Shown here: positions 1 to 64,000 of the stretch, piece by piece
Numbering within the stretch: position 1 is the first letter of the stretch
How the letters are laid out: each line of letters begins with the position of its first letter
DNA from: an uncultured Bacilli bacterium
Lineage (GTDB): Bacteria > Bacillota_I > Bacilli_A > RF39 > UBA660
Direction: 5' to 3'
Length of the DNA: 64,000 nucleotides
NCBI GenBank assembly: GCA_934098345.1
Contig: CAKONX010000001.1
Location: 9,510 to 73,509, forward strand
Notes under the pieces: generated by a model
Seen by the model: the letters and a program-made list of their open reading frames with translations, nothing else
Databases searched by the model: none
What the model was told of the DNA's origin: nothing
Program-made: the position numbers and the translations under genes

Positions 1-27
1 GAATTTTTTATTTAAAGGAGTTTATCT

Positions 28-612
28 ATGAAATATTTATATGCCAATATTAATGACTATAACGATAATGATTATAAATCTATTTATGAAAGTATAAATA
101 ATTTCAAAAAGAAAGATATTGATAAACTCCCTACTAATGATGATAAAAAAAGAAGTATTTTAGGCATAAAACTTCTTATGAACTTACTTTTAGAAAAAAA
201 TATTAATTATAATGATTTAAGATTTACTAAAAATAAAGATGGAAAACCTATTATTACTAATTATTCTTTGTTTTATAGTACAAGCCATTCAGATGAATAT
301 GTTATATGTGCAATATCAGATAAAGAAATAGGCATAGATATTCAAAGCATACAAGAAATAAATTTTAAAATTATGAATAGTTTTTTTAATGAAGACGAAA
401 AACTTTATTCCAATAATAACGAAAATTATACAAAAATACTATCTTTAAAAGAAGCCTACGGTAAATGTTATGGTTTTGGTATTAATCATATTAAAGAAGT
501 TAAATTTTCTATAAAAGAAAAAAATATAATTGTTAATGATAAAAGTGTTACATATAAATTTATTAATGATATACCTAATTATATAATTTCAATAGTTGAA
601 AAAACTTGCTAA
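28..612 (+). CDS. 4'-phosphopantetheinyl transferase, Sfp/AcpT type
   Basis: 194 aa ORF with PPTase motifs: KNKDGKPI (KDGKP), STSHSDEYV (xxSHS), GIDIQ (GIDIE-like), KEAYGK. Confidence 0.6.
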   Translation: MKYLYANINDYNDNDYKSIYESINNFKKKDIDKLPTNDDKKRSILGIKLLMNLLLEKNINYNDLRFTKNKDGKPIITNYSLFYSTSHSDEYVICAISDKEIGIDIQSIQEINFKIMNSFFNEDEKLYSNNNENYTKILSLKEAYGKCYGFGINHIKEVKFSIKEKNIIVNDKSVTYKFINDIPNYIISIVEKTC

Positions 613-1388
613 ATATTATTAGCAAGTTCAACAAATATATCATATGAAAGTTCTTCAGCACGATTATTAATTGAAAAACCGTGATTTTTTAAAATAGAAT
701 CAATTTTCTCTAAATCATATTTTTTTAAATTATTTCTGATATTCTTTCTTTTAAATTGAAAAGAATCTCTTACTAGTTTATTAAATTTATCAAAATCCAC
801 TTCAAGAATTTTTTCTTTTTTGATAAGTTTTATTACACTTGAGTCAACATTTGGTATTGGATAAAATTTATTTCTAGAAACATTAAATAATTTTTTTATA
901 TCAAAATAGTAATTTAATAAAACACTTATAGATCCATATTCCTTTGAACCAGGATTAGAAGAAAATCTTTCCGCAACTTCCTTTTGAACCATAAATACCA
1001 TTTCTTTTACATTTATTTTAGACTCAATTATAGATAAAATTATTGGAGTTGTTATATAATATGGTAAATTACCAATAATATATAAATCTTTATAATTGAT
1101 CTTTTCAATATCTTTATTAATATTTCTTTTTAGAAAATCATCAAAAATTATTTGAGTTTTATCATTTTTTATTTGATTAAGAATGTTTTCTAAATCTGTA
1201 TCGACTTCATAACATATAAGATTAGAATTATATTTAACTAAGTTTTTAGTAAGAGCACCACTTCCAGGTCCAATTTCAATTATTAAATCATCTTCTTTTG
1301 GATTAATTGAAGATGTTATATCATTAATTATTGATTTGTCACTTAAAAAGTTTTGACCAAACTTTTTTTTAAATACGTGTTTTTCCAT
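609..1388 (-). CDS. rsmA: 16S rRNA (adenine1518/1519-N6)-dimethyltransferase RsmA/KsgA
   Basis: FGQNFL motif and IEIGPGSGALT SAM-binding loop; probable start at MEKHVF (ORF track starts 12 codons upstream). Confidence 0.85.
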   Translation of the reverse strand: MEKHVFKKKFGQNFLSDKSIINDITSSINPKEDDLIIEIGPGSGALTKNLVKYNSNLICYEVDTDLENILNQIKNDKTQIIFDDFLKRNINKDIEKINYKDLYIIGNLPYYITTPIILSIIESKINVKEMVFMVQKEVAERFSSNPGSKEYGSISVLLNYYFDIKKLFNVSRNKFYPIPNVDSSVIKLIKKEKILEVDFDKFNKLVRDSFQFKRKNIRNNLKKYDLEKIDSILKNHGFSINNRAEELSYDIFVELANNI

Positions 1389-1459
1389 AAAATCACCATG
1401 TATTAAGTTTACCACAAATATCATCTATGGTAAAATACCATTAAGAATGAGTTGATATT

Positions 1460-2284
1460 ATGGAAATAAATTATGACAAAATAGATAAAGAATTAAATAG
1501 CTTTGCAATAGATAAAATATATGATTTATTATCTAGTTTTGACCACGAAATAATGAATGATGCAAAACGACAACTTGAAAACTCAATAATTAATAATAAA
1601 ATAATTGTTGTAAATAAACCTTCTCAAAAAGATATAAATATCTTTAAAGAAAATATTCCATCAGCACATGGACCAAGAGCAAAAAAAGATGGGATGATTC
1701 ACATTTATCCATACATCTATAACAAAGATACAGAGTGGATTATAAAACATTACATAAATGAAGGAATATTAACTCATGAATTATGTCATTACATAATAAA
1801 GTTAGATTTTGAGTCATTAGATGAAAGTGAAGAAAAACTAGGACACTTTATTAACGAAGGTGCTGTGCAATTGTTAACTGAACTAATTGACAAAAAAAGA
1901 TATCAAGGAGTTGAGTATCGCAAAAATGTTGAATTAGTCGAAATTTTACTTACAAAAATTTCTTTTGAAAAAATATTTGCCGGTAATTTAAAAGAAATTT
2001 TATCTTCTGAACAATTTGATGAAATAAAAGAAGAATATTTTAAACTAAGCGCCTTTATAAAAGAAATTAATAACTTTGTTACCAAAGTTGGAACTATATA
2101 TGGCATGGATTATAAATCTATTATTAGAAGATTAAAAATGAAAACTACATTAGAGACTATTAATTATTTAAAAGAAGAATTACAAAAATTACCAAATTCA
2201 TTAGAAAAAGAAAATTTAATAGAAGAATTTGACGAAATATTAAATAAATTTAATAAAGAAAAAGAAGTTACTCATAAAATGTAA
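1460..2284 (+). CDS. hypothetical protein with HExxH motif (LTHELCHYII), possible metallopeptidase-like
   Basis: 274 aa ORF, single HExxH; no other recognisable family. Confidence 0.45.
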   Translation: MEINYDKIDKELNSFAIDKIYDLLSSFDHEIMNDAKRQLENSIINNKIIVVNKPSQKDINIFKENIPSAHGPRAKKDGMIHIYPYIYNKDTEWIIKHYINEGILTHELCHYIIKLDFESLDESEEKLGHFINEGAVQLLTELIDKKRYQGVEYRKNVELVEILLTKISFEKIFAGNLKEILSSEQFDEIKEEYFKLSAFIKEINNFVTKVGTIYGMDYKSIIRRLKMKTTLETINYLKEELQKLPNSLEKENLIEEFDEILNKFNKEKEVTHKM

Positions 2285-2290
2285 CTTCTT

Positions 2291-2836
2291 TTATCTTTCC
2301 CATCCATTTCTTAAAACATCGTAATTTATTTTGTGTCTTCCAATATTTTTTAATGCATAATCTTCATTTTCTACTAATAAGTCAAGATCAGTACCAAGTA
2401 CCCCTCTATCTAATACAATAGCAACTACCTTTTTATCACTTACATAACCAGCATCAAATGTTACAATAGAACCGCATTTTAGATTTTTACTTGAAGCAAC
2501 AATTCTAACCTCACCATAATCAGCATCATTATAAATTGTTGTTCCATCAGTTACATCTTGACCAGTACATCCAAGTTTACCACTACATAAAGGGCAATTT
2601 GCTCCGTATCCAGTTAAATCTCCTGTAAAAGTATCTAATGGATAATATTTATCTTTTAATTGTATTTCATTAAGTTTATAAGTCATTGCTGTTAAATCTA
2701 TAGTTTTATTTAAATTCTCGTTAGTTATCTTGTCATTTAAATTAATTAAGTTTACTCTTTGAATTACAAAAACTGAGCAAACTATTAATATGATTTTTGT
2801 TGCTTTTAAAAATTTGTTACTACCCTTAATCATCAT
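2291..2836 (-). CDS. 3D-domain cell-wall protein (YabE/YuiC-like)
   Basis: N-terminal TM/signal; C-terminal 3D-domain-like region with conserved Asp (GTDLDLLVENEDYALK); lies between tatD and ksgA as yabE does in B. subtilis. Confidence 0.55.
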   Translation of the reverse strand: MMIKGSNKFLKATKIILIVCSVFVIQRVNLINLNDKITNENLNKTIDLTAMTYKLNEIQLKDKYYPLDTFTGDLTGYGANCPLCSGKLGCTGQDVTDGTTIYNDADYGEVRIVASSKNLKCGSIVTFDAGYVSDKKVVAIVLDRGVLGTDLDLLVENEDYALKNIGRHKINYDVLRNGWER

Positions 2837-2911
2837 ATAATCACCTTATATATCAATTCTAGCAAAAATCAATACATAAGTAAACACTTTACACAAATTT
2901 TATATTATTTT

Positions 2912-3664
2912 TTAGATATTATATAAGTCCCTTACGTTCTTTTCTGTAACTCTTGAAACTTCTTCTAGACTAATATTTTTCAAATTTGCTAAATATTCAG
3001 CAATAGTTTTAATGTACTTAGGCTCATTAGAATATTTTCTAAATGGTTCAGGAGTTAAATATGGAGAATCAGTTTCTAAAATAATTCTATCTAAAGGAAT
3101 TTCTTTAATAATTGTATCTATTTTAGAGTTCTTAAATGTCATTACACCACCAACACCTATATAGAAACCCATATTAATTAGGATATTAGCTGTCTCTAAA
3201 CTACCACTAAAACAGTGAATTACTCCTTCAACTTTAAATTTTTTTAATGAATTGATAGTATCAAGAGTTGCTTCTCTTGAGTGGACTACAACTGGTAACC
3301 CATATTTTTCTGCTAAAGATAATTGATATTCAAATAATTCGATTTGTTCCTTTTTATTTTCTTTTGTATAGTAATAATCAAGCCCAATTTCTCCAATAGC
3401 AACTAATTTTTTATTATTTGAATTATCAACAATGTATTTTTCTAATTTAGTATAATCTTTAACTAAATCTTCTGGATGTAATCCTATACAAACATAAATA
3501 TTTGGATACTTTTCACTTGTTTCAAGTACTTCCTCTATATTTTCAAAACTGGTTGCTGCATTTATTATTTTATAAACCGAATTATTTTTAGCATCTTCTA
3601 TAACTTTACCAAAATCACTAAAATATTCTTTAAAAATATGCGCATGTGTATCTGTAAATTTCAT
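2912..3664 (-). CDS. tatD: TatD-family deoxyribonuclease (YabD)
   Basis: MKFTDTHAHI start, metal-binding His/Glu/Asp pattern, conserved position downstream of metG. Confidence 0.85.
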   Translation of the reverse strand: MKFTDTHAHIFKEYFSDFGKVIEDAKNNSVYKIINAATSFENIEEVLETSEKYPNIYVCIGLHPEDLVKDYTKLEKYIVDNSNNKKLVAIGEIGLDYYYTKENKKEQIELFEYQLSLAEKYGLPVVVHSREATLDTINSLKKFKVEGVIHCFSGSLETANILINMGFYIGVGGVMTFKNSKIDTIIKEIPLDRIILETDSPYLTPEPFRKYSNEPKYIKTIAEYLANLKNISLEEVSRVTEKNVRDLYNI

Positions 3665-3694
3665 ACATTCTCCTCTAAATAATAATAAAAGTGA

Positions 3695-5236
3695 TTACTC
3701 ACTTTTATTATCTATTCTTACAAATAAAATCTCTGGATTATTTAATTTAGTTCCTGATTTAAATTGACCGAACTTTTTAGCTGATTCATAAGATTTTAAA
3801 TCTGTATTAATTTGATTAAATATTTTTTTTGTTGTTTCAGGAATAAATGCTTGAAGATATACTGTACAAATTCTAATAGATTCTATTAAATTATATAAAA
3901 CAGTTTTTAATCTATCTTGTTTTGTTTCATCTTTAGCAAGAGCCCATGGAGTAGTATCATCAATATATTTATTAGTTGCCCTTAAACAATTAAATACTTC
4001 ATCTATTGCATCTGCAATTTTTAAATCATCCATTTTTTTCTTAAAATTAACTGATAAAGCCTCGACTTTTTCTATTAAAGCATTATCGACATCTTCAGTT
4101 ACATTTGTATTTTCAACAATTCCAGCAAAGTATTTATGTGACATAGAAATGGTTCTATTAACTAAATTTCCTAAAATGTTTGCTAAATCTCCATTTATTC
4201 TTTCAACAAGCAAATCTTCTGAGAAAAGTCCATCACTTGCAAATGGTATTTCATGTAAGAAGAAATATCTAATTGCATCTACGCCATATTTGTTAACAAG
4301 ATCATCAGCATATATAATGTTACCTTTACTCTTACTCATTTTTCCATCAGACATGATTAACCAAGGATGTCCAAATACTTTTTCTGGAATTGGTAAATCT
4401 AAACTCATTAAGAAACATGGCCAATAAATTGTGTGAAATCTTACAATATCTTTACCGATTAAATGTAAGTTAGCTGGCCATAACTTTTTAAATTCTTCTG
4501 TTTCATTATCAACATCATACCCGATATTTGTAATATAGTTTGTTAATGCATCTAACCAAACATATACAACATGTTTTGGATCAAAATCTACTGGTATTCC
4601 CCAAGAAAATGAAGTACGTGAAACACATAAATCTTGAAGACCTGGTTTAATAAAATTATTTAACATTTCATTTTTTCGTGCTTCTGGTTGAATAAAATCT
4701 GGATGACTTTCAATATACTCAACTAATTTATCTTGATATTTAGATAATCTGAAAAAATAAGCTTCTTCACATTTTTCTTGAACAACTCTTCCACAGTCAG
4801 GACATTTTCCATCAACTAATTGACTTTCAGTCCAAAAAGATTCACACGGTGTACAATATAATCCCTTATACTCACCTTTATAAATATCACCTTTATCATA
4901 CATTTTTTTAAATATATGTTGAACTACTTCTTCATGATGCTTATCAGTTGTTCTTACAAATTTATCATAAGTAGTGTTCATTAAATCCCATATAGTTTTT
5001 ATTTCACTAGCAACTTTATCAACATATGCTTGTGGTTCAATTCCAGCTTCATTTGCTTTAATTTCTATTTTTTCTCCATGTTCATCTGTTCCTGTTTGAA
5101 AATAAACATCGTATCCTTCTAATCTTTTATTTCTTGCAATTGCATCTGCTAAAACAATTTCATATGTGTTTCCAATATGAGGTTTAGCTGAAGTATATGC
5201 AATTGCTGTACTAATATAATATTTTTCTTTTTCCAT
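3695..5236 (-). CDS. metG: methionyl-tRNA synthetase (short form)
   Basis: Class I aaRS HIGH-type motif (KPHIGN), KMSKSKGN motif, CxxC zinc knuckle; start placed at MEKEK with AGGAGA 9 nt upstream. Confidence 0.9.
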   Translation of the reverse strand: MEKEKYYISTAIAYTSAKPHIGNTYEIVLADAIARNKRLEGYDVYFQTGTDEHGEKIEIKANEAGIEPQAYVDKVASEIKTIWDLMNTTYDKFVRTTDKHHEEVVQHIFKKMYDKGDIYKGEYKGLYCTPCESFWTESQLVDGKCPDCGRVVQEKCEEAYFFRLSKYQDKLVEYIESHPDFIQPEARKNEMLNNFIKPGLQDLCVSRTSFSWGIPVDFDPKHVVYVWLDALTNYITNIGYDVDNETEEFKKLWPANLHLIGKDIVRFHTIYWPCFLMSLDLPIPEKVFGHPWLIMSDGKMSKSKGNIIYADDLVNKYGVDAIRYFFLHEIPFASDGLFSEDLLVERINGDLANILGNLVNRTISMSHKYFAGIVENTNVTEDVDNALIEKVEALSVNFKKKMDDLKIADAIDEVFNCLRATNKYIDDTTPWALAKDETKQDRLKTVLYNLIESIRICTVYLQAFIPETTKKIFNQINTDLKSYESAKKFGQFKSGTKLNNPEILFVRIDNKSE

Positions 5237-5359
5237 TTTTATCATTCTCCTTATAAATTTTATTCTATATTATTAATTCATAGTATATTAACACATCCGT
5301 TTAAATATCCTTAAATTAATAATAGTAATACTTTTTTCTATTAACAAAATAATCACCAC

Positions 5360-5590
5360 CAATAAAAAAACATTCATAATATAGGAACGAACTAATCCGT
5401 GGTACCATCCTATTTTATGAATGTATTCATACACTTTATATCTTAACGCGATTAAAACGATTTAAACTCCAGAGCCATTCGATTATTTTACTAACTTATC
5501 TGCTTTCACCTAACCAGATTCTCTAAAAAAGCCTTCAAATAACTTCTTTCCTTCATTGCTTAACGAACTTAATATATCATGTATAATAAT
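5360..5590 (-). promoter_or_regulatory. T-box riboswitch leader of metG with intrinsic terminator (terminator about 5364..5423)
   Basis: Minus strand reads cattcataa-aataGGATGGTACCACGGattag-...-ttatgaatg-TTTTTTT; GGATGGTACCACGG matches T-box consensus GGGTGGTACCGCGG within a terminator hairpin, typical of Firmicute aaRS leaders. Confidence 0.45.
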
Positions 5591-5600
5591 TTTATTCAAG

Positions 5601-8600
5601 TTATTTATCTATCATATTTACAATTTCATCTAATAATTTTACTTCATAATATATAAAATGTTTTTCTAAATTTACTTTTGGTAAAGTAATAAATATTTTT
5701 TTCATCTTATAAGAAAATCTAAATTTTGGATTAATATTATATGCAAGTAAGAATAATTTATCTCCCTCTATTTTATTAGAAACATCTTCATTTAATTCTA
5801 ATTCAATAGAAGCATCTGTTTGTTTAACTCTAGTAATATTAAGCTTATTTGCTAATTTTTCAAACCATTCTTCATACATATATATTTCCATTTTTTCATC
5901 AATTGTACCAAATCTGTCTTCAATTTCTTGTTTAGCTTTTAATAAAGTATCTTCATCTTTGATTTCATTAATGATTTTATGAATTTCAATTTTAATATCT
6001 TCTTCTTTAACATAGTTGTCATCTATATGATTTGCAACTTCTATTAATGGATTTTTATCATCTTCTTCAATAACTTCTTCACCATTAAGCCTTTTTATTT
6101 CATCTTGAACCATTTGAGTATATAATTCAAGACCAACAGAATCAACAAATCCAGCCTGTTCACTTCCAAGTAAATCACCTGCTCCACGAATAGATAAATC
6201 CCTCATAGCAATTTTATAACCAGAACCAAGTTCTGTAAAATCTTTTATAGATTGAAGCCTTTTTTTAGCTGTTTCTGTTAATATTCTTGATGGTTTATAC
6301 ATTAAATAAGCATATGCAATTTTATCACTTCTTCCAACTCTTCCTCTAAGTTGATATAGTTGTGATAATCCAAAATTGTCTGCATCTATTATAATTAAAG
6401 TATTTACATTTGGAATATCAATTCCAGTTTCAATTATAGTTGTACATAAAAGAATATCATATTTATAATCAATATAATCACTTACAATATTTTCAAGCTC
6501 ATTTTTATCCATTTGACCATGTGCAATTGCAATTCTTGCTTCAGGTACAAGCTTCTTTATCTTAGTTTCTTCATCAACTATACTTTGAACTTTATTATAA
6601 AGAATAAATATTTGCCCATTTCTAGACATTTCTTTATATATTGCATCTTTAATTAATACATCATTTTCTTCTAAGACATAGGTTTGAACTGGATAACGAT
6701 TAACTGGAGCCGTATCAATTATAGATAAATCTCTTAATCCACTCATAGCCATTTTTAATGTTCTTGGTATAGGTGTTGCTGACAAAGTTAAAACATTTAT
6801 ATTATTTTTTAACTCTTTAATTTTTTCTTTATGAGTTACCCCAAATCTTTGTTCCTCATCAATAACAAGTAATCCTAAATTTTTATAATCGATTTTATCA
6901 TTTAGAAGTTTATGTGTTCCAAAAACTATATCAATAGTTCCTTCTTTTAAACCTTTAATTACCCGATTTGTTTCTTTAACTGATACAAATCTATTAAGTA
7001 AAGCAATGTTAACAGGATAATTTTTAAATCTTTCAAGAGCATTTAAATATTGTTGTCTAGATAACAGCGTTGTTGGACATAAATAAGCAACTTGGTGTCC
7101 GTTCATAACCGTTTTAAACATACCTCTAAATGCCACTTCAGTTTTACCAAAACCAACATCACCACATAAAAGTCTATCCATTGGCACCGGTGAATCTAGA
7201 TCATGTTTTAATTCTTTTATACATTTTTCTTGATCAGATGTTGCGGTATATTCAAAATAGGAATCAAATACCTCTTCATCTGGATAATCTTTATAAGCAT
7301 CCCCTTTGATACTGTTTCTAGCTGCATAAAGTTTTATTAACTCATCAGAAATATCTTTGATTTTAGCTTTAACTTTCATTTTAGTTTTAGCCCAGTTAGT
7401 TGAATTTAAAGAATTTATTTTAGGTTGAACACCATCTGCATCTGAAAATTTATATATAGTATTTATTTTTTCAACTGGAATGTATACTTTATCATTACCT
7501 GCATAGTTAATTAAAATATAATCTCTCATCATTCCATTTTTAGTAAGTGCTTTTATTCCACCATAAATTCCTATACCATTACTTTGATGAACTACATAAT
7601 CTCCCACTTTCAAATCATCAAAACTCTTTATTTTTCTACCTAATTTATAAGAATTTTTATAAGTATTAATTACTTTTACATCATCTATATCATACTCACT
7701 TATTATTGAATAATTATTTATAATGAATCCTTCATTTATCTTTTTCTTTATTATGTTTATTTCACCAGGGACGATTGAACCAATATTAACACGTTCAAAT
7801 AAAGATTCAATAGAATTAATTTGTCTATCATTACTTAAATAAATAATTAAAGTATTTTTTTTACAATTAGAATTTACATAATCTTTTAAAGAATCATAGT
7901 TACCCTTAAATTTAATCATAGGTTTTGAATTATAAGATAAACTATCTGAATAATTATTAACAGTTTCGATTCTTATAAAATTATCAACCATTATTTCATC
8001 ATAATTATACATATATTTAATATCTTCATTTTTTGATTCATTATATTCTTTTATATCAATAAGTATTTTTTCATAACCATTTAATATTTGATTTTCATCA
8101 ACAAAGAAAGTAAATGGATTATTCATGTATTCATAAAGCGAATTATGTTCATCAGTTGATATTTCTGAAAATGGCATTAATTTATAACTAGATACTTCAT
8201 TTATTGATAACTGAGTTTCTTCATTAAAGAATCTAATTGAATCTATTTCATCTCCAAAAAATTCTAATCTTATTGGATGTTCACTTTCAATTGGAAAAAT
8301 ATCAATTATATATCCACGCACAGCATATTCTCCAGTTGAAGTAACTAAAGAATCACGATTATATCCTAAAATATTAAGGGTATTTAAAAGTTCTTCTCTT
8401 TCATAAGTATTACCTTTTACTAAGTTTAGTTCATATTTGCTTGATTCAGATTTTGTTGGTAAAAATCTTAAATATCCCATTAAGTTTGTAACAACAATAC
8501 ATTTCTCATTTTTAAGTCTTTCTAAGGTTTCTAATCTTCTAACTTTTAAATCTGGTGATATAGCTAGAGCTACTGATGCTAAAAAATCATCCATCGGAAA

Positions 8601-8795
8601 AAGACAGACATTGTCTGTATATGTTTTTAATCCTTGAAACATCTTATTTGCATCATATAAAGTATTCGTTACTATAAGAATATTTTCATTCGTCTTCTTA
8701 TAGTAATTTAAATAATATTGAATAGTTAATTCTTCTGTAAGGCCACAAACATGATATCCATTTTTATATTCAAAAATATCACTTAAAAAATCCAT
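5601..8795 (-). CDS. mfd: transcription-repair coupling factor Mfd
   Basis: 1064 aa; CarD/RNAP-interaction domain (VGDYVVHQSNGIGIY), SF2 helicase motifs (GFGKTEVA, DEEQRFG), TRCF C-terminus. Confidence 0.9.
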   Translation of the reverse strand: MDFLSDIFEYKNGYHVCGLTEELTIQYYLNYYKKTNENILIVTNTLYDANKMFQGLKTYTDNVCLFPMDDFLASVALAISPDLKVRRLETLERLKNEKCIVVTNLMGYLRFLPTKSESSKYELNLVKGNTYEREELLNTLNILGYNRDSLVTSTGEYAVRGYIIDIFPIESEHPIRLEFFGDEIDSIRFFNEETQLSINEVSSYKLMPFSEISTDEHNSLYEYMNNPFTFFVDENQILNGYEKILIDIKEYNESKNEDIKYMYNYDEIMVDNFIRIETVNNYSDSLSYNSKPMIKFKGNYDSLKDYVNSNCKKNTLIIYLSNDRQINSIESLFERVNIGSIVPGEINIIKKKINEGFIINNYSIISEYDIDDVKVINTYKNSYKLGRKIKSFDDLKVGDYVVHQSNGIGIYGGIKALTKNGMMRDYILINYAGNDKVYIPVEKINTIYKFSDADGVQPKINSLNSTNWAKTKMKVKAKIKDISDELIKLYAARNSIKGDAYKDYPDEEVFDSYFEYTATSDQEKCIKELKHDLDSPVPMDRLLCGDVGFGKTEVAFRGMFKTVMNGHQVAYLCPTTLLSRQQYLNALERFKNYPVNIALLNRFVSVKETNRVIKGLKEGTIDIVFGTHKLLNDKIDYKNLGLLVIDEEQRFGVTHKEKIKELKNNINVLTLSATPIPRTLKMAMSGLRDLSIIDTAPVNRYPVQTYVLEENDVLIKDAIYKEMSRNGQIFILYNKVQSIVDEETKIKKLVPEARIAIAHGQMDKNELENIVSDYIDYKYDILLCTTIIETGIDIPNVNTLIIIDADNFGLSQLYQLRGRVGRSDKIAYAYLMYKPSRILTETAKKRLQSIKDFTELGSGYKIAMRDLSIRGAGDLLGSEQAGFVDSVGLELYTQMVQDEIKRLNGEEVIEEDDKNPLIEVANHIDDNYVKEEDIKIEIHKIINEIKDEDTLLKAKQEIEDRFGTIDEKMEIYMYEEWFEKLANKLNITRVKQTDASIELELNEDVSNKIEGDKLFLLAYNINPKFRFSYKMKKIFITLPKVNLEKHFIYYEVKLLDEIVNMIDK

Positions 8796-8803
8796 AATAT
8801 CAC

Positions 8804-9349
8804 CTAATTATATTTACTCATTAATTCTTGAATATTAAGTTTATTAAAATCTTCAATTATATGATTAATGGTTTGAAAAGATGAATTAAGTGTTTCTAGT
8901 TCATTAGGAGAAAATTTTGATAGTACATAGTCTTTTGTATCCATATTTCTATTATGTGCAATTCCTACTTTAATTCTTGCAAATTCATTTGTATTTAAAT
9001 ACTTAATTATATCTTTTATTCCATTATGTCCACCTGAAGATGAATTTATCTTTATTCTTATTTTACCAAAATCTAAATCCATATCATCTTGGATAATTAA
9101 CAAATCATTTATATTTAGTTTGTAAAAATTCATAAAATCATATACTACTTTACCTGATAAATTCATAAAACTTAAAGGTCTTACAAAAATATATTTTTCA
9201 CCATTAATGTTTGTTTCATAATATTCTCCATTAAATTTTTTTGAGTATTTTACTTCACCTAAATAATTATCAATTGCCATAAAGCCTATATTATGTCTAG
9301 TTTTTTCATATTCTTTACCAGGATTTCCTAGTCCAACTATTAGTTTCAT
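8804..9349 (-). CDS. pth: peptidyl-tRNA hydrolase
   Basis: MKLIVGLGNPGKEYEKTRHNIGF signature. Confidence 0.9.
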   Translation of the reverse strand: MKLIVGLGNPGKEYEKTRHNIGFMAIDNYLGEVKYSKKFNGEYYETNINGEKYIFVRPLSFMNLSGKVVYDFMNFYKLNINDLLIIQDDMDLDFGKIRIKINSSSGGHNGIKDIIKYLNTNEFARIKVGIAHNRNMDTKDYVLSKFSPNELETLNSSFQTINHIIEDFNKLNIQELMSKYN

Positions 9350-10074
9350 TTTGTACCTCCAAAGATTCCTTGATATGTTTTATTTTCATCTATATATACT
9401 GGTCTCTCTATTTTTACATAATCTTTTCCACCATAAAGTGCTTCAATTAATATTAGTGAACTCTCACCATTTCTATTATCATAAACAGGGACAATTCTTT
9501 TTATACCAAATTTATATTTTTTTAATGCTTCAATAATTTCTATAATTCTTGAACTTGTATGAACAAGATAGAAATATCCACCAACATTTAAAGATTTTGC
9601 TGCAATTGAAACAACTTCATCTAAATTAGTAGTTATTTCATGTCTTGCTTTAGCTAAAATATCATTATCATTTATAATTTTTTCATTATGATAAACAAAA
9701 TATGGTGGATTACATGTAACAATATCGTACTTTGTTTTAAAATTAATATTTTTTATATCATCATTTCTATAATCAATATTACCAATGTTATTAACCTCAA
9801 TTGATTTTTTACCAAGCTCATAAATTTCTTTTTGTATTTCGTAAGCAACTACATTAATTTTGCTACCGTATTTTTTTGATAAAATTAATGGAATTGGTGC
9901 ATTACCTGAACATAAATCCAAGATATTTTTAGAATTTTTTCTAACCTTAACAAACTCAGCTAGTAAAACTGAGTCAACTGAAAATTTAAAATAATCTTTA
10001 TTTTGGTATATTTTCATATCATAATCATATAAATCATTTAATTCTATCTGATTCATAAACACATTTATCTCCAT
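9346..10074 (-). CDS. SAM-dependent N6-adenine methyltransferase, tRNA (m6A37) TrmN6/YabB-like
   Basis: NPPY motif (CNPPYFVYH), small MTase domain; same position as B. subtilis yabB. Confidence 0.6.
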   Translation of the reverse strand: MEINVFMNQIELNDLYDYDMKIYQNKDYFKFSVDSVLLAEFVKVRKNSKNILDLCSGNAPIPLILSKKYGSKINVVAYEIQKEIYELGKKSIEVNNIGNIDYRNDDIKNINFKTKYDIVTCNPPYFVYHNEKIINDNDILAKARHEITTNLDEVVSIAAKSLNVGGYFYLVHTSSRIIEIIEALKKYKFGIKRIVPVYDNRNGESSLILIEALYGGKDYVKIERPVYIDENKTYQGIFGGTK

Positions 10075-10819
10075 TTATTTCAACCGTGTATTTTTTATTT
10101 AAAATATCTATTGAAACAACTCTGCCTTCTCCATCTGGAGTCTTCACGTTTTCTCCTACTTTTGGTAAAAGTTTTCTATGACATGTATATACATCATCTT
10201 CATATGCAAGGCAGCATAATAATCTACCACAAGCCCCATTAATTTTACTTGGATTTAAAGCAATATTTTGATTCTTTGCCATATTTATACTTATTGTATC
10301 TATGCCATTTAAAAATGAAGCACAGCATAATGGTCTGCCACAATGACCTAATCCACCAATTTCTTTAGATTTATCTCTTACTCCAATTTGATGAAGTTCA
10401 ATTCTTGTTTTATATTTGGCAGCAAGTTCTTTTACTAAATCTCGGAAATCAACACGATCATCTGAAATAAAATTAAAAATTAGTTGTTTTCTATCTAAAG
10501 TATAAGAAGCGTCTAGTATTTTCATTTTTATATTCATCTTTTTTACTAACTCTTTTGCATAATTTAAAGCAAGTTTTGCATCTTTTAAATTATTCAAATA
10601 ATTATTATAATCTTTTTTTGTTGAAATTCTAAGTACTGGTTTCATATTTTCTATATTTATATTTTTAGATTCCTTAATATCTATATCTGTTACTTTTGCA
10701 AATTGTTCACCTTTTTCTGTTTCTACAACAACTGTTAGATTCTTTTTTAGATCCAAATCTTCATATTTAAAATAATATATTTTACCAGAATCTTTAAATT
10801 TTATTCCACATATCTTCAT
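10034..10819 (-). CDS. ricT: PSP1-domain protein YaaT/RicT (stage 0 sporulation / RNase Y regulator)
   Basis: PSP1 C-terminal domain with conserved Cys cluster (HCGRPLCC...CGRLLCCL); located downstream of holB as in Bacillus. Confidence 0.65.
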   Translation of the reverse strand: MKICGIKFKDSGKIYYFKYEDLDLKKNLTVVVETEKGEQFAKVTDIDIKESKNINIENMKPVLRISTKKDYNNYLNNLKDAKLALNYAKELVKKMNIKMKILDASYTLDRKQLIFNFISDDRVDFRDLVKELAAKYKTRIELHQIGVRDKSKEIGGLGHCGRPLCCASFLNGIDTISINMAKNQNIALNPSKINGACGRLLCCLAYEDDVYTCHRKLLPKVGENVKTPDGEGRVVSIDILNKKYTVEINGDKCVYESDRIK

Positions 10820-10823
10820 AAAA

Positions 10824-11657
10824 CTACTCCCACATTAATATCATTTTGTTTAAAATTAATTCTTTATTTAAATTGAATTTAAATTCACCTTGAATTTGTT
10901 CAATCAATGTTATTCTTTTAGCTAATATTTTTATATCATTAATATCTACACTTACTAAAATTTGTTCAATTAATGATTTATCACAATTTAATTGATTTAA
11001 TAAATAATCATACTTTATTATATACGCTTTTCTTAATATATCAAGTATTGTTTCAATTTCAAATCTTTCTTTTTTAGCAATTTGTTTTACATGATTCATT
11101 AATATATATTTTTTAGTTGAATTTAATTTAAAAGCAAAATCCATTGTTTCTTCAAAATATTTATATTGTTCTTCAGTTATAGATAATACATCTTTAATAT
11201 CTTCAAACTTGTAATTTATCTTAAATAATTCACATCTACTTTTTATAGTAGGTAATATTTTTGAAACAGAAGTAGTTATAAAAAAACCTACAATGTTCTT
11301 TTCTGGTTCTTCTAAAAACTTCAAAATTTTATTAGCAGAAGACAAATTTAATTTTTCTGCTTCCTTTATAATATATATTGAATAACTTCCCATTATTGAA
11401 GTAGTAGAAAAAGTATCAATTATATTTTCAATTTGAAAAACTTTAATTTCTTTTCCATCTGGTTCAACTGAAATTAAATCTGGAAAATTATTATTATCAA
11501 TTAAATTATCATACTCATGATTTGTAATAACTTTTATAATATTTAATACATCTTCATAACATTTAGTGATATTGTTTGTTTCAAACAAAAAAGCATGAGA
11601 ATTTTTTTTCTCAAGAAATGTTTTTTCTATATTTTTAATTATTGCTTCTTTGTCCAT
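10824..11657 (-). CDS. holB: DNA polymerase III delta' subunit
   Basis: 277 aa AAA+-like clamp-loader fold lacking an intact Walker A; placed between recR/dnaX and yaaT. Confidence 0.65.
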   Translation of the reverse strand: MDKEAIIKNIEKTFLEKKNSHAFLFETNNITKCYEDVLNIIKVITNHEYDNLIDNNNFPDLISVEPDGKEIKVFQIENIIDTFSTTSIMGSYSIYIIKEAEKLNLSSANKILKFLEEPEKNIVGFFITTSVSKILPTIKSRCELFKINYKFEDIKDVLSITEEQYKYFEETMDFAFKLNSTKKYILMNHVKQIAKKERFEIETILDILRKAYIIKYDYLLNQLNCDKSLIEQILVSVDINDIKILAKRITLIEQIQGEFKFNLNKELILNKMILMWE

Positions 11658-11661
11658 ATCA

Positions 11662-11850
11662 TCACCAAAAAAATTTATATGCTAATATTCCATAAATTAT
11701 TAAGCCAGGAAATCCTAGTATTGAAGTTACTATTAAACTAAAATAATTTATTGGAACATAATAACCAAGTTTTACTAAAATTATATTTAAACTATAAATT
11801 GTAATTGTTGAAAACAAAACGTTTTTTAACATTTTTTTTATTTTATTCAT
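11662..11850 (-). CDS. small membrane protein, possible BofA/YaaL-like
   Basis: 62 aa, two TM segments, GFPGL motif; B. subtilis has yaaL-bofA downstream of recR. Confidence 0.3.
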   Translation of the reverse strand: MNKIKKMLKNVLFSTITIYSLNIILVKLGYYVPINYFSLIVTSILGFPGLIIYGILAYKFFW

Positions 11851-11889
11851 GTAATCACCATATTACAATATATTTAAATAAATATTTCT

Positions 11890-12486
11890 TTATGATATTT
11901 CTTTTCTATCTAATAATGCTTGATCTAAAGTTAAGGAATCTAAATAATCAATTTCAACTCCCATTGGAATACCATAAGATAATCTTGTAACTTTTATATT
12001 TTTATCTTCTAATATTTTTTTAATATATAATGTTGTAGTTTTTCCTTCAATTGAAGATTTTAAAGCTACAATAACTTCAGCATTTTCAACTCCATCTAAT
12101 CTACTAACTAAACTAGATAAATTAATATCTTCTGGATAAATACCATCCATAGGAGATATAAGTCCATTAAGTACATGATATTTTCCATTAAATGTTCCAG
12201 ACTTTTCAAACATAAATACACTTTTATAATCTTCTACTACACATATTAAATCATTTCTTCTATGTTCATTTTCACAAATATAACAAATTTCAGAATCTGT
12301 TAAATGTCCGCATATTTTGCATCTATGTAATTTGCTTTTACAGTCTTTTATTGCTTCAACAAAATTATCAATATCTTCATCACTTAATTCAATTAAAGCG
12401 AGTGCATTTCTCTCAGCACTTTTTTCTCCTACACCAGGTAATTTTTTAAATGAATTTATTACATTATTTAAACTGCTTGGATACAT
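11890..12486 (-). CDS. recR: recombination protein RecR
   Basis: C4 zinc finger CKICGHLTDSEICYIC, HhH and Toprim regions. Confidence 0.9.
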   Translation of the reverse strand: MYPSSLNNVINSFKKLPGVGEKSAERNALALIELSDEDIDNFVEAIKDCKSKLHRCKICGHLTDSEICYICENEHRRNDLICVVEDYKSVFMFEKSGTFNGKYHVLNGLISPMDGIYPEDINLSSLVSRLDGVENAEVIVALKSSIEGKTTTLYIKKILEDKNIKVTRLSYGIPMGVEIDYLDSLTLDQALLDRKEIS

Positions 12487-12487
12487 A

Positions 12488-12787
12488 TTAAATCAATCCA
12501 CCTAGTTGTTTACCATACATTCCAAGTTTAGATTCAATATCACGTTCAATTTTTGTAACTGCATCATTAAATGCAATTTTAACCATATCTTCTAAAATAT
12601 CAAGATCATCTGCATCAAAATTTTCCATCTTTTTAAATTTTACACTTTTTAATTTTTTATCACCAGTTAATATTACATCAACTAATTCAGATGAACCAGT
12701 GTATTCTGTTCCATATATTTCTTGTTGTTTTCTTTCTATATCTTTTTGCATTCTTTGGGCTTGTGCCATTAAATTATTCATATTCAT
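12488..12787 (-). CDS. ybaB: nucleoid-associated protein YbaB/EbfC
   Basis: 99 aa, MNMNNLMAQAQRMQ start typical of the family, between dnaX and recR. Confidence 0.85.
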   Translation of the reverse strand: MNMNNLMAQAQRMQKDIERKQQEIYGTEYTGSSELVDVILTGDKKLKSVKFKKMENFDADDLDILEDMVKIAFNDAVTKIERDIESKLGMYGKQLGGLI

Positions 12788-12798
12788 ATTTATCTCTC

Positions 12799-14391
12799 CT
12801 ATTCCATATTCACATTATTTGTGCCAAATATACTTTCTGCAAGTTGGCACGAATTATCATCTTTATTAATGAATCCTGATTCATCTATTATTTCATATTT
12901 TTTTTCTTTATCGTATGTTGTTAAAAACTTTTTCCATTCTTGTTCATTTAAAAATATAAATTTATATTCTTTATCAGTAACTTTTTTAAATAGTATTTCT
13001 AACTCATGTAATTTTTTATTACCAATAATTTTTGAACTCTCACTTTTTGTGACTAATAAAGCATAAGAATTTGATACTATTTGAGGTACTGAATTTTTCA
13101 CTATATTTCTAAATTCTTTCTCATCATTATTTTCTAAATAATTATAAAAGTTTTTCCAAAGTTCAATAAATGCTATTTTATTTTCTTTACTTGCATTGAC
13201 TAAAGCATTATTAGTTCTAACATCAATAAACTCTTTATCTACTTTATAGTAACCTGAATCATTACTATTTAACATATTGTTTACGTCAATTTTCATGTCT
13301 TTTGAAATTATTTCCCGGGAAATAATTTGATTAATATCTCGACTGCTTAAATTAACTTCATCATCATTAATAAAAGATATTAATTCAAGTTCCAACATTA
13401 AGAAACCATTTGAGTTACTATTTATTTTTCCAAGTAACTCGTTTAATGAATTGATAATTTTTCTTAATTGTTTAAAGGCATTGTTACTTACTCCTTTTTG
13501 TTTAAAGCTAATTGCTTTATTTAAAAAATATTCAATCATTTTATCCAGTAATAGTTTAATATCTATACCGCTCATTTTAATTTCATTTAGTTTTAGAAGT
13601 AAGCTATCTAAATCATTATGTAAGATAGAAACATATATTTTTTCTATATCATCATCTGTTATGGTTCCATAATTTTCTTTAATTATATCTATAGTAATTT
13701 CATCACTTATCTTAGATAGTTGATCTAATATACTTAAAGCATCACGCATACAACCATCTGATAAAAATGCTATTTCCGTTAAAGCTTCTTCAGAACATTT
13801 TATGTCTTCTTCTTTGCAAATATTATTAAGATGTTCCTTAATTTCATTTCTATCAATTCTTTGAAAATCAAATCTTTGGCATCTAGATAAAACAGTTATA
13901 GGAACTTTTTGAATTTCTGTTGTTGCTAAAATAAATATGACATTATGAGGAGGTTCCTCAAGAGTTTTTAAAAAAGCATTCCAAGCACTTGTTGATAGCA
14001 TATGAACTTCATCAATAATATATATTTTGTATTTGCTATTAGTTGGAGCAATATTTACTGAATCAACAATATTTCTTATATCATCAACGCTATTATTACT
14101 AGCTGCATCAAGTTCTATTATATCTGGATTTTGATTAAAATTTTTGCAGTTTTCACATTCTCCACAAGATATTCCATCTTTAGGATTTAAACAATTTAAA
14201 GCACGAGCAAATATTTTAGCTGTACTTGTTTTACCTGTGCCTCTAGGCCCAGTAAAAATATAAGCATGTGCAATTTTATCATTTATAATGGAATTAACTA
14301 ATATTTTTTTTATAGAATTTTGTCCAACCAAATGATTAAAATCACTTGGCCTATATTTTCTGTATAAAACCTTGTAGTCCATAAGATTCAC
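12799..14391 (-). CDS. dnaX: DNA polymerase III subunits gamma/tau
   Basis: Walker A GPRGTGKTS, Zn-binding CGECENC, clamp-loader SRC-like motif. Confidence 0.9.
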   Translation of the reverse strand: MNLMDYKVLYRKYRPSDFNHLVGQNSIKKILVNSIINDKIAHAYIFTGPRGTGKTSTAKIFARALNCLNPKDGISCGECENCKNFNQNPDIIELDAASNNSVDDIRNIVDSVNIAPTNSKYKIYIIDEVHMLSTSAWNAFLKTLEEPPHNVIFILATTEIQKVPITVLSRCQRFDFQRIDRNEIKEHLNNICKEEDIKCSEEALTEIAFLSDGCMRDALSILDQLSKISDEITIDIIKENYGTITDDDIEKIYVSILHNDLDSLLLKLNEIKMSGIDIKLLLDKMIEYFLNKAISFKQKGVSNNAFKQLRKIINSLNELLGKINSNSNGFLMLELELISFINDDEVNLSSRDINQIISREIISKDMKIDVNNMLNSNDSGYYKVDKEFIDVRTNNALVNASKENKIAFIELWKNFYNYLENNDEKEFRNIVKNSVPQIVSNSYALLVTKSESSKIIGNKKLHELEILFKKVTDKEYKFIFLNEQEWKKFLTTYDKEKKYEIIDESGFINKDDNSCQLAESIFGTNNVNME

Positions 14392-14416
14392 CTAGGTAAA
14401 TTATATCATATTAGGC

Positions 14417-14830
14417 TTATCTGTTACAATTATCTTTAAAAAATTGTGTCAACATTTCTTTATATTTACTAACTTTATCTTCGTCAGTATTAATCAAACA
14501 AATGTTTGTTTTGCCAAATTGTTTTTTATTTTCATTTCTTGGTATTAAATAGTATACATTTTTTATGCGTGCCTCTTTTATAACTGTCATACACATTTCA
14601 CATGGTTCTAAAGTAACATATAGATCACAGTCAAATAAACGAAAATCTTTTAATTTCCTATTTGCTTTAGATATAGCACTTATTTCTGCATGATTAATTG
14701 TTAAATTATTCTTTATTCTATCATTATGAGCTTTAGAAATAATTTTACCATCTTTGACAATTATTGCTGCTACTGGGATATCTTTATGTTTTTTTGCTTT
14801 TAAAGATTCTTTAATTAATTCTTCTACCAT
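14417..14830 (-). CDS. tadA: tRNA-specific adenosine deaminase TadA
   Basis: HAE...PCEMC deaminase zinc motif; start placed at MVEEL with GGAGG RBS (ORF track starts 12 codons upstream inside the SRP RNA 3' end). Confidence 0.85.
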   Translation of the reverse strand: MVEELIKESLKAKKHKDIPVAAIIVKDGKIISKAHNDRIKNNLTINHAEISAISKANRKLKDFRLFDCDLYVTLEPCEMCMTVIKEARIKNVYYLIPRNENKKQFGKTNICLINTDEDKVSKYKEMLTQFFKDNCNR

Positions 14831-14850
14831 GTTTCCTCCATATTTATATA

Positions 14851-14930
14851 TAAAAAAAGCACACACAATTAGAGGTTATTATGGCTGCTGTATTCCTACT
14901 CTGACCAGGTTCTAACATAATTGTTGTGCA
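14851..14930 (-). ncRNA. ffs: small (4.5S-type) signal recognition particle RNA
   Basis: Minus strand: GCACAACAAUUAUGUUAGAACCUGGUCAGAGUAGGAAUACAGCAGCCAUAAUAACCUCUAAUUGUGUGUGC + U7; long imperfect hairpin with domain IV-like CCUGGUCAG...GGAA.ACAGCAGCC resembling CCAGGUCAGG..GGAAGCAGCC; sits next to tadA/dnaX as scr does in B. subtilis. Confidence 0.5.
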
Positions 14931-15048
14931 AGTTAATTATAGCAGATTATGAATTGTTAATCAATACATTTTAACCAATTTACAAATATTTAAAATTTGT
15001 TGTAACTAGTGTTGCAGATTTTAATTATTTGCTTATATAATTATTTTA

Positions 15049-15066
15049 ATGTTTCACGTGAAACAT
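15049..15066. promoter_or_regulatory. parS site 1
   Basis: ATGTTTCACGTGAAACAT. Confidence 0.85.
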
Positions 15067-15139
15067 CAAGATGAAAACCGCTTTTTAATATTTTTAAAAT
15101 ATATAACGATTTATCAATTAGTTTATTAATTATAATTCA

Positions 15140-15157
15140 ATGTTTCACGTGAAACAT
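15140..15157. promoter_or_regulatory. parS site 2 (within 22-bp palindrome CAATG...CATTG)
   Basis: ATGTTTCACGTGAAACAT. Confidence 0.85.
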
Positions 15158-15250
15158 TGAGCTTATATATTTTTTCATAATCAGTATTTTAATAACAAAA
15201 TTTATTATTATCATTATTTTTATTGTCTTAATTCAAGTTATTTCTTTTTA

Positions 15251-15268
15251 ATGTTTCACGTGAAACAT
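15251..15268. promoter_or_regulatory. parS site 3 (within 24-bp palindrome)
   Basis: ATGTTTCACGTGAAACAT. Confidence 0.85.
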
Positions 15269-15391
15269 TAAAAAATAATTATATGTTTAATTAATTTAGT
15301 TAATAATTGATAAATACTTATATTTTATTAAAAAATTATTTTAAAAACGAGTAAAATATATAAATTTTAATATTTTTTTATATATATTACT

Positions 15392-15409
15392 ATGTTTCAC
15401 GTGAAACAT
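15392..15409. promoter_or_regulatory. parS site 4 (within palindrome ACTATG...CATAGT)
   Basis: ATGTTTCACGTGAAACAT. Confidence 0.85.
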
Positions 15410-15498
15410 AGTAATATTATTCAGATTCAGTTAAAAATACATTACTTATAATTATTTATAAGTATTTATAATTAGTTTCTATTTATTTTTAAATTTTA

Positions 15499-15516
15499 AT
15501 GTTTCACGTGAAACAT
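15499..15516. promoter_or_regulatory. parS site 5 (within 28-bp palindrome TTTTAATG...CATTAAAA)
   Basis: ATGTTTCACGTGAAACAT. Confidence 0.85.
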
Positions 15517-15599
15517 TAAAATCTTTATAATTTTATTAATACATATTTATATTTTAAATTATTAGCATATAAAATATTTTGTTTTATAATTTTAACTAT

Positions 15600-15617
15600 A
15601 TGTTTCACGTGAAACAT
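15600..15617. promoter_or_regulatory. parS site 6 (within palindrome CTATATG...CATATAG)
   Basis: ATGTTTCACGTGAAACAT. Confidence 0.85.
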
Positions 15618-15696
15618 ATAGCTCTATTTTTTATTAAAATAGAGTGACATTTTTTAAATAACTTTTTTTATTAAAAAAATATAAAATAATTTACTA

Positions 15697-15714
15697 ATGT
15701 TTCACGTGAAACAT
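15697..15714. promoter_or_regulatory. parS site 7
   Basis: ATGTTTCACGTGAAACAT. Confidence 0.85.
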
Positions 15715-15817
15715 TGGATGATTATATAATAACTGTTTTGTCAATGCACAAATTTTAAATTTTTGCGCTGTTAATAATTTCAGATTTTAAATATTTGTCT
15801 TTCAAAAAAAGAAGAAA

Positions 15818-18262
15818 CTATTCAGTTTCTTCTTCAAAGTTTTCTTCCGCTTCTTTATCCAATATACTTATTGTCGAAACATATTGATTATCTTTAAGGT
15901 TAATTAACTTAACACCTTGTGTTACTCTACCTAATTGAGATATTTGATCTATTCCCATTCTAATAGCCATTCCAGATTCAGTTATCATTAATAAGTCTTT
16001 ATCATTGTTTACTATTTTATGAGCTATCATTTCACCGTTTTTATCAGTAACGTTTAAGGCTTTTACTCCTTTGCTGCCACGTTTAGTCATTCTATACTCA
16101 CTTATTAAAGTTTTCTTTCCATAACCAAATTTAGTAACAATTAACAAGTTATCATCATCTTTACCAACTTCCATGCCAGTACATTTATAACCGCCATCTA
16201 AGTTAATACCTTTAACTCCACTAGCAGTTCTTCCCATTGGTCTAACCTCATTTTCATTAAATACAACCATACGACCAGATGTAGATCCAAGAATTACTTT
16301 ATTAATTCCATCAGAAAGTTTAACATCTATTAATTCATCACCATCTTTAAGTGAAATAGCAATCTTTCCACTCGTACGTATGTTTGCATAATCTTCCACT
16401 GCAGTTTTCTTAACTAATCCATCTCTTGTAGCAAAAATTAGATATTTGTTATCATTTTCATTACTAATACTTATAATTGAATTAATTTTTTCATCTTTTT
16501 CAATTTGAAGTAAGTTAATAATTGGTAAACCTTTAGCTTGTCTACTATATTCTGGGATTTCATATCCTTTTAGTCTATAAACTTTACCTTTATTAGTAAA
16601 GAATAGTATATAGTCATGAGTTGACGCATTAACTAGATACTTAACATAATCTTCTTCGTTAGTAGACATTCCTTTTATTCCTACTCCGCCTCTATGTTGA
16701 GATTTAAATGTTGATGAAACGCATCTCTTAATATAACCTTTATCTGATATAGTTACTATTATATCTTCTTCTGGTATTAAGGATTCATCTTCAATATAAT
16801 CTATTGCAGTCATATCAATGTTAGTTCTTCTTTCATCAGCATATTTAGCTTTGATTTCAAGTAATTCCTTCTTGATTATATCTAATACTTTTTGTTCACT
16901 TGCTAAAATTTCTTTTAATTCTTTAATTTGTTCAATTAAATCAGCAAGTTCATTCTCAATTTTATCTCTTTCTAGACCTGTTAATCTACGAAGTTTTAAT
17001 TCTAGAATTGCATTTGCTTGAATTTCATCAAATCCAAATCTTTGAATCAATTTTTCACGAGCAATTACATCAGTTTCTGCTTCTTTTATGATTTTTATAA
17101 CTTCATCTATATTATCAAGAGCAATTTTATATCCTTCTAAAATATGAACTCTTTCTTCTTTTTTTCTAAGATCAAATTTAGTTCTTCTAATTATAACTTC
17201 TTTTTGGAAATCAATATATTTAGAAATAATTTCTTTAATGTTTAAAACTTTTGGAGTTCCATTATCTATCATTAAGAAAATAATACCAAAAGTAGATTGT
17301 AATTGTGTATGTTTATATAAATTGTTTAAAACTACTTGTGGATTTGCCTCTTTTTTAAGAGTAATAATTATATTAACACCCTTTTCAAGACTTGTTGCAT
17401 CATGATAATCTGCAATTCCATCTAAAATTTTATCTCTAACTAATTCACCTATTCTAGTTTTAAGATCAAAAGTATTGATTCCATAAGGAAGTTCTGTTAT
17501 TACAATTCTATTTTTTCCATTATTTTCATCAATTTCAGCTTTACAACGAATAGTAATTGTTCCTCTACCAGTTTCATAAGCTTTTTTTATACCACTGTTA
17601 CCTAAAATAATTCCACCAGTTGGAAAATCTGGGCCTTTCAACTTTTCCATAATTTCTGGAATAGTTATTTCATGATTATCTATATATGCAACGCATCCAT
17701 CAATTACTTCACCTAAGTTATGTGGGGGTATATTAGTTGCCATACCAACGGCAATTCCCATAGTTCCATTAACTAAGATATTTGGAAATCTTGAAGGTAA
17801 AACTTCTGGTTCCATTTCAGTTTCATCAAAGTTAGGAATCATATTTACTGTTTCTTTGTTTAAGTCACGAAGCAATTCTAATGAAATTTTAGCAAGTCTA
17901 GATTCGGTATAACGCATTGCTGCTGCTCCATCGCCATCCATATTACCAAAGTTTCCGTGTCCATCAATTAGCATATGTCTATAACTAAAATCTTGAGCCA
18001 TTCTAACCATAGCTTCATAAATTGAAGAATCACCATGTGGGTGATATTTTCCCATAACGTCACCAACAACACGTGCACATTTACGATATTGTTTATCTGG
18101 TGTATAACCATTTTCATACATTGAATAAAGAATTCTTCTATGAACTGGTTTTAAACCATCTCTTAAATCTGGTAAAGCTCTGGCAACTATAACACTCATC
18201 GAATAATCAAGAAATGATTCTTGAACTTCTGTAACAATATTATTTTGATTAATCTTATCCAT
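15818..18262 (-). CDS. gyrA: DNA gyrase subunit A
   Basis: 814 aa; QRDR region ...[17 protein letters not shown]..., active-site Tyr region AAAMRYTE, C-terminal beta-pinwheel repeats. Confidence 0.95.
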
Positions 18263-18272
18263 ACCTTACCTC

Positions 18273-20213
18273 CTATATATCCAAGTTTTGAACAAAATGA
18301 GCATTTTCTTCAATGAATTTTCTTCTTGGTTCAACATCTTCACCCATAAGTGTTTCAAAAACCTTATCAGCAGCAACTAAATCTTCAACTGTAATTTGTC
18401 TTAAAATTCTATTTTCTTTTGACATTGTTGTTTCTTTTAACTCGGCTGCATTCATTTCTCCTAAACCTTTAAATCTTTGAACTTCGTAGCTTTTACCATT
18501 TAAAGATTCAATATATTCGTTATATTCATTATCATCTAGGACATATTTTATTGTTTTTCCACAAGTTACCTTATATAAAGGTGGTGTTGCAGAATAAACA
18601 TGTCCTGCTTCTACAATTGGTTTAAAGAATCTATAGAATAATGTTAATAATAATATTCTAATATGTGAACCATCAACATCGGCATCGGTCATGATTATAA
18701 TTTTGTCATATCTTAACTTAGATAAATCGAATTCATCACCAATTCCTGTACCAAAAGCAGTTATAATAGTTCTAATTTCGGCATTTTCAAGGGCACGATC
18801 TAGTCTTGCTTTTTCAACATTTAATATTTTACCTCTTAATGGAAGTATAGCTTGAGTCATTGAATCTCTTCCTGTTTTAGCACTTCCACCAGCTGAATCT
18901 CCCTCGACTAAGAATATTTCACATTCACTTCTATCTTTGCTCTTACAATCAGATAGTTTTCCCATAAATCCAGGTAGATCCAAATCTGTTTTTCTTCTAG
19001 TAACTTCACGTGCTTTCTTAGCTGCAAGTCTTGCATGGCTAGCAATAATACATTTTTCAACAATAGTTCTAGCATTATCAGGATTTTCCATTAAAAATCT
19101 TTCAAATCCTTTTGAGAAAACACTGTCAGCAAGTTTTCTTACTTCAGAGTTTCCCAGTCTTCCTTTTGTTTGACCTTCAAATTGAGGATTTGGATGTTTA
19201 CAAGAAATAATCATTGTTAATCCTTCTTTAACATCATCACCAGTTAAACTATCATCTTTTTCTTTAAGCATATTAGTTTTTCTAGCATAATTATTTATTA
19301 CTCTAGTTAAAGCACGTCTTACTCCTTCTTCGTGTGTTCCACCATCATGTGTATTAATATTATTAACAAATGAATAAATATTATCTTGATAAGAAGTATT
19401 ATATTGCATTGCAACTTCGAAAAATACGCCCTCTTCTTCACCTTCTAAATGAATAATTTGATCATGAATAGGAGTCTTATTTTTATTTAAAAACTTAACA
19501 TATTCAGAAATTCCACCTTCATAAAGGAAAGTTTCTCCCGTTGTATCTTCATCATCACGGTCATCTCTAATATTAATTGATAAGCCTTTATTTAAGAATG
19601 CAAGTTCTCTTATTCTTACCTTCAAAGTTTCATAATCGTAAACATCTGTATCAAAAATAGTTGGATCTGGTTTAAAAGTTACTGTTGTACCTGTACGATG
19701 TGGTTCACATTCACCAATAACATGTAATGGTTCCTTAGTATGTCCACCATTTTCAAAACGAATATAATTGATTTTTCCATCTTTATATACTCTTACTTCA
19801 CACCAACTAGATAAGGCATTAACAACACTAGCACCTACACCATGTAGACCACCAGATACTTTGTATCCTCCTCCACCAAATTTTCCACCAGCATGTAATA
19901 CGGTATAAACTGTTTCAACTGTTGAAATATGTGTTTTAGGATGTATACCTATTGGAATTCCTCTACCATCATCTTTTACAGTAATAGAATTATCTTTATT
20001 AATTACTACTTCAATATTATTACAATATCCAGCTAATGCTTCATCTATTGCATTATCAACAATTTCCCAAACTAGATGGTGTAATCCTTTAACATCAGTA
20101 GTGCCTATATACATACCTGGTCTTTTTCTAACAGCCTCTAATCCTTCCAAAACTTGAATATCGGTTGCATCATAATGTTCATTATTCATAAATACCCTCC
20201 TCAACAACTCCAT
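18273..20213 (-). CDS. gyrB: DNA gyrase subunit B
   Basis: 646 aa; GHKL ATPase (EIVDNAIDE), Toprim ([20 protein letters not shown]). Confidence 0.95.
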
Positions 20214-21279
20214 CTGCTACATAAAATATTTTACTATCAGTTTTTATCTTATTATCAATTTTATTTAATTCTGTAGTTGTAATAAAAGTCTGAATATCAT
20301 CATCTATAAAATGCATGATATTATTTATCTTTTCTTCATCTAACTCACTAAATAAATCATCTAATATCAATATAGGAGTAACGTTTTTTTCTTTTCTAAA
20401 AATTTCAATTTCTGCCATTTTAAATGATATAATTGCATTTTTTTGTTCACCTTCTGAACCATAATCTTTTAAATTAACCTCATTTAATTCAAAAACATAG
20501 TCATCTTTATGAACACCATTATTAGTCTTACCTAAAATAATATCCTTTTTTTCATCCTTTTTATAACTATCAAGTATTTGTTCTCTAGTCATATCTTTAA
20601 AATAGGAATCATATTTTAGTTTTAAACCACTTTTTCCAGTAATTTCCAAGTAATTTTTTTCAATATAACTATTAATATCGTTAATAAAGTCCATTCTATA
20701 GTCATATATTTTGATACCTAAATCAACTAACTGTTCAGTCAAAATATCCAAATAACTAATTGGAGCATTACCATTTAAATATAAAGTTTTTAAGTACAAA
20801 TTTCTTTGTTTTAATACTTTATTATATAAAGTTAATACTTTAAGATAATCATTACTAAATTGGCTTAGTTCAATATTAATAAGTTTTCTTCGAACACTTG
20901 GAGTATCTTTTATTAAAAGTAAATCATGTGAAGTAAATAAAACTATATTTATTCTTGATAAATAATCACTTATCTTATCAATTTTTTTATTATTAATTTT
21001 TACAGTTTTATCATTTTCTTTTAAAATAACTTTATAATCATTCTTGTAATTATCTAAAATAGTGCCTTCAACTCTAGTTAAATCAGTATTATATTTAATA
21101 ACAACGTTTTCTTTAGATCCTCTAAAAGACTTAGTAAAAGCGAGAACATATATAGCTTCAACTATATTTGTCTTCCCCATTCCATTTTTTCCGATTATCA
21201 AATTCTTTTTAGGGTCAAAACTAAAACTTAATTTTTCATAATTTCTAAAATTAAGCAATTTTAAATCTAAAATTTTCAT
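20182..21279 (-). CDS. recF: DNA replication and repair protein RecF
   Basis: Walker [18 protein letters not shown]-like signature, Walker [12 protein letters not shown]; overlaps gyrB start. Confidence 0.85.
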
Positions 21280-21380
21280 TTTTACCCCCTAATTTCAATT
21301 TTAAAAGATTTTCACATATTTGTGTACTCCTATACACATATTAATTATATCATATTTTAATACACAAAAAAAGGAAAAAT

Positions 21381-21836
21381 CTACTTAATTAAGTTATTTT
21401 TCCCACTTATTAGAGCTAATCTTAAAGCTCTGTTATATTGATTATTTAATATATAAAAAGATATTTCTAAATAAAGAAATGTTCCATTCTTAAATTCAAC
21501 TATTCCATTACCAGTTTTACCATCTTTTAATATATTTTTTACATTGATGAGATTAATCCACATACAAGACCTTAATCTTGGAGAAGATGTTGGAAATAAT
21601 AGTAGGCAATTCTTTTCACTAAGCATAATTGGTGTCTTATAAGAAGAACCAATTGAATAAATACTACCTTCTACCCTTCCATCCATACTAGATCCGTACA
21701 TTAAAGCATTCTTCTTAATAACAACTTTTGGACTATTATCTATATAAAATTGATTATCTTCTTCAATAATAATAGACTTTTTTGGCCCATTTGGAAGTAT
21801 TGCATATGTATCATCTGTAATCATATATTCTTTCAT
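21381..21836 (-). CDS. comK: ComK-family competence transcription factor homolog (short, 151 aa)
   Basis: Collinear with B. subtilis ComK: YAILP, FYI...P..VI, YGSSMDGRVEGSIYSI (cf. FGSSYAGRKAGTYEV), KTPIML...LLLFPTSSPRLRSCMWINL (cf. KPPIMV..IFLFPTLSSTRPQCGWISH), FKNGTFLYLEISFYILNNQYNRALRLA (cf. FSNGKTMELPISYNSFENQVYRTAWLR). Confidence 0.7.
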   Translation of the reverse strand: MKEYMITDDTYAILPNGPKKSIIIEEDNQFYIDNSPKVVIKKNALMYGSSMDGRVEGSIYSIGSSYKTPIMLSEKNCLLLFPTSSPRLRSCMWINLINVKNILKDGKTGNGIVEFKNGTFLYLEISFYILNNQYNRALRLALISGKNNLIK

Positions 21837-21922
21837 AAAACCCTCCTGTGAGGTTGTATACTAACAGATGAAAAGCGCGAATTTTGTCAAAAAAAAGAAT
21901 ATTAGTTAAATTTTCTAATATT

Positions 21923-23044
21923 CTAATAAGTTTTAATAGGTAAAATCAATTGAATTAATGTTTCATCAGTAGCTGATTTTAAGATAATTGGTTTAGAATC
22001 CCCATTCATAAATATTGTTATATCTTCACTATCAAATGTTTTTAATGCATCCATCATATATTTTGCACTGAATGAAATTGATATATCTTCAGAAGTATTT
22101 TTATCTATATTAATATAATCTTCAACTTTACCAATTTCAGATGCAAATGATGAAATCTCTAACATATTTTCTTTAGTTTCCATTTTTATGATATTTTTTT
22201 CTTTACTTTGAGCAAGTAATGCAGCACGATCTATTGAAGAGAATAAATCATTTAATTTAGTTGTAATAATAAATATGAAATCATTTGGTATAAATGAAGA
22301 AGTATTTGGATAAGTACCATTTAATAAGTTTGATTGGAAATCAACATTTTTATATTTAAATAAAATTTTGTTATTAAATATATGGATTTCAACTAAATCT
22401 TCACTATCTTCTAATATTTTATCTAAATTATCAATATTTTTACCAGGAATAACAATATCAACTGGTAAAGAATAATTTTCATCTAATATAATTGTCTTTT
22501 TAGCAAGTCTATATGAATCTGTTGCAATAGCCTCTAAAACATTACCATTAACTTTTATATTAATACCAGTAAGTAATGGACGAGATTCTTGAGTTGATAT
22601 AGCAAATATTACTTGTTTAATTAAAGTTTTCAATTCTCCTGATTTTAAAGTAATAAAATTATCATTTTCTTCTATATCTATTTGTGGATAATCTAAACTA
22701 TTTAAACAATTTAAGTTATATTTACTATTGTCAGTGTAAATCATTATTTTTAAATCATCAATTACTTCAAAGTTTACAATGTCACTTGGCATCTTTCTAA
22801 TAATATCTATTAAGAATTTACTTTGAATAATAATTGTTCCAGTAGATTCAATACTTTCTATTTTATCTTTTTCTATAAATGATCTGATAGTTAAATCAGT
22901 ATCACTTGCCATAAGTGTTAATCCTTCTTCAGTAAGTTCAAACTTAATACCATTAAGTATAGGTATTATATTTCTACTTGATATTGCCTTACTTACATTT
23001 ACTAATTGGTCTAAAATAATATTCTTTTTAATTCTAAATTTCAT
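21923..23044 (-). CDS. dnaN: DNA polymerase III beta sliding clamp
   Basis: 373 aa, three-domain clamp pattern, immediately downstream of dnaA. Confidence 0.9.
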   Translation of the reverse strand: MKFRIKKNIILDQLVNVSKAISSRNIIPILNGIKFELTEEGLTLMASDTDLTIRSFIEKDKIESIESTGTIIIQSKFLIDIIRKMPSDIVNFEVIDDLKIMIYTDNSKYNLNCLNSLDYPQIDIEENDNFITLKSGELKTLIKQVIFAISTQESRPLLTGINIKVNGNVLEAIATDSYRLAKKTIILDENYSLPVDIVIPGKNIDNLDKILEDSEDLVEIHIFNNKILFKYKNVDFQSNLLNGTYPNTSSFIPNDFIFIITTKLNDLFSSIDRAALLAQSKEKNIIKMETKENMLEISSFASEIGKVEDYINIDKNTSEDISISFSAKYMMDALKTFDSEDITIFMNGDSKPIILKSATDETLIQLILPIKTY

Positions 23045-23186
23045 ATTTATTCCTTCTTTCTTTTATATATATTATTTTTATTATTAGTGTTGAAATTGTT
23101 GAAAACTATCATTTACACTTTATTTTCCACTAATTTTACATTTATTTATTAATATTTTAGTGTTAATAAGTTGTAAGTTATTAACA
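23045..23186. promoter_or_regulatory. dnaA-dnaN intergenic DnaA-box cluster / probable DNA-unwinding part of bipartite oriC
   Basis: tandem gttgaaattgttgaaaac (reverse TTTTCAACA-type boxes), very AT-rich. Confidence 0.4.
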
Positions 23187-24539
23187 TTAATTCATGATTT
23201 TATCTTTTATTTTATTAATTTCTTCTTTTAATTCATCATCTTGTTTTAAACTATCAGCTATCTTATCACAAGCATGAATTACAGTAGCATGATCTCTATT
23301 AAATTCCAAACCAATTTTATCAAGTGTTTCTTCCGTTGTCATTTTACATAAGTAAATGGCTACTTGCCTTGCATGATTTATGATTGCCGTTCTTTTCTTA
23401 CTTTTTAATGATTCAACTGTTAAATCATAATATTCAGCAACAGCTTTCTGTATTTTAGTAACATTGTTAGTTATATATACTGAAGAACCTATATAATCTT
23501 TTAACGCATCTTTTGCAAATTCCAGATTAATTTCTTTAGGTGAATACATTGCTGTTACTGCATATAACCTATTTATAGCACCTTCTAAGTGTCTAACATC
23601 GTTTTCACAGTTGTTTGCAATATATTCCAGTACTTCAGGAGCAATCATTTTACTTACTTCATGTCCTGCAATTTTATTTTTTACAATTTTTAAACGAAGT
23701 TCATAATCTGGAGGCATTATATTAACTGTAAGTCCCCAAGTAAACCTTGTTCTAAGACGTTCTTCCAGTACTTTTAAGTCATCTGGACTTCTATCTGATG
23801 ATATTATTATCTGTTTATTTAAACTATATAACTCATTAAATGTGTTAAAAAATTCATCCTGAGTCTTATTAGCACCACCTAAAAATTGAATATCATCAAT
23901 TATTAATACATCTACACTTCGATATTTTTCTTTAAAATGAGCAATTAAATCTAAGTTGTTATCATCTTTTCTATTAATTTGAGTAAAATCTGTTATAAAT
24001 CTCTCACTTGTAACATATAAAACCGATTTATTTGAGTTATCAGTAACAAAATTACCAATAGCATGCATTAAATGTGTCTTCCCTAACCCGCTTTTTCCAT
24101 ATATAAATAAGGGATTATAAAGTTTTCCAGGTTGTTCAGCAACTGATAAGCCAACTGTTTGAGCTAATCTATTAGAATTACCAACAACAAAATTATCAAA
24201 TGTATAATTTGGATTCAAATTACTACAATTATTATTCTTAAATTTAGGCATATCCATTATAGGTTCTTCTATAATGACCTCTTCTTCTTTTATATCTTCT
24301 TTGCAAATAACTTCAAAATCATATTCTTCATTACTTACTTCTTTTAAAACATCTTTAATAATGTTTTCATAATAATTATTTATATAATCTTTTTTATATT
24401 TATTAGCAGCACATATAGTTAAAGTATGATTATCCAAACTAATTATATCCGCATCCTTAAACCAAGTGTTAAATGAAATATTATTTAACTTACTGCTAAG
24501 AACATTTAAAAAAGTATTCCAAAAACCTTCCTTATCCAT
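23187..24539 (-). CDS. dnaA: chromosomal replication initiator DnaA
   Basis: 450 aa; AAA+ Walker A GKSGLGKTHLMHAIGN, Walker B LIIDDIQF, C-terminal DnaA-box-binding HTH (KRTAIINHARQVAIYLCK). Confidence 0.95.
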   Translation of the reverse strand: MDKEGFWNTFLNVLSSKLNNISFNTWFKDADIISLDNHTLTICAANKYKKDYINNYYENIIKDVLKEVSNEEYDFEVICKEDIKEEEVIIEEPIMDMPKFKNNNCSNLNPNYTFDNFVVGNSNRLAQTVGLSVAEQPGKLYNPLFIYGKSGLGKTHLMHAIGNFVTDNSNKSVLYVTSERFITDFTQINRKDDNNLDLIAHFKEKYRSVDVLIIDDIQFLGGANKTQDEFFNTFNELYSLNKQIIISSDRSPDDLKVLEERLRTRFTWGLTVNIMPPDYELRLKIVKNKIAGHEVSKMIAPEVLEYIANNCENDVRHLEGAINRLYAVTAMYSPKEINLEFAKDALKDYIGSSVYITNNVTKIQKAVAEYYDLTVESLKSKKRTAIINHARQVAIYLCKMTTEETLDKIGLEFNRDHATVIHACDKIADSLKQDDELKEEINKIKDKIMN

Positions 24540-24599
24540 TTAACCACCCTGCTTTACCATTAAAATAATCAACTTTCACATTTGATTTTTCTAACTAAA

Positions 24600-24830
24600 T
24601 AAATTGTAAATCACTTTTGTTGAAAAATAAAGTAATAAATTAAAAAATCATCTTTTCAACACGTTATTAACAAACTTATTAACAATTCGTATACTATAAT
24701 AACGTAAAAAAATAGACTTTTCAACAGTTTCAACAAATTAATTAAAAAAGTTTTCAATTGTTAAAAAAAGTTATTAACAATCAACGTTGAAAAGTTGAAA
24801 ACTAAGTTTTTTACCTAAAAATACGTAAAA
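24600..24830. promoter_or_regulatory. oriC region: cluster of at least 7 DnaA-box-like 9-mers TTTTCAACA / TTATTAACA upstream of dnaA
   Basis: tgttgaaaa (24616), ttttcaaca (24653), tttcaacag/tttcaacaa (24719-24736), ttttcaatt (24751), gttgaaaagttgaaaac (24786-24802), plus repeated ttattaacaa. Confidence 0.55.
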
Positions 24831-24896
24831 ATAATTGACTTCTAATTTCTATTATTATATAATAACTTTGCTTTTGAGATGTGGAGGTGGAAAACA

Positions 24897-25019
24897 ATGA
24901 AAAGAACATTTCAACCAAATAATCGTAAAAAATCAAAAAAACATGGATTCTTTGCACGTAAAAATTCTAAAATATTAAAAACTAGAAGAGCAAAAGGAAG
25001 AAAAATTTTAAGTAGATAA
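24897..25019 (+). CDS. rpmH: 50S ribosomal protein L34
   Basis: Hand-translated: [48 protein letters not shown] 9 nt upstream; absent from the ORF track because <60 aa. Confidence 0.9.
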
Positions 25020-25081
25020 TTAACTAAGCCACTTTTGTGGCTTTTTATTCTATTATGATTAGCTTTTTGAGGAGGAAAATT

Positions 25082-25399
25082 ATGAAAAAATATGAAACTG
25101 TTAAAGAACATAAGGACTTTGAATACATTATTCATAATTGTCCCTTTAAAAAAAGTAAAAATTTTATTATATATAATAAGGATAATGATTTAGCTTATTC
25201 TAGATTTGGAATAGCAGTTTCTAAAAAATTAGGAAATGCAGTTACAAGAAACAGAGCTAAAAGAGTTATGAGAGAATTAATTCACAATAATAAAAAGTTA
25301 TTTTCAAATAGTAAAGATTATATTATAATAATAAAAAAAGGATTAATTGACGAATCTTTTAGTAATTTGAATGATGAATTAATTAAGACATTAAAATAG
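25082..25399 (+). CDS. rnpA: ribonuclease P protein component
   Basis: RNR motif region (AVTRNRAKRVMRE); start at MKKYETV with GGAGG RBS. Confidence 0.85.
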   Translation: MKKYETVKEHKDFEYIIHNCPFKKSKNFIIYNKDNDLAYSRFGIAVSKKLGNAVTRNRAKRVMRELIHNNKKLFSNSKDYIIIIKKGLIDESFSNLNDELIKTLK

Positions 25400-25407
25400 G
25401 AGAGAAT

Positions 25408-26337
25408 ATGAAAAAGAAAATATGTGTTATTGCAGCAATTATTCTTCTAACATTAACTGGATGTAATAAACAATTAGTTGATGGAGATAAAAAAAGAGTA
25501 ATGGATGAAAAGACTGGTCAAAGTTTATCAGCAAATATTCTTTGTTTACCAGAAAATGAAGAAATATTAGAACAATATAAAAAGTACGAAGAATATATGG
25601 ATGTTAAATTAAGTGATTTACCAAAATGTTCTAATATGAAAATTTATGAGAAAAAAGCTTATAATGGACTTTGGGTACAATTATTTGTTAGACCACTTGC
25701 TTGGGTAATTATTAATTTAGGAAAAATGCTTGGTAACTATGGTGTATCCGTAATGGTTATGGGAATAATTATTCGTTTAATAATGATGCCTTTTAGTGCT
25801 AAAACAATAAGACAACAAGAAAATTTAAAGAAAGCTCAACCTGAACTTGAAAGAATAGAAAAGAAATATAAAGATAAAACTGATCAAGAATCAATGATGC
25901 AAAAGAGTCAAGAAACATTAAGTATTTATAAAAAATATAGTGTTAATCCATTAAGCAGTTGCTTAGTATCATTTATTCAACTTCCTTTATTCTTTGCTTT
26001 CCTAGAAGCAATCAACAGGGTTCCAGCAATATTTGAAAACTATTTTTGGAAATTCCAATTAGGTACAACGCCTTTAGTTGGAATAAAAGAAGGTAATTAT
26101 TTCTACATAATCTTAATAGTTTTAATAGTCTTATTCACAGCATTATCATTTAAGATGACGATGAATCAAACAAGTGTAACAACTGAAAGTGGGGTACAAA
26201 CTAAATACATGATGATCTTTATGACTGTATTTATTGGTATTGCATCTATTCAATTACCATCAGCAATTGCTTTATATTGGGTAGTTACAAATGCATTTAA
26301 TGTATTCCAAACAATAATATTTAAGAAAGTAGGTTAG
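25408..26337 (+). CDS. yidC: membrane protein insertase YidC/SpoIIIJ/OxaA (lipoprotein)
   Basis: lipobox LTLTGC, 5 TM 60-kDa inner-membrane insertase core, downstream of rnpA. Confidence 0.85.
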   Translation: MKKKICVIAAIILLTLTGCNKQLVDGDKKRVMDEKTGQSLSANILCLPENEEILEQYKKYEEYMDVKLSDLPKCSNMKIYEKKAYNGLWVQLFVRPLAWVIINLGKMLGNYGVSVMVMGIIIRLIMMPFSAKTIRQQENLKKAQPELERIEKKYKDKTDQESMMQKSQETLSIYKKYSVNPLSSCLVSFIQLPLFFAFLEAINRVPAIFENYFWKFQLGTTPLVGIKEGNYFYIILIVLIVLFTALSFKMTMNQTSVTTESGVQTKYMMIFMTVFIGIASIQLPSAIALYWVVTNAFNVFQTIIFKKVG

Positions 26338-26339
26338 TT

Positions 26340-26954
26340 ATGAAATTTGAAGTATTTGAAGGAAAAACAGAAGAAGAAGTAAAAGAAAATGCACTTAATT
26401 CACTAAATGTAGAAGAAAGTGATATTCTTTATAAAGTTGAAAAAGAAAAAGTGGGTCTTTTAAAAAAAGAAGTAATAAAAATGTATGTTTATAAATTAAC
26501 AGACATAGTTGAATTTATAAAACAATACCTTGAAAATATAACTTCTTCCATGGGTTTAGAAGTAACATTTGAAACTAAAATAAGAGAAAAACAAATAACT
26601 GTAAAAATGTATTCTAATAATAATAAAATACTTATTGGACATAATGGTGCTACCTTATCCGCACTTACAACAATTGTAAAACAAGTAGTTATGAATGAAA
26701 TTGGAATGTATCCATACTTAATTCTAGATGTAGAAAATTATAAAGAAAAACAAGTTAAATACTTAGAAAGACTTGCTAAAAATTTAGCTCGTGAAGTAGA
26801 ACATACTAAAGAAGAAGTAGAATTAGAAAACATGAATTCATATGAGAGAAGAATAATACATAATATATTATCTGATAATAAATATGTTTATACTGAATCT
26901 GTAGGTGAAGAACCAGAAAGACATGTTGTAATTAAACCTAAGGAGAATAAATAA
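26340..26954 (+). CDS. khpB: Jag/KhpB RNA-binding protein (KH + R3H domains)
   Basis: conserved position after yidC; C-terminal R3H (SYERRIIHNILSD). Confidence 0.8.
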   Translation: MKFEVFEGKTEEEVKENALNSLNVEESDILYKVEKEKVGLLKKEVIKMYVYKLTDIVEFIKQYLENITSSMGLEVTFETKIREKQITVKMYSNNNKILIGHNGATLSALTTIVKQVVMNEIGMYPYLILDVENYKEKQVKYLERLAKNLAREVEHTKEEVELENMNSYERRIIHNILSDNKYVYTESVGEEPERHVVIKPKENK

Positions 26955-27018
26955 TTCTCTTTTTTTTTACTCTCTATAGTGATAATATAGGGTTGTATTT
27001 TTATTGGTGGTGATTATT

Positions 27019-28374
27019 TTGAATGAAAATATATGTGCAATATCAACTTCTTTAGGAGTAGGGGCTATTTCAATAGTTAGATGTTCTGGTCCAGAAGTAA
27101 TTTCAATTGCAAATAAAATATTTAAAGGGAAAAATTTAGAAAATGTTAAAACTCATACTATACATTATGGTTATATAGTTGATAAAGATGATATTATTGA
27201 TGAAGTTTTAGTTTCTGTAATGCGTGCTCCTAAGACTTTTACTAGAGAAGATGTAGTAGAAATTAACTGTCATGGAGGCATTTCAACAACTAATAAAGTT
27301 TTAGAATTATTAATTAAAGCTGGGTGTAGACTTGCAACTCCAGGAGAATTTACTAAAAAAGCATTTTTAAATGGAAGAATAGATTTAACAGAAGCTGAAG
27401 GAATTCAAGAACTTATTTCATCAGAAGGTGAAGCATCAAGAAAATATGCAATGAATAAAGTTGAAGGAAATTTATCTAAAATAATAAAAAATATCAGGAA
27501 ACGTATAGTAAATTTAAGTGCAGAACTTGAAGTTAACTATGATTATCCAGAAGAAGCAGATAATCCAGAAGTTACTTATTCATCTCTTGAAACTGAACTA
27601 AAAGAAATTAAAAATAATTTGGATAACTTACTAATGAATTCAGAAAGCGTAAATATTGTAAAAAATGGAATAGATGTTGCAATTATAGGTAAACCAAATG
27701 TTGGTAAAAGCAGTATATTAAATCATTTAACAAATGAAAATAAAGCAATTGTAACAGATATTGCTGGTACTACAAGAGATATTGTAGAATCATCAATAAT
27801 GATAAATGGAATAATGTTTAATCTTATAGATACAGCGGGAATTAGAAAAAGCAGTGATATAGTTGAACAAATAGGTGTTAAAAGAAGCTTAGATGAACTC
27901 GAAAAAGCCGATTTAGTTATATTTGTATTAAATAATAATGAACCACTAGATAAAGAAGAATTAGAAGTAATAAATAAAGATATAAGAGCTAAAAAAATAG
28001 TATTTATAAACAAAAATGATTTAAGTTCAAAAATAGATGAACATTTATTAGATGGACTTGATATATGTTATGGAAATACATTAAATGAAAATGGATTAGA
28101 TAGTTTAAAGAATGAAATTGTTGAATTATTTAATCTTGATGAAATTGAAAGTAAGAATTATAATTATCTATCAAATGCAAGACATATTGCATTAACTCGT
28201 AAATCACTTGAATCAATTGAAAATGCACTTAAATCTATTAAAGATGAAGTACCTTTTGAAATGATTTCAGTTGATTTAAACGATGCTTATAATTATTTAG
28301 GAGAAATTATAGGTGCTGTTTATAAAGATGAATTGCTAGATACTTTATTTAGTAAATTTTGCTTAGGAAAATAA
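27019..28374 (+). CDS. mnmE: tRNA modification GTPase MnmE
   Basis: N-terminus NENICAISTSLGVGAISIVRCSG aligns to MnmE start; G-domain GKPNVGKSS, DTAG; C-terminal CLGK; start chosen at TTG 27019 behind GGTGGTGA. Confidence 0.85.
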   Translation: MNENICAISTSLGVGAISIVRCSGPEVISIANKIFKGKNLENVKTHTIHYGYIVDKDDIIDEVLVSVMRAPKTFTREDVVEINCHGGISTTNKVLELLIKAGCRLATPGEFTKKAFLNGRIDLTEAEGIQELISSEGEASRKYAMNKVEGNLSKIIKNIRKRIVNLSAELEVNYDYPEEADNPEVTYSSLETELKEIKNNLDNLLMNSESVNIVKNGIDVAIIGKPNVGKSSILNHLTNENKAIVTDIAGTTRDIVESSIMINGIMFNLIDTAGIRKSSDIVEQIGVKRSLDELEKADLVIFVLNNNEPLDKEELEVINKDIRAKKIVFINKNDLSSKIDEHLLDGLDICYGNTLNENGLDSLKNEIVELFNLDEIESKNYNYLSNARHIALTRKSLESIENALKSIKDEVPFEMISVDLNDAYNYLGEIIGAVYKDELLDTLFSKFCLGK

Positions 28375-28386
28375 GGAAGTGAAAAT

Positions 28387-30261
28387 ATGAACTATGATGT
28401 AATAGTTGTTGGAGGAGGACACGCTGGATGTGAAGCAGCTGCCTCTGCAGCAAGATGTGGAATGCACACAGCTTTAATAACTTCAAATATGAACAATATT
28501 GCTGATATGCCATGTAATCCAAGTATAGGTGGAACAGCTAAGGGAATAGTTGTAAGAGAAATAGATGCCTTAGGTGGACTTATGGGTCGTGTTGCAGATA
28601 AATCACATTTACAAATAAAAATGTTAAATTCAGGAAAAGGTCCAGCAGTTAAAAGTTTACGTGCTCAAGGAGATAAAATAACTTATCCTAAAAATATGAA
28701 AGAAGAGTTAAATAAACTTGAAAATTTAGATATTATAGAAGAAATGGTAGAAGACTTAATTGTCGAAAATAACACAATTAAAGGGATAATATGTGAATCG
28801 AAAAATGAATATTATTGTAAAAGTTTAGTTTTAACTACTGGTACATATCTAAAGAGTAAAATACTTGTTGGTTCAACTTTTAAATATGAAGGGCCTCATG
28901 GAGAAACAAGTAGTAAACATTTATCAGATAAATTAAGATCTTTAGGTTTAGAAATACAAAGACTAAAAACTGGAACTCCTCAAAGAATTGATCCAAATAC
29001 AGTAGATTATTCAGTATTAACAGAAGAATTAGGTGATGATGAATTGCTTTCTTTCTCATTTGATAGAAAACCAGACTATGATCCTAAAAAACAAAGAAAA
29101 TGTTATTTAGTTTATACTAATGAAGAAACTCATAAAATTATAAAAGATAATTTAGATAAATCAGCTATGTATGGAGGATATGCAGAAGGAATTGGTCCTA
29201 GATATTGTCCAAGTATTGAAGATAAAGTAGTTAGATTTAAAGATAAAGAAAGACATCAATTATTTCTAGAACCAGAAAGTGATTATTATCCAGATCTTTA
29301 TTTACAAGGATTTTCTACATCTATGCCAATAGATGTTCAAGAAAAAATGGTACACAGTTTAAAAGGATTAGAAAATGCTAAAATATTAAAATTTGCTTAT
29401 GCAATTGAATATGATGCTATTAATCCATTACAAATGAAACCATCACTAGAATCCAAAGTAATAAATAACTTATTTACAGCTGGACAAATTAATGGAACAA
29501 GTGGTTATGAAGAAGCAGCTGGACAAGGTTTAATTGCTGGAATTAATGCTAGTCAAAAGGTTAAAGGTGAAGAACCATTAATTTTAAAAAGAAATGAAGC
29601 ATATATAGGTGTTTTAATAGATGATTTAGTAACTAAAGGAACAAAAGAACCTTATAGATTATTAACAAGTCGAGCTGAATATAGATTAGTTTTAAGACAT
29701 GATAATGCTGATTTAAGATTAAGAAGAATAGGTTATAAATATGGTTCAGTAACAGATGAACAATATAATAATTTATTAGAAAAAGAAAAAAACATTGAAT
29801 CATTAACTAATGAATTAAAAACTTTAAAAATAAATAATAAAAATGTAACTGAAGAGATAAAAAATCACTTAAATGTAGAAGCACTTGATACAGGTATAAG
29901 TGGATATTTATTACTTAAAAGACCTCAAATAAAAATTACTGACTTAGTTCCATATTTATCAAAAGAATATGATAAAGAAATACTAGAAGTAGTTGAAATT
30001 GAAATAAAATATGAAGGATATATTGAAAAAACAAATCGTGAAATAGAACACATGTTAAAGCTTGAAACTAAACGAATTCCTGAAGATATTAACTATGATT
30101 TAGTTTCTAATATTGCCAGTGAAGCAAAACAAAAATTAAAACAAGTACGCCCTCAAACTTTAGCACAAGCTACTAGAATTAGTGGAGTAAACTTAACTGA
30201 TATATCAGTTTTATCTGTATATTTAAAAAAACATTATAGTAAGGATTCTAATAATGAATAG
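28387..30261 (+). CDS. mnmG: tRNA uridine 5-carboxymethylaminomethyl modification enzyme MnmG (GidA)
   Basis: FAD-binding VIVVGGGHAGCEAA, 624 aa. Confidence 0.95.
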   Translation: MNYDVIVVGGGHAGCEAAASAARCGMHTALITSNMNNIADMPCNPSIGGTAKGIVVREIDALGGLMGRVADKSHLQIKMLNSGKGPAVKSLRAQGDKITYPKNMKEELNKLENLDIIEEMVEDLIVENNTIKGIICESKNEYYCKSLVLTTGTYLKSKILVGSTFKYEGPHGETSSKHLSDKLRSLGLEIQRLKTGTPQRIDPNTVDYSVLTEELGDDELLSFSFDRKPDYDPKKQRKCYLVYTNEETHKIIKDNLDKSAMYGGYAEGIGPRYCPSIEDKVVRFKDKERHQLFLEPESDYYPDLYLQGFSTSMPIDVQEKMVHSLKGLENAKILKFAYAIEYDAINPLQMKPSLESKVINNLFTAGQINGTSGYEEAAGQGLIAGINASQKVKGEEPLILKRNEAYIGVLIDDLVTKGTKEPYRLLTSRAEYRLVLRHDNADLRLRRIGYKYGSVTDEQYNNLLEKEKNIESLTNELKTLKINNKNVTEEIKNHLNVEALDTGISGYLLLKRPQIKITDLVPYLSKEYDKEILEVVEIEIKYEGYIEKTNREIEHMLKLETKRIPEDINYDLVSNIASEAKQKLKQVRPQTLAQATRISGVNLTDISVLSVYLKKHYSKDSNNE

Positions 30262-30976
30262 AGAAGAATTTATTGAAGAAACTAAAAAACTAGGTATTAA
30301 TATAACAGAAGAAATTATGAACAAGTTTGATACCTATATTAATTTTTTAATCGAGTATAATGAACATACTAATTTAACAGCAATAAAAGACTATGAAAGT
30401 ATTCTTTTAAAACATTTTTTTGATTCTTTAATGTTAGAACATTATTTTGATTTTAAAAATACAAAACGTATTTTAGATATTGGAACTGGAGCAGGATTCC
30501 CAGGTATGATTTTAGCAATAATGCATCCAGAAATAGAAGTTACATTACTGGATTCTAATAATAAAAAACTAAAATTTTTAGAGTTATTAGCTGAAAAAAT
30601 AAATGTAAAAAATATTAAAATAGTCCATGAAAGAGCAGAAGATTATGTAAATCGTGAAAGACAAAAATTTGATGTGGTAACTTCACGTGCCGTAAGTGAT
30701 TTAGAAATCTTATCTGAATTAAGTATACCTTTCTTAAAAATAGGAGGTTACTTTATTCCTTTAAAAGGTAAAATAGATGATGAATTAAATAGGTCAAAAG
30801 AAATAATAAAAAATCTTGGTGGAAATATAAAAAATATCTTTAATTATGAACTAATTAAAGAAAATTCTACTCGTAATATAATATTAATTGAAAAGGTAAG
30901 TGATACTCCAAATAAGTATCCTAGAAATTATTCACAAATAAAAAGAATAGTTGAAAAAAAGACAAAAATAAAGTAA
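30254..30976 (+). CDS. rsmG: 16S rRNA (guanine527-N7)-methyltransferase RsmG (GidB)
   Basis: DIGTGAGFPG SAM motif; overlaps mnmG by 8 nt. Confidence 0.85.
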   Translation: MNREEFIEETKKLGINITEEIMNKFDTYINFLIEYNEHTNLTAIKDYESILLKHFFDSLMLEHYFDFKNTKRILDIGTGAGFPGMILAIMHPEIEVTLLDSNNKKLKFLELLAEKINVKNIKIVHERAEDYVNRERQKFDVVTSRAVSDLEILSELSIPFLKIGGYFIPLKGKIDDELNRSKEIIKNLGGNIKNIFNYELIKENSTRNIILIEKVSDTPNKYPRNYSQIKRIVEKKTKIK

Positions 30977-31006
30977 TATAAATATAGAATAAAATAGGTT
31001 GGTACG

Positions 31007-32134
31007 GTGAATAGAATGAAAATGGAATCTCAAATACAATTAATAAATATGGATGAAATAATACCAAATAGATTTCAACCAAGACTTGTGTTTTCTGAAG
31101 AAGGTTTAGATGAATTAGCTCAATCAATAAAGGAACATGGAATTATCCAACCTTTAGTATTAAGAAGAGTAGGTAATAAGTTTGAAATAATTGCTGGTGA
31201 AAGAAGATTTAAAGCTGCTGAACTTGCTGGACTTACAGCTGTTCCTGCTATTATAACTGATTTAGATGACAATGAATCAGCCGAAGTTGCTATTATTGAA
31301 AATACGCATAGAAGAAACTTATCAGCAATAGAAGAAGCAAAATCATATAAAAAACTTTTAGATCGTAAATATGTAACCCAAGATCAATTAGCAAAAAGAC
31401 TTGGAACTAGCCAATCTACACTTGCTAATAAAATAAGATTATTAAGTCTTGATCCTCAAGTCCAAGATGCCTTAATGAAAGAAAAAATAAGTGAAAGACA
31501 TGCAAGAAGCTTACTTAAAGTAACAGATAAATTAAAACAAGTAGAATTATTAAATAGAATCATTAATGAAAGATGGACTGTTAAAAGACTTGATGATGAA
31601 ATTCAAGAAATACTATTGAGTTACCAAAAAAATTCCAACGTAACTGGTGGAATAAACGCTAATAGCCAAATAGATGTTAATGTTAATAATATAATAAATA
31701 ATTCTAATGATATTGAACCAGTTAAGGAAGAAGAAGCCAATTATTCATATACAAATGATTTTTCTAATAAAAATAATGTTAAAAAGTCATTATTTTTCAA
31801 CAGCTTAGAAAATGAAACCGTAAATATGAATCCTGATCCATCAATGATAATAAATCCATTTAGAAATGAATCACTAACAAATCCATTACTTGAAGATTTA
31901 GATGTAATTGATATTGACGAAGAAGAGGAGCAACCTGAAGAAGTTAAGAAGGAAGAAACACCAACTGTTACTTATCATGAACCAGTTGTTGATACAAGTG
32001 AAGAAATAGAAAGTGAATTAAAGAAAATAATTGGACTTGCGAATAAAAGGAAACAAAAAGTAAAATTTGAAGAATTTGACTTTGGCGATATATATCAAAT
32101 AGTTATTAAAGTGGACAAAAACGACAAGCAATAG
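31007..32134 (+). CDS. parB: ParB/Spo0J/Noc-family CTPase with long acidic C-terminal extension; no adjacent ParA
   Basis: ParB box II GERRFKAAELAG, HTH (QDQLAKRLGTSQSTLANKIRLL); 375 aa with 150-aa low-complexity acidic tail. Confidence 0.8.
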   Translation: MNRMKMESQIQLINMDEIIPNRFQPRLVFSEEGLDELAQSIKEHGIIQPLVLRRVGNKFEIIAGERRFKAAELAGLTAVPAIITDLDDNESAEVAIIENTHRRNLSAIEEAKSYKKLLDRKYVTQDQLAKRLGTSQSTLANKIRLLSLDPQVQDALMKEKISERHARSLLKVTDKLKQVELLNRIINERWTVKRLDDEIQEILLSYQKNSNVTGGINANSQIDVNVNNIINNSNDIEPVKEEEANYSYTNDFSNKNNVKKSLFFNSLENETVNMNPDPSMIINPFRNESLTNPLLEDLDVIDIDEEEEQPEEVKKEETPTVTYHEPVVDTSEEIESELKKIIGLANKRKQKVKFEEFDFGDIYQIVIKVDKNDKQ

Positions 32135-32146
32135 TTGTCGTTTTTT
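32116..32146. terminator. bidirectional intrinsic terminator between parB and the PBP gene
   Basis: aaaaa-ACGACAA-gcaatag-TTGTCGT-ttttt. Confidence 0.5.
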
Positions 32147-34061
32147 AATTTATATAAGGACTCTGTGTTCCATCAATAAAATAAAATAGTTCTTTTGATT
32201 TAACATCGTATTTACCAGTTTTAGGATTCATTGGAATTGCTATTACATTATCAGGTTTGGTATACCATTCATCATCTATAATATCTTCAGTATAGGCATT
32301 AACAGAATTTAACCAAATATCTTTAATAGCTTTAGAATAACTCTTTGGTACATCCTTATTTTCATCATTACCAGCCCATATAATAGATAAAACATTTTTA
32401 TTATAACCACTTATCCAATAATCGTTATCAGTTGTACCACTTTTCAAAGCGTATTTTTGATTTAATTTACCATTTAAATATAAAACAGTCGGAGAATTAT
32501 AATCAACATAATTGTAATTATAAGTATTACGCATCATTTCATTTAAAATATATAAAGAATCATCATTTAAAACTTTTTCTTCTTGATTTTTATGAATATA
32601 TAAAACATTTCCACTAGCATCTTCAATTTTATTAATAAAGTATAGTTCTCTTTTAATACCACCACTTGCAAGAGTATTATAAGCATTTGCATAATCTAAC
32701 ATATTTATTTCACTAGCCCCAAGTGCAAGAGAAGGATTTGCTGCTAAACTTTCCTTTAATCCACATTTTTTTAAAGTATTAACTAGGCTGTTTTCTCCTA
32801 AAAATAAGTGAGTTTTAACAGCATATATATTATCTGAATAAGCAAGAGCTTGACTCATAGTGATATCTTTATTTGCATACTTATTTCCATAATTAGTTGG
32901 ATTATATATTTTATTTTCTTGAAATACAAAAGATGTTTTTTCGGATTTAAATGTACTTGCTTCAGTCATACCACTTTCTAATGCGGAATAATATAAAAAA
33001 GGTTTAATCGTAGAACCAACTTGTCTTTTTGATTTTAAAACACGGTTATATTGACTTTTAGAATAATCTTTACCACCTGATAAAGCAACAATTTTGCCAT
33101 TTCTTGGATCAACTACAATTCCAGATACTTGATTATCATCCTCTTTAGTTTTTTCTTTAATAGCTGTATCCATTGCTTTCTGAGTGTCCATATCTAAGTT
33201 TGTAAATATTCTTATTCCTCCAGAATTAATTATTGAATCAGGAATTGATTCTATTTTATTTAATTCATCCATAACAGCATCTTGATAATACATTAAAGTT
33301 GTTAAATTATTATTTTGTTTTTGACCATATAAATTTAAATTATCAAAATTTAAACTATCTGCATCTTCTTTAGATATAGTTTTATTGTTGATAAGTACCT
33401 CTTTTACAACATTTACTCTTTTCATACAAGCATCCATATTAGAAATAGGATTATAATTATTCGGACTTTTTGGAATACCTGCTAATATTATAGCTTCTTC
33501 CTTAGTTAAATTACTTGGATCTTTATTAAAATAATAACTAGCTGCACTTTTTATTCCATAAATACCTTGACCAAAATAAATCGTGTTTAAATAACCTTCT
33601 AATATTTCATCTTTAGAATAATGAGTTTCTAGTTTTACTGTTAAAAAAGCTTCTTCAATCTTTCTTTCCCAAGTTTGATCAAAAGTTAAATACAAGTTTT
33701 TAACATATTGTTGACTTATAGATGATGCACCTGCAAGAATTTTACCTGATTTAATATTTGTTACTAAAGTTTTAGCAATTCTAGCTATGTCAAAGCCTAA
33801 ATGATGATAAAAATGTTGATCTTCTACTGATACAATGTATTTTAAAAATTCTGGGTCTATTTCACTTAACGATACCCACTCACTTTTATTACTACCTTGA
33901 TATACTAAATTATCTTTATTATCATATAAATAATAAGAATTTGCTGAATTAAGCGTCATAGCAGGCATAAAATATGAATAAACATATATTCCAATAATGA
34001 CAACAATGATACTGATGAAAAGAAAAATACCAATTTTAAATAAGTTTTTTAATTGTTTCAT
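32145..34061 (-). CDS. class A penicillin-binding protein (glycosyltransferase + transpeptidase)
   Basis: N-terminal TM; GT51 motifs (GASSISQQYVKNLY, KDEILEGYLNTIYFGQG); transpeptidase SxxK (STIKP), SDN, KSGT. Confidence 0.85.
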   Translation of the reverse strand: MKQLKNLFKIGIFLFISIIVVIIGIYVYSYFMPAMTLNSANSYYLYDNKDNLVYQGSNKSEWVSLSEIDPEFLKYIVSVEDQHFYHHLGFDIARIAKTLVTNIKSGKILAGASSISQQYVKNLYLTFDQTWERKIEEAFLTVKLETHYSKDEILEGYLNTIYFGQGIYGIKSAASYYFNKDPSNLTKEEAIILAGIPKSPNNYNPISNMDACMKRVNVVKEVLINNKTISKEDADSLNFDNLNLYGQKQNNNLTTLMYYQDAVMDELNKIESIPDSIINSGGIRIFTNLDMDTQKAMDTAIKEKTKEDDNQVSGIVVDPRNGKIVALSGGKDYSKSQYNRVLKSKRQVGSTIKPFLYYSALESGMTEASTFKSEKTSFVFQENKIYNPTNYGNKYANKDITMSQALAYSDNIYAVKTHLFLGENSLVNTLKKCGLKESLAANPSLALGASEINMLDYANAYNTLASGGIKRELYFINKIEDASGNVLYIHKNQEEKVLNDDSLYILNEMMRNTYNYNYVDYNSPTVLYLNGKLNQKYALKSGTTDNDYWISGYNKNVLSIIWAGNDENKDVPKSYSKAIKDIWLNSVNAYTEDIIDDEWYTKPDNVIAIPMNPKTGKYDVKSKELFYFIDGTQSPYIN

Positions 34062-34134
34062 TTCATCACCTTTTATTATAATGAGACAAATTTAAAAAAT
34101 TATGATAAAATAACGCCAAGTGAGGAAATAATTT

Positions 34135-34470
34135 ATGGAAAAGCTTAAATTTACACTAAAAAGTGAAGATGAAACGATTATTAATCGTGAAGAATCATAT
34201 TATATAAAAGATAATGTTATAAAATTTAAAATAGATAGTATAATATTTGAATATGATATAGATAATGATAAACTTATCAAAAAAGATGAAAACATCTTAA
34301 TAATGGATTTTAAGAACAATAATTTTATAATAACTTTAAAAGAAAATAATTTAATTTTTGATATTCCTATCTTAGAAGTAATAATAAAAAAGAGCAAAAA
34401 TAATATAAATATTAGATATACAATAGAAGAAAATAAAATGGTTAATAAATGTATAAATATAGAATATTAA
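34135..34470 (+). CDS. hypothetical protein
   Basis: 111 aa ORF, coding-like composition only. Confidence 0.35.
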   Translation: MEKLKFTLKSEDETIINREESYYIKDNVIKFKIDSIIFEYDIDNDKLIKKDENILIMDFKNNNFIITLKENNLIFDIPILEVIIKKSKNNINIRYTIEENKMVNKCINIEY

Positions 34471-34582
34471 TTATTTATATTGACAAGCAATAATTATATG
34501 ATAAAATTATTATTGTTTTAAGTATTAATGACAAATTATTATGTTCTTGCATATAATGCAAATGAATATTAAGGAGGAAAAT

Positions 34583-35014
34583 ATGAAAACAATAAAAATA
34601 AGTGATGAAGAATTAGAAACAATGTCTCATACAGATGTTGCTTATGTAATATTAAAAGAAAATGGAAGTAAGATGACTATTCAAGAATTGTTTAAAACAG
34701 TTATTGATGTAATGCATTTACCAGAATCATACTTTGAAAGTAAAATAGCTGATTTTTTCCAATTACTTGCTACAGATAAAAGATTTATAATGTTAGAAAA
34801 AGGTTTCTGGGATTTATCAGATAATCATACTAAAAAAGTAGTAATTGATTCAGATGATGATGAAGAAATTGTAGTTGATGAAGAAGTTTTAGATGAAGAA
34901 GAATCTGAAGATGGAGTTAACTATGATGAAACAGTTGTTGATGATGACGATGAAGAAGATGATTTAAAAGATTTAGTTATAATTGATGATGCCGAAGAAA
35001 CAGATTCAATGTAA
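34583..35014 (+). CDS. rpoE: RNA polymerase delta subunit
   Basis: N-terminal HARE-HTH-like domain (MSHTDVAYVIL...FFQLLATDKRFI) followed by long D/E-rich tail; sigma-A-like promoter TTGACA-17-TAAAAT upstream; start at MKTIKI with GGAGG RBS. Confidence 0.7.
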   Translation: MKTIKISDEELETMSHTDVAYVILKENGSKMTIQELFKTVIDVMHLPESYFESKIADFFQLLATDKRFIMLEKGFWDLSDNHTKKVVIDSDDDEEIVVDEEVLDEEESEDGVNYDETVVDDDDEEDDLKDLVIIDDAEETDSM

Positions 35015-35025
35015 AAGGTGAAAAA

Positions 35026-36081
35026 ATGATTGAAAGATTAAATATTATTAAAGAAAGATATAAAGAAATAGAAGAAGAATTATCAAAACCAGAAGTTTTA
35101 AATGATTATTCAAAAATGAAAAGTCTTTCTAAAGAAAAAAGTGATTTGGAAACAATAGTTAATAAATATCAAGAATATCAAGATGTAAATAATTCCATTA
35201 AAGAAGCTAAATCATTAATTAATGATCCGGATTTAGGAGATTTAGCTCAAATGGAATTAGAAGAAAATACTGAAAAATTAACTAACTTAGAACATGAATT
35301 AGAACTTTTATTAATTCCAAAAGATGAAAATGATGGAAAAAATATTATTATGGAAATTCGTGGAGCAGCTGGTGGAGATGAAGCTAATATCTTTGCTGGA
35401 GATTTATTTAGAATGTATTCTAGGTATGCTGAAAAACAAGGGTGGAAAACTGAAGTAACTAATGCCGTTGAAGGAACTGCAGGAGGATATTCTCAAATTG
35501 AATTCATGATAAAAGGAGAAAATGTTTATTCAAAATTAAAATTTGAAAGTGGATCTCACCGTGTACAAAGAGTACCAGAAACAGAATCCCAAGGAAGAAT
35601 TCAAACATCCACAGCAACTGTAGCAGTAATGCCAGAAGCAGAAGAATTCGACTATGAATTAGATATGAATGAAATAAGAGTAGATATTACACGTTCAAGT
35701 GGTTGTGGTGGACAAGGAGTTAACACAACTGACTCAGCTGTAAGACTTACACATATTCCAACTGGAATAATCGTTTATAGTCAAACAGAACGAAGCCAAA
35801 TAAGAAATAAAGAAAAAGCTATTCAAATAATGAAAACACGTTTATATGACTTAAAATTACGTGAAAAAGAAGAAGCTGAAGGACAAGATAGAAGAAACAA
35901 AATTGGTACTGGAGATCGTTCAGAAAAAATAAGAACATATAACTATCCACAAAACAGAGTAACTGACCATCGTATAGGTTTCTCAGTAATGAACTTAGAT
36001 CGTGTAATGGATGGAGATCTTGATCCAATAATTGATGCATTAATAACTGAAGATCAAAGAAGAAAACTAGAAAATCAATAA
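35026..36081 (+). CDS. prfA: peptide chain release factor 1
   Basis: GGQ motif (SSGCGGQGVNTT), P-x-T tripeptide region (QRVPETESQGRIQTS), followed by prmC. Confidence 0.9.
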   Translation: MIERLNIIKERYKEIEEELSKPEVLNDYSKMKSLSKEKSDLETIVNKYQEYQDVNNSIKEAKSLINDPDLGDLAQMELEENTEKLTNLEHELELLLIPKDENDGKNIIMEIRGAAGGDEANIFAGDLFRMYSRYAEKQGWKTEVTNAVEGTAGGYSQIEFMIKGENVYSKLKFESGSHRVQRVPETESQGRIQTSTATVAVMPEAEEFDYELDMNEIRVDITRSSGCGGQGVNTTDSAVRLTHIPTGIIVYSQTERSQIRNKEKAIQIMKTRLYDLKLREKEEAEGQDRRNKIGTGDRSEKIRTYNYPQNRVTDHRIGFSVMNLDRVMDGDLDPIIDALITEDQRRKLENQ

Positions 36082-36112
36082 AAAATATTATTAAAGTATA
36101 CAGGGGGGAAGT

Positions 36113-36679
36113 ATGAAAAAGACAAATAGAAACAATATTAATGTAGATATAGAAGAAAATAATTATTCTATATATAGAAATTTATTAGATGAATATTCAG
36201 ATTTAAAAGAAAATAAACATAGTAAATTTAATTTAGAAAGAAATGTTTATAAAGTTACATTTGCTGGTTTTATTATAACTGTACTTGCTATTTTAAATGT
36301 ATTTGTACCATTAAGTATTCCAACATCTTTATTTTTTGTTGCAATAGGCGCTATGTTTGTAGATGCAATAATTAAAATTGCAACTAATGAAATACGTGTA
36401 AAAGAAGAATTAGGTAAAAGACATCCTAATTTAGTAACAGATGTAGATTATTTGGAATTAACAAAAAAAGTACATCAATATGAGTGGTCTAAACAAATAA
36501 GAAGAACAAAAGAAGATATAGTTTCTAGAATGGATGAAAAAACTCGTGCTAAATATGAAAATTTAGTTGAAAAATATGCAACTGAAATAGAGCAAAAGTA
36601 TTTTTCTGAAGAAAAAGAGTCTGAATTAAAACCTAAAAAATTAGAACTAGTTCATAAGGATACAAATGAAAATAAGTAG
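36113..36679 (+). CDS. hypothetical membrane protein
   Basis: 188 aa, two TM helices, inserted between prfA and prmC, overlaps prmC start. Confidence 0.4.
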   Translation: MKKTNRNNINVDIEENNYSIYRNLLDEYSDLKENKHSKFNLERNVYKVTFAGFIITVLAILNVFVPLSIPTSLFFVAIGAMFVDAIIKIATNEIRVKEELGKRHPNLVTDVDYLELTKKVHQYEWSKQIRRTKEDIVSRMDEKTRAKYENLVEKYATEIEQKYFSEEKESELKPKKLELVHKDTNENK

Positions 36680-37466
36680 TTTTATAAATAAATACAAATT
36701 AGAAATAGATGAACATTTGGTGAAATTACTAGTTTCATCTTTTTTTGATGATAATATAAATTATGATTATGAATTAACTAAAGAAGAATTAGAAAAACTA
36801 GAATCAGAAATAAAAAGAGTAATAGATGGAGAACCAATACAATATGTCATTGGTAATGTTGACTTCTATGGAAATATTATAAATGTAGATAAAAATGTTT
36901 TAATACCTAGATTTGAAACTGAAACTTTAGTTGAAAAAACATATAACTATATAAAAAAATATTTTAAAGGAAACATAGATATTTTAGATTTATGTACTGG
37001 ATCTGGTTGCATTGCAATAACTTTAAAGAAGTTAACAAATGGAAGTGTAGATGCTTCAGATATATCTTCTTCTGCTTTAAGTGTTGCCATTACTAATGCT
37101 AAAAATAACAATGTTGAAATTAATTTTATTGAAAGTAACATTTTAGATAATATTGATAAACAATATGATGTTATTATTTCTAATCCACCATATATTGCTT
37201 TTGATGAAAAAATTATGGATATAGTAAAAGATAATGAACCAAATATTGCATTATACGCGCCAGACAATGGTTTATTCTTTTATAAAGAAATAATAAAAAA
37301 TTGTAAAAAGAATTTAAAAGATAAAAATATAATTGCTTTTGAAATAGGTTATACTCAAGGAAATATTTTAAAAGAATATGCTAAAAAGTATTTTAAAGAT
37401 GCCAAAATACTAGTTGAAAAAGACTTATCCGGAAAAGATAGATATTTATTTATAATAAATGAATAA
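36666..37466 (+). CDS. prmC: release factor glutamine methyltransferase PrmC/HemK
   Basis: NPPY (VIISNPPYIAFDE), SAM motif DLCTGSGCIA. Confidence 0.85.
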   Translation: MKISSFINKYKLEIDEHLVKLLVSSFFDDNINYDYELTKEELEKLESEIKRVIDGEPIQYVIGNVDFYGNIINVDKNVLIPRFETETLVEKTYNYIKKYFKGNIDILDLCTGSGCIAITLKKLTNGSVDASDISSSALSVAITNAKNNNVEINFIESNILDNIDKQYDVIISNPPYIAFDEKIMDIVKDNEPNIALYAPDNGLFFYKEIIKNCKKNLKDKNIIAFEIGYTQGNILKEYAKKYFKDAKILVEKDLSGKDRYLFIINE

Positions 37467-37508
37467 AACTTAAAAATTTACCTCATATATGTAATAGAGG
37501 TGAACAAA

Positions 37509-38036
37509 ATGAAAAAAATTTTAGTAATAATGGCTTTAATAATGTTAGTTTTAATAAATAAAAATAATAAAGATGAATTAATTATACCTGATGCATCTAT
37601 TAGATTTAGAGTAATTGCAAATAGCAACACTTATGAAGATATATTTGAAAAAAATAAAATAAGTAAATATTTAGATAAAAAAGTATTTGAATTTATAAAA
37701 GATAGCAATACATCTGAAGAAGCAAAAGAAGAATTGTTAAATAATAAATCTAATATTTCCTTGATAATCGATAAATATTTATTAGAAAATAAGATAAATA
37801 TGAATTATGAACTGAATATAGGAAAGAATTATTTTCCAACTAAATATTATAAAGGAATAAAATATGATGCTGGATATTATGATTCGGTGGTATTAAAATT
37901 AGGTGAGTCAAGGGGAATGAACTGGTGGTGTGTAATATATCCTCCTTTATGTTTAATAGATGATACAGATAAAGATGAAGTTGAATATACTACTTTAGTA
38001 AAAGAAGTAATGAATAAATATCAAAAATCACTATAA
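37509..38036 (+). CDS. spoIIR: stage II sporulation protein R homolog
   Basis: signal/TM N-terminus; IRFRVIANSNT (cf. IRLHVIANSDS) and GMNWWCVIYPPLC (cf. NWWCV.FPPLC) SpoIIR signatures; ATG start with AGAGG RBS (ORF track starts at GTG 9 nt upstream). Confidence 0.7.
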   Translation: MKKILVIMALIMLVLINKNNKDELIIPDASIRFRVIANSNTYEDIFEKNKISKYLDKKVFEFIKDSNTSEEAKEELLNNKSNISLIIDKYLLENKINMNYELNIGKNYFPTKYYKGIKYDAGYYDSVVLKLGESRGMNWWCVIYPPLCLIDDTDKDEVEYTTLVKEVMNKYQKSL

Positions 38037-38118
38037 TGTGATTTTTTTCGTGTCATATAAACCTTGAATAATAAATACATTAATAATATAATTATATTAA
38101 CAAATGGACGGTGAATAG

Positions 38119-39372
38119 ATGAAGAAACTTGTTATTGAAGGTGGTCGTAAAATAAGTGGTACAATAAAAATAAGTGGAGCAAAAAACTCTGTAGTTGCAC
38201 TTATTCCAGCAAGCATTTTAACAAATGGTAAATGTGTTATTACAAATGTTCCTGATATATCAGATGTTAGAATATTAATCGAAATGATGCAAGAACTAGG
38301 TTCTATTATAACTTTTGAAAATGATACTATTACAATTGATAATAAAAATGTTAAAAACAAAAAAATAACTGAAGAATATGCTAGTAAATTAAGAGCGTCT
38401 TACTACTTTATGGGTTCTTTAGTTGGAAAATATCACAATGCTGAAATTGCTTATCCAGGCGGATGCGTAATTGGATCAAGACCTATTGATTATCATATAA
38501 AATCCTTTAAAAAAATGGGAATAGATATTGAGTCAGATGGTGATGAATTTAAAATGAAAACTGATCACCTAAAAGGAGAATACTTTTATTTAGATTTTCC
38601 ATCAGTTGGAGCAACGATTAATATAATGTTGGCATCAACTCTTGCAGATGGAAAAACAATTATTGAAAATGCAGCCAAAGAACCAGAAATTGCTAATGTT
38701 GCATCTTTCTTAAATTCCATGGGAGCAAGTATTTTTGGAGCTGGAACTTCTAGAATAGAAATAAATGGAGTTAAAAATTTAGGTGACGGATTTGTAGAAG
38801 TAATACCAGATCGAATTGAAGCTGGAACATATATGTTAATAGGTGCATTAATAGGGGAGAACTTAGTTTTAGAAAATATTGTAGAAAATCATTTAGAAGC
38901 ACTTTTAGATAAGCTTCATGAAAGTGGAGTTAACTATGAAATAAAAGATAATAAAATGTGTATTTCTGCATCTTCTCACTTAAAAGCTGTAAATGTAAAA
39001 ACCACAGTTTACCCAGGTTTTCCAACAGATCTAGGTCAACCAATGTCAACTTTTTTAACTCAATGTGAAGGAGAATCTTTATTTGAAGAAACTATATATG
39101 AAAATAGATTAAGACATATTCCACATTTAAACTCCATGGGAGCAAAAATTCAAGCTTTTGATAAAAAAGCAATTATAATTGGCCCAACTCCTTTAAAAGG
39201 AAAAAAAGTAAAAGCAACTGATCTTCGAGCTGGAGCAAGTATGTTAGTAGCTGGTTTAATAGCAGAAGGGACAACTGAAATACAAAATATAGAACACTTG
39301 CTTAGAGGGTATGAAAGAATCGTTGAAAAACTATCAAGTGTAGGCGTAAATATTAAATTAGTAGATGAATAA
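38119..39372 (+). CDS. murA: UDP-N-acetylglucosamine 1-carboxyvinyltransferase
   Basis: 417 aa EPSP-synthase fold, GAKNSVV and active-site region. Confidence 0.9.
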   Translation: MKKLVIEGGRKISGTIKISGAKNSVVALIPASILTNGKCVITNVPDISDVRILIEMMQELGSIITFENDTITIDNKNVKNKKITEEYASKLRASYYFMGSLVGKYHNAEIAYPGGCVIGSRPIDYHIKSFKKMGIDIESDGDEFKMKTDHLKGEYFYLDFPSVGATINIMLASTLADGKTIIENAAKEPEIANVASFLNSMGASIFGAGTSRIEINGVKNLGDGFVEVIPDRIEAGTYMLIGALIGENLVLENIVENHLEALLDKLHESGVNYEIKDNKMCISASSHLKAVNVKTTVYPGFPTDLGQPMSTFLTQCEGESLFEETIYENRLRHIPHLNSMGAKIQAFDKKAIIIGPTPLKGKKVKATDLRAGASMLVAGLIAEGTTEIQNIEHLLRGYERIVEKLSSVGVNIKLVDE

Positions 39373-39466
39373 TTATAAAAATAGTTGAAAAAATACTAAT
39401 TTATGATATACTATCAATTAGTGAATTTCTATAACTAAATTTAGTTATGGCGGAAGGAGGATTTAA

Positions 39467-39673
39467 ATGAAAGCAAATTTACATCCAAAACAAGTTAAAT
39501 GTACTTTTAAATGTGCATGTGGAGCTACATTTGAAGCAATGAGTAACAAAGAAGAACAATTACTAGAAGTATGTTCTGAATGTCATCCATTCTATACAGG
39601 AGCTCAAGGAAAACGTAAAAAAACTGGTAAAATTGAACAATTCAACAAAAAATACAATATTAATAAAGATTAA
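39467..39673 (+). CDS. rpmE: 50S ribosomal protein L31 (zinc-ribbon C+ form)
   Basis: MKANLHPK start, CACG...CSECHPFYTG zinc ribbon. Confidence 0.9.
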   Translation: MKANLHPKQVKCTFKCACGATFEAMSNKEEQLLEVCSECHPFYTGAQGKRKKTGKIEQFNKKYNINKD

Positions 39674-39685
39674 TTGTAAAGAATT

Positions 39686-39712
39686 AGACACTTATGTGTC
39701 TATTTTTTTTTT
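39686..39712 (+). terminator. intrinsic terminator after rpmE
   Basis: TAGACAC-ttat-GTGTCTA + T10. Confidence 0.55.
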
Positions 39713-39741
39713 GTATGGTAAAATATATATAGGTGATTAAA

Positions 39742-40737
39742 TTGAGTAAAGCAACTTATTTAATAAAAAGAATTAAAAATATGAATTTTGGAAATATGTT
39801 TAAAACAATAGACATGGTTCATGAAAAAAATCACAAATTTAAACCATTTATCTTTTGTGATGTTGTTTGGTGTGGTTTAAAATACCAAGCAGGTTATGTT
39901 GATTACTACCAATTTGAAATGTATAAAATGAATGGTAAGGAAAGAAAAACAGTTATTACTAGAGGAATTAACAATGCAATTTGTAAAAAATATAATGATC
40001 CATCATCAATTTATAAATTTGAAGACAAATGTGTTTTTAATGAAATATTTAATGAATATTTAAATCGTGACTGGTTAAAATTAACGATAGATAATTTAGA
40101 TGAATTTAAAAGTTTTATTAGAAAACACTCAACAATTATAGTTAAACCAGTTGGCTTATCTTGTGGAAAAGGTGTTGAAAAAATTGATACAACTAAATTT
40201 AGTGCTGAAGAATTATATAATAAGTTACTTGAAAACAATCAAATATTAGTAGAAGAAGTAGCTAAACAAAATAAAGTATTGAATGATTTATATCCTTTAA
40301 GTGTTAATACTTTAAGAGTTGTAACTTTAAATAAAAAAGTTGTTACTGCATATTTAAGAATAGGAAATTCAGGTAACGTTGTAGATAACTTTAATCATGG
40401 AGGAATGGTAACAGCAGTTGATGTTGAAACTGGAATTATTAACTATAAAGCAATAGATAAAGATACAAATGTTTATGAGGTTCACCCCTTTACAAATAAA
40501 CCTATAGTGGGTGTAAAAATACCTATGTGGGATAGTGTAAAAAAATTATGTATAGATGCTTGTGAAAAAGTACCAGAAGTTGGTTATATAGCATGGGATG
40601 TATGTCTAGGAGAGAATAAACCTTGTTTAATAGAAGGAAATGATTTCCCAGGTCATGATTTATATCAACTACCTGTTCATAGAACTGGAAATATTGGACT
40701 TTTACCAGTATTTAAAAAAGCAATGGAGGAAGAATAA
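39742..40737 (+). CDS. ATP-grasp domain protein (sugar-transfer-associated ATP-grasp-like)
   Basis: IIVKPVGLSCGKGVEKID, LNDLYPLSVNTLRVVTL..., YLRIGNSGNVVDNFNHGG pattern of PF14397-type ATP-grasp; start uncertain (TTG 39742 after AGGTGA, or ATG 39781). Confidence 0.45.
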   Translation: MSKATYLIKRIKNMNFGNMFKTIDMVHEKNHKFKPFIFCDVVWCGLKYQAGYVDYYQFEMYKMNGKERKTVITRGINNAICKKYNDPSSIYKFEDKCVFNEIFNEYLNRDWLKLTIDNLDEFKSFIRKHSTIIVKPVGLSCGKGVEKIDTTKFSAEELYNKLLENNQILVEEVAKQNKVLNDLYPLSVNTLRVVTLNKKVVTAYLRIGNSGNVVDNFNHGGMVTAVDVETGIINYKAIDKDTNVYEVHPFTNKPIVGVKIPMWDSVKKLCIDACEKVPEVGYIAWDVCLGENKPCLIEGNDFPGHDLYQLPVHRTGNIGLLPVFKKAMEEE

Positions 40738-41177
40738 TGAAAATAGGAATAGCAACAGATCACAATGGAGTAAATGAAAAGAAAATAATAATTGATCATC
40801 TAAGAAGTTTTGGAATAGAAGTAATAGATTATAGCCCAGAAAACTATGATACAGATGATTACCCAGTATTTGCATTTAAAGTAGCTAATGCTGTGAAAAA
40901 TCGTGAAGTTGATGAAGGTATACTTTTATGTGGAACCGGAATAGGTATGAGTATAGCTGCCAATAAAATACATGGAATTAGATGTGCTCGTATATGTTCG
41001 GTGAATGATGCCCATTTAGCAAAATTTCATAATAATGCCAATATAATCGCGATGAGTTATAAAGAACCTATGTCAAATATCTTAGATATGGTTGATGAAT
41101 TTATTAAAACTGAATTTGCAGCTGAAGAAAGACACGTTAGAAGAATAAAAATGATTGAGGAAATAGATCATGACTAA
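40737..41177 (+). CDS. rpiB: ribose-5-phosphate isomerase B (RpiB/LacAB family)
   Basis: MKIGIATDHNG..., LLCGTGIGMSIAANK, active-site Cys region. Confidence 0.85.
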   Translation: MKIGIATDHNGVNEKKIIIDHLRSFGIEVIDYSPENYDTDDYPVFAFKVANAVKNREVDEGILLCGTGIGMSIAANKIHGIRCARICSVNDAHLAKFHNNANIIAMSYKEPMSNILDMVDEFIKTEFAAEERHVRRIKMIEEIDHD

Positions 41178-41361
41178 ACTAATTATTTATGCTATTTCCA
41201 TTTTAATGTGCACTTTTGCTGTATCAGGAATAAACTTTGATGGATTCATTAAAAAGAACCATATATGGGAAGCAAGATTCTTATCGATAATTTTTATTCT
41301 ATGTTTAAGTTATATTTTAGCAAATTTTTTATATGATATAATGAGTATATCAATAATATAG
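41170..41361 (+). CDS. small membrane protein
   Basis: 63 aa two-TM ORF overlapping rpiB stop; speculative. Confidence 0.25.
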   Translation: MTKLIIYAISILMCTFAVSGINFDGFIKKNHIWEARFLSIIFILCLSYILANFLYDIMSISII

Positions 41362-41369
41362 GAGGAATC

Positions 41370-42275
41370 ATGAAAATAGTAACTTATGCATCAGTACCAA
41401 TCTTAGCATTATATCTAGGGTTGTTTTTTTATAAATACAACTCATCTTTTAATAAAGAAGAATTTTTTGAAAAACTACCTAAATTAGAGAGTAAGGAAGT
41501 AGTACAAGAGGAAACAAAACAAGTTGATGAAACTTTAGAAAATTATATTGTTGGTGTAGTTGCTTGCGAAATGCCAGCATCTTATAATGAAGAAGCATTA
41601 AAAGCTCAAGCTGTAGCAGCAAGAAGTTTTGCTTATTATAAGATGAAAAAAGAAAATTTTAATGAAGATAATTTAGTAACTTCAACTGATCAATGCTATA
41701 TTAATGATGATGCTATGAAAGAAAAATGGGGAAATACTTATGATAAATATAAAACAATTGTAACTAATGTCGTTAAAAATACCGAAGGTATTATTATCAA
41801 AAAGAATAATGAATTGTTTAAAACTTATTACTTTTCAACATCAAATGGCTATACTGAAAACGGAATGACTGTTTTTAAAAGTAATGATATAACATCAGTT
41901 TCTTCACCATGGGATACAGGTACTAGTGGATATAAACGTGATACTACATTTACAAAAAAAGAACTAGTAGAAAAATTAGGAGAGTTTACAACAATTGATA
42001 TACTAAGTAGAAATAAAACTAACCATGTTGAGAAGGTCCATGTTGGTTCTAAAACATATACTGGTATTGAATTTAGAAAACTATTAGGTTTAAGAAGCAC
42101 TGATTTTTCAGTTTTTATAGATGGAGATAATATAACTATAACAACTTTTGGATATGGCCATGGAGTAGGAATGAGTCAAAGTGGAGCTAATGAACTTGCT
42201 AAAATGAGTAAAGACTATAAATATATATTAAGTTATTACTATAATACAGATGAATTTGCAAATATTTATGTATAA
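41370..42275 (+). CDS. spoIID: stage II sporulation protein D (SpoIID/LytB amidase enhancer family)
   Basis: KAQAVAARSFAYY, YFSTSNGYTENG, YGHGVGMSQSGANELAK motifs. Confidence 0.8.
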   Translation: MKIVTYASVPILALYLGLFFYKYNSSFNKEEFFEKLPKLESKEVVQEETKQVDETLENYIVGVVACEMPASYNEEALKAQAVAARSFAYYKMKKENFNEDNLVTSTDQCYINDDAMKEKWGNTYDKYKTIVTNVVKNTEGIIIKKNNELFKTYYFSTSNGYTENGMTVFKSNDITSVSSPWDTGTSGYKRDTTFTKKELVEKLGEFTTIDILSRNKTNHVEKVHVGSKTYTGIEFRKLLGLRSTDFSVFIDGDNITITTFGYGHGVGMSQSGANELAKMSKDYKYILSYYYNTDEFANIYV

Positions 42276-42320
42276 TTTTTAAATATCCGTAAACACTTTC
42301 TATTAGGAAGGTGGATAAAG

Positions 42321-42953
42321 ATGAAAAAGAGAAGATTAAAATCTTGGGTTGTAACTAGTTTATTTGTTTTACTAATTGCTGGATTAGTTGGTATAACTAT
42401 TGGAGTATCAAAAAGTATTATTAAATCAATGAATGTTGATAATAATTCTTATGTACTAAGAGATATTGCTAATTATTACTTACCAGTAAACTCAGAAATA
42501 GAAAACTTAATCAAACATCCTTTCAGTGATGAATCTGTTTCTATTCATATTAACTTCTATGATAAAGCAAGTGATGAAGAACAAAAACAAAAATCTTTAA
42601 TTAAATATGAAAGAACATATCTACCAAATACAGGTGTCCTTTATGGAAGTGAAAAGTCATTTGATGTCTTAGCTGTATTTGAAGGAGAAGTAATCAACGT
42701 AAGTGATGATGAAATGTTTGGAAAAACTATTGAGATTAAACATAAAAACAACTTAACAAGTAAATATTCAAGTTTATCTAGCACTAATGTTAATGTTGGA
42801 GACATGGTTCAAACTGGTGAAGTAATTGGAAAAAGTGGTAATAATAAAATAGTTTCAGTTAGTCAAAATATGTTACTATGTGAATTAATATATAATGGTG
42901 AGTATGTAAACCCAGAGAAGTATTTCAATACTAAAATTGAAGAGATGAATTAA
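42321..42953 (+). CDS. spoIIQ: SpoIIQ-like membrane protein with degenerate (catalytically inactive) M23/LytM domain
   Basis: N-terminal TM; LytM fold with HxxxD replaced (NTGVLYGSE) and HxH replaced (LLCELIYNGEYVNP vs HLHFEIR.NG..VNP); adjacent to spoIID as in Clostridia. Confidence 0.5.
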   Translation: MKKRRLKSWVVTSLFVLLIAGLVGITIGVSKSIIKSMNVDNNSYVLRDIANYYLPVNSEIENLIKHPFSDESVSIHINFYDKASDEEQKQKSLIKYERTYLPNTGVLYGSEKSFDVLAVFEGEVINVSDDEMFGKTIEIKHKNNLTSKYSSLSSTNVNVGDMVQTGEVIGKSGNNKIVSVSQNMLLCELIYNGEYVNPEKYFNTKIEEMN

Positions 42954-43188
42954 TATAAAAAATATATATGTTAAATTAACTGATAAATACATATATACAT
43001 ACTCCGATAAATTAAAAAAATATGATTCTAAATATATAAAACATGGAACTGTTGATGACGTATTCAAACTAATAGATTATTTAAATAAAATTCTAGAAAA
43101 AAATATTTTTAAAATTAAATATACTTTTATTCTAGATACTCTTCTTTCCAACAGTGATCTTTTTACTTTTAAATATGTATTTGAATCA

Positions 43189-43464
43189 ATGGGATTAATT
43201 AACTATAAGATAATAAATGACTTAGATATAATAAAAAAACATGTAACTGATGATAATATAGTAATAATGAATTGGTCTAGTTCAATAAACTATTGTTATA
43301 AAAATAATAATGAAATAGTAGTTAATAAATATAACACTAATATAATAAATAGTTTAGATAAAAAATATATTTTAACTATAGGTGATACTGATATTTCAAA
43401 TAAAATAAAAAAACCCATATATAAATATGAGTTTGATGAAAAGGTAATATTTAATTATTTATAA
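43189..43464 (+). CDS. hypothetical small protein
   Basis: 91 aa ORF in AT-rich DNA; weak. Confidence 0.2.
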   Translation: MGLINYKIINDLDIIKKHVTDDNIVIMNWSSSINYCYKNNNEIVVNKYNTNIINSLDKKYILTIGDTDISNKIKKPIYKYEFDEKVIFNYL

Positions 43465-43498
43465 ATATTATCTTTTTTTTGATATAATAATTATAAAC

Positions 43499-43596
43499 AA
43501 AAAAAACGAAGCAGTCCCCCTGAGAACTGCTTCAAAGAATAAAAAGGGGTTGGCTAGTGTGATACTAGCACCAATTCGCCTGTAAGTGAATTGGTA
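43499..43596 (-). ncRNA. candidate C-rich small RNA (sRNA-1) with own sigma-A-like promoter and intrinsic terminator
   Basis: Minus strand: TTGACA-17nt-TAGTAT, then AUGUAGUACCAAUUC-acuuacaggc-GAAUUGGU GCUAGU-aucaca-CUAGC CAACCCCUUUUUUAUUCUUU GAAGCAGU-ucucaggggg-ACUGCUUC-GU8. Confidence 0.4.
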
Positions 43597-43673
43597 CTAC
43601 ATATACTAATCGATTTGCCTATTTTTGTCAACACTTTTTTGACTTTTATTTGAAATTTTTATGGAGGAATATA

Positions 43674-45658
43674 TGGAACTAGAAAACGTAAAAGGAATTG
43701 GTCCAAAAACAAAAGAATTATTAAATAAAATTAATATATATTCTGTAGATGAACTAGTTAGGTATTATCCATATCGTTATAATATTTATAGTCCAGAAAA
43801 CATACTTAATCATGAAGATGAACAAATATGTATTACTGGAATGATAGAAGGAGTACCAAAACTTAGTTACATTAAAAGAAACTTAAATAAAATTAGTTTT
43901 ACATTTCTAACAAATAATATAAGATGCAATGTTGTTATATTTAATCGTGCTTTTATAAATAGATATTTAACAGTTGGTAAATATATTACATTAGTTGGAA
44001 AATATAAAAAGGATAAAAACCAATTTATAGCAAGTGATATTAAACTTAAACCTATATATAAAACTGAAGTAGAACCTGTATATCATTTAGTTAATGGTCT
44101 TAAAACTTCAACATTAGAAAGTAGTATTAAATCTATATTAGAAAGCAATATTGAAATAAATGAAATAGTACCTGATTTTATAAATGATATGTATGGATTT
44201 ATTAAAAGTAAAGATGCTATAAAAGAAATACATTTTCCAACAAGTTTAGAAGAAACAAAAAAAGCTAATTTAAAATTAAAATATGAAGAGTTATTTGAAT
44301 TTTTGTTTAAAATAAATATTATAAAATATAGAAATCAATTGTTTAATGATTATGTAATTAAACACGTTGATGAATCTATGATTGATTCAATAAAGAAACA
44401 AATACCTTATAGTTTAACAGGAGATCAAGAAACAACTCTAAATGAAATTATAGATGACTTTAATAGTTTTAAAAGAATGAATAGACTTATAATGGGAGAT
44501 GTTGGATGTGGTAAAACTATAGTTGCTTTTATTGCTGTTATGTTAAATTATAAATGTGGTTATCAGAGTGCAATACTTGCTCCAACTGAAGTATTAGCAA
44601 GTCAACATTATGAAAACTTTATAAGTTTATTTCCCGATATTAGAGTTGAATTTCTTGTAGGAAGTAAAACTAAAAAGCAAAAAGAAGTAATCAAAGAAAA
44701 ATTAAAAAATGGAGAAGTAGATGTTTTAATTGGAACACATGCAATGCTTGAAGATGATGTTGAATTTAAAAATATTGGTTTAGTAGTAACAGATGAACAA
44801 CATCGTTTTGGAGTTAATCAAAGAAAGAGTTTACAAAATAAAGGTGAATTTGTTGATGTTCTTTATTTATCAGCAACACCCATACCAAGAACATACGCTT
44901 TAACAATTTATGGTGATATGGATATTTCCATTATTAAAGAGAAACCAGCTGGAAGAAAAGATATAGTTACTAAATTATTAAAGTTTAGTGAAATGGAAAC
45001 TGTTTTAAAAACAATTAAAGAAGAAATTGATAATCATCATCAAGTTTATGTCGTAGCTCCTTTAATAGAGGAAAGTGAATCTGATTTAAATGATGTAAAT
45101 ACTATATATGAACTTATTAGTAAAAATATAAGAGATATAAAAATAGATATATTACATGGTAAGATGAAAAATGTTGATAAAGACAGAGTTATCAACAATT
45201 TTAAAGAAGGAAAATTAGATTTAATTATATCTACAACTGTAATAGAAGTAGGAGTAGATGTCAAAAATGCAACATTAATGGTTATATTTAATGCAGAACG
45301 TTTTGGACTTGCAACTCTACACCAATTAAGAGGAAGAGTTGGAAGAAATAGCTTAGATTCAAAATGTATTTTAATAAGTGATCAAGAAAAAGAAAGATTA
45401 CATGTATTGGAAGAAAGCAATGATGGATTCTATGTTTCTGAAATGGACTTTAAAATGCGTGGAAGTGGAGATTTATTTGGAATAAGACAAAGTGGAGATA
45501 TGATATTTAAAATTGCAGATTTAAAGAAAGATTATAAAATACTTTTACAATGTAAAAAGGATGTTGATAAATTTATTCTAGATAATATTGAAAATAGTTT
45601 TAGAAATTACTCGTATTATAATGCTATATTAGAAAGCTTAATGAATAATAACGATTAG
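43674..45658 (+). CDS. recG: ATP-dependent DNA helicase RecG
   Basis: wedge domain, Walker A GDVGCGKT, DEQHRFG, SATPIPRT, C-terminal helicase motifs; start at MELENV after GGAGG. Confidence 0.9.
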
Positions 45659-45666
45659 GAGGATTT

Positions 45667-46104
45667 ATGAAAAAATTTGAAATATTAATAGATACATATG
45701 AAGGTAAAATAGATGAATTCTTATTAAGCCTTGATGGAATAAAAGAAGTTCATATAAAAGAAGATAAATGGAAAACTGACATTAATATATTATATAACGA
45801 TAAAAATATATCAATTATTGATATAAAAGATAAACTTATAGAATATGTAGATGCAGTAAACGTACCTTCTATACTATCATTTAACAAATTTGAAGAAAAA
45901 AATATTAATAAAGAAATATTTTTAGGTGATGGGTGTTGTGAATATTGTATGAATGGAACAATAGAAGAACTACTGGAAATAGATGGAATAAATTCAGCAT
46001 CATATGAAGATGGTAGAGACTTTTTCAATGTAACATTAAAATTAAGTTATAATCCAGATAAAATAAACAATGAAAAATTAGAACAAATAATAAAAGAACT
46101 ATAA
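45667..46104 (+). CDS. hypothetical protein (CCEYC motif)
   Basis: 145 aa, coupled 8 nt after recG. Confidence 0.45.
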   Translation: MKKFEILIDTYEGKIDEFLLSLDGIKEVHIKEDKWKTDINILYNDKNISIIDIKDKLIEYVDAVNVPSILSFNKFEEKNINKEIFLGDGCCEYCMNGTIEELLEIDGINSASYEDGRDFFNVTLKLSYNPDKINNEKLEQIIKEL

Positions 46105-46171
46105 GTGTCAATATTTAAAATTTGTATTCAAATATATTGACAGAATTTTAAAATTTGTATATCATTATATG

Positions 46172-46276
46172 TAGCATGATAGACTTCCTATCATGCCCGA
46201 TATATCTAACGATTATTAACAATGTTAGTATATCAACCAAAACCCCCTGGCCATCCTTTATGGATGGCGTTTTTTT
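46172..46276 (+). ncRNA. candidate C-rich small RNA (sRNA-2), paralog-like to sRNA-1; 3' hairpin also serves as terminator of upstream operon
   Basis: TTGACA(46137)-17nt-TATCAT(46160), then AUGUAGCAUGAUAG-acuuc-CUAUCAUGC ... CAACCAAAACCCCCUG GCCAUCC-uuuau-GGAUGGC-GU7. Confidence 0.35.
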
Positions 46277-46395
46277 ATGCATATAAGTCTCATTATATAT
46301 CTGACATTCTTTCATAATTAGAAAAAGATATATTTATATAGCGTATAATCGCGATTTATATGATATAATTAATAATGTATACAGGAGGTTTATAT

Positions 46396-47508
46396 ATGGC
46401 ATATAGAAAGTCTTTTATTAAGTGGGCAGGAGGAAAAGAAAAAGAGCTTCCAATTATATTAAATAATTTACCTAAAAAAATTGACAGATATATAGAACCT
46501 TTTGTTGGCGGAGGAGCAGTATATTTTAATATAAATAAATCAAAGTCAATTATCAATGATAAATCAACTGAATTAATACTTTTATATAAAATGATTAAAT
46601 CTAAAAATAAATTTTTTGTTAAAAGCATTAACGAAATAAATAATAATTGGTTAGACCTTGAAAATATTGTTATTAGTAATTCGTCAGAACTTATAAATAT
46701 ATATGACGATTATAAAAATGATAAGAATACTTTAGATGAATTAATTGATCTATTTATGTCTAATCATAAAAAAGAAATAGCAAAATTGTTGAAAGATGAT
46801 ATTGATATAAATTTATATAATTTTGAAATTGAAATTAAGAAAAATTTAAAATCAAAATTAAGCAGAATGCTTAAAATAGAGAACATAAGGAATGAGATGT
46901 CTGAAGAAGATATAATGAGTAATATTGAAACCGCATTTAAAAGTGCATACTATATGTATTTTAGATATTTATACAACAATAGAAAAAAGTTAAAACTAAG
47001 TGATCCATTTTTTGCAGCCGTATTTTATTTTATTAGAGATTATTGTTATGCGTCTATGTTTAGATATAATTCCATTGGTGAATTCAATGTCCCTTATGGT
47101 GGCATAAGCTATAATAGAAAAAACTTTAAGAAGAAAATTAAATATATTACATCGGAAGACTTAAGTGAATACATGAAAGAAACAGAAATTTATAATATGG
47201 ATTTTGAAGACTTTTGTAAATCTATAGAACTAAATGAAAATGACTTTATGTTTTTAGATCCTCCTTATGATACAGAGTTTTCTACTTATGCAAAAAATGA
47301 TTTTGATAAAGCTGATCAAATAAGATTAGCTAACTTTCTGAAAAATACCAAAGCAAAATTCATGTTAATAATAAAAAATACTGATTTTATTTATAATCTA
47401 TACAAAGATAAAGGATTTAATATTAACTCATTTGACAAAAAGTATTTAGTAAGTTTCATGAATAGAAATGATAAAAATGTTGAACATTTGATAATTACAA
47501 ACTATTAA
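46396..47508 (+). CDS. Dam-like (alpha-class) DNA N6-adenine methyltransferase
   Basis: Motif [11 protein letters not shown], motif IV FLDPPYD; D12-class order; extended -10 TGATATAAT upstream and AGGAGG RBS. Confidence 0.85.
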
Positions 47509-47525
47509 TAATTAGGAGGTAAACG

Positions 47526-48680
47526 ATGAATGATAAAAACTCTATAAAAAGTACAATTGTTATAGCAATAAATAATATACTATCTTCGAGGAAAGGATCC
47601 AAATATGCTGACATTCAAGAAATTTATAAAGAGGTAGCTTTATTAAAAGGTGTTGAAATAAGTGAATCTTTAAAAGCGCAAGTACGTGGCAGACTACAAG
47701 AACATTGCTCACAGTATAAAAACTATACTGGACCAGATGATTTGTTTGAAACGAAGGCAATTAATTCTGGATGTTGGAAAAATAAAATTACAGGTGAGAA
47801 GAGTATAAGAAAGCATATTATATCATTAGTTAACGAGTTTCCAGGAATCGATATTACTCAATTAAAAGAATATATATTAACATCAATGAAGGATGAACTT
47901 ACTGAGGCCGATAAAATAGAAAGCAAAACGAGACCTGGAGAAATGAAGGTAGAACAAATAATAAGAAATCTCGTTTCTCATAGAGATAGTTATAAAGATG
48001 TTATTGAATTTAAAAAAGAAAATGAAATCACAAGACTTTATCCTAAACATGTAGAGGCAGGAGATGATGAAGATACTTTAGTTTCAATAGATGATGAAGT
48101 AATTGAAAAGGTATTAAATAAAGAAGAAGAAAAGCCAATTATTGATCAAGAAGAAACTAAACTATTAACATTAGTTGAAATACCTAATAAAAAAAGTAAA
48201 AATAATCTTTCAAAAAAAACATATATTAGAAAAAGTGATTTTGAAAGAAAACTACAAGAATATAATAAAAAAATGGATAACGGATATGTTGCAGAGGGAT
48301 TAGCATATCAACATGAAATAGATAAACTAGTCTCAATGGGTAGAAAAGATCTGGCTGAAAAAGTAAGATGGGTATCCAGAGATGATGGCGATGGATATGG
48401 TTATGATATTCAATCTTTTGATACTATTAATGGTGAAGATAAGATAATATACATAGAAGTCAAAAGTACATCAGATAGTATTAGTTCGGATTTTGAAATG
48501 TCGGCAAATGAAATTAAATTTGCTGAGGAACATATAGATGAATTTAAAATTTATAGAGTATATAAGAATAAAAATGTTGCAAATTTTTATATAATAGAAT
48601 CTGGAAACGACTTAAAAAATGATTTTGAGATTGAACCGACGAAATTTAAAGTTTCTATTAAACCAATAGAGAAAGAGTGA
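47526..48680 (+). CDS. DUF3883 (NO VEIN C-terminal-like) PD-(D/E)xK nuclease-fold protein; putative restriction/effector nuclease
   Basis: C-terminal ...DGDGYGYDIQSFD...IIYIEVKSTSD... (D...EVK signature) followed by YRVYK; co-transcribed 18 nt after the MTase (AGGAGG RBS). Confidence 0.55.
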   Translation: MNDKNSIKSTIVIAINNILSSRKGSKYADIQEIYKEVALLKGVEISESLKAQVRGRLQEHCSQYKNYTGPDDLFETKAINSGCWKNKITGEKSIRKHIISLVNEFPGIDITQLKEYILTSMKDELTEADKIESKTRPGEMKVEQIIRNLVSHRDSYKDVIEFKKENEITRLYPKHVEAGDDEDTLVSIDDEVIEKVLNKEEEKPIIDQEETKLLTLVEIPNKKSKNNLSKKTYIRKSDFERKLQEYNKKMDNGYVAEGLAYQHEIDKLVSMGRKDLAEKVRWVSRDDGDGYGYDIQSFDTINGEDKIIYIEVKSTSDSISSDFEMSANEIKFAEEHIDEFKIYRVYKNKNVANFYIIESGNDLKNDFEIEPTKFKVSIKPIEKE

Positions 48681-48697
48681 GTAATCGCTCTTTTTTA
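48674..48697 (+). terminator. intrinsic terminator after MTase-nuclease operon
   Basis: AGAGTG-agtaat-CGCTCT + T6. Confidence 0.5.
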
Positions 48698-48751
48698 TTT
48701 ACTATATTTTGAGAATATAGTAAATAAAAAAGAAACTACATAGTTAAAATA

Positions 48752-48780
48752 TTGACAATATATTGTCCATATAGTAATAT
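48752..48780 (+). promoter_or_regulatory. promoter of GHKL operon with overlapping 18-bp palindromic operator
   Basis: TTGACA-17-TAATAT; TTGACAATA|TATTGTCCA inverted repeat overlaps the -35. Confidence 0.5.
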
Positions 48781-48813
48781 ATATGCTATATTTAAAACGA
48801 AAGAGGTATAATT

Positions 48814-49035
48814 ATGGAAAATGAAAAAGTAAAAGAGGAAAGATTTGTTAGAATCGCTGAAAAAAGAACAAACGTTATTTTAGATACACTTAGGTTGCTA
48901 GGAAATTGTTCTAATACTAATAATTACAAATATAGTGATCAACAAGTAAAAAAAATATTTAGTGCAATAGAGCAAGAATTAAAAAATACAAAGATTAAAT
49001 TTGATAAAAAGGAAGAAAAGTTTACTTTAAAATAA
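48814..49035 (+). CDS. small basic protein, first gene of GHKL operon (possible regulator)
   Basis: 73 aa, AGAGG RBS, ends 12 nt before the GHKL gene. Confidence 0.4.
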   Translation: MENEKVKEERFVRIAEKRTNVILDTLRLLGNCSNTNNYKYSDQQVKKIFSAIEQELKNTKIKFDKKEEKFTLK

Positions 49036-49047
49036 GGCGGTATAAAT

Positions 49048-51000
49048 ATGACTGAAATGAAATGGGAATTTCCTTATACTAATGGAGGAGAAGGAGACGG
49101 ATTTAATGATTCTGGTATTCAATCTTTTAAAGATGATGCGTATACATCTTTAGCAAGAGAAATATGTCAGAATTCATTAGATGCTGTTGATGAAGGAAAG
49201 AAAGCAATTGTTGAGTTTAAAAGCTTCGATCTTGAGAGAGAAAAATTTCCCGATTATGATAGTTTTATAAATGTAATAACTCACGAAGTTGAATTTTCCA
49301 AAAAAAATTATAAAAATGTAGATACACCATTAAAATTTTATTCAGAAGCATTAAAAACATTAAAGTTAGATAAAATAAAGTGTTTAAGAATTAGTGATTT
49401 TAATACATGCGGTTTAACAGGAAGTGACAAAAAAATAAATTCAAACTGGTCCAATTTGGTAAAGAATAAAGGATTCAACGATAAACCATTAGATGCAGTT
49501 GGAGCTTTTGGAATTGGAAAAAATGCAACATTTGCTTGTTCAAAACTGAATACTGTATTTTATAGTACTATAAGTAATGATGGGTTGAAAGCCATTCAAG
49601 GTGTTGCCAGATTATCTACATACGAAACCGAAGATGGTAATATGACACAAGGTACAGGTTTTTGTGGAAAAATTGTTATTAACAATAATGGTGTTACTAA
49701 TCTTATGCATATAGAAGATTATTATAGTTTGGATCATGATTTTATTAGAAATGACAATGACTATGGTACAGATATATTTGTTCTTGGTTTCCATGATGAT
49801 AGTAATGATAAAATTAGTGACCTTGGTGATAATTGGGCAGTTTTAATAACCGCTTCACTAATAGACAACTTTCTTTTATCAATTGTAGAAGGCAAGTTAG
49901 AAATTAGAATTAATGATATTATTTTAAACAGTGAAACTATAGAAGACATTTTTAATGATATTAATTCATCTAGGCCTGATTTGTTTAATGAGTATACTGC
50001 TGAATATTTTAATGTTTTACTAGGAGATGATACAGAAAATACTGTTAATGATAAAATATCTATGTTTGAACCTGATGATGTTGAATTAATTTTAGCTTTT
50101 AATCCAAATTATCATAACAAGGTATCGATTAATAGACATACTGGAATGAAGTTGTTTGATAAAGACAGATTAGGAAATCAAGCTTTTTACAGTGGTATAC
50201 TTGTGTTAAGGGGCAAGAAAGTTAATGCTTACTTTAAAACAATGGAAAACCCAAATCACGATGGTTGGAGTTATAAAAGAGTTGGAGCTCCACAAGATGC
50301 GTATAAAATGTATTCTAAGTTATTTGACTTCGTTAGAACCAAAATAAGAGAATTTGCAATAGAAAATACTCCAGATTCTTTGGATGCACAAGGTATTGGT
50401 GAATATCTTGCAGATGAGTTTGATATAGGAAATAATAATTCTGAAAAGGAAGATATAAATAACGATATAGTAGAAGAAATTGAAGTAAAAGAAAAGAAAC
50501 CAATTTCTTTAACTCAAATTACAGTAGATGATCCAGAAGCTAATGATCCTTTACAAGTTTTAGGAAAAGATAGTGAGGACGGTGAACTTGAAGGAACTAT
50601 ACCTAGAGGGAATTTAAATGAGACTGATGATGGAAGTGGTACAAAAATTGAAGGGGACAAAGGAAATGGCGGTTTTTACTTTGATTCTCTTGGTAATGTA
50701 AGAGCCAATAAAATTAGAAGTTATAATACTGGAGAACAATATAACCTAATATTTTCTGTACCTACGAATGTGGATGAATTGGTAATTGATGTTCAGATAG
50801 CCGGTGAACAATCAAATTATAAACCGGTAATCAAATTCGCTAATATGAAAGGTGTAATAATAAGTAATAATTTAGAAATAAAAGATAATCAAATTAAATT
50901 AAAAAAGGTTAAAGCAAATAATAATTATAACGTTAGTTTTAAGTTGAGCGATGATAAAAAGTGGTCATTGGAGGTAAATTTATATGAGAATAAAAAGTAA
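49048..51000 (+). CDS. GHKL (Bergerat-fold) ATPase, paraMORC/HATPase_c_3-like, 650 aa
   Basis: N-box REICQNSLDA (E...N..DA), G-box NKGFNDKPLDAVGAFGIGKNATFA, GT-lid QGTGFCGK; C-terminal about 350 aa with no recognised domain. Confidence 0.6.
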   Translation: MTEMKWEFPYTNGGEGDGFNDSGIQSFKDDAYTSLAREICQNSLDAVDEGKKAIVEFKSFDLEREKFPDYDSFINVITHEVEFSKKNYKNVDTPLKFYSEALKTLKLDKIKCLRISDFNTCGLTGSDKKINSNWSNLVKNKGFNDKPLDAVGAFGIGKNATFACSKLNTVFYSTISNDGLKAIQGVARLSTYETEDGNMTQGTGFCGKIVINNNGVTNLMHIEDYYSLDHDFIRNDNDYGTDIFVLGFHDDSNDKISDLGDNWAVLITASLIDNFLLSIVEGKLEIRINDIILNSETIEDIFNDINSSRPDLFNEYTAEYFNVLLGDDTENTVNDKISMFEPDDVELILAFNPNYHNKVSINRHTGMKLFDKDRLGNQAFYSGILVLRGKKVNAYFKTMENPNHDGWSYKRVGAPQDAYKMYSKLFDFVRTKIREFAIENTPDSLDAQGIGEYLADEFDIGNNNSEKEDINNDIVEEIEVKEKKPISLTQITVDDPEANDPLQVLGKDSEDGELEGTIPRGNLNETDDGSGTKIEGDKGNGGFYFDSLGNVRANKIRSYNTGEQYNLIFSVPTNVDELVIDVQIAGEQSNYKPVIKFANMKGVIISNNLEIKDNQIKLKKVKANNNYNVSFKLSDDKKWSLEVNLYENKK

Positions 51001-51841
51001 TAGGTTATTTACTTATCCAGTATTAACATCAATGAATGATGACTATATTGAAAGTAGTTTTACAACATCAATTAAAGTATTGAAAAGGGTAAGAACATTA
51101 CAAATATCAATAGATTGTGAGATAAAGAATGATGAATTACAAAGCTTACTTGATCAAGATAAGGCAGAGGTAATATGTCATATAGAATGTTCTAAAACTA
51201 AATTGAGATATATTCAAAAACTAAACCTTGGTCATAATGAATTTGAAATTGAAAGTAAACTAATAAACTTAAATATAGAATTAGTAACATTTGTAATAGC
51301 AAAAGAAAATATTGAAGGTTTTAAATCTACTAAATTTAATAGAGATTACAATAATGCTACATTTAAAATTGACAGAGGACAAATTCTTGCTATTGCAAGT
51401 CAAGTTGATATTCCAATAATAAAGGATATTTATGATCTATCAGATGTTCCGTCAATTATAACAATTGTACCTTCAGATATAAAATATATGATGGTAAATA
51501 TGGACGATCATAAAATTATTATTAAACTTCCTAAGGATGATTTTAATAATTACGCATCTTTAGGAAAATCTATTGGGTCACATACACCAATATTGCACTC
51601 TATGGTTATTGTTCCAGCTTTAACTCATGTAATAGATGAATTAATAAAGTGTAACGATGATTTTGAGCAATATTCGAATTATAGATGGTTTAAGGTATTA
51701 AAAGCAAAAGTTGAAACGCTAAAATATGAATTTTCGAGTGATTCAATGTTAAGAGTTGGATCATTGCAATTAGTACAAGAAATATTGGAAAATCCTTTAA
51801 GCCTAGCTTTAGACAAACTTCCAAGAATGAAGGTGGAGTAG
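50984..51841 (+). CDS. hypothetical protein, translationally coupled to GHKL ATPase (17-nt overlap)
   Basis: 285 aa ORF, no recognisable motifs. Confidence 0.5.
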   Translation: MRIKSNRLFTYPVLTSMNDDYIESSFTTSIKVLKRVRTLQISIDCEIKNDELQSLLDQDKAEVICHIECSKTKLRYIQKLNLGHNEFEIESKLINLNIELVTFVIAKENIEGFKSTKFNRDYNNATFKIDRGQILAIASQVDIPIIKDIYDLSDVPSIITIVPSDIKYMMVNMDDHKIIIKLPKDDFNNYASLGKSIGSHTPILHSMVIVPALTHVIDELIKCNDDFEQYSNYRWFKVLKAKVETLKYEFSSDSMLRVGSLQLVQEILENPLSLALDKLPRMKVE

Positions 51842-51842
51842 T

Positions 51843-52595
51843 ATGAAATTAAAATTTTTAAAAACTAATTCTTTATCAATTTTAAAAGAAAACATTAAAG
51901 ATAATATTAAACATTATTCGGATGCTAATTCAAATTGGATAAAGAACTCAACAAATGATGAAGTTAATTATATTGAAAGTAAATTAGATGTTCCTGATTT
52001 CGAATTGATAATATCAAATACTCCTGAAAAAGATGATTTTTTAAATATAAAATTACTATATTCAAATCTGATTGAATTAACCGATAGCCAAGCCGGAGAT
52101 GAAAGATTATGGGCTGGATTGTGTCATAATCAATTCTGGAATTATATGATTAATAGATGGCCAGTAGCAAAGGCTAAAGATGAAGTAAAATTTATTAAAA
52201 AAAATTACTTCTTTGCTCATGGTGAAAAAAGATCTTTAATGACAAATGGACTTGCAAGGTTATGGTGGATTGGCAGATTAACATACGATAAAGATAATCC
52301 TAATAATAATCCATTTGAATTAACTGAATATTTATGTAAGGATTTAAATGGTAGAGGTTTTCCTCTGTTTGGTAGTAACTTTTCAAATAATGACAAAATA
52401 TTAAAAATATTTCTATATACTTTAAAAAATTATGAAGAAAGTAATAACATTAAGTTAGATAGAAATACAGAATTCTTAGAGATGATAAAATATGTTAATA
52501 AGCTTAGTGGAAAGATTTTAATAGATTATTTATCAAATAACGAATTAAGAAAACTTATACTTGATGAAGTAACAAGAATTGTATCTTTAAGATAA
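51843..52595 (+). CDS. hypothetical protein, last gene of GHKL operon (1-nt gap)
   Basis: 250 aa; Trp-rich conserved-looking block DERLWAGLCHNQFWNYMINRWP...LARLWWIGRL. Confidence 0.5.
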   Translation: MKLKFLKTNSLSILKENIKDNIKHYSDANSNWIKNSTNDEVNYIESKLDVPDFELIISNTPEKDDFLNIKLLYSNLIELTDSQAGDERLWAGLCHNQFWNYMINRWPVAKAKDEVKFIKKNYFFAHGEKRSLMTNGLARLWWIGRLTYDKDNPNNNPFELTEYLCKDLNGRGFPLFGSNFSNNDKILKIFLYTLKNYEESNNIKLDRNTEFLEMIKYVNKLSGKILIDYLSNNELRKLILDEVTRIVSLR

Positions 52596-52686
52596 AATTT
52601 CTAAAAAAAATAATGTTCTTGTATCTAGATTAAATAATGACTTTTTGTAAGAAAATTGGTACAATAAAAATAGAAAGAGGTAGATT

Positions 52687-52932
52687 ATGAGAGAAGTACA
52701 AATTAATCGTGTTTATAAACATTTTAAAGGAAATTATTACATAGTTGTAGATATAGCAACTCATTCAGAGACAAAAGAACAATATGTTGTCTATAGACAA
52801 TTATATGGAGATGGAAAATTATGGATTAGACCACTTGAAATGTTTTTAAGTGAAGTTGACCATGAAAAATATCCAGATGTAAAACAAAAATATAGATTAG
52901 AACTTCAAGAAATAGAGAGTGTAGTTAAATAA
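52687..52932 (+). CDS. DUF1653-like small protein
   Basis: 81 aa; YKHFKGNYY...YRQLYG pattern typical of DUF1653. Confidence 0.4.
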   Translation: MREVQINRVYKHFKGNYYIVVDIATHSETKEQYVVYRQLYGDGKLWIRPLEMFLSEVDHEKYPDVKQKYRLELQEIESVVK

Positions 52933-52951
52933 TCTAGAAAAGAGAGGTTAT

Positions 52952-53728
52952 ATGAAAAAGAATAAATTAATAGTAATAATTTTAATTATATTAGTTATAG
53001 TTTTATCTGTAGTTGGATTTATATTTATTAAAGATAAAGATACAAAAAAGTTGGAAACAAAGAAAGAAACATATTATGCATATGTTAAAATAAATCCATT
53101 AGTAAAACTTACATTTGATATAAATTATGATTGTAGAGATAAAGATAATTGTAATGTTAAAAGTAATAAAGTAACTAATGTTGATTTACTAAATGAAGAT
53201 GCTAAAAGTATATATACAAATTTAAGCTATAAAGATAAAAAACTAGAAGAAGTAGTTGCATCTTTAATAGATGTTGCAGATGAAAATAATAAAGATATAA
53301 GAAATGTATCATTATCTTCAACTTATGAATTTAATAAAGATGAATTAATAAAAACTATATTATCATCTTTAAAAACTACTAAAAATGTTGAAATAAATTA
53401 TAATTATCAAAAAGAAATAGATGAAAGTAGTATGAATGAAACAATGCCAGTTCCAACAACTACTCAAACTACAACAACGACTACAATTAAGACAACAAGT
53501 AAATGTGTTAGTAAGAAGTTTAAAAAGAAATATACATATGCATATAAAACAAAAGATGAATGTAAAAAAGAGGGAAATAATGCTTTTAATAATATAACTG
53601 ATAATGTTGATGATAGTATTTTCTCTTATGGATGTGAAGAAGTAAAAGATGACTGTGGAGATACTTGGTATGGAGTAATATTCTATAAATGGTCAGAAGA
53701 AAAAGGAGAATATCCATATTATTACTAA
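52952..53728 (+). CDS. secreted/membrane-anchored protein with Thr-rich linker and Cys-containing C-terminal domain
   Basis: N-terminal TM, PVPTTTQTTTTTTIKTTSK linker, 5 Cys in last 80 aa. Confidence 0.45.
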   Translation: MKKNKLIVIILIILVIVLSVVGFIFIKDKDTKKLETKKETYYAYVKINPLVKLTFDINYDCRDKDNCNVKSNKVTNVDLLNEDAKSIYTNLSYKDKKLEEVVASLIDVADENNKDIRNVSLSSTYEFNKDELIKTILSSLKTTKNVEINYNYQKEIDESSMNETMPVPTTTQTTTTTTIKTTSKCVSKKFKKKYTYAYKTKDECKKEGNNAFNNITDNVDDSIFSYGCEEVKDDCGDTWYGVIFYKWSEEKGEYPYYY

Positions 53729-53792
53729 AATTAGCTGATTTGCTAATTTTTTTATTTTTTTATGTTATACTTAAATCATAAGAGGAGAGTTT

Positions 53793-54878
53793 ATGAAAAA
53801 GAAAATTATTTTAGTTTGTACAATAGTAGTATTAAGTTTAGTAATCACGTATTTGTTTTTTAACAAGAAAAAGGATGTAGTTAATATGACTGATAATATA
53901 TATATCGTTCCAACATTTAATGATGAAATTAAAAGTGATACAGCTTGGTGTGCAACATTTAATTTAATATGGAATGACTTAAAAAATGATATAGTAAAAC
54001 AAGATATTAAGTTTAAAGATAATGATGAATTTGTTAATAATTTAAATAAAGAATTATTTAAAGAAAGTGATATATCAGATGAATATTATTATAAAGTATA
54101 TGGAAAGAAAACTATTAAATTAAAAAATGAAATAGAAAAAAATATAAAAGAAAAATTTAATCAAACAAGTGATATATTAGATAAATTTGATTGGAGTGAA
54201 GAGGCTTTAGATAAAGGCTCAAGTGATTTTGAAAGATATATTTTTTATACAATGTTATATCGTGAATTTAAATATAATACTAAATTTGTAGAATTAGATA
54301 AAGATAAATTTAATGATACAGAAAATGTTAAATATTTTGGTGTTAAAGATAATAAAGAATCTTATATAGATCAAATACAAGTAATTTATTATAATAATGA
54401 AAATGATTTTGCAATAAAATTAACAACAACTAGTAATGATGAAATTATTTTAAATAAAAATCCAAAAGGAAATAGTTTTAAAGATATTTATAACAACGTT
54501 ATTGATAATGGTTCAAAATATAAAGGAAATAAAGATTTTAGTAAACAAGATAACTTTAAAATGCCATATATAAATTTAAATGTTTTAAAAGAATATAAAG
54601 AATTAGAAAATCAAGAATTTTATGATGTATATAATAATAAATTAGTTATAGATAAAGCATTACAAACTATAAAATTTGAATTAAATGAAACTGGTGGAAA
54701 AATAAAGAGTGAAGCTGGAATGGATGTTGTAAAATTCTCATCTTTAAATCCTAAAGATGAATCACGCAATTTTAACATTGATTCAACTTTTGCAATATTT
54801 TTAAAAGAAGCAAATCAAGATAAAACATATTTTGCAGCTAGAATTGATGATATAAGTAAGTATCAAGAGGTGAGATAG
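53793..54878 (+). CDS. secreted serpin-like protein (divergent)
   Basis: signal/TM; C-terminal FNIDSTFAIFL approximates serpin signature (F.ADHPFLF.I), hinge-like NETGGKIKSEAGMDV, length 361 aa. Confidence 0.35.
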   Translation: MKKKIILVCTIVVLSLVITYLFFNKKKDVVNMTDNIYIVPTFNDEIKSDTAWCATFNLIWNDLKNDIVKQDIKFKDNDEFVNNLNKELFKESDISDEYYYKVYGKKTIKLKNEIEKNIKEKFNQTSDILDKFDWSEEALDKGSSDFERYIFYTMLYREFKYNTKFVELDKDKFNDTENVKYFGVKDNKESYIDQIQVIYYNNENDFAIKLTTTSNDEIILNKNPKGNSFKDIYNNVIDNGSKYKGNKDFSKQDNFKMPYINLNVLKEYKELENQEFYDVYNNKLVIDKALQTIKFELNETGGKIKSEAGMDVVKFSSLNPKDESRNFNIDSTFAIFLKEANQDKTYFAARIDDISKYQEVR

Positions 54879-55143
54879 GCCATTTACAACTTCAAATAAT
54901 TATGATACTTTAAATATAATGATGAGAGATATATAAGAACGTGGTTTTTGATTATAATGCCTTTAAAGCTCTTTCTAAATAAATTTTATCACATTTACAT
55001 GTCCCTTTTTATTTAGTGTGTATTTTAAAGGTATTATAATCTGGGATTACCATTTTATATTATTTACAATTTATCTTTTCTCCCTTGCACCATACTCACC
55101 TTTGCTATATAATGATAGCACAACGATGAGGAGATATGAGTTT

Positions 55144-55692
55144 ATGGATGAATTAGTTAAAGTTAGTTTAGATGATTATAGAAGTCTCGAATTATTAATT
55201 GAATTTAGAGGTGAAGACTTCAGAAATAAATATTTGTATAGATGTGCAAGAGCTCATTATAATGATCCAAAGAATGAACATTTACATGAATTATCTGATA
55301 TGGACGCTATTATGTATATAGTTGATAAAGAATCTAATATGCAATTTCCATCAGAAGAATATCTTTTATTACATGATGATGTTCCAGTAACTTCTTGTGT
55401 CATAAGATACGTTAACCCAGTAACATGTGATATGGATATAGAAACTTTAGAAACAGAAAGAAATAAAGGCTATGCTAGAAAAGTAATTGAGGCAGTAGAA
55501 AACCATTTGTTTAAAGAAACTGATGTTATATTTACAACTATCAAAGATTTGACTACTACTGGAGCATCAACCAGATTAGCAATATCTTTAGGATATAAAC
55601 TAGCTAATACAGGTTATTATATAAAGATGAATCCTTATATTACTCTTGAAGAAGCAAAAAGAAGAGCTGAACCACATAGAAAAGCTATGTAA
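55144..55692 (+). CDS. GNAT-family N-acetyltransferase (putative)
   Basis: motif A-like RNKGYARKVIEAV; start placed at MDELVKV after AGGAGA (ORF track starts 42 codons upstream). Confidence 0.45.
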   Translation: MDELVKVSLDDYRSLELLIEFRGEDFRNKYLYRCARAHYNDPKNEHLHELSDMDAIMYIVDKESNMQFPSEEYLLLHDDVPVTSCVIRYVNPVTCDMDIETLETERNKGYARKVIEAVENHLFKETDVIFTTIKDLTTTGASTRLAISLGYKLANTGYYIKMNPYITLEEAKRRAEPHRKAM

Positions 55693-55760
55693 AAAAATAT
55701 ATTTTTAGTTTATTATTTCTGAAAATATAGTATAATATTTATAGAAAAGGAGTTTATATA

Positions 55761-56216
55761 ATGGCAAAGAAAGAAGAAAAATCTTTTATGGATGTAAAAG
55801 ATGAAACAAAAAACTTTGATAAGAAAGATATCGAATCTGGAAAAGGAATGGCAGTTATTTCTTATTTAGGATTTTTATCACTTATTCCATATTTATCTGA
55901 AAAGAAAAATAAGTATGTTAGATATCATGCTGTTCAAGGTTTAAATTTATTTATACTTGAAATGATTTATTCAGTTGCTTATGGAATACTTACTTCAGTA
56001 ATCAAAGTTAAAGGAAGCTGCGGAACAGGTTATTATGGAAGTCTAGCTGATGCTTTTGGTGTAACTTGTAAAGTAACTCCATGGTGGATAACACTTCCAC
56101 TTGGAATAATTGGACTTGGATTTACTGCATTAGCAATTATTGGAATCGTGAATGCTTGTCAAGATAAAGCTAAAGAATTACCAATAGTAAACCAAATTAA
56201 AATTATTAAAAAGTAG
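55761..56216 (+). CDS. DUF4870-family small membrane protein
   Basis: ISYLGFLSLIPYL...YVRYHAVQGLNL pattern. Confidence 0.45.
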   Translation: MAKKEEKSFMDVKDETKNFDKKDIESGKGMAVISYLGFLSLIPYLSEKKNKYVRYHAVQGLNLFILEMIYSVAYGILTSVIKVKGSCGTGYYGSLADAFGVTCKVTPWWITLPLGIIGLGFTALAIIGIVNACQDKAKELPIVNQIKIIKK

Positions 56217-56406
56217 TTAACTTTTTAGCAACTGTAAAGTTGCTTTTTTGATTAATGATTATAGCATAATTTTAATGATTTAAGTGAAAAAATTGTGGAT
56301 ATTTAGTTTATTAAACAATAAAATATCACAAATTAATATATAAATAATGACATTTTATTAATAATTTGATACAATTTTTAGTGTGGAAGAAAGTGAGTAG
56401 TAAAAT

Positions 56407-57033
56407 ATGATGTTTGCAAAATTTAATAAATGTAATTTGATAACATATTTAGGAGTTTTTTTTGGAGTATTATCAATGTATTTTAGTTTTACTAAAATGG
56501 CATTTTCAGATGCAGTATATGTTAGATACGCATTAGCTTGTTTAGTTGCAAGTGGTGTATGTGATATGTTTGATGGTAAATTTGCTAGAATGTTTAAAAG
56601 AACAAAAGAAGAAAAAGAATTTGGAGTTCAACTAGATTCCCTATGTGATACATTCTGTTTTTTAGCTGTACCTGTAGTGTTTATGATGAGTTTAGGAATG
56701 ACTAATGTTGTATCAGTTATAGTATATACAATATTTATGATTTGTGGTGTTTCAAGACTTGGATATTTTAATGTTAAATCTGCCGATTCTGAAAAAGCAA
56801 TCAAAACATATCAAGGCCTACCTGTGACATCTACAGCAGCAACATTTCCATTACTTGGATTATTACATACTGTAGTAAGTGCAACTGCATTTGAATATTT
56901 GTATTTGGGATTAACATTATTAACTGCCATTCTAATGGTAATAAATATAAAAATTCCTAAATTTAAAGGCATCATGTACTATATAATGGCTGGTTTAGCA
57001 TTAGCTCTAATTATATTGTTATTGGTTTTATAA
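56407..57033 (+). CDS. pssA: CDP-alcohol phosphatidyltransferase (phosphatidylserine synthase-like)
   Basis: DGKFARMFKRTKEEKEFGVQLDSLCDT = D-G-x2-A-R-x8-G-x3-D-x3-D motif; followed by psd. Confidence 0.7.
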   Translation: MMFAKFNKCNLITYLGVFFGVLSMYFSFTKMAFSDAVYVRYALACLVASGVCDMFDGKFARMFKRTKEEKEFGVQLDSLCDTFCFLAVPVVFMMSLGMTNVVSVIVYTIFMICGVSRLGYFNVKSADSEKAIKTYQGLPVTSTAATFPLLGLLHTVVSATAFEYLYLGLTLLTAILMVINIKIPKFKGIMYYIMAGLALALIILLLVL

Positions 57034-57034
57034 T

Positions 57035-57871
57035 ATGAAATATTACGATTTAAGAAAAAAAGAATATGTTGTTTATGATGATGATAGTAAAGCATTGTCT
57101 TTTTTCTATGATAATATATTCGGAAGAGTATTACTAAAAGTTTTAATTTCTGGTTTTGTAAGAAAACCTTATAATTATTATATGAATACAAAATTGTCTT
57201 TAAAAAAGGTTAATAAGTTTATTAAACAGAATAATATTAATATGGATGAATATGAAAAAGAAAATTATAAATCTTTTAATGATTTTTTTATAAGAAAAAT
57301 AAAAAGTGATAGAAGACCAATAGCTAATGGTTTGTTTGCAATAGCGGATTCTAAATTAAGTGTTTATAAAATTGATAATAATTTATCATTCAAGGTTAAA
57401 AACTCGATTTATACCGTTGAAGAATTATTAGGAGAAAATTGCTCTAATTTTGATGGTGGCTATGCATTAATTTTCAGATTATGCATAGATGATTATCACC
57501 ATTATGTTTACCCGGATGACGGTGAAATCCTGTATAATAAAAGAATAAACGGAAAACTTCATACAGTACAACCGCTAGCTTTTAAAAAATATAAAGTTTT
57601 CAGTGAAAATACAAGGGAGATAACTTTGCTTAAAACTAAACATTATGGAAAAGTTGCATATATTGAAGTAGGTGCAATGATGATTGGTAAAATAGTTAAT
57701 GAGAATGTTACAAATTTTAAAAGAGGTAGTGAAAAAGGACATTTTGAATTTGGTGGATCAACTTGTATTTTACTATTTGAAAAAGATAAAATTAAGATTA
57801 ACGAATTAATAGTTGAAAATACTAAAAAGGATATAGAAACAATCGTTAAATTGGGAGATAGTTTAGAATAG
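57035..57871 (+). CDS. psd: phosphatidylserine decarboxylase proenzyme
   Basis: C-terminal FEFGGSTCILLF self-cleavage GST motif, 278 aa. Confidence 0.8.
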   Translation: MKYYDLRKKEYVVYDDDSKALSFFYDNIFGRVLLKVLISGFVRKPYNYYMNTKLSLKKVNKFIKQNNINMDEYEKENYKSFNDFFIRKIKSDRRPIANGLFAIADSKLSVYKIDNNLSFKVKNSIYTVEELLGENCSNFDGGYALIFRLCIDDYHHYVYPDDGEILYNKRINGKLHTVQPLAFKKYKVFSENTREITLLKTKHYGKVAYIEVGAMMIGKIVNENVTNFKRGSEKGHFEFGGSTCILLFEKDKIKINELIVENTKKDIETIVKLGDSLE

Positions 57872-57881
57872 GAGTATACAA

Positions 57882-58892
57882 ATGAGTAAAAAGAAGATTT
57901 TATATTCTATATTATTTTTTTTAATAATCATAACAGCAACATTTTATTCTGTATTTTCTAATACCAGTTTATCAAGTATGATTGAAAACTTAAAATATAT
58001 TAGTTTTGGCTATGGAACTATTTGTATCGTATTAGCAACTTTATATTTTATCTTTCAAGGATGGTATACAAAAATTATTTTTAAATCACTAAATGTAAAT
58101 ATATCATTACCTAAAGGAATTTATTATTCTATTATTGAATTTTTCTTTAGTGGAATAACGCCATCATCTACTGGCGGTCAACCTGTACAAATTTATTATA
58201 TGGCTAAAGATAAAATCCCAATAAGAAAGTCTTTAATTGTGATTATATTGGGTACAATCTATTTTAAATTATTTATGGTTATATTTGCTATAATAGTTTT
58301 ATTATTTAAATGGGATTTTATAATAAATCAAGGTACTCTATTTATCGTATTGTTCTTTTTAGGAGTAGTAATTGATTCATTATTAATAATTGGATGTTAT
58401 TTATTGTTATTTCATTCACAAGCGATAAAAAAATTATTAACTTTTGTATACAAAATTAAAACCAAACTCACTGGTAAAAATGATGAAAACAGAGTTAATG
58501 AATTAATTGAAAATTATAGAAAGGAAACCGATTATATAAATAACCATAAGAAAGAAGTGTTTGTTAGTCTTATTTTAACGTTCTTTCAACGTATATTTCT
58601 ATTTTCAATAGCGTTTGTAATTTATAAAGCTTTCGGCTTTAATGAATATAGTTATATTGATTTATTAGTTATACAAATTGGAGTACAATTGGCAATTGAG
58701 GGACTTCCATTGCCAGGAGGAACCGGCGTGAGTGAACATTTATTTAATACAATTTTCATTAGTATATTTGGTGCAAGTTTAGCATCAACCGGTATGTTTT
58801 TAACGAGACTATTCTCGTTTTACTTACCATTGCTAGTAAGCTGTGTAATTATAATAATAGTAACAAAATGTTGTTATTACAAAAATAAATAA
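57882..58892 (+). CDS. UPF0104/flippase-like multi-TM membrane protein (MprF-type TM domain)
   Basis: 8 predicted TM segments; placed after pssA-psd. Confidence 0.45.
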   Translation: MSKKKILYSILFFLIIITATFYSVFSNTSLSSMIENLKYISFGYGTICIVLATLYFIFQGWYTKIIFKSLNVNISLPKGIYYSIIEFFFSGITPSSTGGQPVQIYYMAKDKIPIRKSLIVIILGTIYFKLFMVIFAIIVLLFKWDFIINQGTLFIVLFFLGVVIDSLLIIGCYLLLFHSQAIKKLLTFVYKIKTKLTGKNDENRVNELIENYRKETDYINNHKKEVFVSLILTFFQRIFLFSIAFVIYKAFGFNEYSYIDLLVIQIGVQLAIEGLPLPGGTGVSEHLFNTIFISIFGASLASTGMFLTRLFSFYLPLLVSCVIIIIVTKCCYYKNK

Positions 58893-59083
58893 GCAATATT
58901 ATTGCTTTTTTTGTTTGATTTTTTTATATTTAATTGGCAACCGCATATTGACTTAGAAGTAAATAAAGTATATAATTTCTAGGTGTAGACGGCATTGTTA
59001 ATAATAATATTTATATTCTATTTTTAATGGATAAAACGTTTGTATTTGTAGTGTTGTTTAGTGTTTTATAATTTAAAGAATAG

Positions 59084-60904
59084 GTGAATAGTATGGAAAA
59101 TAAAACAGAAATGAAAGACTTAAAAAATAGCCAAATTGAGTATATTTCAAATAGAAAGTATTTATTTGTTGTTCTATTAGTTGCTTTGTTATTTTGTGCT
59201 TTAGAAGTATTTGTTAATAAAACTTTTAATTTTTTTAACTCTTTATTAATGTTTGTTGGAATTTCTTTAGTAGTTGTTAATTTATATAATTATATAAAAA
59301 ACGGTGTAAAAAATAATCTTACAAGTATTTTAAAAATAGCATTTTCATTACTAATAACAATATATGCTGCCATAAATTATAATACTTTTGATGTATTTAC
59401 TTATAATATGTTTGATATGGGAATTATATTACTAATTTCTAACATTACTTTAAATTTTAATAAAAAACTTGGTATAATAATAAATGATATTTTAGTTCTA
59501 CTATTTAACATTAATCTGTGTGTATATTTATTTGCTGGAGACTATGTAAATAAAATAATGCTATCAAATTTAACTTCAATAGATGAACTTATGGGTAATG
59601 CTGTAATTTATATTTCAGGTGTATTACTTGTTATAATATTTTCAATGCTAAGGGTTAAGCCTATTGTTGCTAAAATAAAAAGTCAAATAATATTTTTTAT
59701 ATCAATTATTATTGTATTCCTTGTATCAATAATTTTAACTCATAATATTTTAAACTATTGTAGCAAATCAGCTTTTGGTGGTTATGCTAGTCTTATAAAA
59801 GAGTATGTTGTTTATTGGAATAAAGTAAGTGATATAAAATCAAATAAAACAAGTGATGGAGAATTTTACCATGAAGGTGTAACAGATTTTATAAAAAAAG
59901 ATAAAAATTTAGCTAAAAAACCTAATGTAATTGTTATTTATACTGAGGGTCTATCTAATAACGTTATATATGATAAAAGAGAAATAATGCCTAATGTAAA
60001 AAAATTATCTGAGGAATCTATTAGTTTTACAAATTATTATAATCATGAAGCTGCAACATTTAGAGGATTGATGGGTCAAACTTATTCTGGTTTCCAATTC
60101 GATAATTTTGATAAAAACAGTTTAATTTCTATGGCAGAGGTAATGCATAATAATGGGTATTATACTGAATTTTATAATACAGAACCTAATAACGATGGTA
60201 TTATTGATTTCTTGAAATTGTTAAACTATGACAAAGTTGTATCAGAAAAGAAAAAATATGCCGGAACTCAAAATTCGATCCCTGATAAAGATGCTTATAA
60301 CATTTTGATAAAAGAAGCAAAAAAATTAAACAAAGCTGAAAAACCATTCTTACTATCAATGTACACTGTAGGAACACACATGTCATTCGATTCAATTTAT
60401 AATAAATTTGGAAATGGTAAGAGCAATGTTTTAAATAGATTTTATGACTGTGATTCAGGTTTTGGTGAATTTATAGAAGAATTTAAGAGTAGTGAATTAT
60501 TTGATAATACTGTATTAGTATTTACTGCAGATCATGCTAGTTATGTTGATAATGATTACACTAAAGCATTCCCTAAGTATAAAAGAGATGCTCAATTCTT
60601 TGATCAAGTTCCTTTCTTCATTTACTATAAAAATTGTGAACCTAAGAAAATTGATGTAAATGGTAGAACATCTTTAAATTTTGCTCCAACTTTATTAGAT
60701 TTCTTGGATATCACTGGAGAAAATTACTTTTTAGGTTCGTCATTATTTGGTAATGAACCAACAGAATTTGATTATATATATTGGGACGGATCAAATTTTA
60801 AAAAATCGAATAATAGTAAAATTACTGCATTCAATAACGCTTCATCAAATGAAACCGTTCAAAAAATATACAACTACTTTGGAATTGCACACAAAGAAAA
60901 ATAA
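59084..60904 (+). CDS. LTA synthase family protein (5-TM + extracellular sulfatase-like domain)
   Basis: N-terminal polytopic region then alkaline-phosphatase-superfamily domain (VIVIYTEGLSNN..., TADHASY). Confidence 0.65.
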   Translation: MNSMENKTEMKDLKNSQIEYISNRKYLFVVLLVALLFCALEVFVNKTFNFFNSLLMFVGISLVVVNLYNYIKNGVKNNLTSILKIAFSLLITIYAAINYNTFDVFTYNMFDMGIILLISNITLNFNKKLGIIINDILVLLFNINLCVYLFAGDYVNKIMLSNLTSIDELMGNAVIYISGVLLVIIFSMLRVKPIVAKIKSQIIFFISIIIVFLVSIILTHNILNYCSKSAFGGYASLIKEYVVYWNKVSDIKSNKTSDGEFYHEGVTDFIKKDKNLAKKPNVIVIYTEGLSNNVIYDKREIMPNVKKLSEESISFTNYYNHEAATFRGLMGQTYSGFQFDNFDKNSLISMAEVMHNNGYYTEFYNTEPNNDGIIDFLKLLNYDKVVSEKKKYAGTQNSIPDKDAYNILIKEAKKLNKAEKPFLLSMYTVGTHMSFDSIYNKFGNGKSNVLNRFYDCDSGFGEFIEEFKSSELFDNTVLVFTADHASYVDNDYTKAFPKYKRDAQFFDQVPFFIYYKNCEPKKIDVNGRTSLNFAPTLLDFLDITGENYFLGSSLFGNEPTEFDYIYWDGSNFKKSNNSKITAFNNASSNETVQKIYNYFGIAHKEK

Positions 60905-60948
60905 TAATTTAAGTGATATAATAATTAATTAAGGAAAGGTGAATAAAA

Positions 60949-61488
60949 ATGGAATTAAAAGGAAGTAAAACAGAACAAAATTTGATGACTGCTTTTGCAG
61001 GAGAAAGTCAAGCAAGAAACAAATATACATATTTTGCAAGTAAGGCTAAAAAAGACGGATATGAACAAATTGCAGCTATATTTGAAGAAACTGCAAACAA
61101 TGAAAAAGAACACGCAAAATTATGGTTTAAAGAATTAAATGGAGGAGAAATTTCTTCTACATTAGAAAATCTATATGCAGCTGCTGAAGGTGAAAACTAT
61201 GAATGGACTGACATGTATGATGAATTTGCTAAAACTGCTCGTGCTGAGGGCTTTGATAGAATAGCTCAACTATTTGAAGGTGTTGCCGAAATCGAAAAGG
61301 AACATGAAGCTAGATATAGAAAATTAATTGAAAACATTGAAGGTGGATTAGTATTCTCTAAAGATGGTGATCGTATTTGGAAATGTAGAAACTGTGGACA
61401 CATTTGTGTTGGATCATCTGCTCCAGATGTTTGTCCAGTTTGTAATCATCCACAAAGTTTCTTCGAAATTAAAGCAGAAAATTATTAG
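60949..61488 (+). CDS. rbr: rubrerythrin
   Basis: ferritin-like di-iron ExxH motifs ([16 protein letters not shown]) plus C-terminal rubredoxin CRNCGH...CPVCNH. Confidence 0.85.
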
Positions 61489-62855
61489 AATGGGGAACCA
61501 TTCTTTTTTATTGTAATAAATTCTTTATACTTTCTTTTTAATTCTTTTACAAATATGCTCTCATTATTATTAACCATTATATAAATTTTATGTTTAGTTC
61601 TAGTTAGAGCAACATAAAAAAGTCTTCTTTCTTCCGGATATTTTATTCCTTCATTATTTTTTAAAAAATAGTCTAATAGTTTGTGACTTTTATGCATAAA
61701 GGGAATATTATCAGAGTTAACTAGAACTACATTGTCAGCTTCTAGCCCTTTAGATTTATGAATTGTATATTTATTATTCCAGTTAATGTTCTCTATATCT
61801 TTATTACATCTTCCAATTACCATAACATCTCCTTTAACATAATCTAAAACATTTTCTAATTTATATCCATATAAAATAACAATAGGCTTTTCTTCGTTAG
61901 TTTTAGATAAAATTGTCTTTTTTAATTGATATTTATTTCTCATTACAAAATTACCGCTTGCAGTAATTAGTTCCTGAGAATTTCTATAAGTATATACAAG
62001 TTGATGATAACTAACTGACCCTAAATACTTATCCAAATTAATAAATATATCAAGTGTACAACCTGAAAAAGCATATATACTTTGCCAATCATCACCAACT
62101 AAAAATAATTTAACTTTATTATATTTAAGAATATTTTTTATTAAATTTAATCTTAATACGCTTGTATCTTGAAATTCATCAATTATTATATATTTATAAT
62201 TAACTTTTACTTTATTTAAAGACGCTATTTTTATCATATCATCAAAATCTATCTTACCTGTGGATAATAACTCCTCTGTATATAAAACATATATTTCTAT
62301 AATAATTCTAAGTATTTCTTTATTTATGTAATCAAGTCTCCATTCTAATAACTTTCTTATATCTAAATCATTGCTCTTAATATATTTTATAAAAGTTTCT
62401 ATAACATTTCTTAATTCTATATAATCTTTTGTTTTTAATATTTTATCAACTGATTTTTCTGTAAAAAATATTCTTTTAATAATTTTATTTCTAATCTTAT
62501 TATTTTTAATAAAAGATAACATGTATTCTTGGATGATATACTTTAAAGTATTATCACTTACGATTTCATATTTATGATCTAATAAAGATAAAGCTAACTT
62601 ATGAAATGTTTTAACTTCAACTTTATAATTTAATTTTTCTAATTTAACTTTTAAATTATTAACTGTTTCATTAGTTAAAGAAATACATAATATTTCATCT
62701 TCTTTAATATTCTTTTCTTCAATTAAATATTTTACTTTACCTAAAATGGATTGAGTTTTACCAGATCCTGCTCCAGCTGAAACAAGAACAACATCCGCTT
62801 CATCTTTAATTGATTTAACTTGAATATCATCTAATGTAATTCCAAATAGATCCAA
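61485..62855 (-). CDS. compact UvrD-like SF1 helicase (456 aa)
   Basis: Walker A GAGSGKT, motif [17 protein letters not shown], motif [14 protein letters not shown], motif [16 protein letters not shown]. Confidence 0.6.
61488..61510 (+). terminator. intrinsic terminator after rbr (inside 3' end of convergent helicase gene)
   Basis: GAATGG-ggaa-CCATTC + T6. Confidence 0.5.
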
Positions 62856-62907
62856 ATTATCACTTCCTACTATATATATAAACTAAAAAAAGAAGAATTT
62901 CTTCTTC

Positions 62908-64000
62908 TTAATCTAATTTTTTAAATATGTCTTTATTTATCGAATATAAATAAATATTTGTTTTCTTTTGATAATTTTCTTCTATATATTTTTTATAACC
63001 ACCTAATTGAACTTTGTATTCTTCACTTTCAAGATTAGATAATTTATAATCTATAATATCAAAATGGTCATCATATTCTAAAAGTAAATCTATAAATCCA
63101 TGATAAGTATTTAATCCATCGTTAAAACGTATTTCATGTTCCTTATATATTTTAGCATTTTTAATATTTTTAACTTCATCATGTTTTAAAAAGTTGATAA
63201 CTTTAGATTTTTCAACATCAGTTATATCTAATTTATCTAAATTATCGTTTTTAAAATCATATACTTCAAATACATAATGCATAAATGTACCAAAATCTAA
63301 TTTCTTTCTTAGGTTTTCATCAATAATTGAAGTAATTGCTTTAGAAAAGTGTTTACTTTCTAATATTTTATTTTCAATGTTCATTTCTTTTAAGTTGATT
63401 TTAGTATTACTATCTTCAATCATACTTTTATAATTACTTAATTTAACTACATTATAATCTTTATTAACATCTAATTTTGATATTTCAGATATCTTAGTAA
63501 TATCATTTAATTTTAAAGCATTTATAATATCAGCAAAGCTTTTATATCTAAGCATATTAGTTTCATCTGTAAGCTTATCAACATCATTATTAGGTAAAAC
63601 CATTATTACTTTTTCTTTAGCTCTTGTTAAAGCAACGTAATATAATCTGATTTTTTCTGATAAAGTTTCTTTCATTTCATTTACATTAGCGGCTACAGTT
63701 ACAAAAGAAGAACCAATTCCATCATTATAGAAAGGTAAAGTCAAACCATAATTATTTGTTAAACCGAATGGGTTTTTATTAGGAGTTTTATAAAAATTAG
63801 ATGTAAGCATTGGTAAATATACGTAAGGAAACTCTAATCCTTTTGAAGTATGAATTGTCATGATTTTAACTGAGTTGTCATCACCACTTACTATCTTCAT
63901 TTTTATTTCACTTTTATCATTAAGTATCTCATTAAAATAATCATTTAAAGCATAAATATTCATTCCAAATTTGTTTAAATCTGTTGAGTTATTAACAAAA
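62908..64000 (-). CDS. UvrD/AddA-like helicase-nuclease, C-terminal part (gene continues beyond window end)
   Basis: SF1 motif V (TIHTSKGLEFPYV) and VI (YVALTRAKEKV) then RecB-type PD-(D/E)xK domain (GTFMHYVFE...GFIDLLLEYDDHFDIIDYK); the M at 63963 is only the first Met in a frame open to the window edge. Confidence 0.55.
   Translation of the reverse strand, partial: FVNNSTDLNKFGMNIYALNDYFNEILNDKSEIKMKIVSGDDNSVKIMTIHTSKGLEFPYVYLPMLTSNFYKTPNKNPFGLTNNYGLTLPFYNDGIGSSFVTVAANVNEMKETLSEKIRLYYVALTRAKEKVIMVLPNNDVDKLTDETNMLRYKSFADIINALKLNDITKISEISKLDVNKDYNVVKLSNYKSMIEDSNTKINLKEMNIENKILESKHFSKAITSIIDENLRKKLDFGTFMHYVFEVYDFKNDNLDKLDITDVEKSKVINFLKHDEVKNIKNAKIYKEHEIRFNDGLNTYHGFIDLLLEYDDHFDIIDYKLSNLESEEYKVQLGGYKKYIEENYQKKTNIYLYSINKDIFKKLD

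Follow-up and report, generated by a model that had tools for sequence, protein, structure and literature searches.

The parS array and its surroundings

The window, by which we mean the whole 64-kb stretch of DNA that was analyzed, has a GC content of 25%, carries the sporulation genes spoIIR and spoIID, and encodes proteins whose exact matches come from human gut metagenomes, Hadza samples among them; among named relatives, those closest to it are MAGs that carry the label 'Bacilli bacterium' or 'Erysipelotrichales bacterium'. Between the gene for the small SRP RNA and gyrA lies a block in which the 18-bp palindrome ATGTTTCACGTGAAACAT is found seven times, these being all of the exact copies present in the window. 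The features of this region are the following:

14845-14938, minus strand: ffs, the small SRP RNA (Rfam, 56 bits)
14936-14964, minus strand: promoter-like site TTGATT-17-TGnTATAAT immediately preceding the SRP RNA
14939-15817: gene-free, AT-rich block of about 880 bp around the array (scans for ORFs, Rfam families and DnaA boxes)
15049-15714: parS array of seven copies of the 18-bp palindrome ATGTTTCACGTGAAACAT (exact matches)
15049-15066: parS site 1, exact match; the palindrome reaches 1 bp past the 16-mer
15140-15157: parS site 2, exact match; extension of 4 bp, TTCAA-core-TTGAG
15251-15268: parS site 3, exact match; extension of 7 bp
15392-15409: parS site 4, exact match; extension of 9 bp, ATATTACTA-core-TAGTAATAT
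15499-15516: parS site 5, exact match; extension of 7 bp
15600-15617: parS site 6, exact match; extension of 5 bp
15697-15714: parS site 7, exact match; extension of 2 bp
15803-15833, minus strand: terminator-like hairpin of gyrA, AGAAGAAACT-GAAT-AGTTTCTTCT followed by T7 (read from the sequence), overlapping the gyrA stop codon
15818-18262, minus strand: gyrA, the neighbor of the array

The start-to-start distances between consecutive sites are 91, 111, 141, 107, 101, and 97 bp. All seven sites contain the 16-bp core TGTTTCACGTGAAACA and match the palindrome consensus TGTTNCACGTGAAACA. The initial annotation had described seven identical copies of the parS consensus spaced 91-141 bp apart between the SRP RNA and gyrA in a region devoid of reading frames, and this description is borne out by the exact-match count, by the seven perfect consensus matches and by the absence from the block (14939-15817) of any ORF of more than 30 amino acids; several of the short ORFs that do occur there begin at an ATG within parS. 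Chance does not account for the array: dinucleotide-preserving shuffles contained on average 0.09 matches to ATGTTTCACGTGAAACAT with up to three mismatches, none of 100 shuffles contained seven, and the number of exact 18-mers expected in a window of 25% GC is 2e-6. No further site matching TGTTTCACGTGAAACA with two or fewer mismatches was detected in the 64 kb, nor was any parS-like site found in the 10 kb past each window end, as represented by contigs with identical flanking proteins; window and flanks together amount to about 84 kb of DNA of this species.

The block is bounded on the gyrA (upstream) side by the terminator-like hairpin and on the other side by the promoter-like site of ffs. 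Within it the spacers between the sites have no mutual similarity, so that only the 18-bp core repeats, and TRF detected no period of the length of the array in the window. With values of 91-141 bp, the spacings do not fall on multiples of 10.5, and they give no indication of helical phasing of the sites. Searches for Rfam RNAs in the block returned only sub-threshold noise from miRNA models, by which an RNA gene was ruled out, and a second origin or DnaA-box cluster was likewise ruled out as no DnaA boxes occur in the block.

The origin of replication was placed as follows:

24560-24860: oriC region in the dnaA-rpmH spacer, containing variant DnaA boxes TTTTCAACA (GC skew and boxes)

The switch in GC skew, the position of dnaA (23187-24539) and the TTTTCAACA boxes at 24618-24726 place oriC at approximately 24.6-24.8 kb, about 8.9 kb from the array, in agreement with the distance of 9 kb given in the initial annotation. 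It should be mentioned that the canonical DnaA box TTATCCACA is missing from the spacer between dnaA and rpmH, and that TTTTCAACA is repeated there in three exact copies plus variants (24618-24726; also at 23097); TTTTCAACA presumably represents the DnaA box of this lineage.

Other genes of the window were recorded in passing. A ComK-family gene (21381-21836, minus strand) is located between dnaN and recF, a placement which is kept in relatives down to 53% identity of the Noc-like protein described below (L134, L141, and L142). The segment at about 46375-54900, containing a D12-class adenine methyltransferase, a NOV_C-domain protein, DUF6339 and several ORFs without a family, is a probable variable defence-type island; its counterpart varies among contigs that have the flanking rubrerythrin gene in common (L138-L140). 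A pair of neighboring UvrD-like helicase ORFs is found at 61485-62855 and 62908-63963 (minus strand). The latter is cut off by the window end and represents only the C-terminal portion of a UvrD-family (AddA-like) helicase of 1032 aa, which explains why the exact-protein look-up of this fragment came back empty.

Conservation of the array and clustering of parS in other genomes

Conservation was addressed by a scan, with each species represented by a single genome, for pairs of perfect parS sites lying 86-116 bp apart. Among the loci listed were 15 from low-GC uncultured Bacilli with the same gyrA/ffs/tadA/dnaX neighborhood, whose GyrA proteins are 60-72% identical to that of the window in 14 of the 15 cases (the piece from L065 is without gyrA). 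Each of these relatives carries 3-11 perfect parS sites in or beside this neighborhood, in most of them in the interval from gyrA to ffs/tadA; the main array of L051, with ten sites, is located between dnaX and tadA. Comparison with related genomes had been proposed in the initial annotation as a check on the conservation of the array, and an array at the equivalent position in 15 relatives supports it. This positional equivalence indicates that the sites are under selection, and since the spacers of the window are without similarity only the 18-bp core appears to be constrained. All 83 exact parS sites of the clade are flanked by A...T. Contigs of the same species (L007 and L008) are 100% identical over the block and are therefore uninformative on conservation.

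Two of the relatives carry arrays that are plain tandem repeats, with a unit of 109 bp in 5.2 copies (91% matches) at L092:2719-3279 and a unit of 55 bp in 9.4 copies (88% matches) at L051:5382-5896. These two loci appear to show the birth of an array by amplification of a unit. With respect to assembly, the metagenome contigs L010, L011, and L013 of this species all end 11 nucleotides before the first parS site, and L009 likewise ends at the edge of the array. The array thus seems to fragment short-read assemblies, which should serve as a warning that arrays of this type can break up metagenome assemblies.

In the window as well as in the clade, the symmetry of the parS palindromes continues for 2-9 bp past the 18-mer, and the extending sequence differs from site to site. 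It averages 2.85 bp in length, as compared to 1.29 bp when sequences were shuffled within each genome, and none of 2000 shuffles reached 2.85; a weaker extension is also present in 280 sites from other lineages. We suspect that this extension derives from quasi-palindrome correction by template switching, seeded by the perfect core, with cruciform formation or extended ParB contacts as alternatives.

The scan also bears on how unusual such a dense cluster is. At least 120 loci in many phyla contain a perfect parS pair 86-116 bp apart (among those listed are Actinomycetota, Pseudomonadota, Bacillota, Patescibacteria, Bdellovibrionota, spirochaetes, and others), and at least 23 loci hold chains of five sites or more in which neighbors are no more than 300 bp apart. 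Dense arrays among the loci listed include ten sites at 55 bp (L051), eight at 46-47 bp (L033), nine in L121, eight in L049, and one case of nine sites within 0.7 kb. Tightly clustered or single parS sites have been reported as the usual bacterial state, scattered sites being confined to a few lineages which include the Bacillus-type Bacilli, and clustering has been argued to minimize collisions of SMC (10.1101/2020.12.04.411900). In Corynebacterium glutamicum ParB and SMC are loaded at ten parS sites spread over 35 kb, of which nine are intergenic, although a single parS is enough (PMC7083940). Of the initial annotation's view that a dense array stands apart from the scattered parS sites of Bacillota, the contrast with B. 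subtilis holds; the array is not exceptional, given the number of dense-pair loci and clustering as the norm. It differs from the B. subtilis layout and not from bacteria in general, and is an ordinary kind of chromosomal centromere. We found no published description of the array for the uncultured, low-GC gut Bacilli of this clade.

The Noc-like gene and the Noc-binding sites

The initial annotation had taken a gene at 31.0 kb for a ParB and had noted, as a puzzle, that it has no ParA partner. This gene, and a Noc-binding site (NBS) which was found close to the array, are located as follows:

31007-32134, plus strand: Noc-like ParB-family gene (comparison of domains, profiles, structures, and residues)
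13309-13324: perfect NBS TATTTCCCGGGAAATA inside dnaX, exact 16-mer match 1.7 kb from the array

The gene encodes a protein of 375 amino acids with intact ParB_N and HTH_ParB domains and a GERR box; its true start is likely the ATG at 31016 (MKMES...). The best solved relatives are the Noc proteins of Geobacillus (7ng0, E = 5e-58) and B. subtilis (7ol9, 3e-51), with Spo0J (6sdk, 8e-44) behind both, and the NCBIfam Noc model TIGR04285 scored 265.9 bits, which is under its cut-off of 315, as compared to 176 bits for the generic ParB model. The gene directly follows rsmG, the position also occupied by noc in B. subtilis. The specificity of ParB and Noc is set by residues 173, 179, 184, and 201, of which the combination RTAG of ParB reads parS and QKKR of Noc reads NBS; Q173 reads A1, R201 reads C6, and one lysine at either 179 or 184 suffices (Jalal et al., 2020; PMC7383237). 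When aligned to Noc of B. subtilis, with identical spacing, the Noc-like protein reads Q173-K179-S184-R201. An alignment of 15 family members (53-81% identity) shows no variation at Q173, K179, or R201, and position 184 is S, T, N, or Q in the family and not K; the supplement to the deep mutational scan of Jalal et al. contains no QKSR entry. As a control the four positions were read in 58 ParB-family ORFs of the compared loci: 49 had the R..G motif, all of them from parS-pair loci of other lineages, and Q..R proteins occurred only as a second paralogue (L118, L122, and L095) or as Noc-like orthologues (L134 and L135).

The Noc-like protein is missing the N-terminal amphipathic membrane-targeting helix of Noc. 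Its MKMES start aligns to about residue 25 of Noc, and an upstream extension of the ORF is impossible because rsmG ends at 30976. The family comprises more than 120 homologues of 360-400 amino acids and occurs in numerous MAGs of uncultured Bacilli and of Erysipelotrichales, some of which at least come from gut samples. An acidic low-complexity linker of about 120 amino acids precedes the C-terminal domain and contains a conserved motif at residues ~255-290 (K-K-x-S-L-F-F-N-N-L-E-N-E..N-M...F-G-F-N-P-F); the possibility that the segment SLFFNxLENE represents a relocated amphipathic membrane helix was rejected on account of a hydrophobic moment of only 0.05-0.34. Two small ORFs follow the gene, one without a Pfam match and the other resembling the delta subunit of RNA polymerase by eye (N-terminal domain, then acidic C-terminal tail); as this likeness is a resemblance only, both were rejected as partners.

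Structural relatives, profile scores, specificity residues, the rsmG neighbor and the NBS at 13309 agree in indicating that the 31.0-kb protein is most likely a Noc-type paralogue, predicted to bind NBS and not parS. The partnership with the array implied initially is therefore not upheld, and the puzzle of an orphan ParB dissolves with it since the gene had been mis-assigned. More generally, this corrects a mis-annotation, as a ParB-family gene following rsmG and carrying Q173/R201 is of the Noc type and not a parS partner.

The NBS lies within dnaX (12799-14391, minus strand). With 1.4e-5 exact NBS expected per window, it is the sole NBS in the ~84 kb of DNA of this species, and NBS in dnaX are also found in L063 (4859), L065 (~2700), and L125 (2841 and 2970). 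Its translation reads ISREI in the window and, in a different frame, YFPGN in L065, which argues that it is kept as DNA and not as peptide. Among the loci compared, only those of this species and of the related low-GC genomes contain exact NBS. Counts over 191 kb of clade DNA gave 83 pure parS sites, 15 pure NBS and one hybrid, and the existence of two discrete classes points to two binders with separate specificities. In the relatives, the gyrA/ffs/tadA block contains perfect NBS interleaved with perfect parS sites:

L056:860-1575, interleaved parS and NBS
L125:4910-5710, interleaved parS and NBS
L068:1720-1850, interleaved parS and NBS
L065:540-680 and 1290-1560, interleaved parS and NBS
L061:1755, interleaved parS and NBS

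Some of the gaps between the two kinds of site measure only 7-9 bp (L056, L065, and L068), and three parS-NBS pairs are present in L056. NBS also occur within extended palindromes that are specific to the site, e.g., cctaaaat-NBS-attttagg. Of all the aspects described here, it is only this interleaving that we consider moderately novel.

Searches for a cognate ParB and ParA gave uniform results. No ParB homologue besides the Noc-like gene was found by phmmer against all stop-to-stop ORFs of the window, no deviant Walker A motif of ParA occurs in the window ORFs, and Pfam identified no canonical ParB or ParA in 30 window ORFs (all ORFs from 42 kb to the right end and selected ones around the array, noc, and dnaN). 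Neither protein is encoded in the 10 kb beyond either window end (span from -10 kb to +74 kb), and the Noc-like homologues at 64, 53, and 54% identity have no soj-spo0J beside them, the order rsmG/noc-like being kept. It is highly probable that a canonical, parS-binding ParB of the R..G type is encoded elsewhere in the genome. In S. aureus and S. pneumoniae, ParB-parS-SMC systems do not require ParA to function.

On these grounds we favor, with a probability of roughly 85%, a reading in which the block is the main and possibly the only parS cluster of the chromosome and loads a canonical R173/G201-type ParB, whose binding is predicted. A less likely arrangement is that the block of this clade would be a dual loading platform, where canonical ParB would load at parS and an anchor-less, Noc-derived CTPase clamp at NBS retained next to the array (as in dnaX) or mixed with it, or, in an extreme version, where canonical ParB would have been lost and the parS sites taken over by a non-canonical binder. 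If the dual platform were true, the Noc lineage would have been re-purposed from nucleoid occlusion to origin organization. The co-location of NBS and parS with an anchor-less Noc-like family has more potential than the array alone, and could constitute a natural system of two paralogous CTP-dependent clamps which share one loading zone.

That the 31.0-kb protein itself binds parS and works without ParA, as the initial annotation implied, is improbable. It is true that its gene is the only one of the ParB family in the 64 kb, that the protein has an intact ParB_N domain, an intact HTH and a GERR box and that no other ParB is found nearby in this species or in the compared relatives. These points are opposed by the invariance in its family of the residues that form the NBS-specific pattern, by an R at position 201 where dual-specificity variants mostly have T or S (PMC7383237), by the perfect NBS in the genome and in the clade, by the near absence of parS/NBS hybrids and by the R..G motif of every one of the 49 parS-adjacent ParBs with a readable motif in other genomes.

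Function of the array and comparison with known systems

As judged from its sequence and position, the array is a genuine functional parS region, intergenic, proximal to the origin and conserved in place. ParB, as outlined in PMC7053999 and PMC8299390, nucleates at parS, binds CTP, closes as a clamp and slides off. In the favored reading, dimers of an R173/G201-type ParB (Spo0J) encoded outside the window would settle on each 16-bp palindrome, convert into CTP-bound sliding clamps and spread across the origin-proximal region. The presence of seven sites within 0.67 kb would multiply the loading rate at one point of the chromosome and produce one ParB focus per origin together with one entry point for SMC-ScpAB, and a single entry point would avoid collisions of condensins loaded at distant sites. 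The position of the block outside the transcription units of gyrA and ffs, where it is probably untranscribed, may keep loading free of interference by RNA polymerase. As to its history, the most economical account is that a unit of about 100 bp with one parS site would have been duplicated in tandem, after which the spacers would have decayed while selection held the 18-bp cores perfect; such a history would explain the spacing of about 100 bp without helical phasing.

Two further explanations do away with a centromere function, and we consider both very improbable. The array could be a selfish or neutral repeat, either a tandem repeat or a palindromic mobile element, with no more than a likeness to parS, for which one can cite the plain tandem repeats of L092 and L051 and the frequent breaks of assemblies at the array. 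Such a repeat does not sit well with a core that is the universal parS consensus and the only conserved part among unrelated spacers, with zero further copies in ~84 kb, with the use of one chromosomal neighborhood throughout a deep clade or with the lack of any plasmid or phage match. The palindromes could alternatively be operators for a transcription factor, or hairpins (terminators or cruciforms), controlling gyrA or ffs, a view to which their symmetry beyond the ParB core and the terminator-like appearance of three sites in a crude scan lend something, but the gyrA terminator and the ffs promoter are both outside the array, most sites have no T-tract, seven sites over 670 bp are unlike a promoter-proximal operator and no RNA family matches.

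Returning to the reading of the block as a chromosomal ParB-loading cluster, the plasmid-type centromere to which the initial annotation likened the array is an analogy only, as the spacers are unrelated, parAB is not adjacent, and BLAST found no plasmid or phage records resembling the block. An iteron centromere of the sopC kind was rejected for the window, where the array has no direct repeats of a whole unit, although such repeats are present in L092 and L051; a centromere of a mobile replicon was rejected as well, since the array is flanked by gyrA and ffs and ParA and ParB are not nearby. As it stands, the array is a further case of a parS centromere clustered tightly near the origin, from a lineage without an experimental model, which in itself matters little; it is useful as a landmark for annotation.

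A first comparison is with parS and ParB (Spo0J) of B. subtilis, which share the palindrome class TGTTNCACGTGAAACA, origin-proximal sites and a host of the class Bacilli with sporulation genes. In B. subtilis the parS sites are single and scattered across the origin-proximal region, whereas here seven perfect sites are contained in one intergenic block of 0.67 kb, and soj-spo0J is not located beside noc. The clusters of C. glutamicum, Caulobacter, and Pseudomonas are alike in that several consensus parS sites form one origin-proximal and mostly intergenic cluster; that of C. glutamicum serves ParB nucleation and SMC loading, with the extra copies providing robustness, but the present array is about 50 times denser (one site per ~100 bp) and is found beside gyrA and not near parAB. 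The dense arrays of other genomes have the same core in 5-10 tightly placed, apparently non-coding copies. In other lineages the ParB gene, where found, is only a few kb from the sites and of the R..G type, in contrast to the clade of the window where the array lies beside gyrA without a nearby ParB gene. Should the genome truly be without ParA, S. pneumoniae and S. aureus would be possible functional analogues, as ParB at origin-proximal parS recruits SMC in these species; the absence of ParA here holds for ~84 kb. The plasmid centromere sopC of F consists of 12 repeats of 43 bp next to sopAB. Centromeres of this type resemble the array in having several identical palindromes for a ParB-family protein at short, regular spacing and one partition complex, and differ from it in being true tandem repeats, whereas the array has unrelated spacers, a chromosomal locus with a conserved position and no adjacent parAB. 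Finally, the 31.0-kb gene shares with the Noc-NBS system of Bacillus and Staphylococcus the Noc lineage, the rsmG neighbor, Q173/K179/R201 and an exact TATTTCCCGGGAAATA in the genome, and departs from it by having no membrane helix, a residue other than K at 184, the ~120-aa linker and a score below the NCBIfam cut-off, while the NBS of the clade adjoin or enter the parS block instead of being scattered as those of Noc are elsewhere.

Follow-up and report, generated by a model that had tools for sequence, protein, structure and literature searches.

Two adjacent genes in a 64,000-nucleotide stretch of DNA from an uncultured Bacilli bacterium (the window) raise the question of whether a DUF3883 protein can serve as the endonuclease of a restriction-modification (R-M) system. 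A preliminary description had read the genes, which we call MT and NUC, as a putative R-M pair. Our analysis favors this reading: MT and NUC probably form a two-gene Type II-like R-M module with NUC as the endonuclease, a conclusion to which, judging from sequence comparisons, we assign a probability of about 0.6.

A Dam-family methyltransferase and a DUF3883 protein

MT and NUC form a two-gene operon on the forward strand (46396-48680), and the preliminary description of this feature needed only small corrections. MT (46396-47508) was identified by HMM and motifs as a long-form D12/alpha-class (Dam-family) N6-adenine DNA methyltransferase of 370 aa. Its in-frame ORF covers 46375-47508; the likely start is the ATG at 46396, which is preceded by AGGAGG at 46383-46388, and the resulting length agrees with that of a 99%-identical, 370-aa database protein. 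The protein matches Pfam MethyltransfD12 (PF02086; 2.5e-36), PADLOC MTase_II (1e-61) and TIGR00571 "dam" (172.7 bits, above the cut-off of 114.85). As had been noted, it carries the FxGxG and DPPY motifs (FVGGG, residues 36-40; DPPY, residues 288-291), with the recognition region between them, the order found in the Dam family. Searches of the PDB gave DpnM as the best match (2e-27) and E. coli Dam at 6e-20; relative to both, MT carries an insertion of ~90 aa. Alignment with E. coli Dam revealed identical residues at K9, R124 and P134, which we take to be GATC-contact residues, while L122 is replaced by M.

NUC (47526-48680, forward strand) is an ORF for a modular nuclease and putative restriction endonuclease of 384 aa. 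It has its own AGGAGG ribosome-binding site (47514-47519) and starts 17 nt after the MT stop codon; the close spacing, the ribosome-binding site and the length agree with the preliminary description, in which the gap had been given as 18 nt. The C-terminal part of NUC (residues ~236-384; 48231-48677, forward strand) is a DUF3883/NOV_C PD-(D/E)xK domain, as had been recognized: residues 257-357 match Pfam NOV_C/DUF3883 (PF13020) at 7.1e-20, above the gathering score, the D...(D/E)xK core is present and the predicted fold is restriction-enzyme-like. The catalytic signature, D294...E311-x-K313, is intact. In an alignment of 26 NUC family members, which share 40-58% identity with the protein from the window, neither these three residues nor E257 and E264 vary. 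The family comprises ~45 full-length clusters. A search of viral contigs recovered distant DUF3883 domains only, with no full-length family member.

An AF2 model of NUC (mean pLDDT 76) consists of two winged helices and a restriction-enzyme/Hjc-like core. The tandem winged-helix module (residues ~7-86 and 91-173; 47544-48044, forward strand), which we propose as the DNA-recognition part, was recognized by structure comparison only, as the N-terminal half gave no match in Pfam (E up to 10) or in single-sequence and profile searches of the PDB. Pfam searches, extended to an E value of 10 for the N terminus, detected no modification-reader domain (PUA, DUF3427 or SRA). Mrr and DpnI likewise combine a winged helix with a PD-(D/E)xK domain, a point against the R-M reading.

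The operon signals that had been described were present, with different outcomes for their proposed roles. An extended -10 element, TGATATAAT, could be read directly from the sequence at 46361-46369 (forward strand); since a good -35 is absent, it was missed by a simple -35/-10 scan. Most of the homologous loci inspected have a TGnTATAAT ahead of the MT gene. The 10-bp palindrome AATCGCGATT in the promoter spacer (46347-46356) had been put forward as a possible control element. It occurs upstream of the MT gene in 0/15 other loci examined, and the window contains 19 10-bp palindromes with at least four G/C, compared to 13.7 ± 3.8 in shuffled sequences. As it is neither conserved nor unusual, we rejected an operator role and regard it as probably a chance occurrence. 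A terminator-like hairpin and T-run (48669-48696, forward strand; 12 pairs including G-T) closes the operon, as had been reported, although its stem is weak because only three pairs are G-C; a terminator scan found two such sites in the region, compared to 0.4 expected in shuffled sequences. The operon lies in a variable hotspot downstream of recG, ~22 kb from dnaA and near the chromosome origin, and we propose that it is a mobile cassette inserted there.

Linkage, exchange of partners and the methylation site

Among 12 diverged lineages with NUC, the gene immediately upstream encodes an MT homologue in 10 (the window, L001/2/100, L101, L102, L103, L154/5, L156/7, L158, L162/3 and L164-6). The MTs are 69-76% identical, the NUCs mostly only 40-58%, and the two reading frames overlap by 11-23 nt in four of the linked lineages. 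The genes that flank the pair vary by lineage (recG, ftsK-like, integrase, gatCAB, rbfA and cotJB), and thus the insertions are independent. In each of the five lineages of a 262-aa form of NUC with one winged helix, a long-form MT lies no more than 1.6 kb away (L054, the Treponema loci L062/63, L136 and L144, and the Psychrobacter plasmid pA3H9). When both forms are taken together, MT is adjacent or within 1.6 kb in 15/17 lineages and at 3.9 kb in one more. The pair also stands alone between housekeeping genes, in L158 (gatCAB and RNase J) and in L054 (before gyrA). Pairwise identities of MT and NUC correlate (Mantel r 0.52, p 0.0004). The locus therefore has three hallmarks of a Type II R-M system, namely SAM-type methyltransferase motifs, an adjacent nuclease gene with an intact motif and linkage across genomes.

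In the P0019 lineage (L004 and L159-161), NUC precedes PDC-M33, and the 5.9 kb upstream of NUC contain no MT; three of the four assemblies of this lineage have an intact NUC. In the fourth, L004 (a Mycoplasma MAG), NUC is broken by two frameshifts. We did not use this case as a sign that nuclease decay follows MT loss, because the indels may be assembly errors: the three intact copies are from assemblies of the same strain that are 99.8% identical.

Other nucleases occupy the position of NUC in related loci. An AlwI-family restriction endonuclease (L003 and L167-170) or a HinfI/TdeIII-family enzyme (L171-176) takes the same downstream slot after MTs that share 70-75% identity with that of the window. 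In a tree of MTs, the three partner types (NUC, AlwI and HinfI/TdeIII) are interleaved, and the MTs of L102 (partner NUC) and L167 (partner AlwI) share 90% identity. In L170, recG, a small ORF, MT and AlwI are found at the same chromosomal site as the window locus. Long-form D12 MTs number at least 5483 clusters. Every MT homologue sampled has a nuclease partner, a finding that speaks against an orphan Dam, which the preliminary description had named as a way in which its reading could fail. NUC also coexists with a canonical restriction endonuclease in four or five lineages (AlwI in L003; the HinfI/TdeIII family in L164-166, the Treponema loci and pA3H9). There, the canonical enzyme could by itself be the partner of MT, and NUC could be a second restriction endonuclease or something else.

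The cleavage domain is likewise variable. In P0306, the same tandem winged-helix module (36% identical) is fused to an HNH nuclease, and 24 nt from this gene lies one for a long-form MT of 380 aa that shares 49% identity with the MT of the window. Read from these sequences, the winged-helix module and MT are retained together while the cleavage domain is exchanged between DUF3883 and HNH.

To what site MT is directed can be approached from the composition of the DNA. No palindromic tetramer is more depleted in the window than GATC, whose under-representation had been suggested as a check (90 GATC sites observed versus 161 expected, O/E 0.56, z -5.6), and GATC is depleted in every pooled set of loci with this MT (O/E 0.38-0.72). 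Seven GATC sites lie inside the MT-NUC operon, and thus the operon itself does not avoid GATC locally. GANTC was considered as the target and is not favored, since its depletion is not clear (O/E 0.76-1.16). Because the AlwI- and HinfI/TdeIII-type partner families include enzymes for GGATC, GAGTC and GANTC, we treat the specificity of MT as a prediction. We attempted to derive the site from the partner enzymes themselves: the relationship of the AlwI-family partner to N.BspD6I is distant (1e-19), and the HinfI/TdeIII-family partner had no match in the PDB or NCBIfam. Against GATC, D12 enzymes with other sites (GATG/CATC) are known (PMC12898733). The recognition sequence of MT would most likely be GATC.

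The adjoining PDC-M33 genes

Downstream of the operon lies PDC-M33, a separately promoted candidate defense module identified with PADLOC (48752-52595, forward strand). A promoter scan placed a promoter-like site at 48752-48780, which is followed by genes, all on the forward strand, for a 73-aa protein (48814-49035), the GHKL ATPase M33A (49048-51000; PADLOC PDC-M33A, 9e-166), M33B (50984-51841; PADLOC, 8e-81) and M33C/DUF6339 (51843-52595; PADLOC, 3e-81; DUF6339, 9e-51). The presence of M33A, M33B and M33C in this order (49048-52595) identifies the neighboring genes as PDC-M33, which PADLOC defines as three genes; MT and NUC are not among the matched PADLOC M33 models. Our literature search found no mention of DUF6339 or PDC-M33.

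On annotated plasmids, PDC-M33 lies beside Sau3AI and dcm, beside AlwI and a C5-methyltransferase, and beside AlwI and two Dam-type methyltransferases. By analogy with these complete R-M systems, MT and NUC would be the complete R-M system here. PDC-M33 is probably a separate system, though one that is frequently linked to NUC.

A proposed restriction-modification module and competing explanations

In the model that we favor, MT would mark host DNA by N6-adenine methylation, most likely at GATC. NUC would be co-transcribed from the extended -10 promoter and translated from its own strong ribosome-binding site, and its tandem winged-helix module would recognize DNA that lacks the methyl mark. 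The DUF3883 domain, which would be carried on a flexible linker of ~60 residues and is probably dimeric, would then cleave with Mg2+. This combination of recognition and separate cleavage domains would resemble Type IIS enzymes such as FokI, and the MT-NUC cassette would sit next to PDC-M33 as a separate candidate system. The nuclease activity, methylation sensitivity, recognition sequence and dimerization ascribed to NUC are predictions; GATC depletion and the gene slot shared with known restriction endonucleases hint indirectly that NUC would cut at or near the site protected by MT, and only in its unmethylated state. The module is most likely an R-M gene pair that is ordinary in principle but uncharacterized; comparative genomics, through linkage, the equivalence of the gene slot, the domain swap and GATC depletion, gives good support to the pairing that the preliminary description had proposed.

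Known R-M systems share some of these features. DpnII, MboI and LlaDCHI also combine an alpha-class D12 methylase, of which DpnM is the closest to MT in the PDB, with an adjacent restriction endonuclease gene. The window MT differs in its ~90-residue insertion, the GATC specificity here is deduced, and NUC, with its tandem winged helices and DUF3883 domain, is unrelated to the DpnII and MboI nucleases. The AlwI and HinfI/TdeIII systems share the long-form MT (70-90% identical), the style of promoter and ribosome-binding site and the downstream slot, whereas NUC belongs to a different, uncharacterized family; both kinds of nuclease occur together in L003 and L164-166. FokI-like Type IIS enzymes have winged-helix-type recognition domains and a separate PD-(D/E)xK cleavage domain. 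NUC shares this layout, with a cleavage domain that is exchangeable (as in the HNH variant P0306), although FokI was neither a sequence match nor a top structural match for NUC. The 384-aa protein matches no known restriction endonuclease family with a defined partner, the other outcome that the preliminary description had said would refute it.

The preliminary description had gone too far in stating that DUF3883 proteins are not characterized restriction enzymes. DUF3883 is the catalytic domain of the characterized, modification-dependent YenY4I and McaZI group, members of which often adjoin methyltransferases (PMC6765204), and a survey of archaeal R-M systems includes it as a presumed Type IIR group (PMC10609329). 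NUC resembles the YenY4I and McaZI enzymes in its C-terminal DUF3883 catalytic domain, its location in a defense island and the nearby methyltransferase. Those enzymes carry PUA and/or DUF3427 readers and cut modified DNA (PMC6765204), whereas NUC has winged helices and is tied to a cognate methylase; with no known reader domain detected in it and tight linkage to one MT subfamily, NUC does not group with these Type IV enzymes.

Could NUC nonetheless be an independent defense nuclease, of Type IV or of the PD-T4-1/PDC-S36 type, that lies beside MT only through the clustering of defense genes, with MT either orphaned or paired with a different enzyme? We consider this improbable. In its favor, the characterized DUF3883 enzymes, which are limited to the YenY4I and McaZI group, are modification-dependent and often near methyltransferases (PMC6765204), resistance plasmids of enterobacteria carry stand-alone DUF3883 proteins of similar size, and the first winged helix of NUC is also found fused to AIPR with no MT nearby. 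NUC also matches the PADLOC models PDC-S36 (5.6e-33) and PD-T4-1, an E. coli defense system (3.6e-14). However, these matches are restricted to the homologous nuclease core (residues 198-377 of the window protein align with positions 103-278 of a 280-position profile, and the short form covers positions 117-257), and we therefore rejected NUC as a PDC-S36 orthologue. PD-T4-1 and PDC-S36 are called as single-gene systems, whereas the NUC gene is linked to MT. Moreover, clustering in islands does not predict that MT should be adjacent or within 1.6 kb in so many lineages, with frequent overlaps, or that the HNH variant should retain the same MT partner, and an enzyme dependent on G6mATC would kill a host with a GATC methylase. 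Very unlikely, in our view, is a role for NUC as an accessory nuclease of MT, comparable to Vsr and acting in repair, in nicking or on hemimethylated or single-stranded substrates. Vsr travels with C5-methylases, and NUC accompanies MT with or without a canonical restriction endonuclease; a plasmid vsr gene beside a C5-methyltransferase gene next to M33 parallels the position of NUC beside MT. Against this role, in L158 and L054 no other nuclease accompanies the pair, and MT would there be an orphan on a mobile cassette, and the DUF3883 core acts as a defense nuclease wherever tested. Also, to our knowledge, N6-methyladenine creates no mutagenic lesion that needs a dedicated repair nuclease.

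The position of PDC-M33 raises a further possibility, that MT, NUC, the 73-aa protein, M33A, M33B and M33C are one methylation-based defense system. MT would mark self, the GHKL complex would sense or remodel foreign DNA, and NUC would be its nuclease effector, making the locus a split version of GHKL ATPase-DUF3883 fusion proteins, of which NO VEIN is a eukaryotic example. In 8 of the 12 lineages, including the window, the genes for the small protein and M33ABC come after NUC (NUC identities 41-55%, M33A identities 37-45%), and in the P0019 lineage NUC stays with M33 though no MT is adjacent. A structure model of M33A matches the ATPases Hsp90/TRAP1, MORC4, Topo VI-B and GyrB (E 1e-8 to 1e-5), sequence searches of M33A-C detected no nuclease domain, NUC aligns with the PADLOC TmtA models at their C-terminal end, and plasmid M33 modules regularly come after a methyltransferase gene. 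Other observations speak against it, and we regard a single six-gene system as unlikely. Terminator-like and promoter-like sites part the two units in the window, and the three-gene definition of M33 in PADLOC leaves out MT and NUC. With at least 1845 clusters in the M33A family and ~45 in the NUC family, nearly all M33 systems are without NUC. Conversely, MT and NUC occur without M33 in L158, L054 and L164-166, in L162 M33 is upstream and separated, and on plasmids M33 sits by unrelated complete R-M systems. Doubtful, too, is a combined reading in which the winged-helix module would read the unmethylated MT site and could be plugged to DUF3883 or HNH, and in which the R-M pair would, in most genomes, be coupled to PDC-M33 as a six-gene, methylation-gated system, a split prokaryotic counterpart of GHKL-DUF3883 fusions such as Tiamat TmtA.

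If the two-gene R-M module is confirmed, NUC would represent an uncharacterized restriction endonuclease family with two winged helices and a DUF3883 domain, an HNH-bearing sister form and a defined methylase partner. A single gene slot would then pair one conserved methylase with at least four unrelated types of nuclease, a clear natural case of such re-use, and some DUF3883 defense proteins, instead of standing alone as systems, would each be one half of an R-M pair. The linkage of NUC to PDC-M33 offers a testable lead on how this unstudied system might relate to DNA methylation. The recG hotspot, the adjoining PDC-M33 genes and the coexistence of NUC with canonical restriction endonucleases in several genomes are context that the preliminary description did not contain.

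Layout of the locus and its two proteins

The preliminary description had paired an adenine methyltransferase gene with a DUF3883 gene, an observation that was correct apart from small details: we found both open reading frames, their domains and ribosome-binding sites, and a terminator-like hairpin. In the window, whose G+C content is 25%, recG (43661-45658), a 145-aa ORF directly after it, and a strong terminator (46250-46268) lie upstream of an extended -10 element (TGATATAAT, 46361-46369) and an AGGAGG (46383-46388). The methyltransferase ORF (MT) likely starts at ATG 46396 and encodes 370 aa, a length matched by a 99%-identical database protein. The putative nuclease ORF (NUC; 47526-48680, 384 aa) begins 17 nt past the MT stop codon with a second AGGAGG ahead, and the hairpin (48669-48696) follows. 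The palindromic control element that had also been proposed was not supported. Since dnaA, dnaN, gyrB, and gyrA lie at 15.8-24.5 kb, the locus is near the replication origin.

MT is a D12/alpha-class adenine methyltransferase (Pfam 2.5e-36) that scores 172.7 bits with the TIGR00571 'dam' model (cut-off 114.85). FVGGG lies close to its N-terminus and DPPY spans residues 288-291. Among solved structures, its nearest relatives are DpnM and E. coli Dam, both of which lack its ~90-residue insertion. The family is very large (at least 5483 clusters at E≤1e-30), so the majority of its members have no NUC partner.

NUC is rare. A search of 5.8 billion proteins recovered only ~45 full-length relatives (374-392 aa, 40-98% identical), and a HMMER search of the complete set of 1.84 billion representative proteins with its N-terminal 176 residues matched only 17 clusters. 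NOV_C/DUF3883 matched residues 257-357 (7e-20), while neither Pfam nor the PDB gave a sequence match to the N-terminal half. In a 26-member alignment, E257, E264, D294, E311, K313, and much of the N-terminal half were invariant. The AlphaFold model (mean pLDDT 76) has four parts: two winged-helix domains (residues 7-86 and 91-173), a charged linker of low confidence, and a long helix leading into an alpha/beta core. Its best PDB match by Foldseek was R.SwaI (E 5e-3).

Window 46137-46278, which lies past the 145-aa ORF and ahead of the MT promoter, contains a near-consensus promoter-like site (TTGACA, 17 nt, TATCAT; 11 of 12 matches), followed by a ~105-nt stretch with a very stable fold (-34.8 kcal/mol, z -7.2) that closes with the strong terminator. 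This region may be a small RNA gene; it matched no Rfam family, and pieces of it recur upstream of other DUF3883 genes (L148, L151, and the start of L159).

Methylase and nuclease partners across lineages

We collected genomic and metagenomic loci encoding NUC relatives and scanned them with the window proteins. Across the 12 long-form lineages, NUC identity is mostly only 40-58%. Ten of these lineages carry a long-form MT (69-76% identical) directly upstream of NUC, with flanking genes that differ from one lineage to the next; the two genes overlap by 11-23 nt in four of the ten. At one locus (L158), the pair stands alone between gatCAB and RNase J. Pairwise identities of MT and NUC correlate (Mantel r 0.52, p 0.0004). 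A short form of NUC (262 aa; one winged helix and DUF3883) is likewise tied to the long-form MT: the two are adjacent just before gyrA in a Succinivibrionaceae MAG (L054) and separated by a HinfI/TdeIII-family restriction enzyme and a CcrM-like methylase in Treponema loci. The DUF3883 gene of Psychrobacter plasmid pA3H9 (8.5 kb) comes after a TdeIII-family restriction enzyme gene and the MT gene.

In a Mycoplasma MAG (L004, 5940-7083), NUC is broken into three ORFs by two indels; it is intact in three other assemblies of the strain (L159-L161; 99.8% identical). The 5.9 kb upstream of NUC in these four assemblies contained a 404-aa ORF and no MT.

Sampling the neighbors of three abundant MT homologues (71-73% identical to MT) revealed an AlwI-family restriction enzyme 18 nt downstream of one and HinfI/TdeIII-family enzymes abutting the other two. 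By the test that the preliminary description had set, MT is not an orphan Dam. An MT beside NUC (L102) and one beside AlwI (L167) are 90% identical, and methylases with NUC, AlwI-family, and HinfI/TdeIII-family partners intermingle across the MT tree. Thus, NUC fills a gene slot used by known restriction enzymes behind practically the same methylase. In a related genome (L170, 3157-6054), recG, a 176-aa ORF, an MT (73% identical), and an AlwI-family enzyme occupy the chromosomal site equivalent to window 43661-48680, where the window has MT, NUC, and the candidate defence module PDC-M33. Comparison of the two identifies the site downstream of recG as a variable defence hotspot.

The cutting domain can also change. 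In P0306, one of the 17 clusters that matched the N-terminal residues of NUC, both winged helices (36% identical) are joined to an HNH nuclease where NUC has DUF3883, and 24 nt away is a long-form MT of 380 aa whose full-length identity to the window MT is 49%. The winged-helix module and methylase are kept together through this swap, as expected if the winged helices provide MT-matched recognition and the C-terminal domain only cleaves. Three tightly packed genes at L184-L186 (6001-10279), with a 999-aa AAA_11/AAA_12 helicase upstream of them, encode a tandem winged-helix HNH nuclease, a long-form D12 methylase, and a GmrSD Type IV enzyme.

Among palindromic tetramers in the window, GATC was depleted most strongly (90 observed versus 161 expected, O/E 0.56, z -5.6), and it was also depleted in each pooled set of MT-carrying loci (O/E 0.38-0.72); GANTC showed no clear depletion. 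The residues that we take to contact GATC in E. coli Dam (K9, R124, and P134) align to identical residues in MT. Dam methylation blocks AlwI (GGATC), in keeping with GATC as the MT site. The partner families also include GAGTC and GANTC enzymes. Since D12 enzymes with other sites are known as well (PMC12898733), GATC remains only the likely site predicted for MT.

Alternative readings and the PDC-M33 module

We favor a model in which MT and NUC form a Type II-like restriction-modification pair, with a nuclease from an uncharacterised, rare, and modular family (probability about 0.6). The locus is not a new kind of system, because DUF3883 is already known: it was placed in the PD-(D/E)xK superfamily in 2012 (PMC3424549), provides the catalytic domain in Type IV enzymes that have been characterised (PMC6765204), is listed in a survey of archaeal restriction-modification systems as a presumed Type IIR group (PMC10609329), and is matched by the PADLOC PD-T4-1 model. 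As all DUF3883 enzymes characterised so far depend on modification (YenY4I; PMC6765204) and DUF3883 proteins also stand alone on enterobacterial plasmids, NUC might act independently of MT or on modified DNA, which we consider quite improbable. A canonical restriction enzyme accompanies NUC at L003, L164-166, the Treponema loci, and pA3H9, where NUC may be an additional enzyme served by a single methylase, or an accessory; for NUC in general, an accessory role seems very unlikely. The P0019 lineage, in which NUC has no MT beside it, also weighs against the favored model.

Downstream of the hairpin, a promoter-like site (48752-48780) precedes four genes, the last three of which match PADLOC PDC-M33 A, B, and C (9e-166, 8e-81, and 3e-81). 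Structure comparison (Hsp90/TRAP1, MORC4, Topo VI-B, and GyrB; E 1e-8 to 1e-5) identifies M33A as an Hsp90/MORC-type GHKL ATPase. The module follows NUC in eight of the 12 long-form lineages, including P0019, in which no MT adjoins NUC, raising the possibility that MT, NUC, and M33 are one integrated six-gene system. We think this unlikely. Transcription signals separate MT-NUC from M33 in the window, the pair occurs without M33 (L158, L054, and L164-166), and at L162 M33 is upstream of the pair and separated from it. M33A is also far more widespread (at least 1845 clusters versus ~45 for NUC), and on annotated plasmids M33 adjoins unrelated systems (Sau3AI with dcm; AlwI and a C5-methyltransferase with vsr; hsdS with hsdM). 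We therefore treat M33 as a separate module habitually beside restriction-modification systems, and MT-NUC as that system here.

The M33 module (window 48814-52595; L177, L178, and L181-L183) always opens with a conserved ~75-aa protein absent from the PADLOC models. The gene for this protein is just downstream of methylase genes, either hsdS and hsdM or a C5-methyltransferase with vsr, in four (L177, L181, L182, and L183) of six annotated plasmid contexts; the other two have a restriction-modification system within ~4 kb (Sau3AI and dcm in L178; AlwI and two Dam-type methyltransferases in L180). The module may be methylation-dependent.

Matches to the NUC nuclease domain occur on ~1200 plasmids, mostly enterobacterial. 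In two E. coli plasmid regions (L189 and L190), a ~378-aa DUF3883 protein (WP_000080861, WP_014837927) accompanies the aac(3)-IId resistance region, with no methylase near its gene in either.

Elsewhere in the window, seven copies of an 18-bp perfect palindrome (ATGTTTCACGTGAAACAT) lie at 15049-15725, spaced by 91-141 bp, in AT-rich sequence that separates the SRP RNA gene (14845-14938) from gyrA. Its core (TGTTTCACGTGAAACA) fits what we take to be the Bacillus parS consensus (TGTTNCACGTGAAACA). If that consensus holds, the seven copies near oriC (dnaA, 23187-24539) would form an unusually dense group of centromere-like sites.
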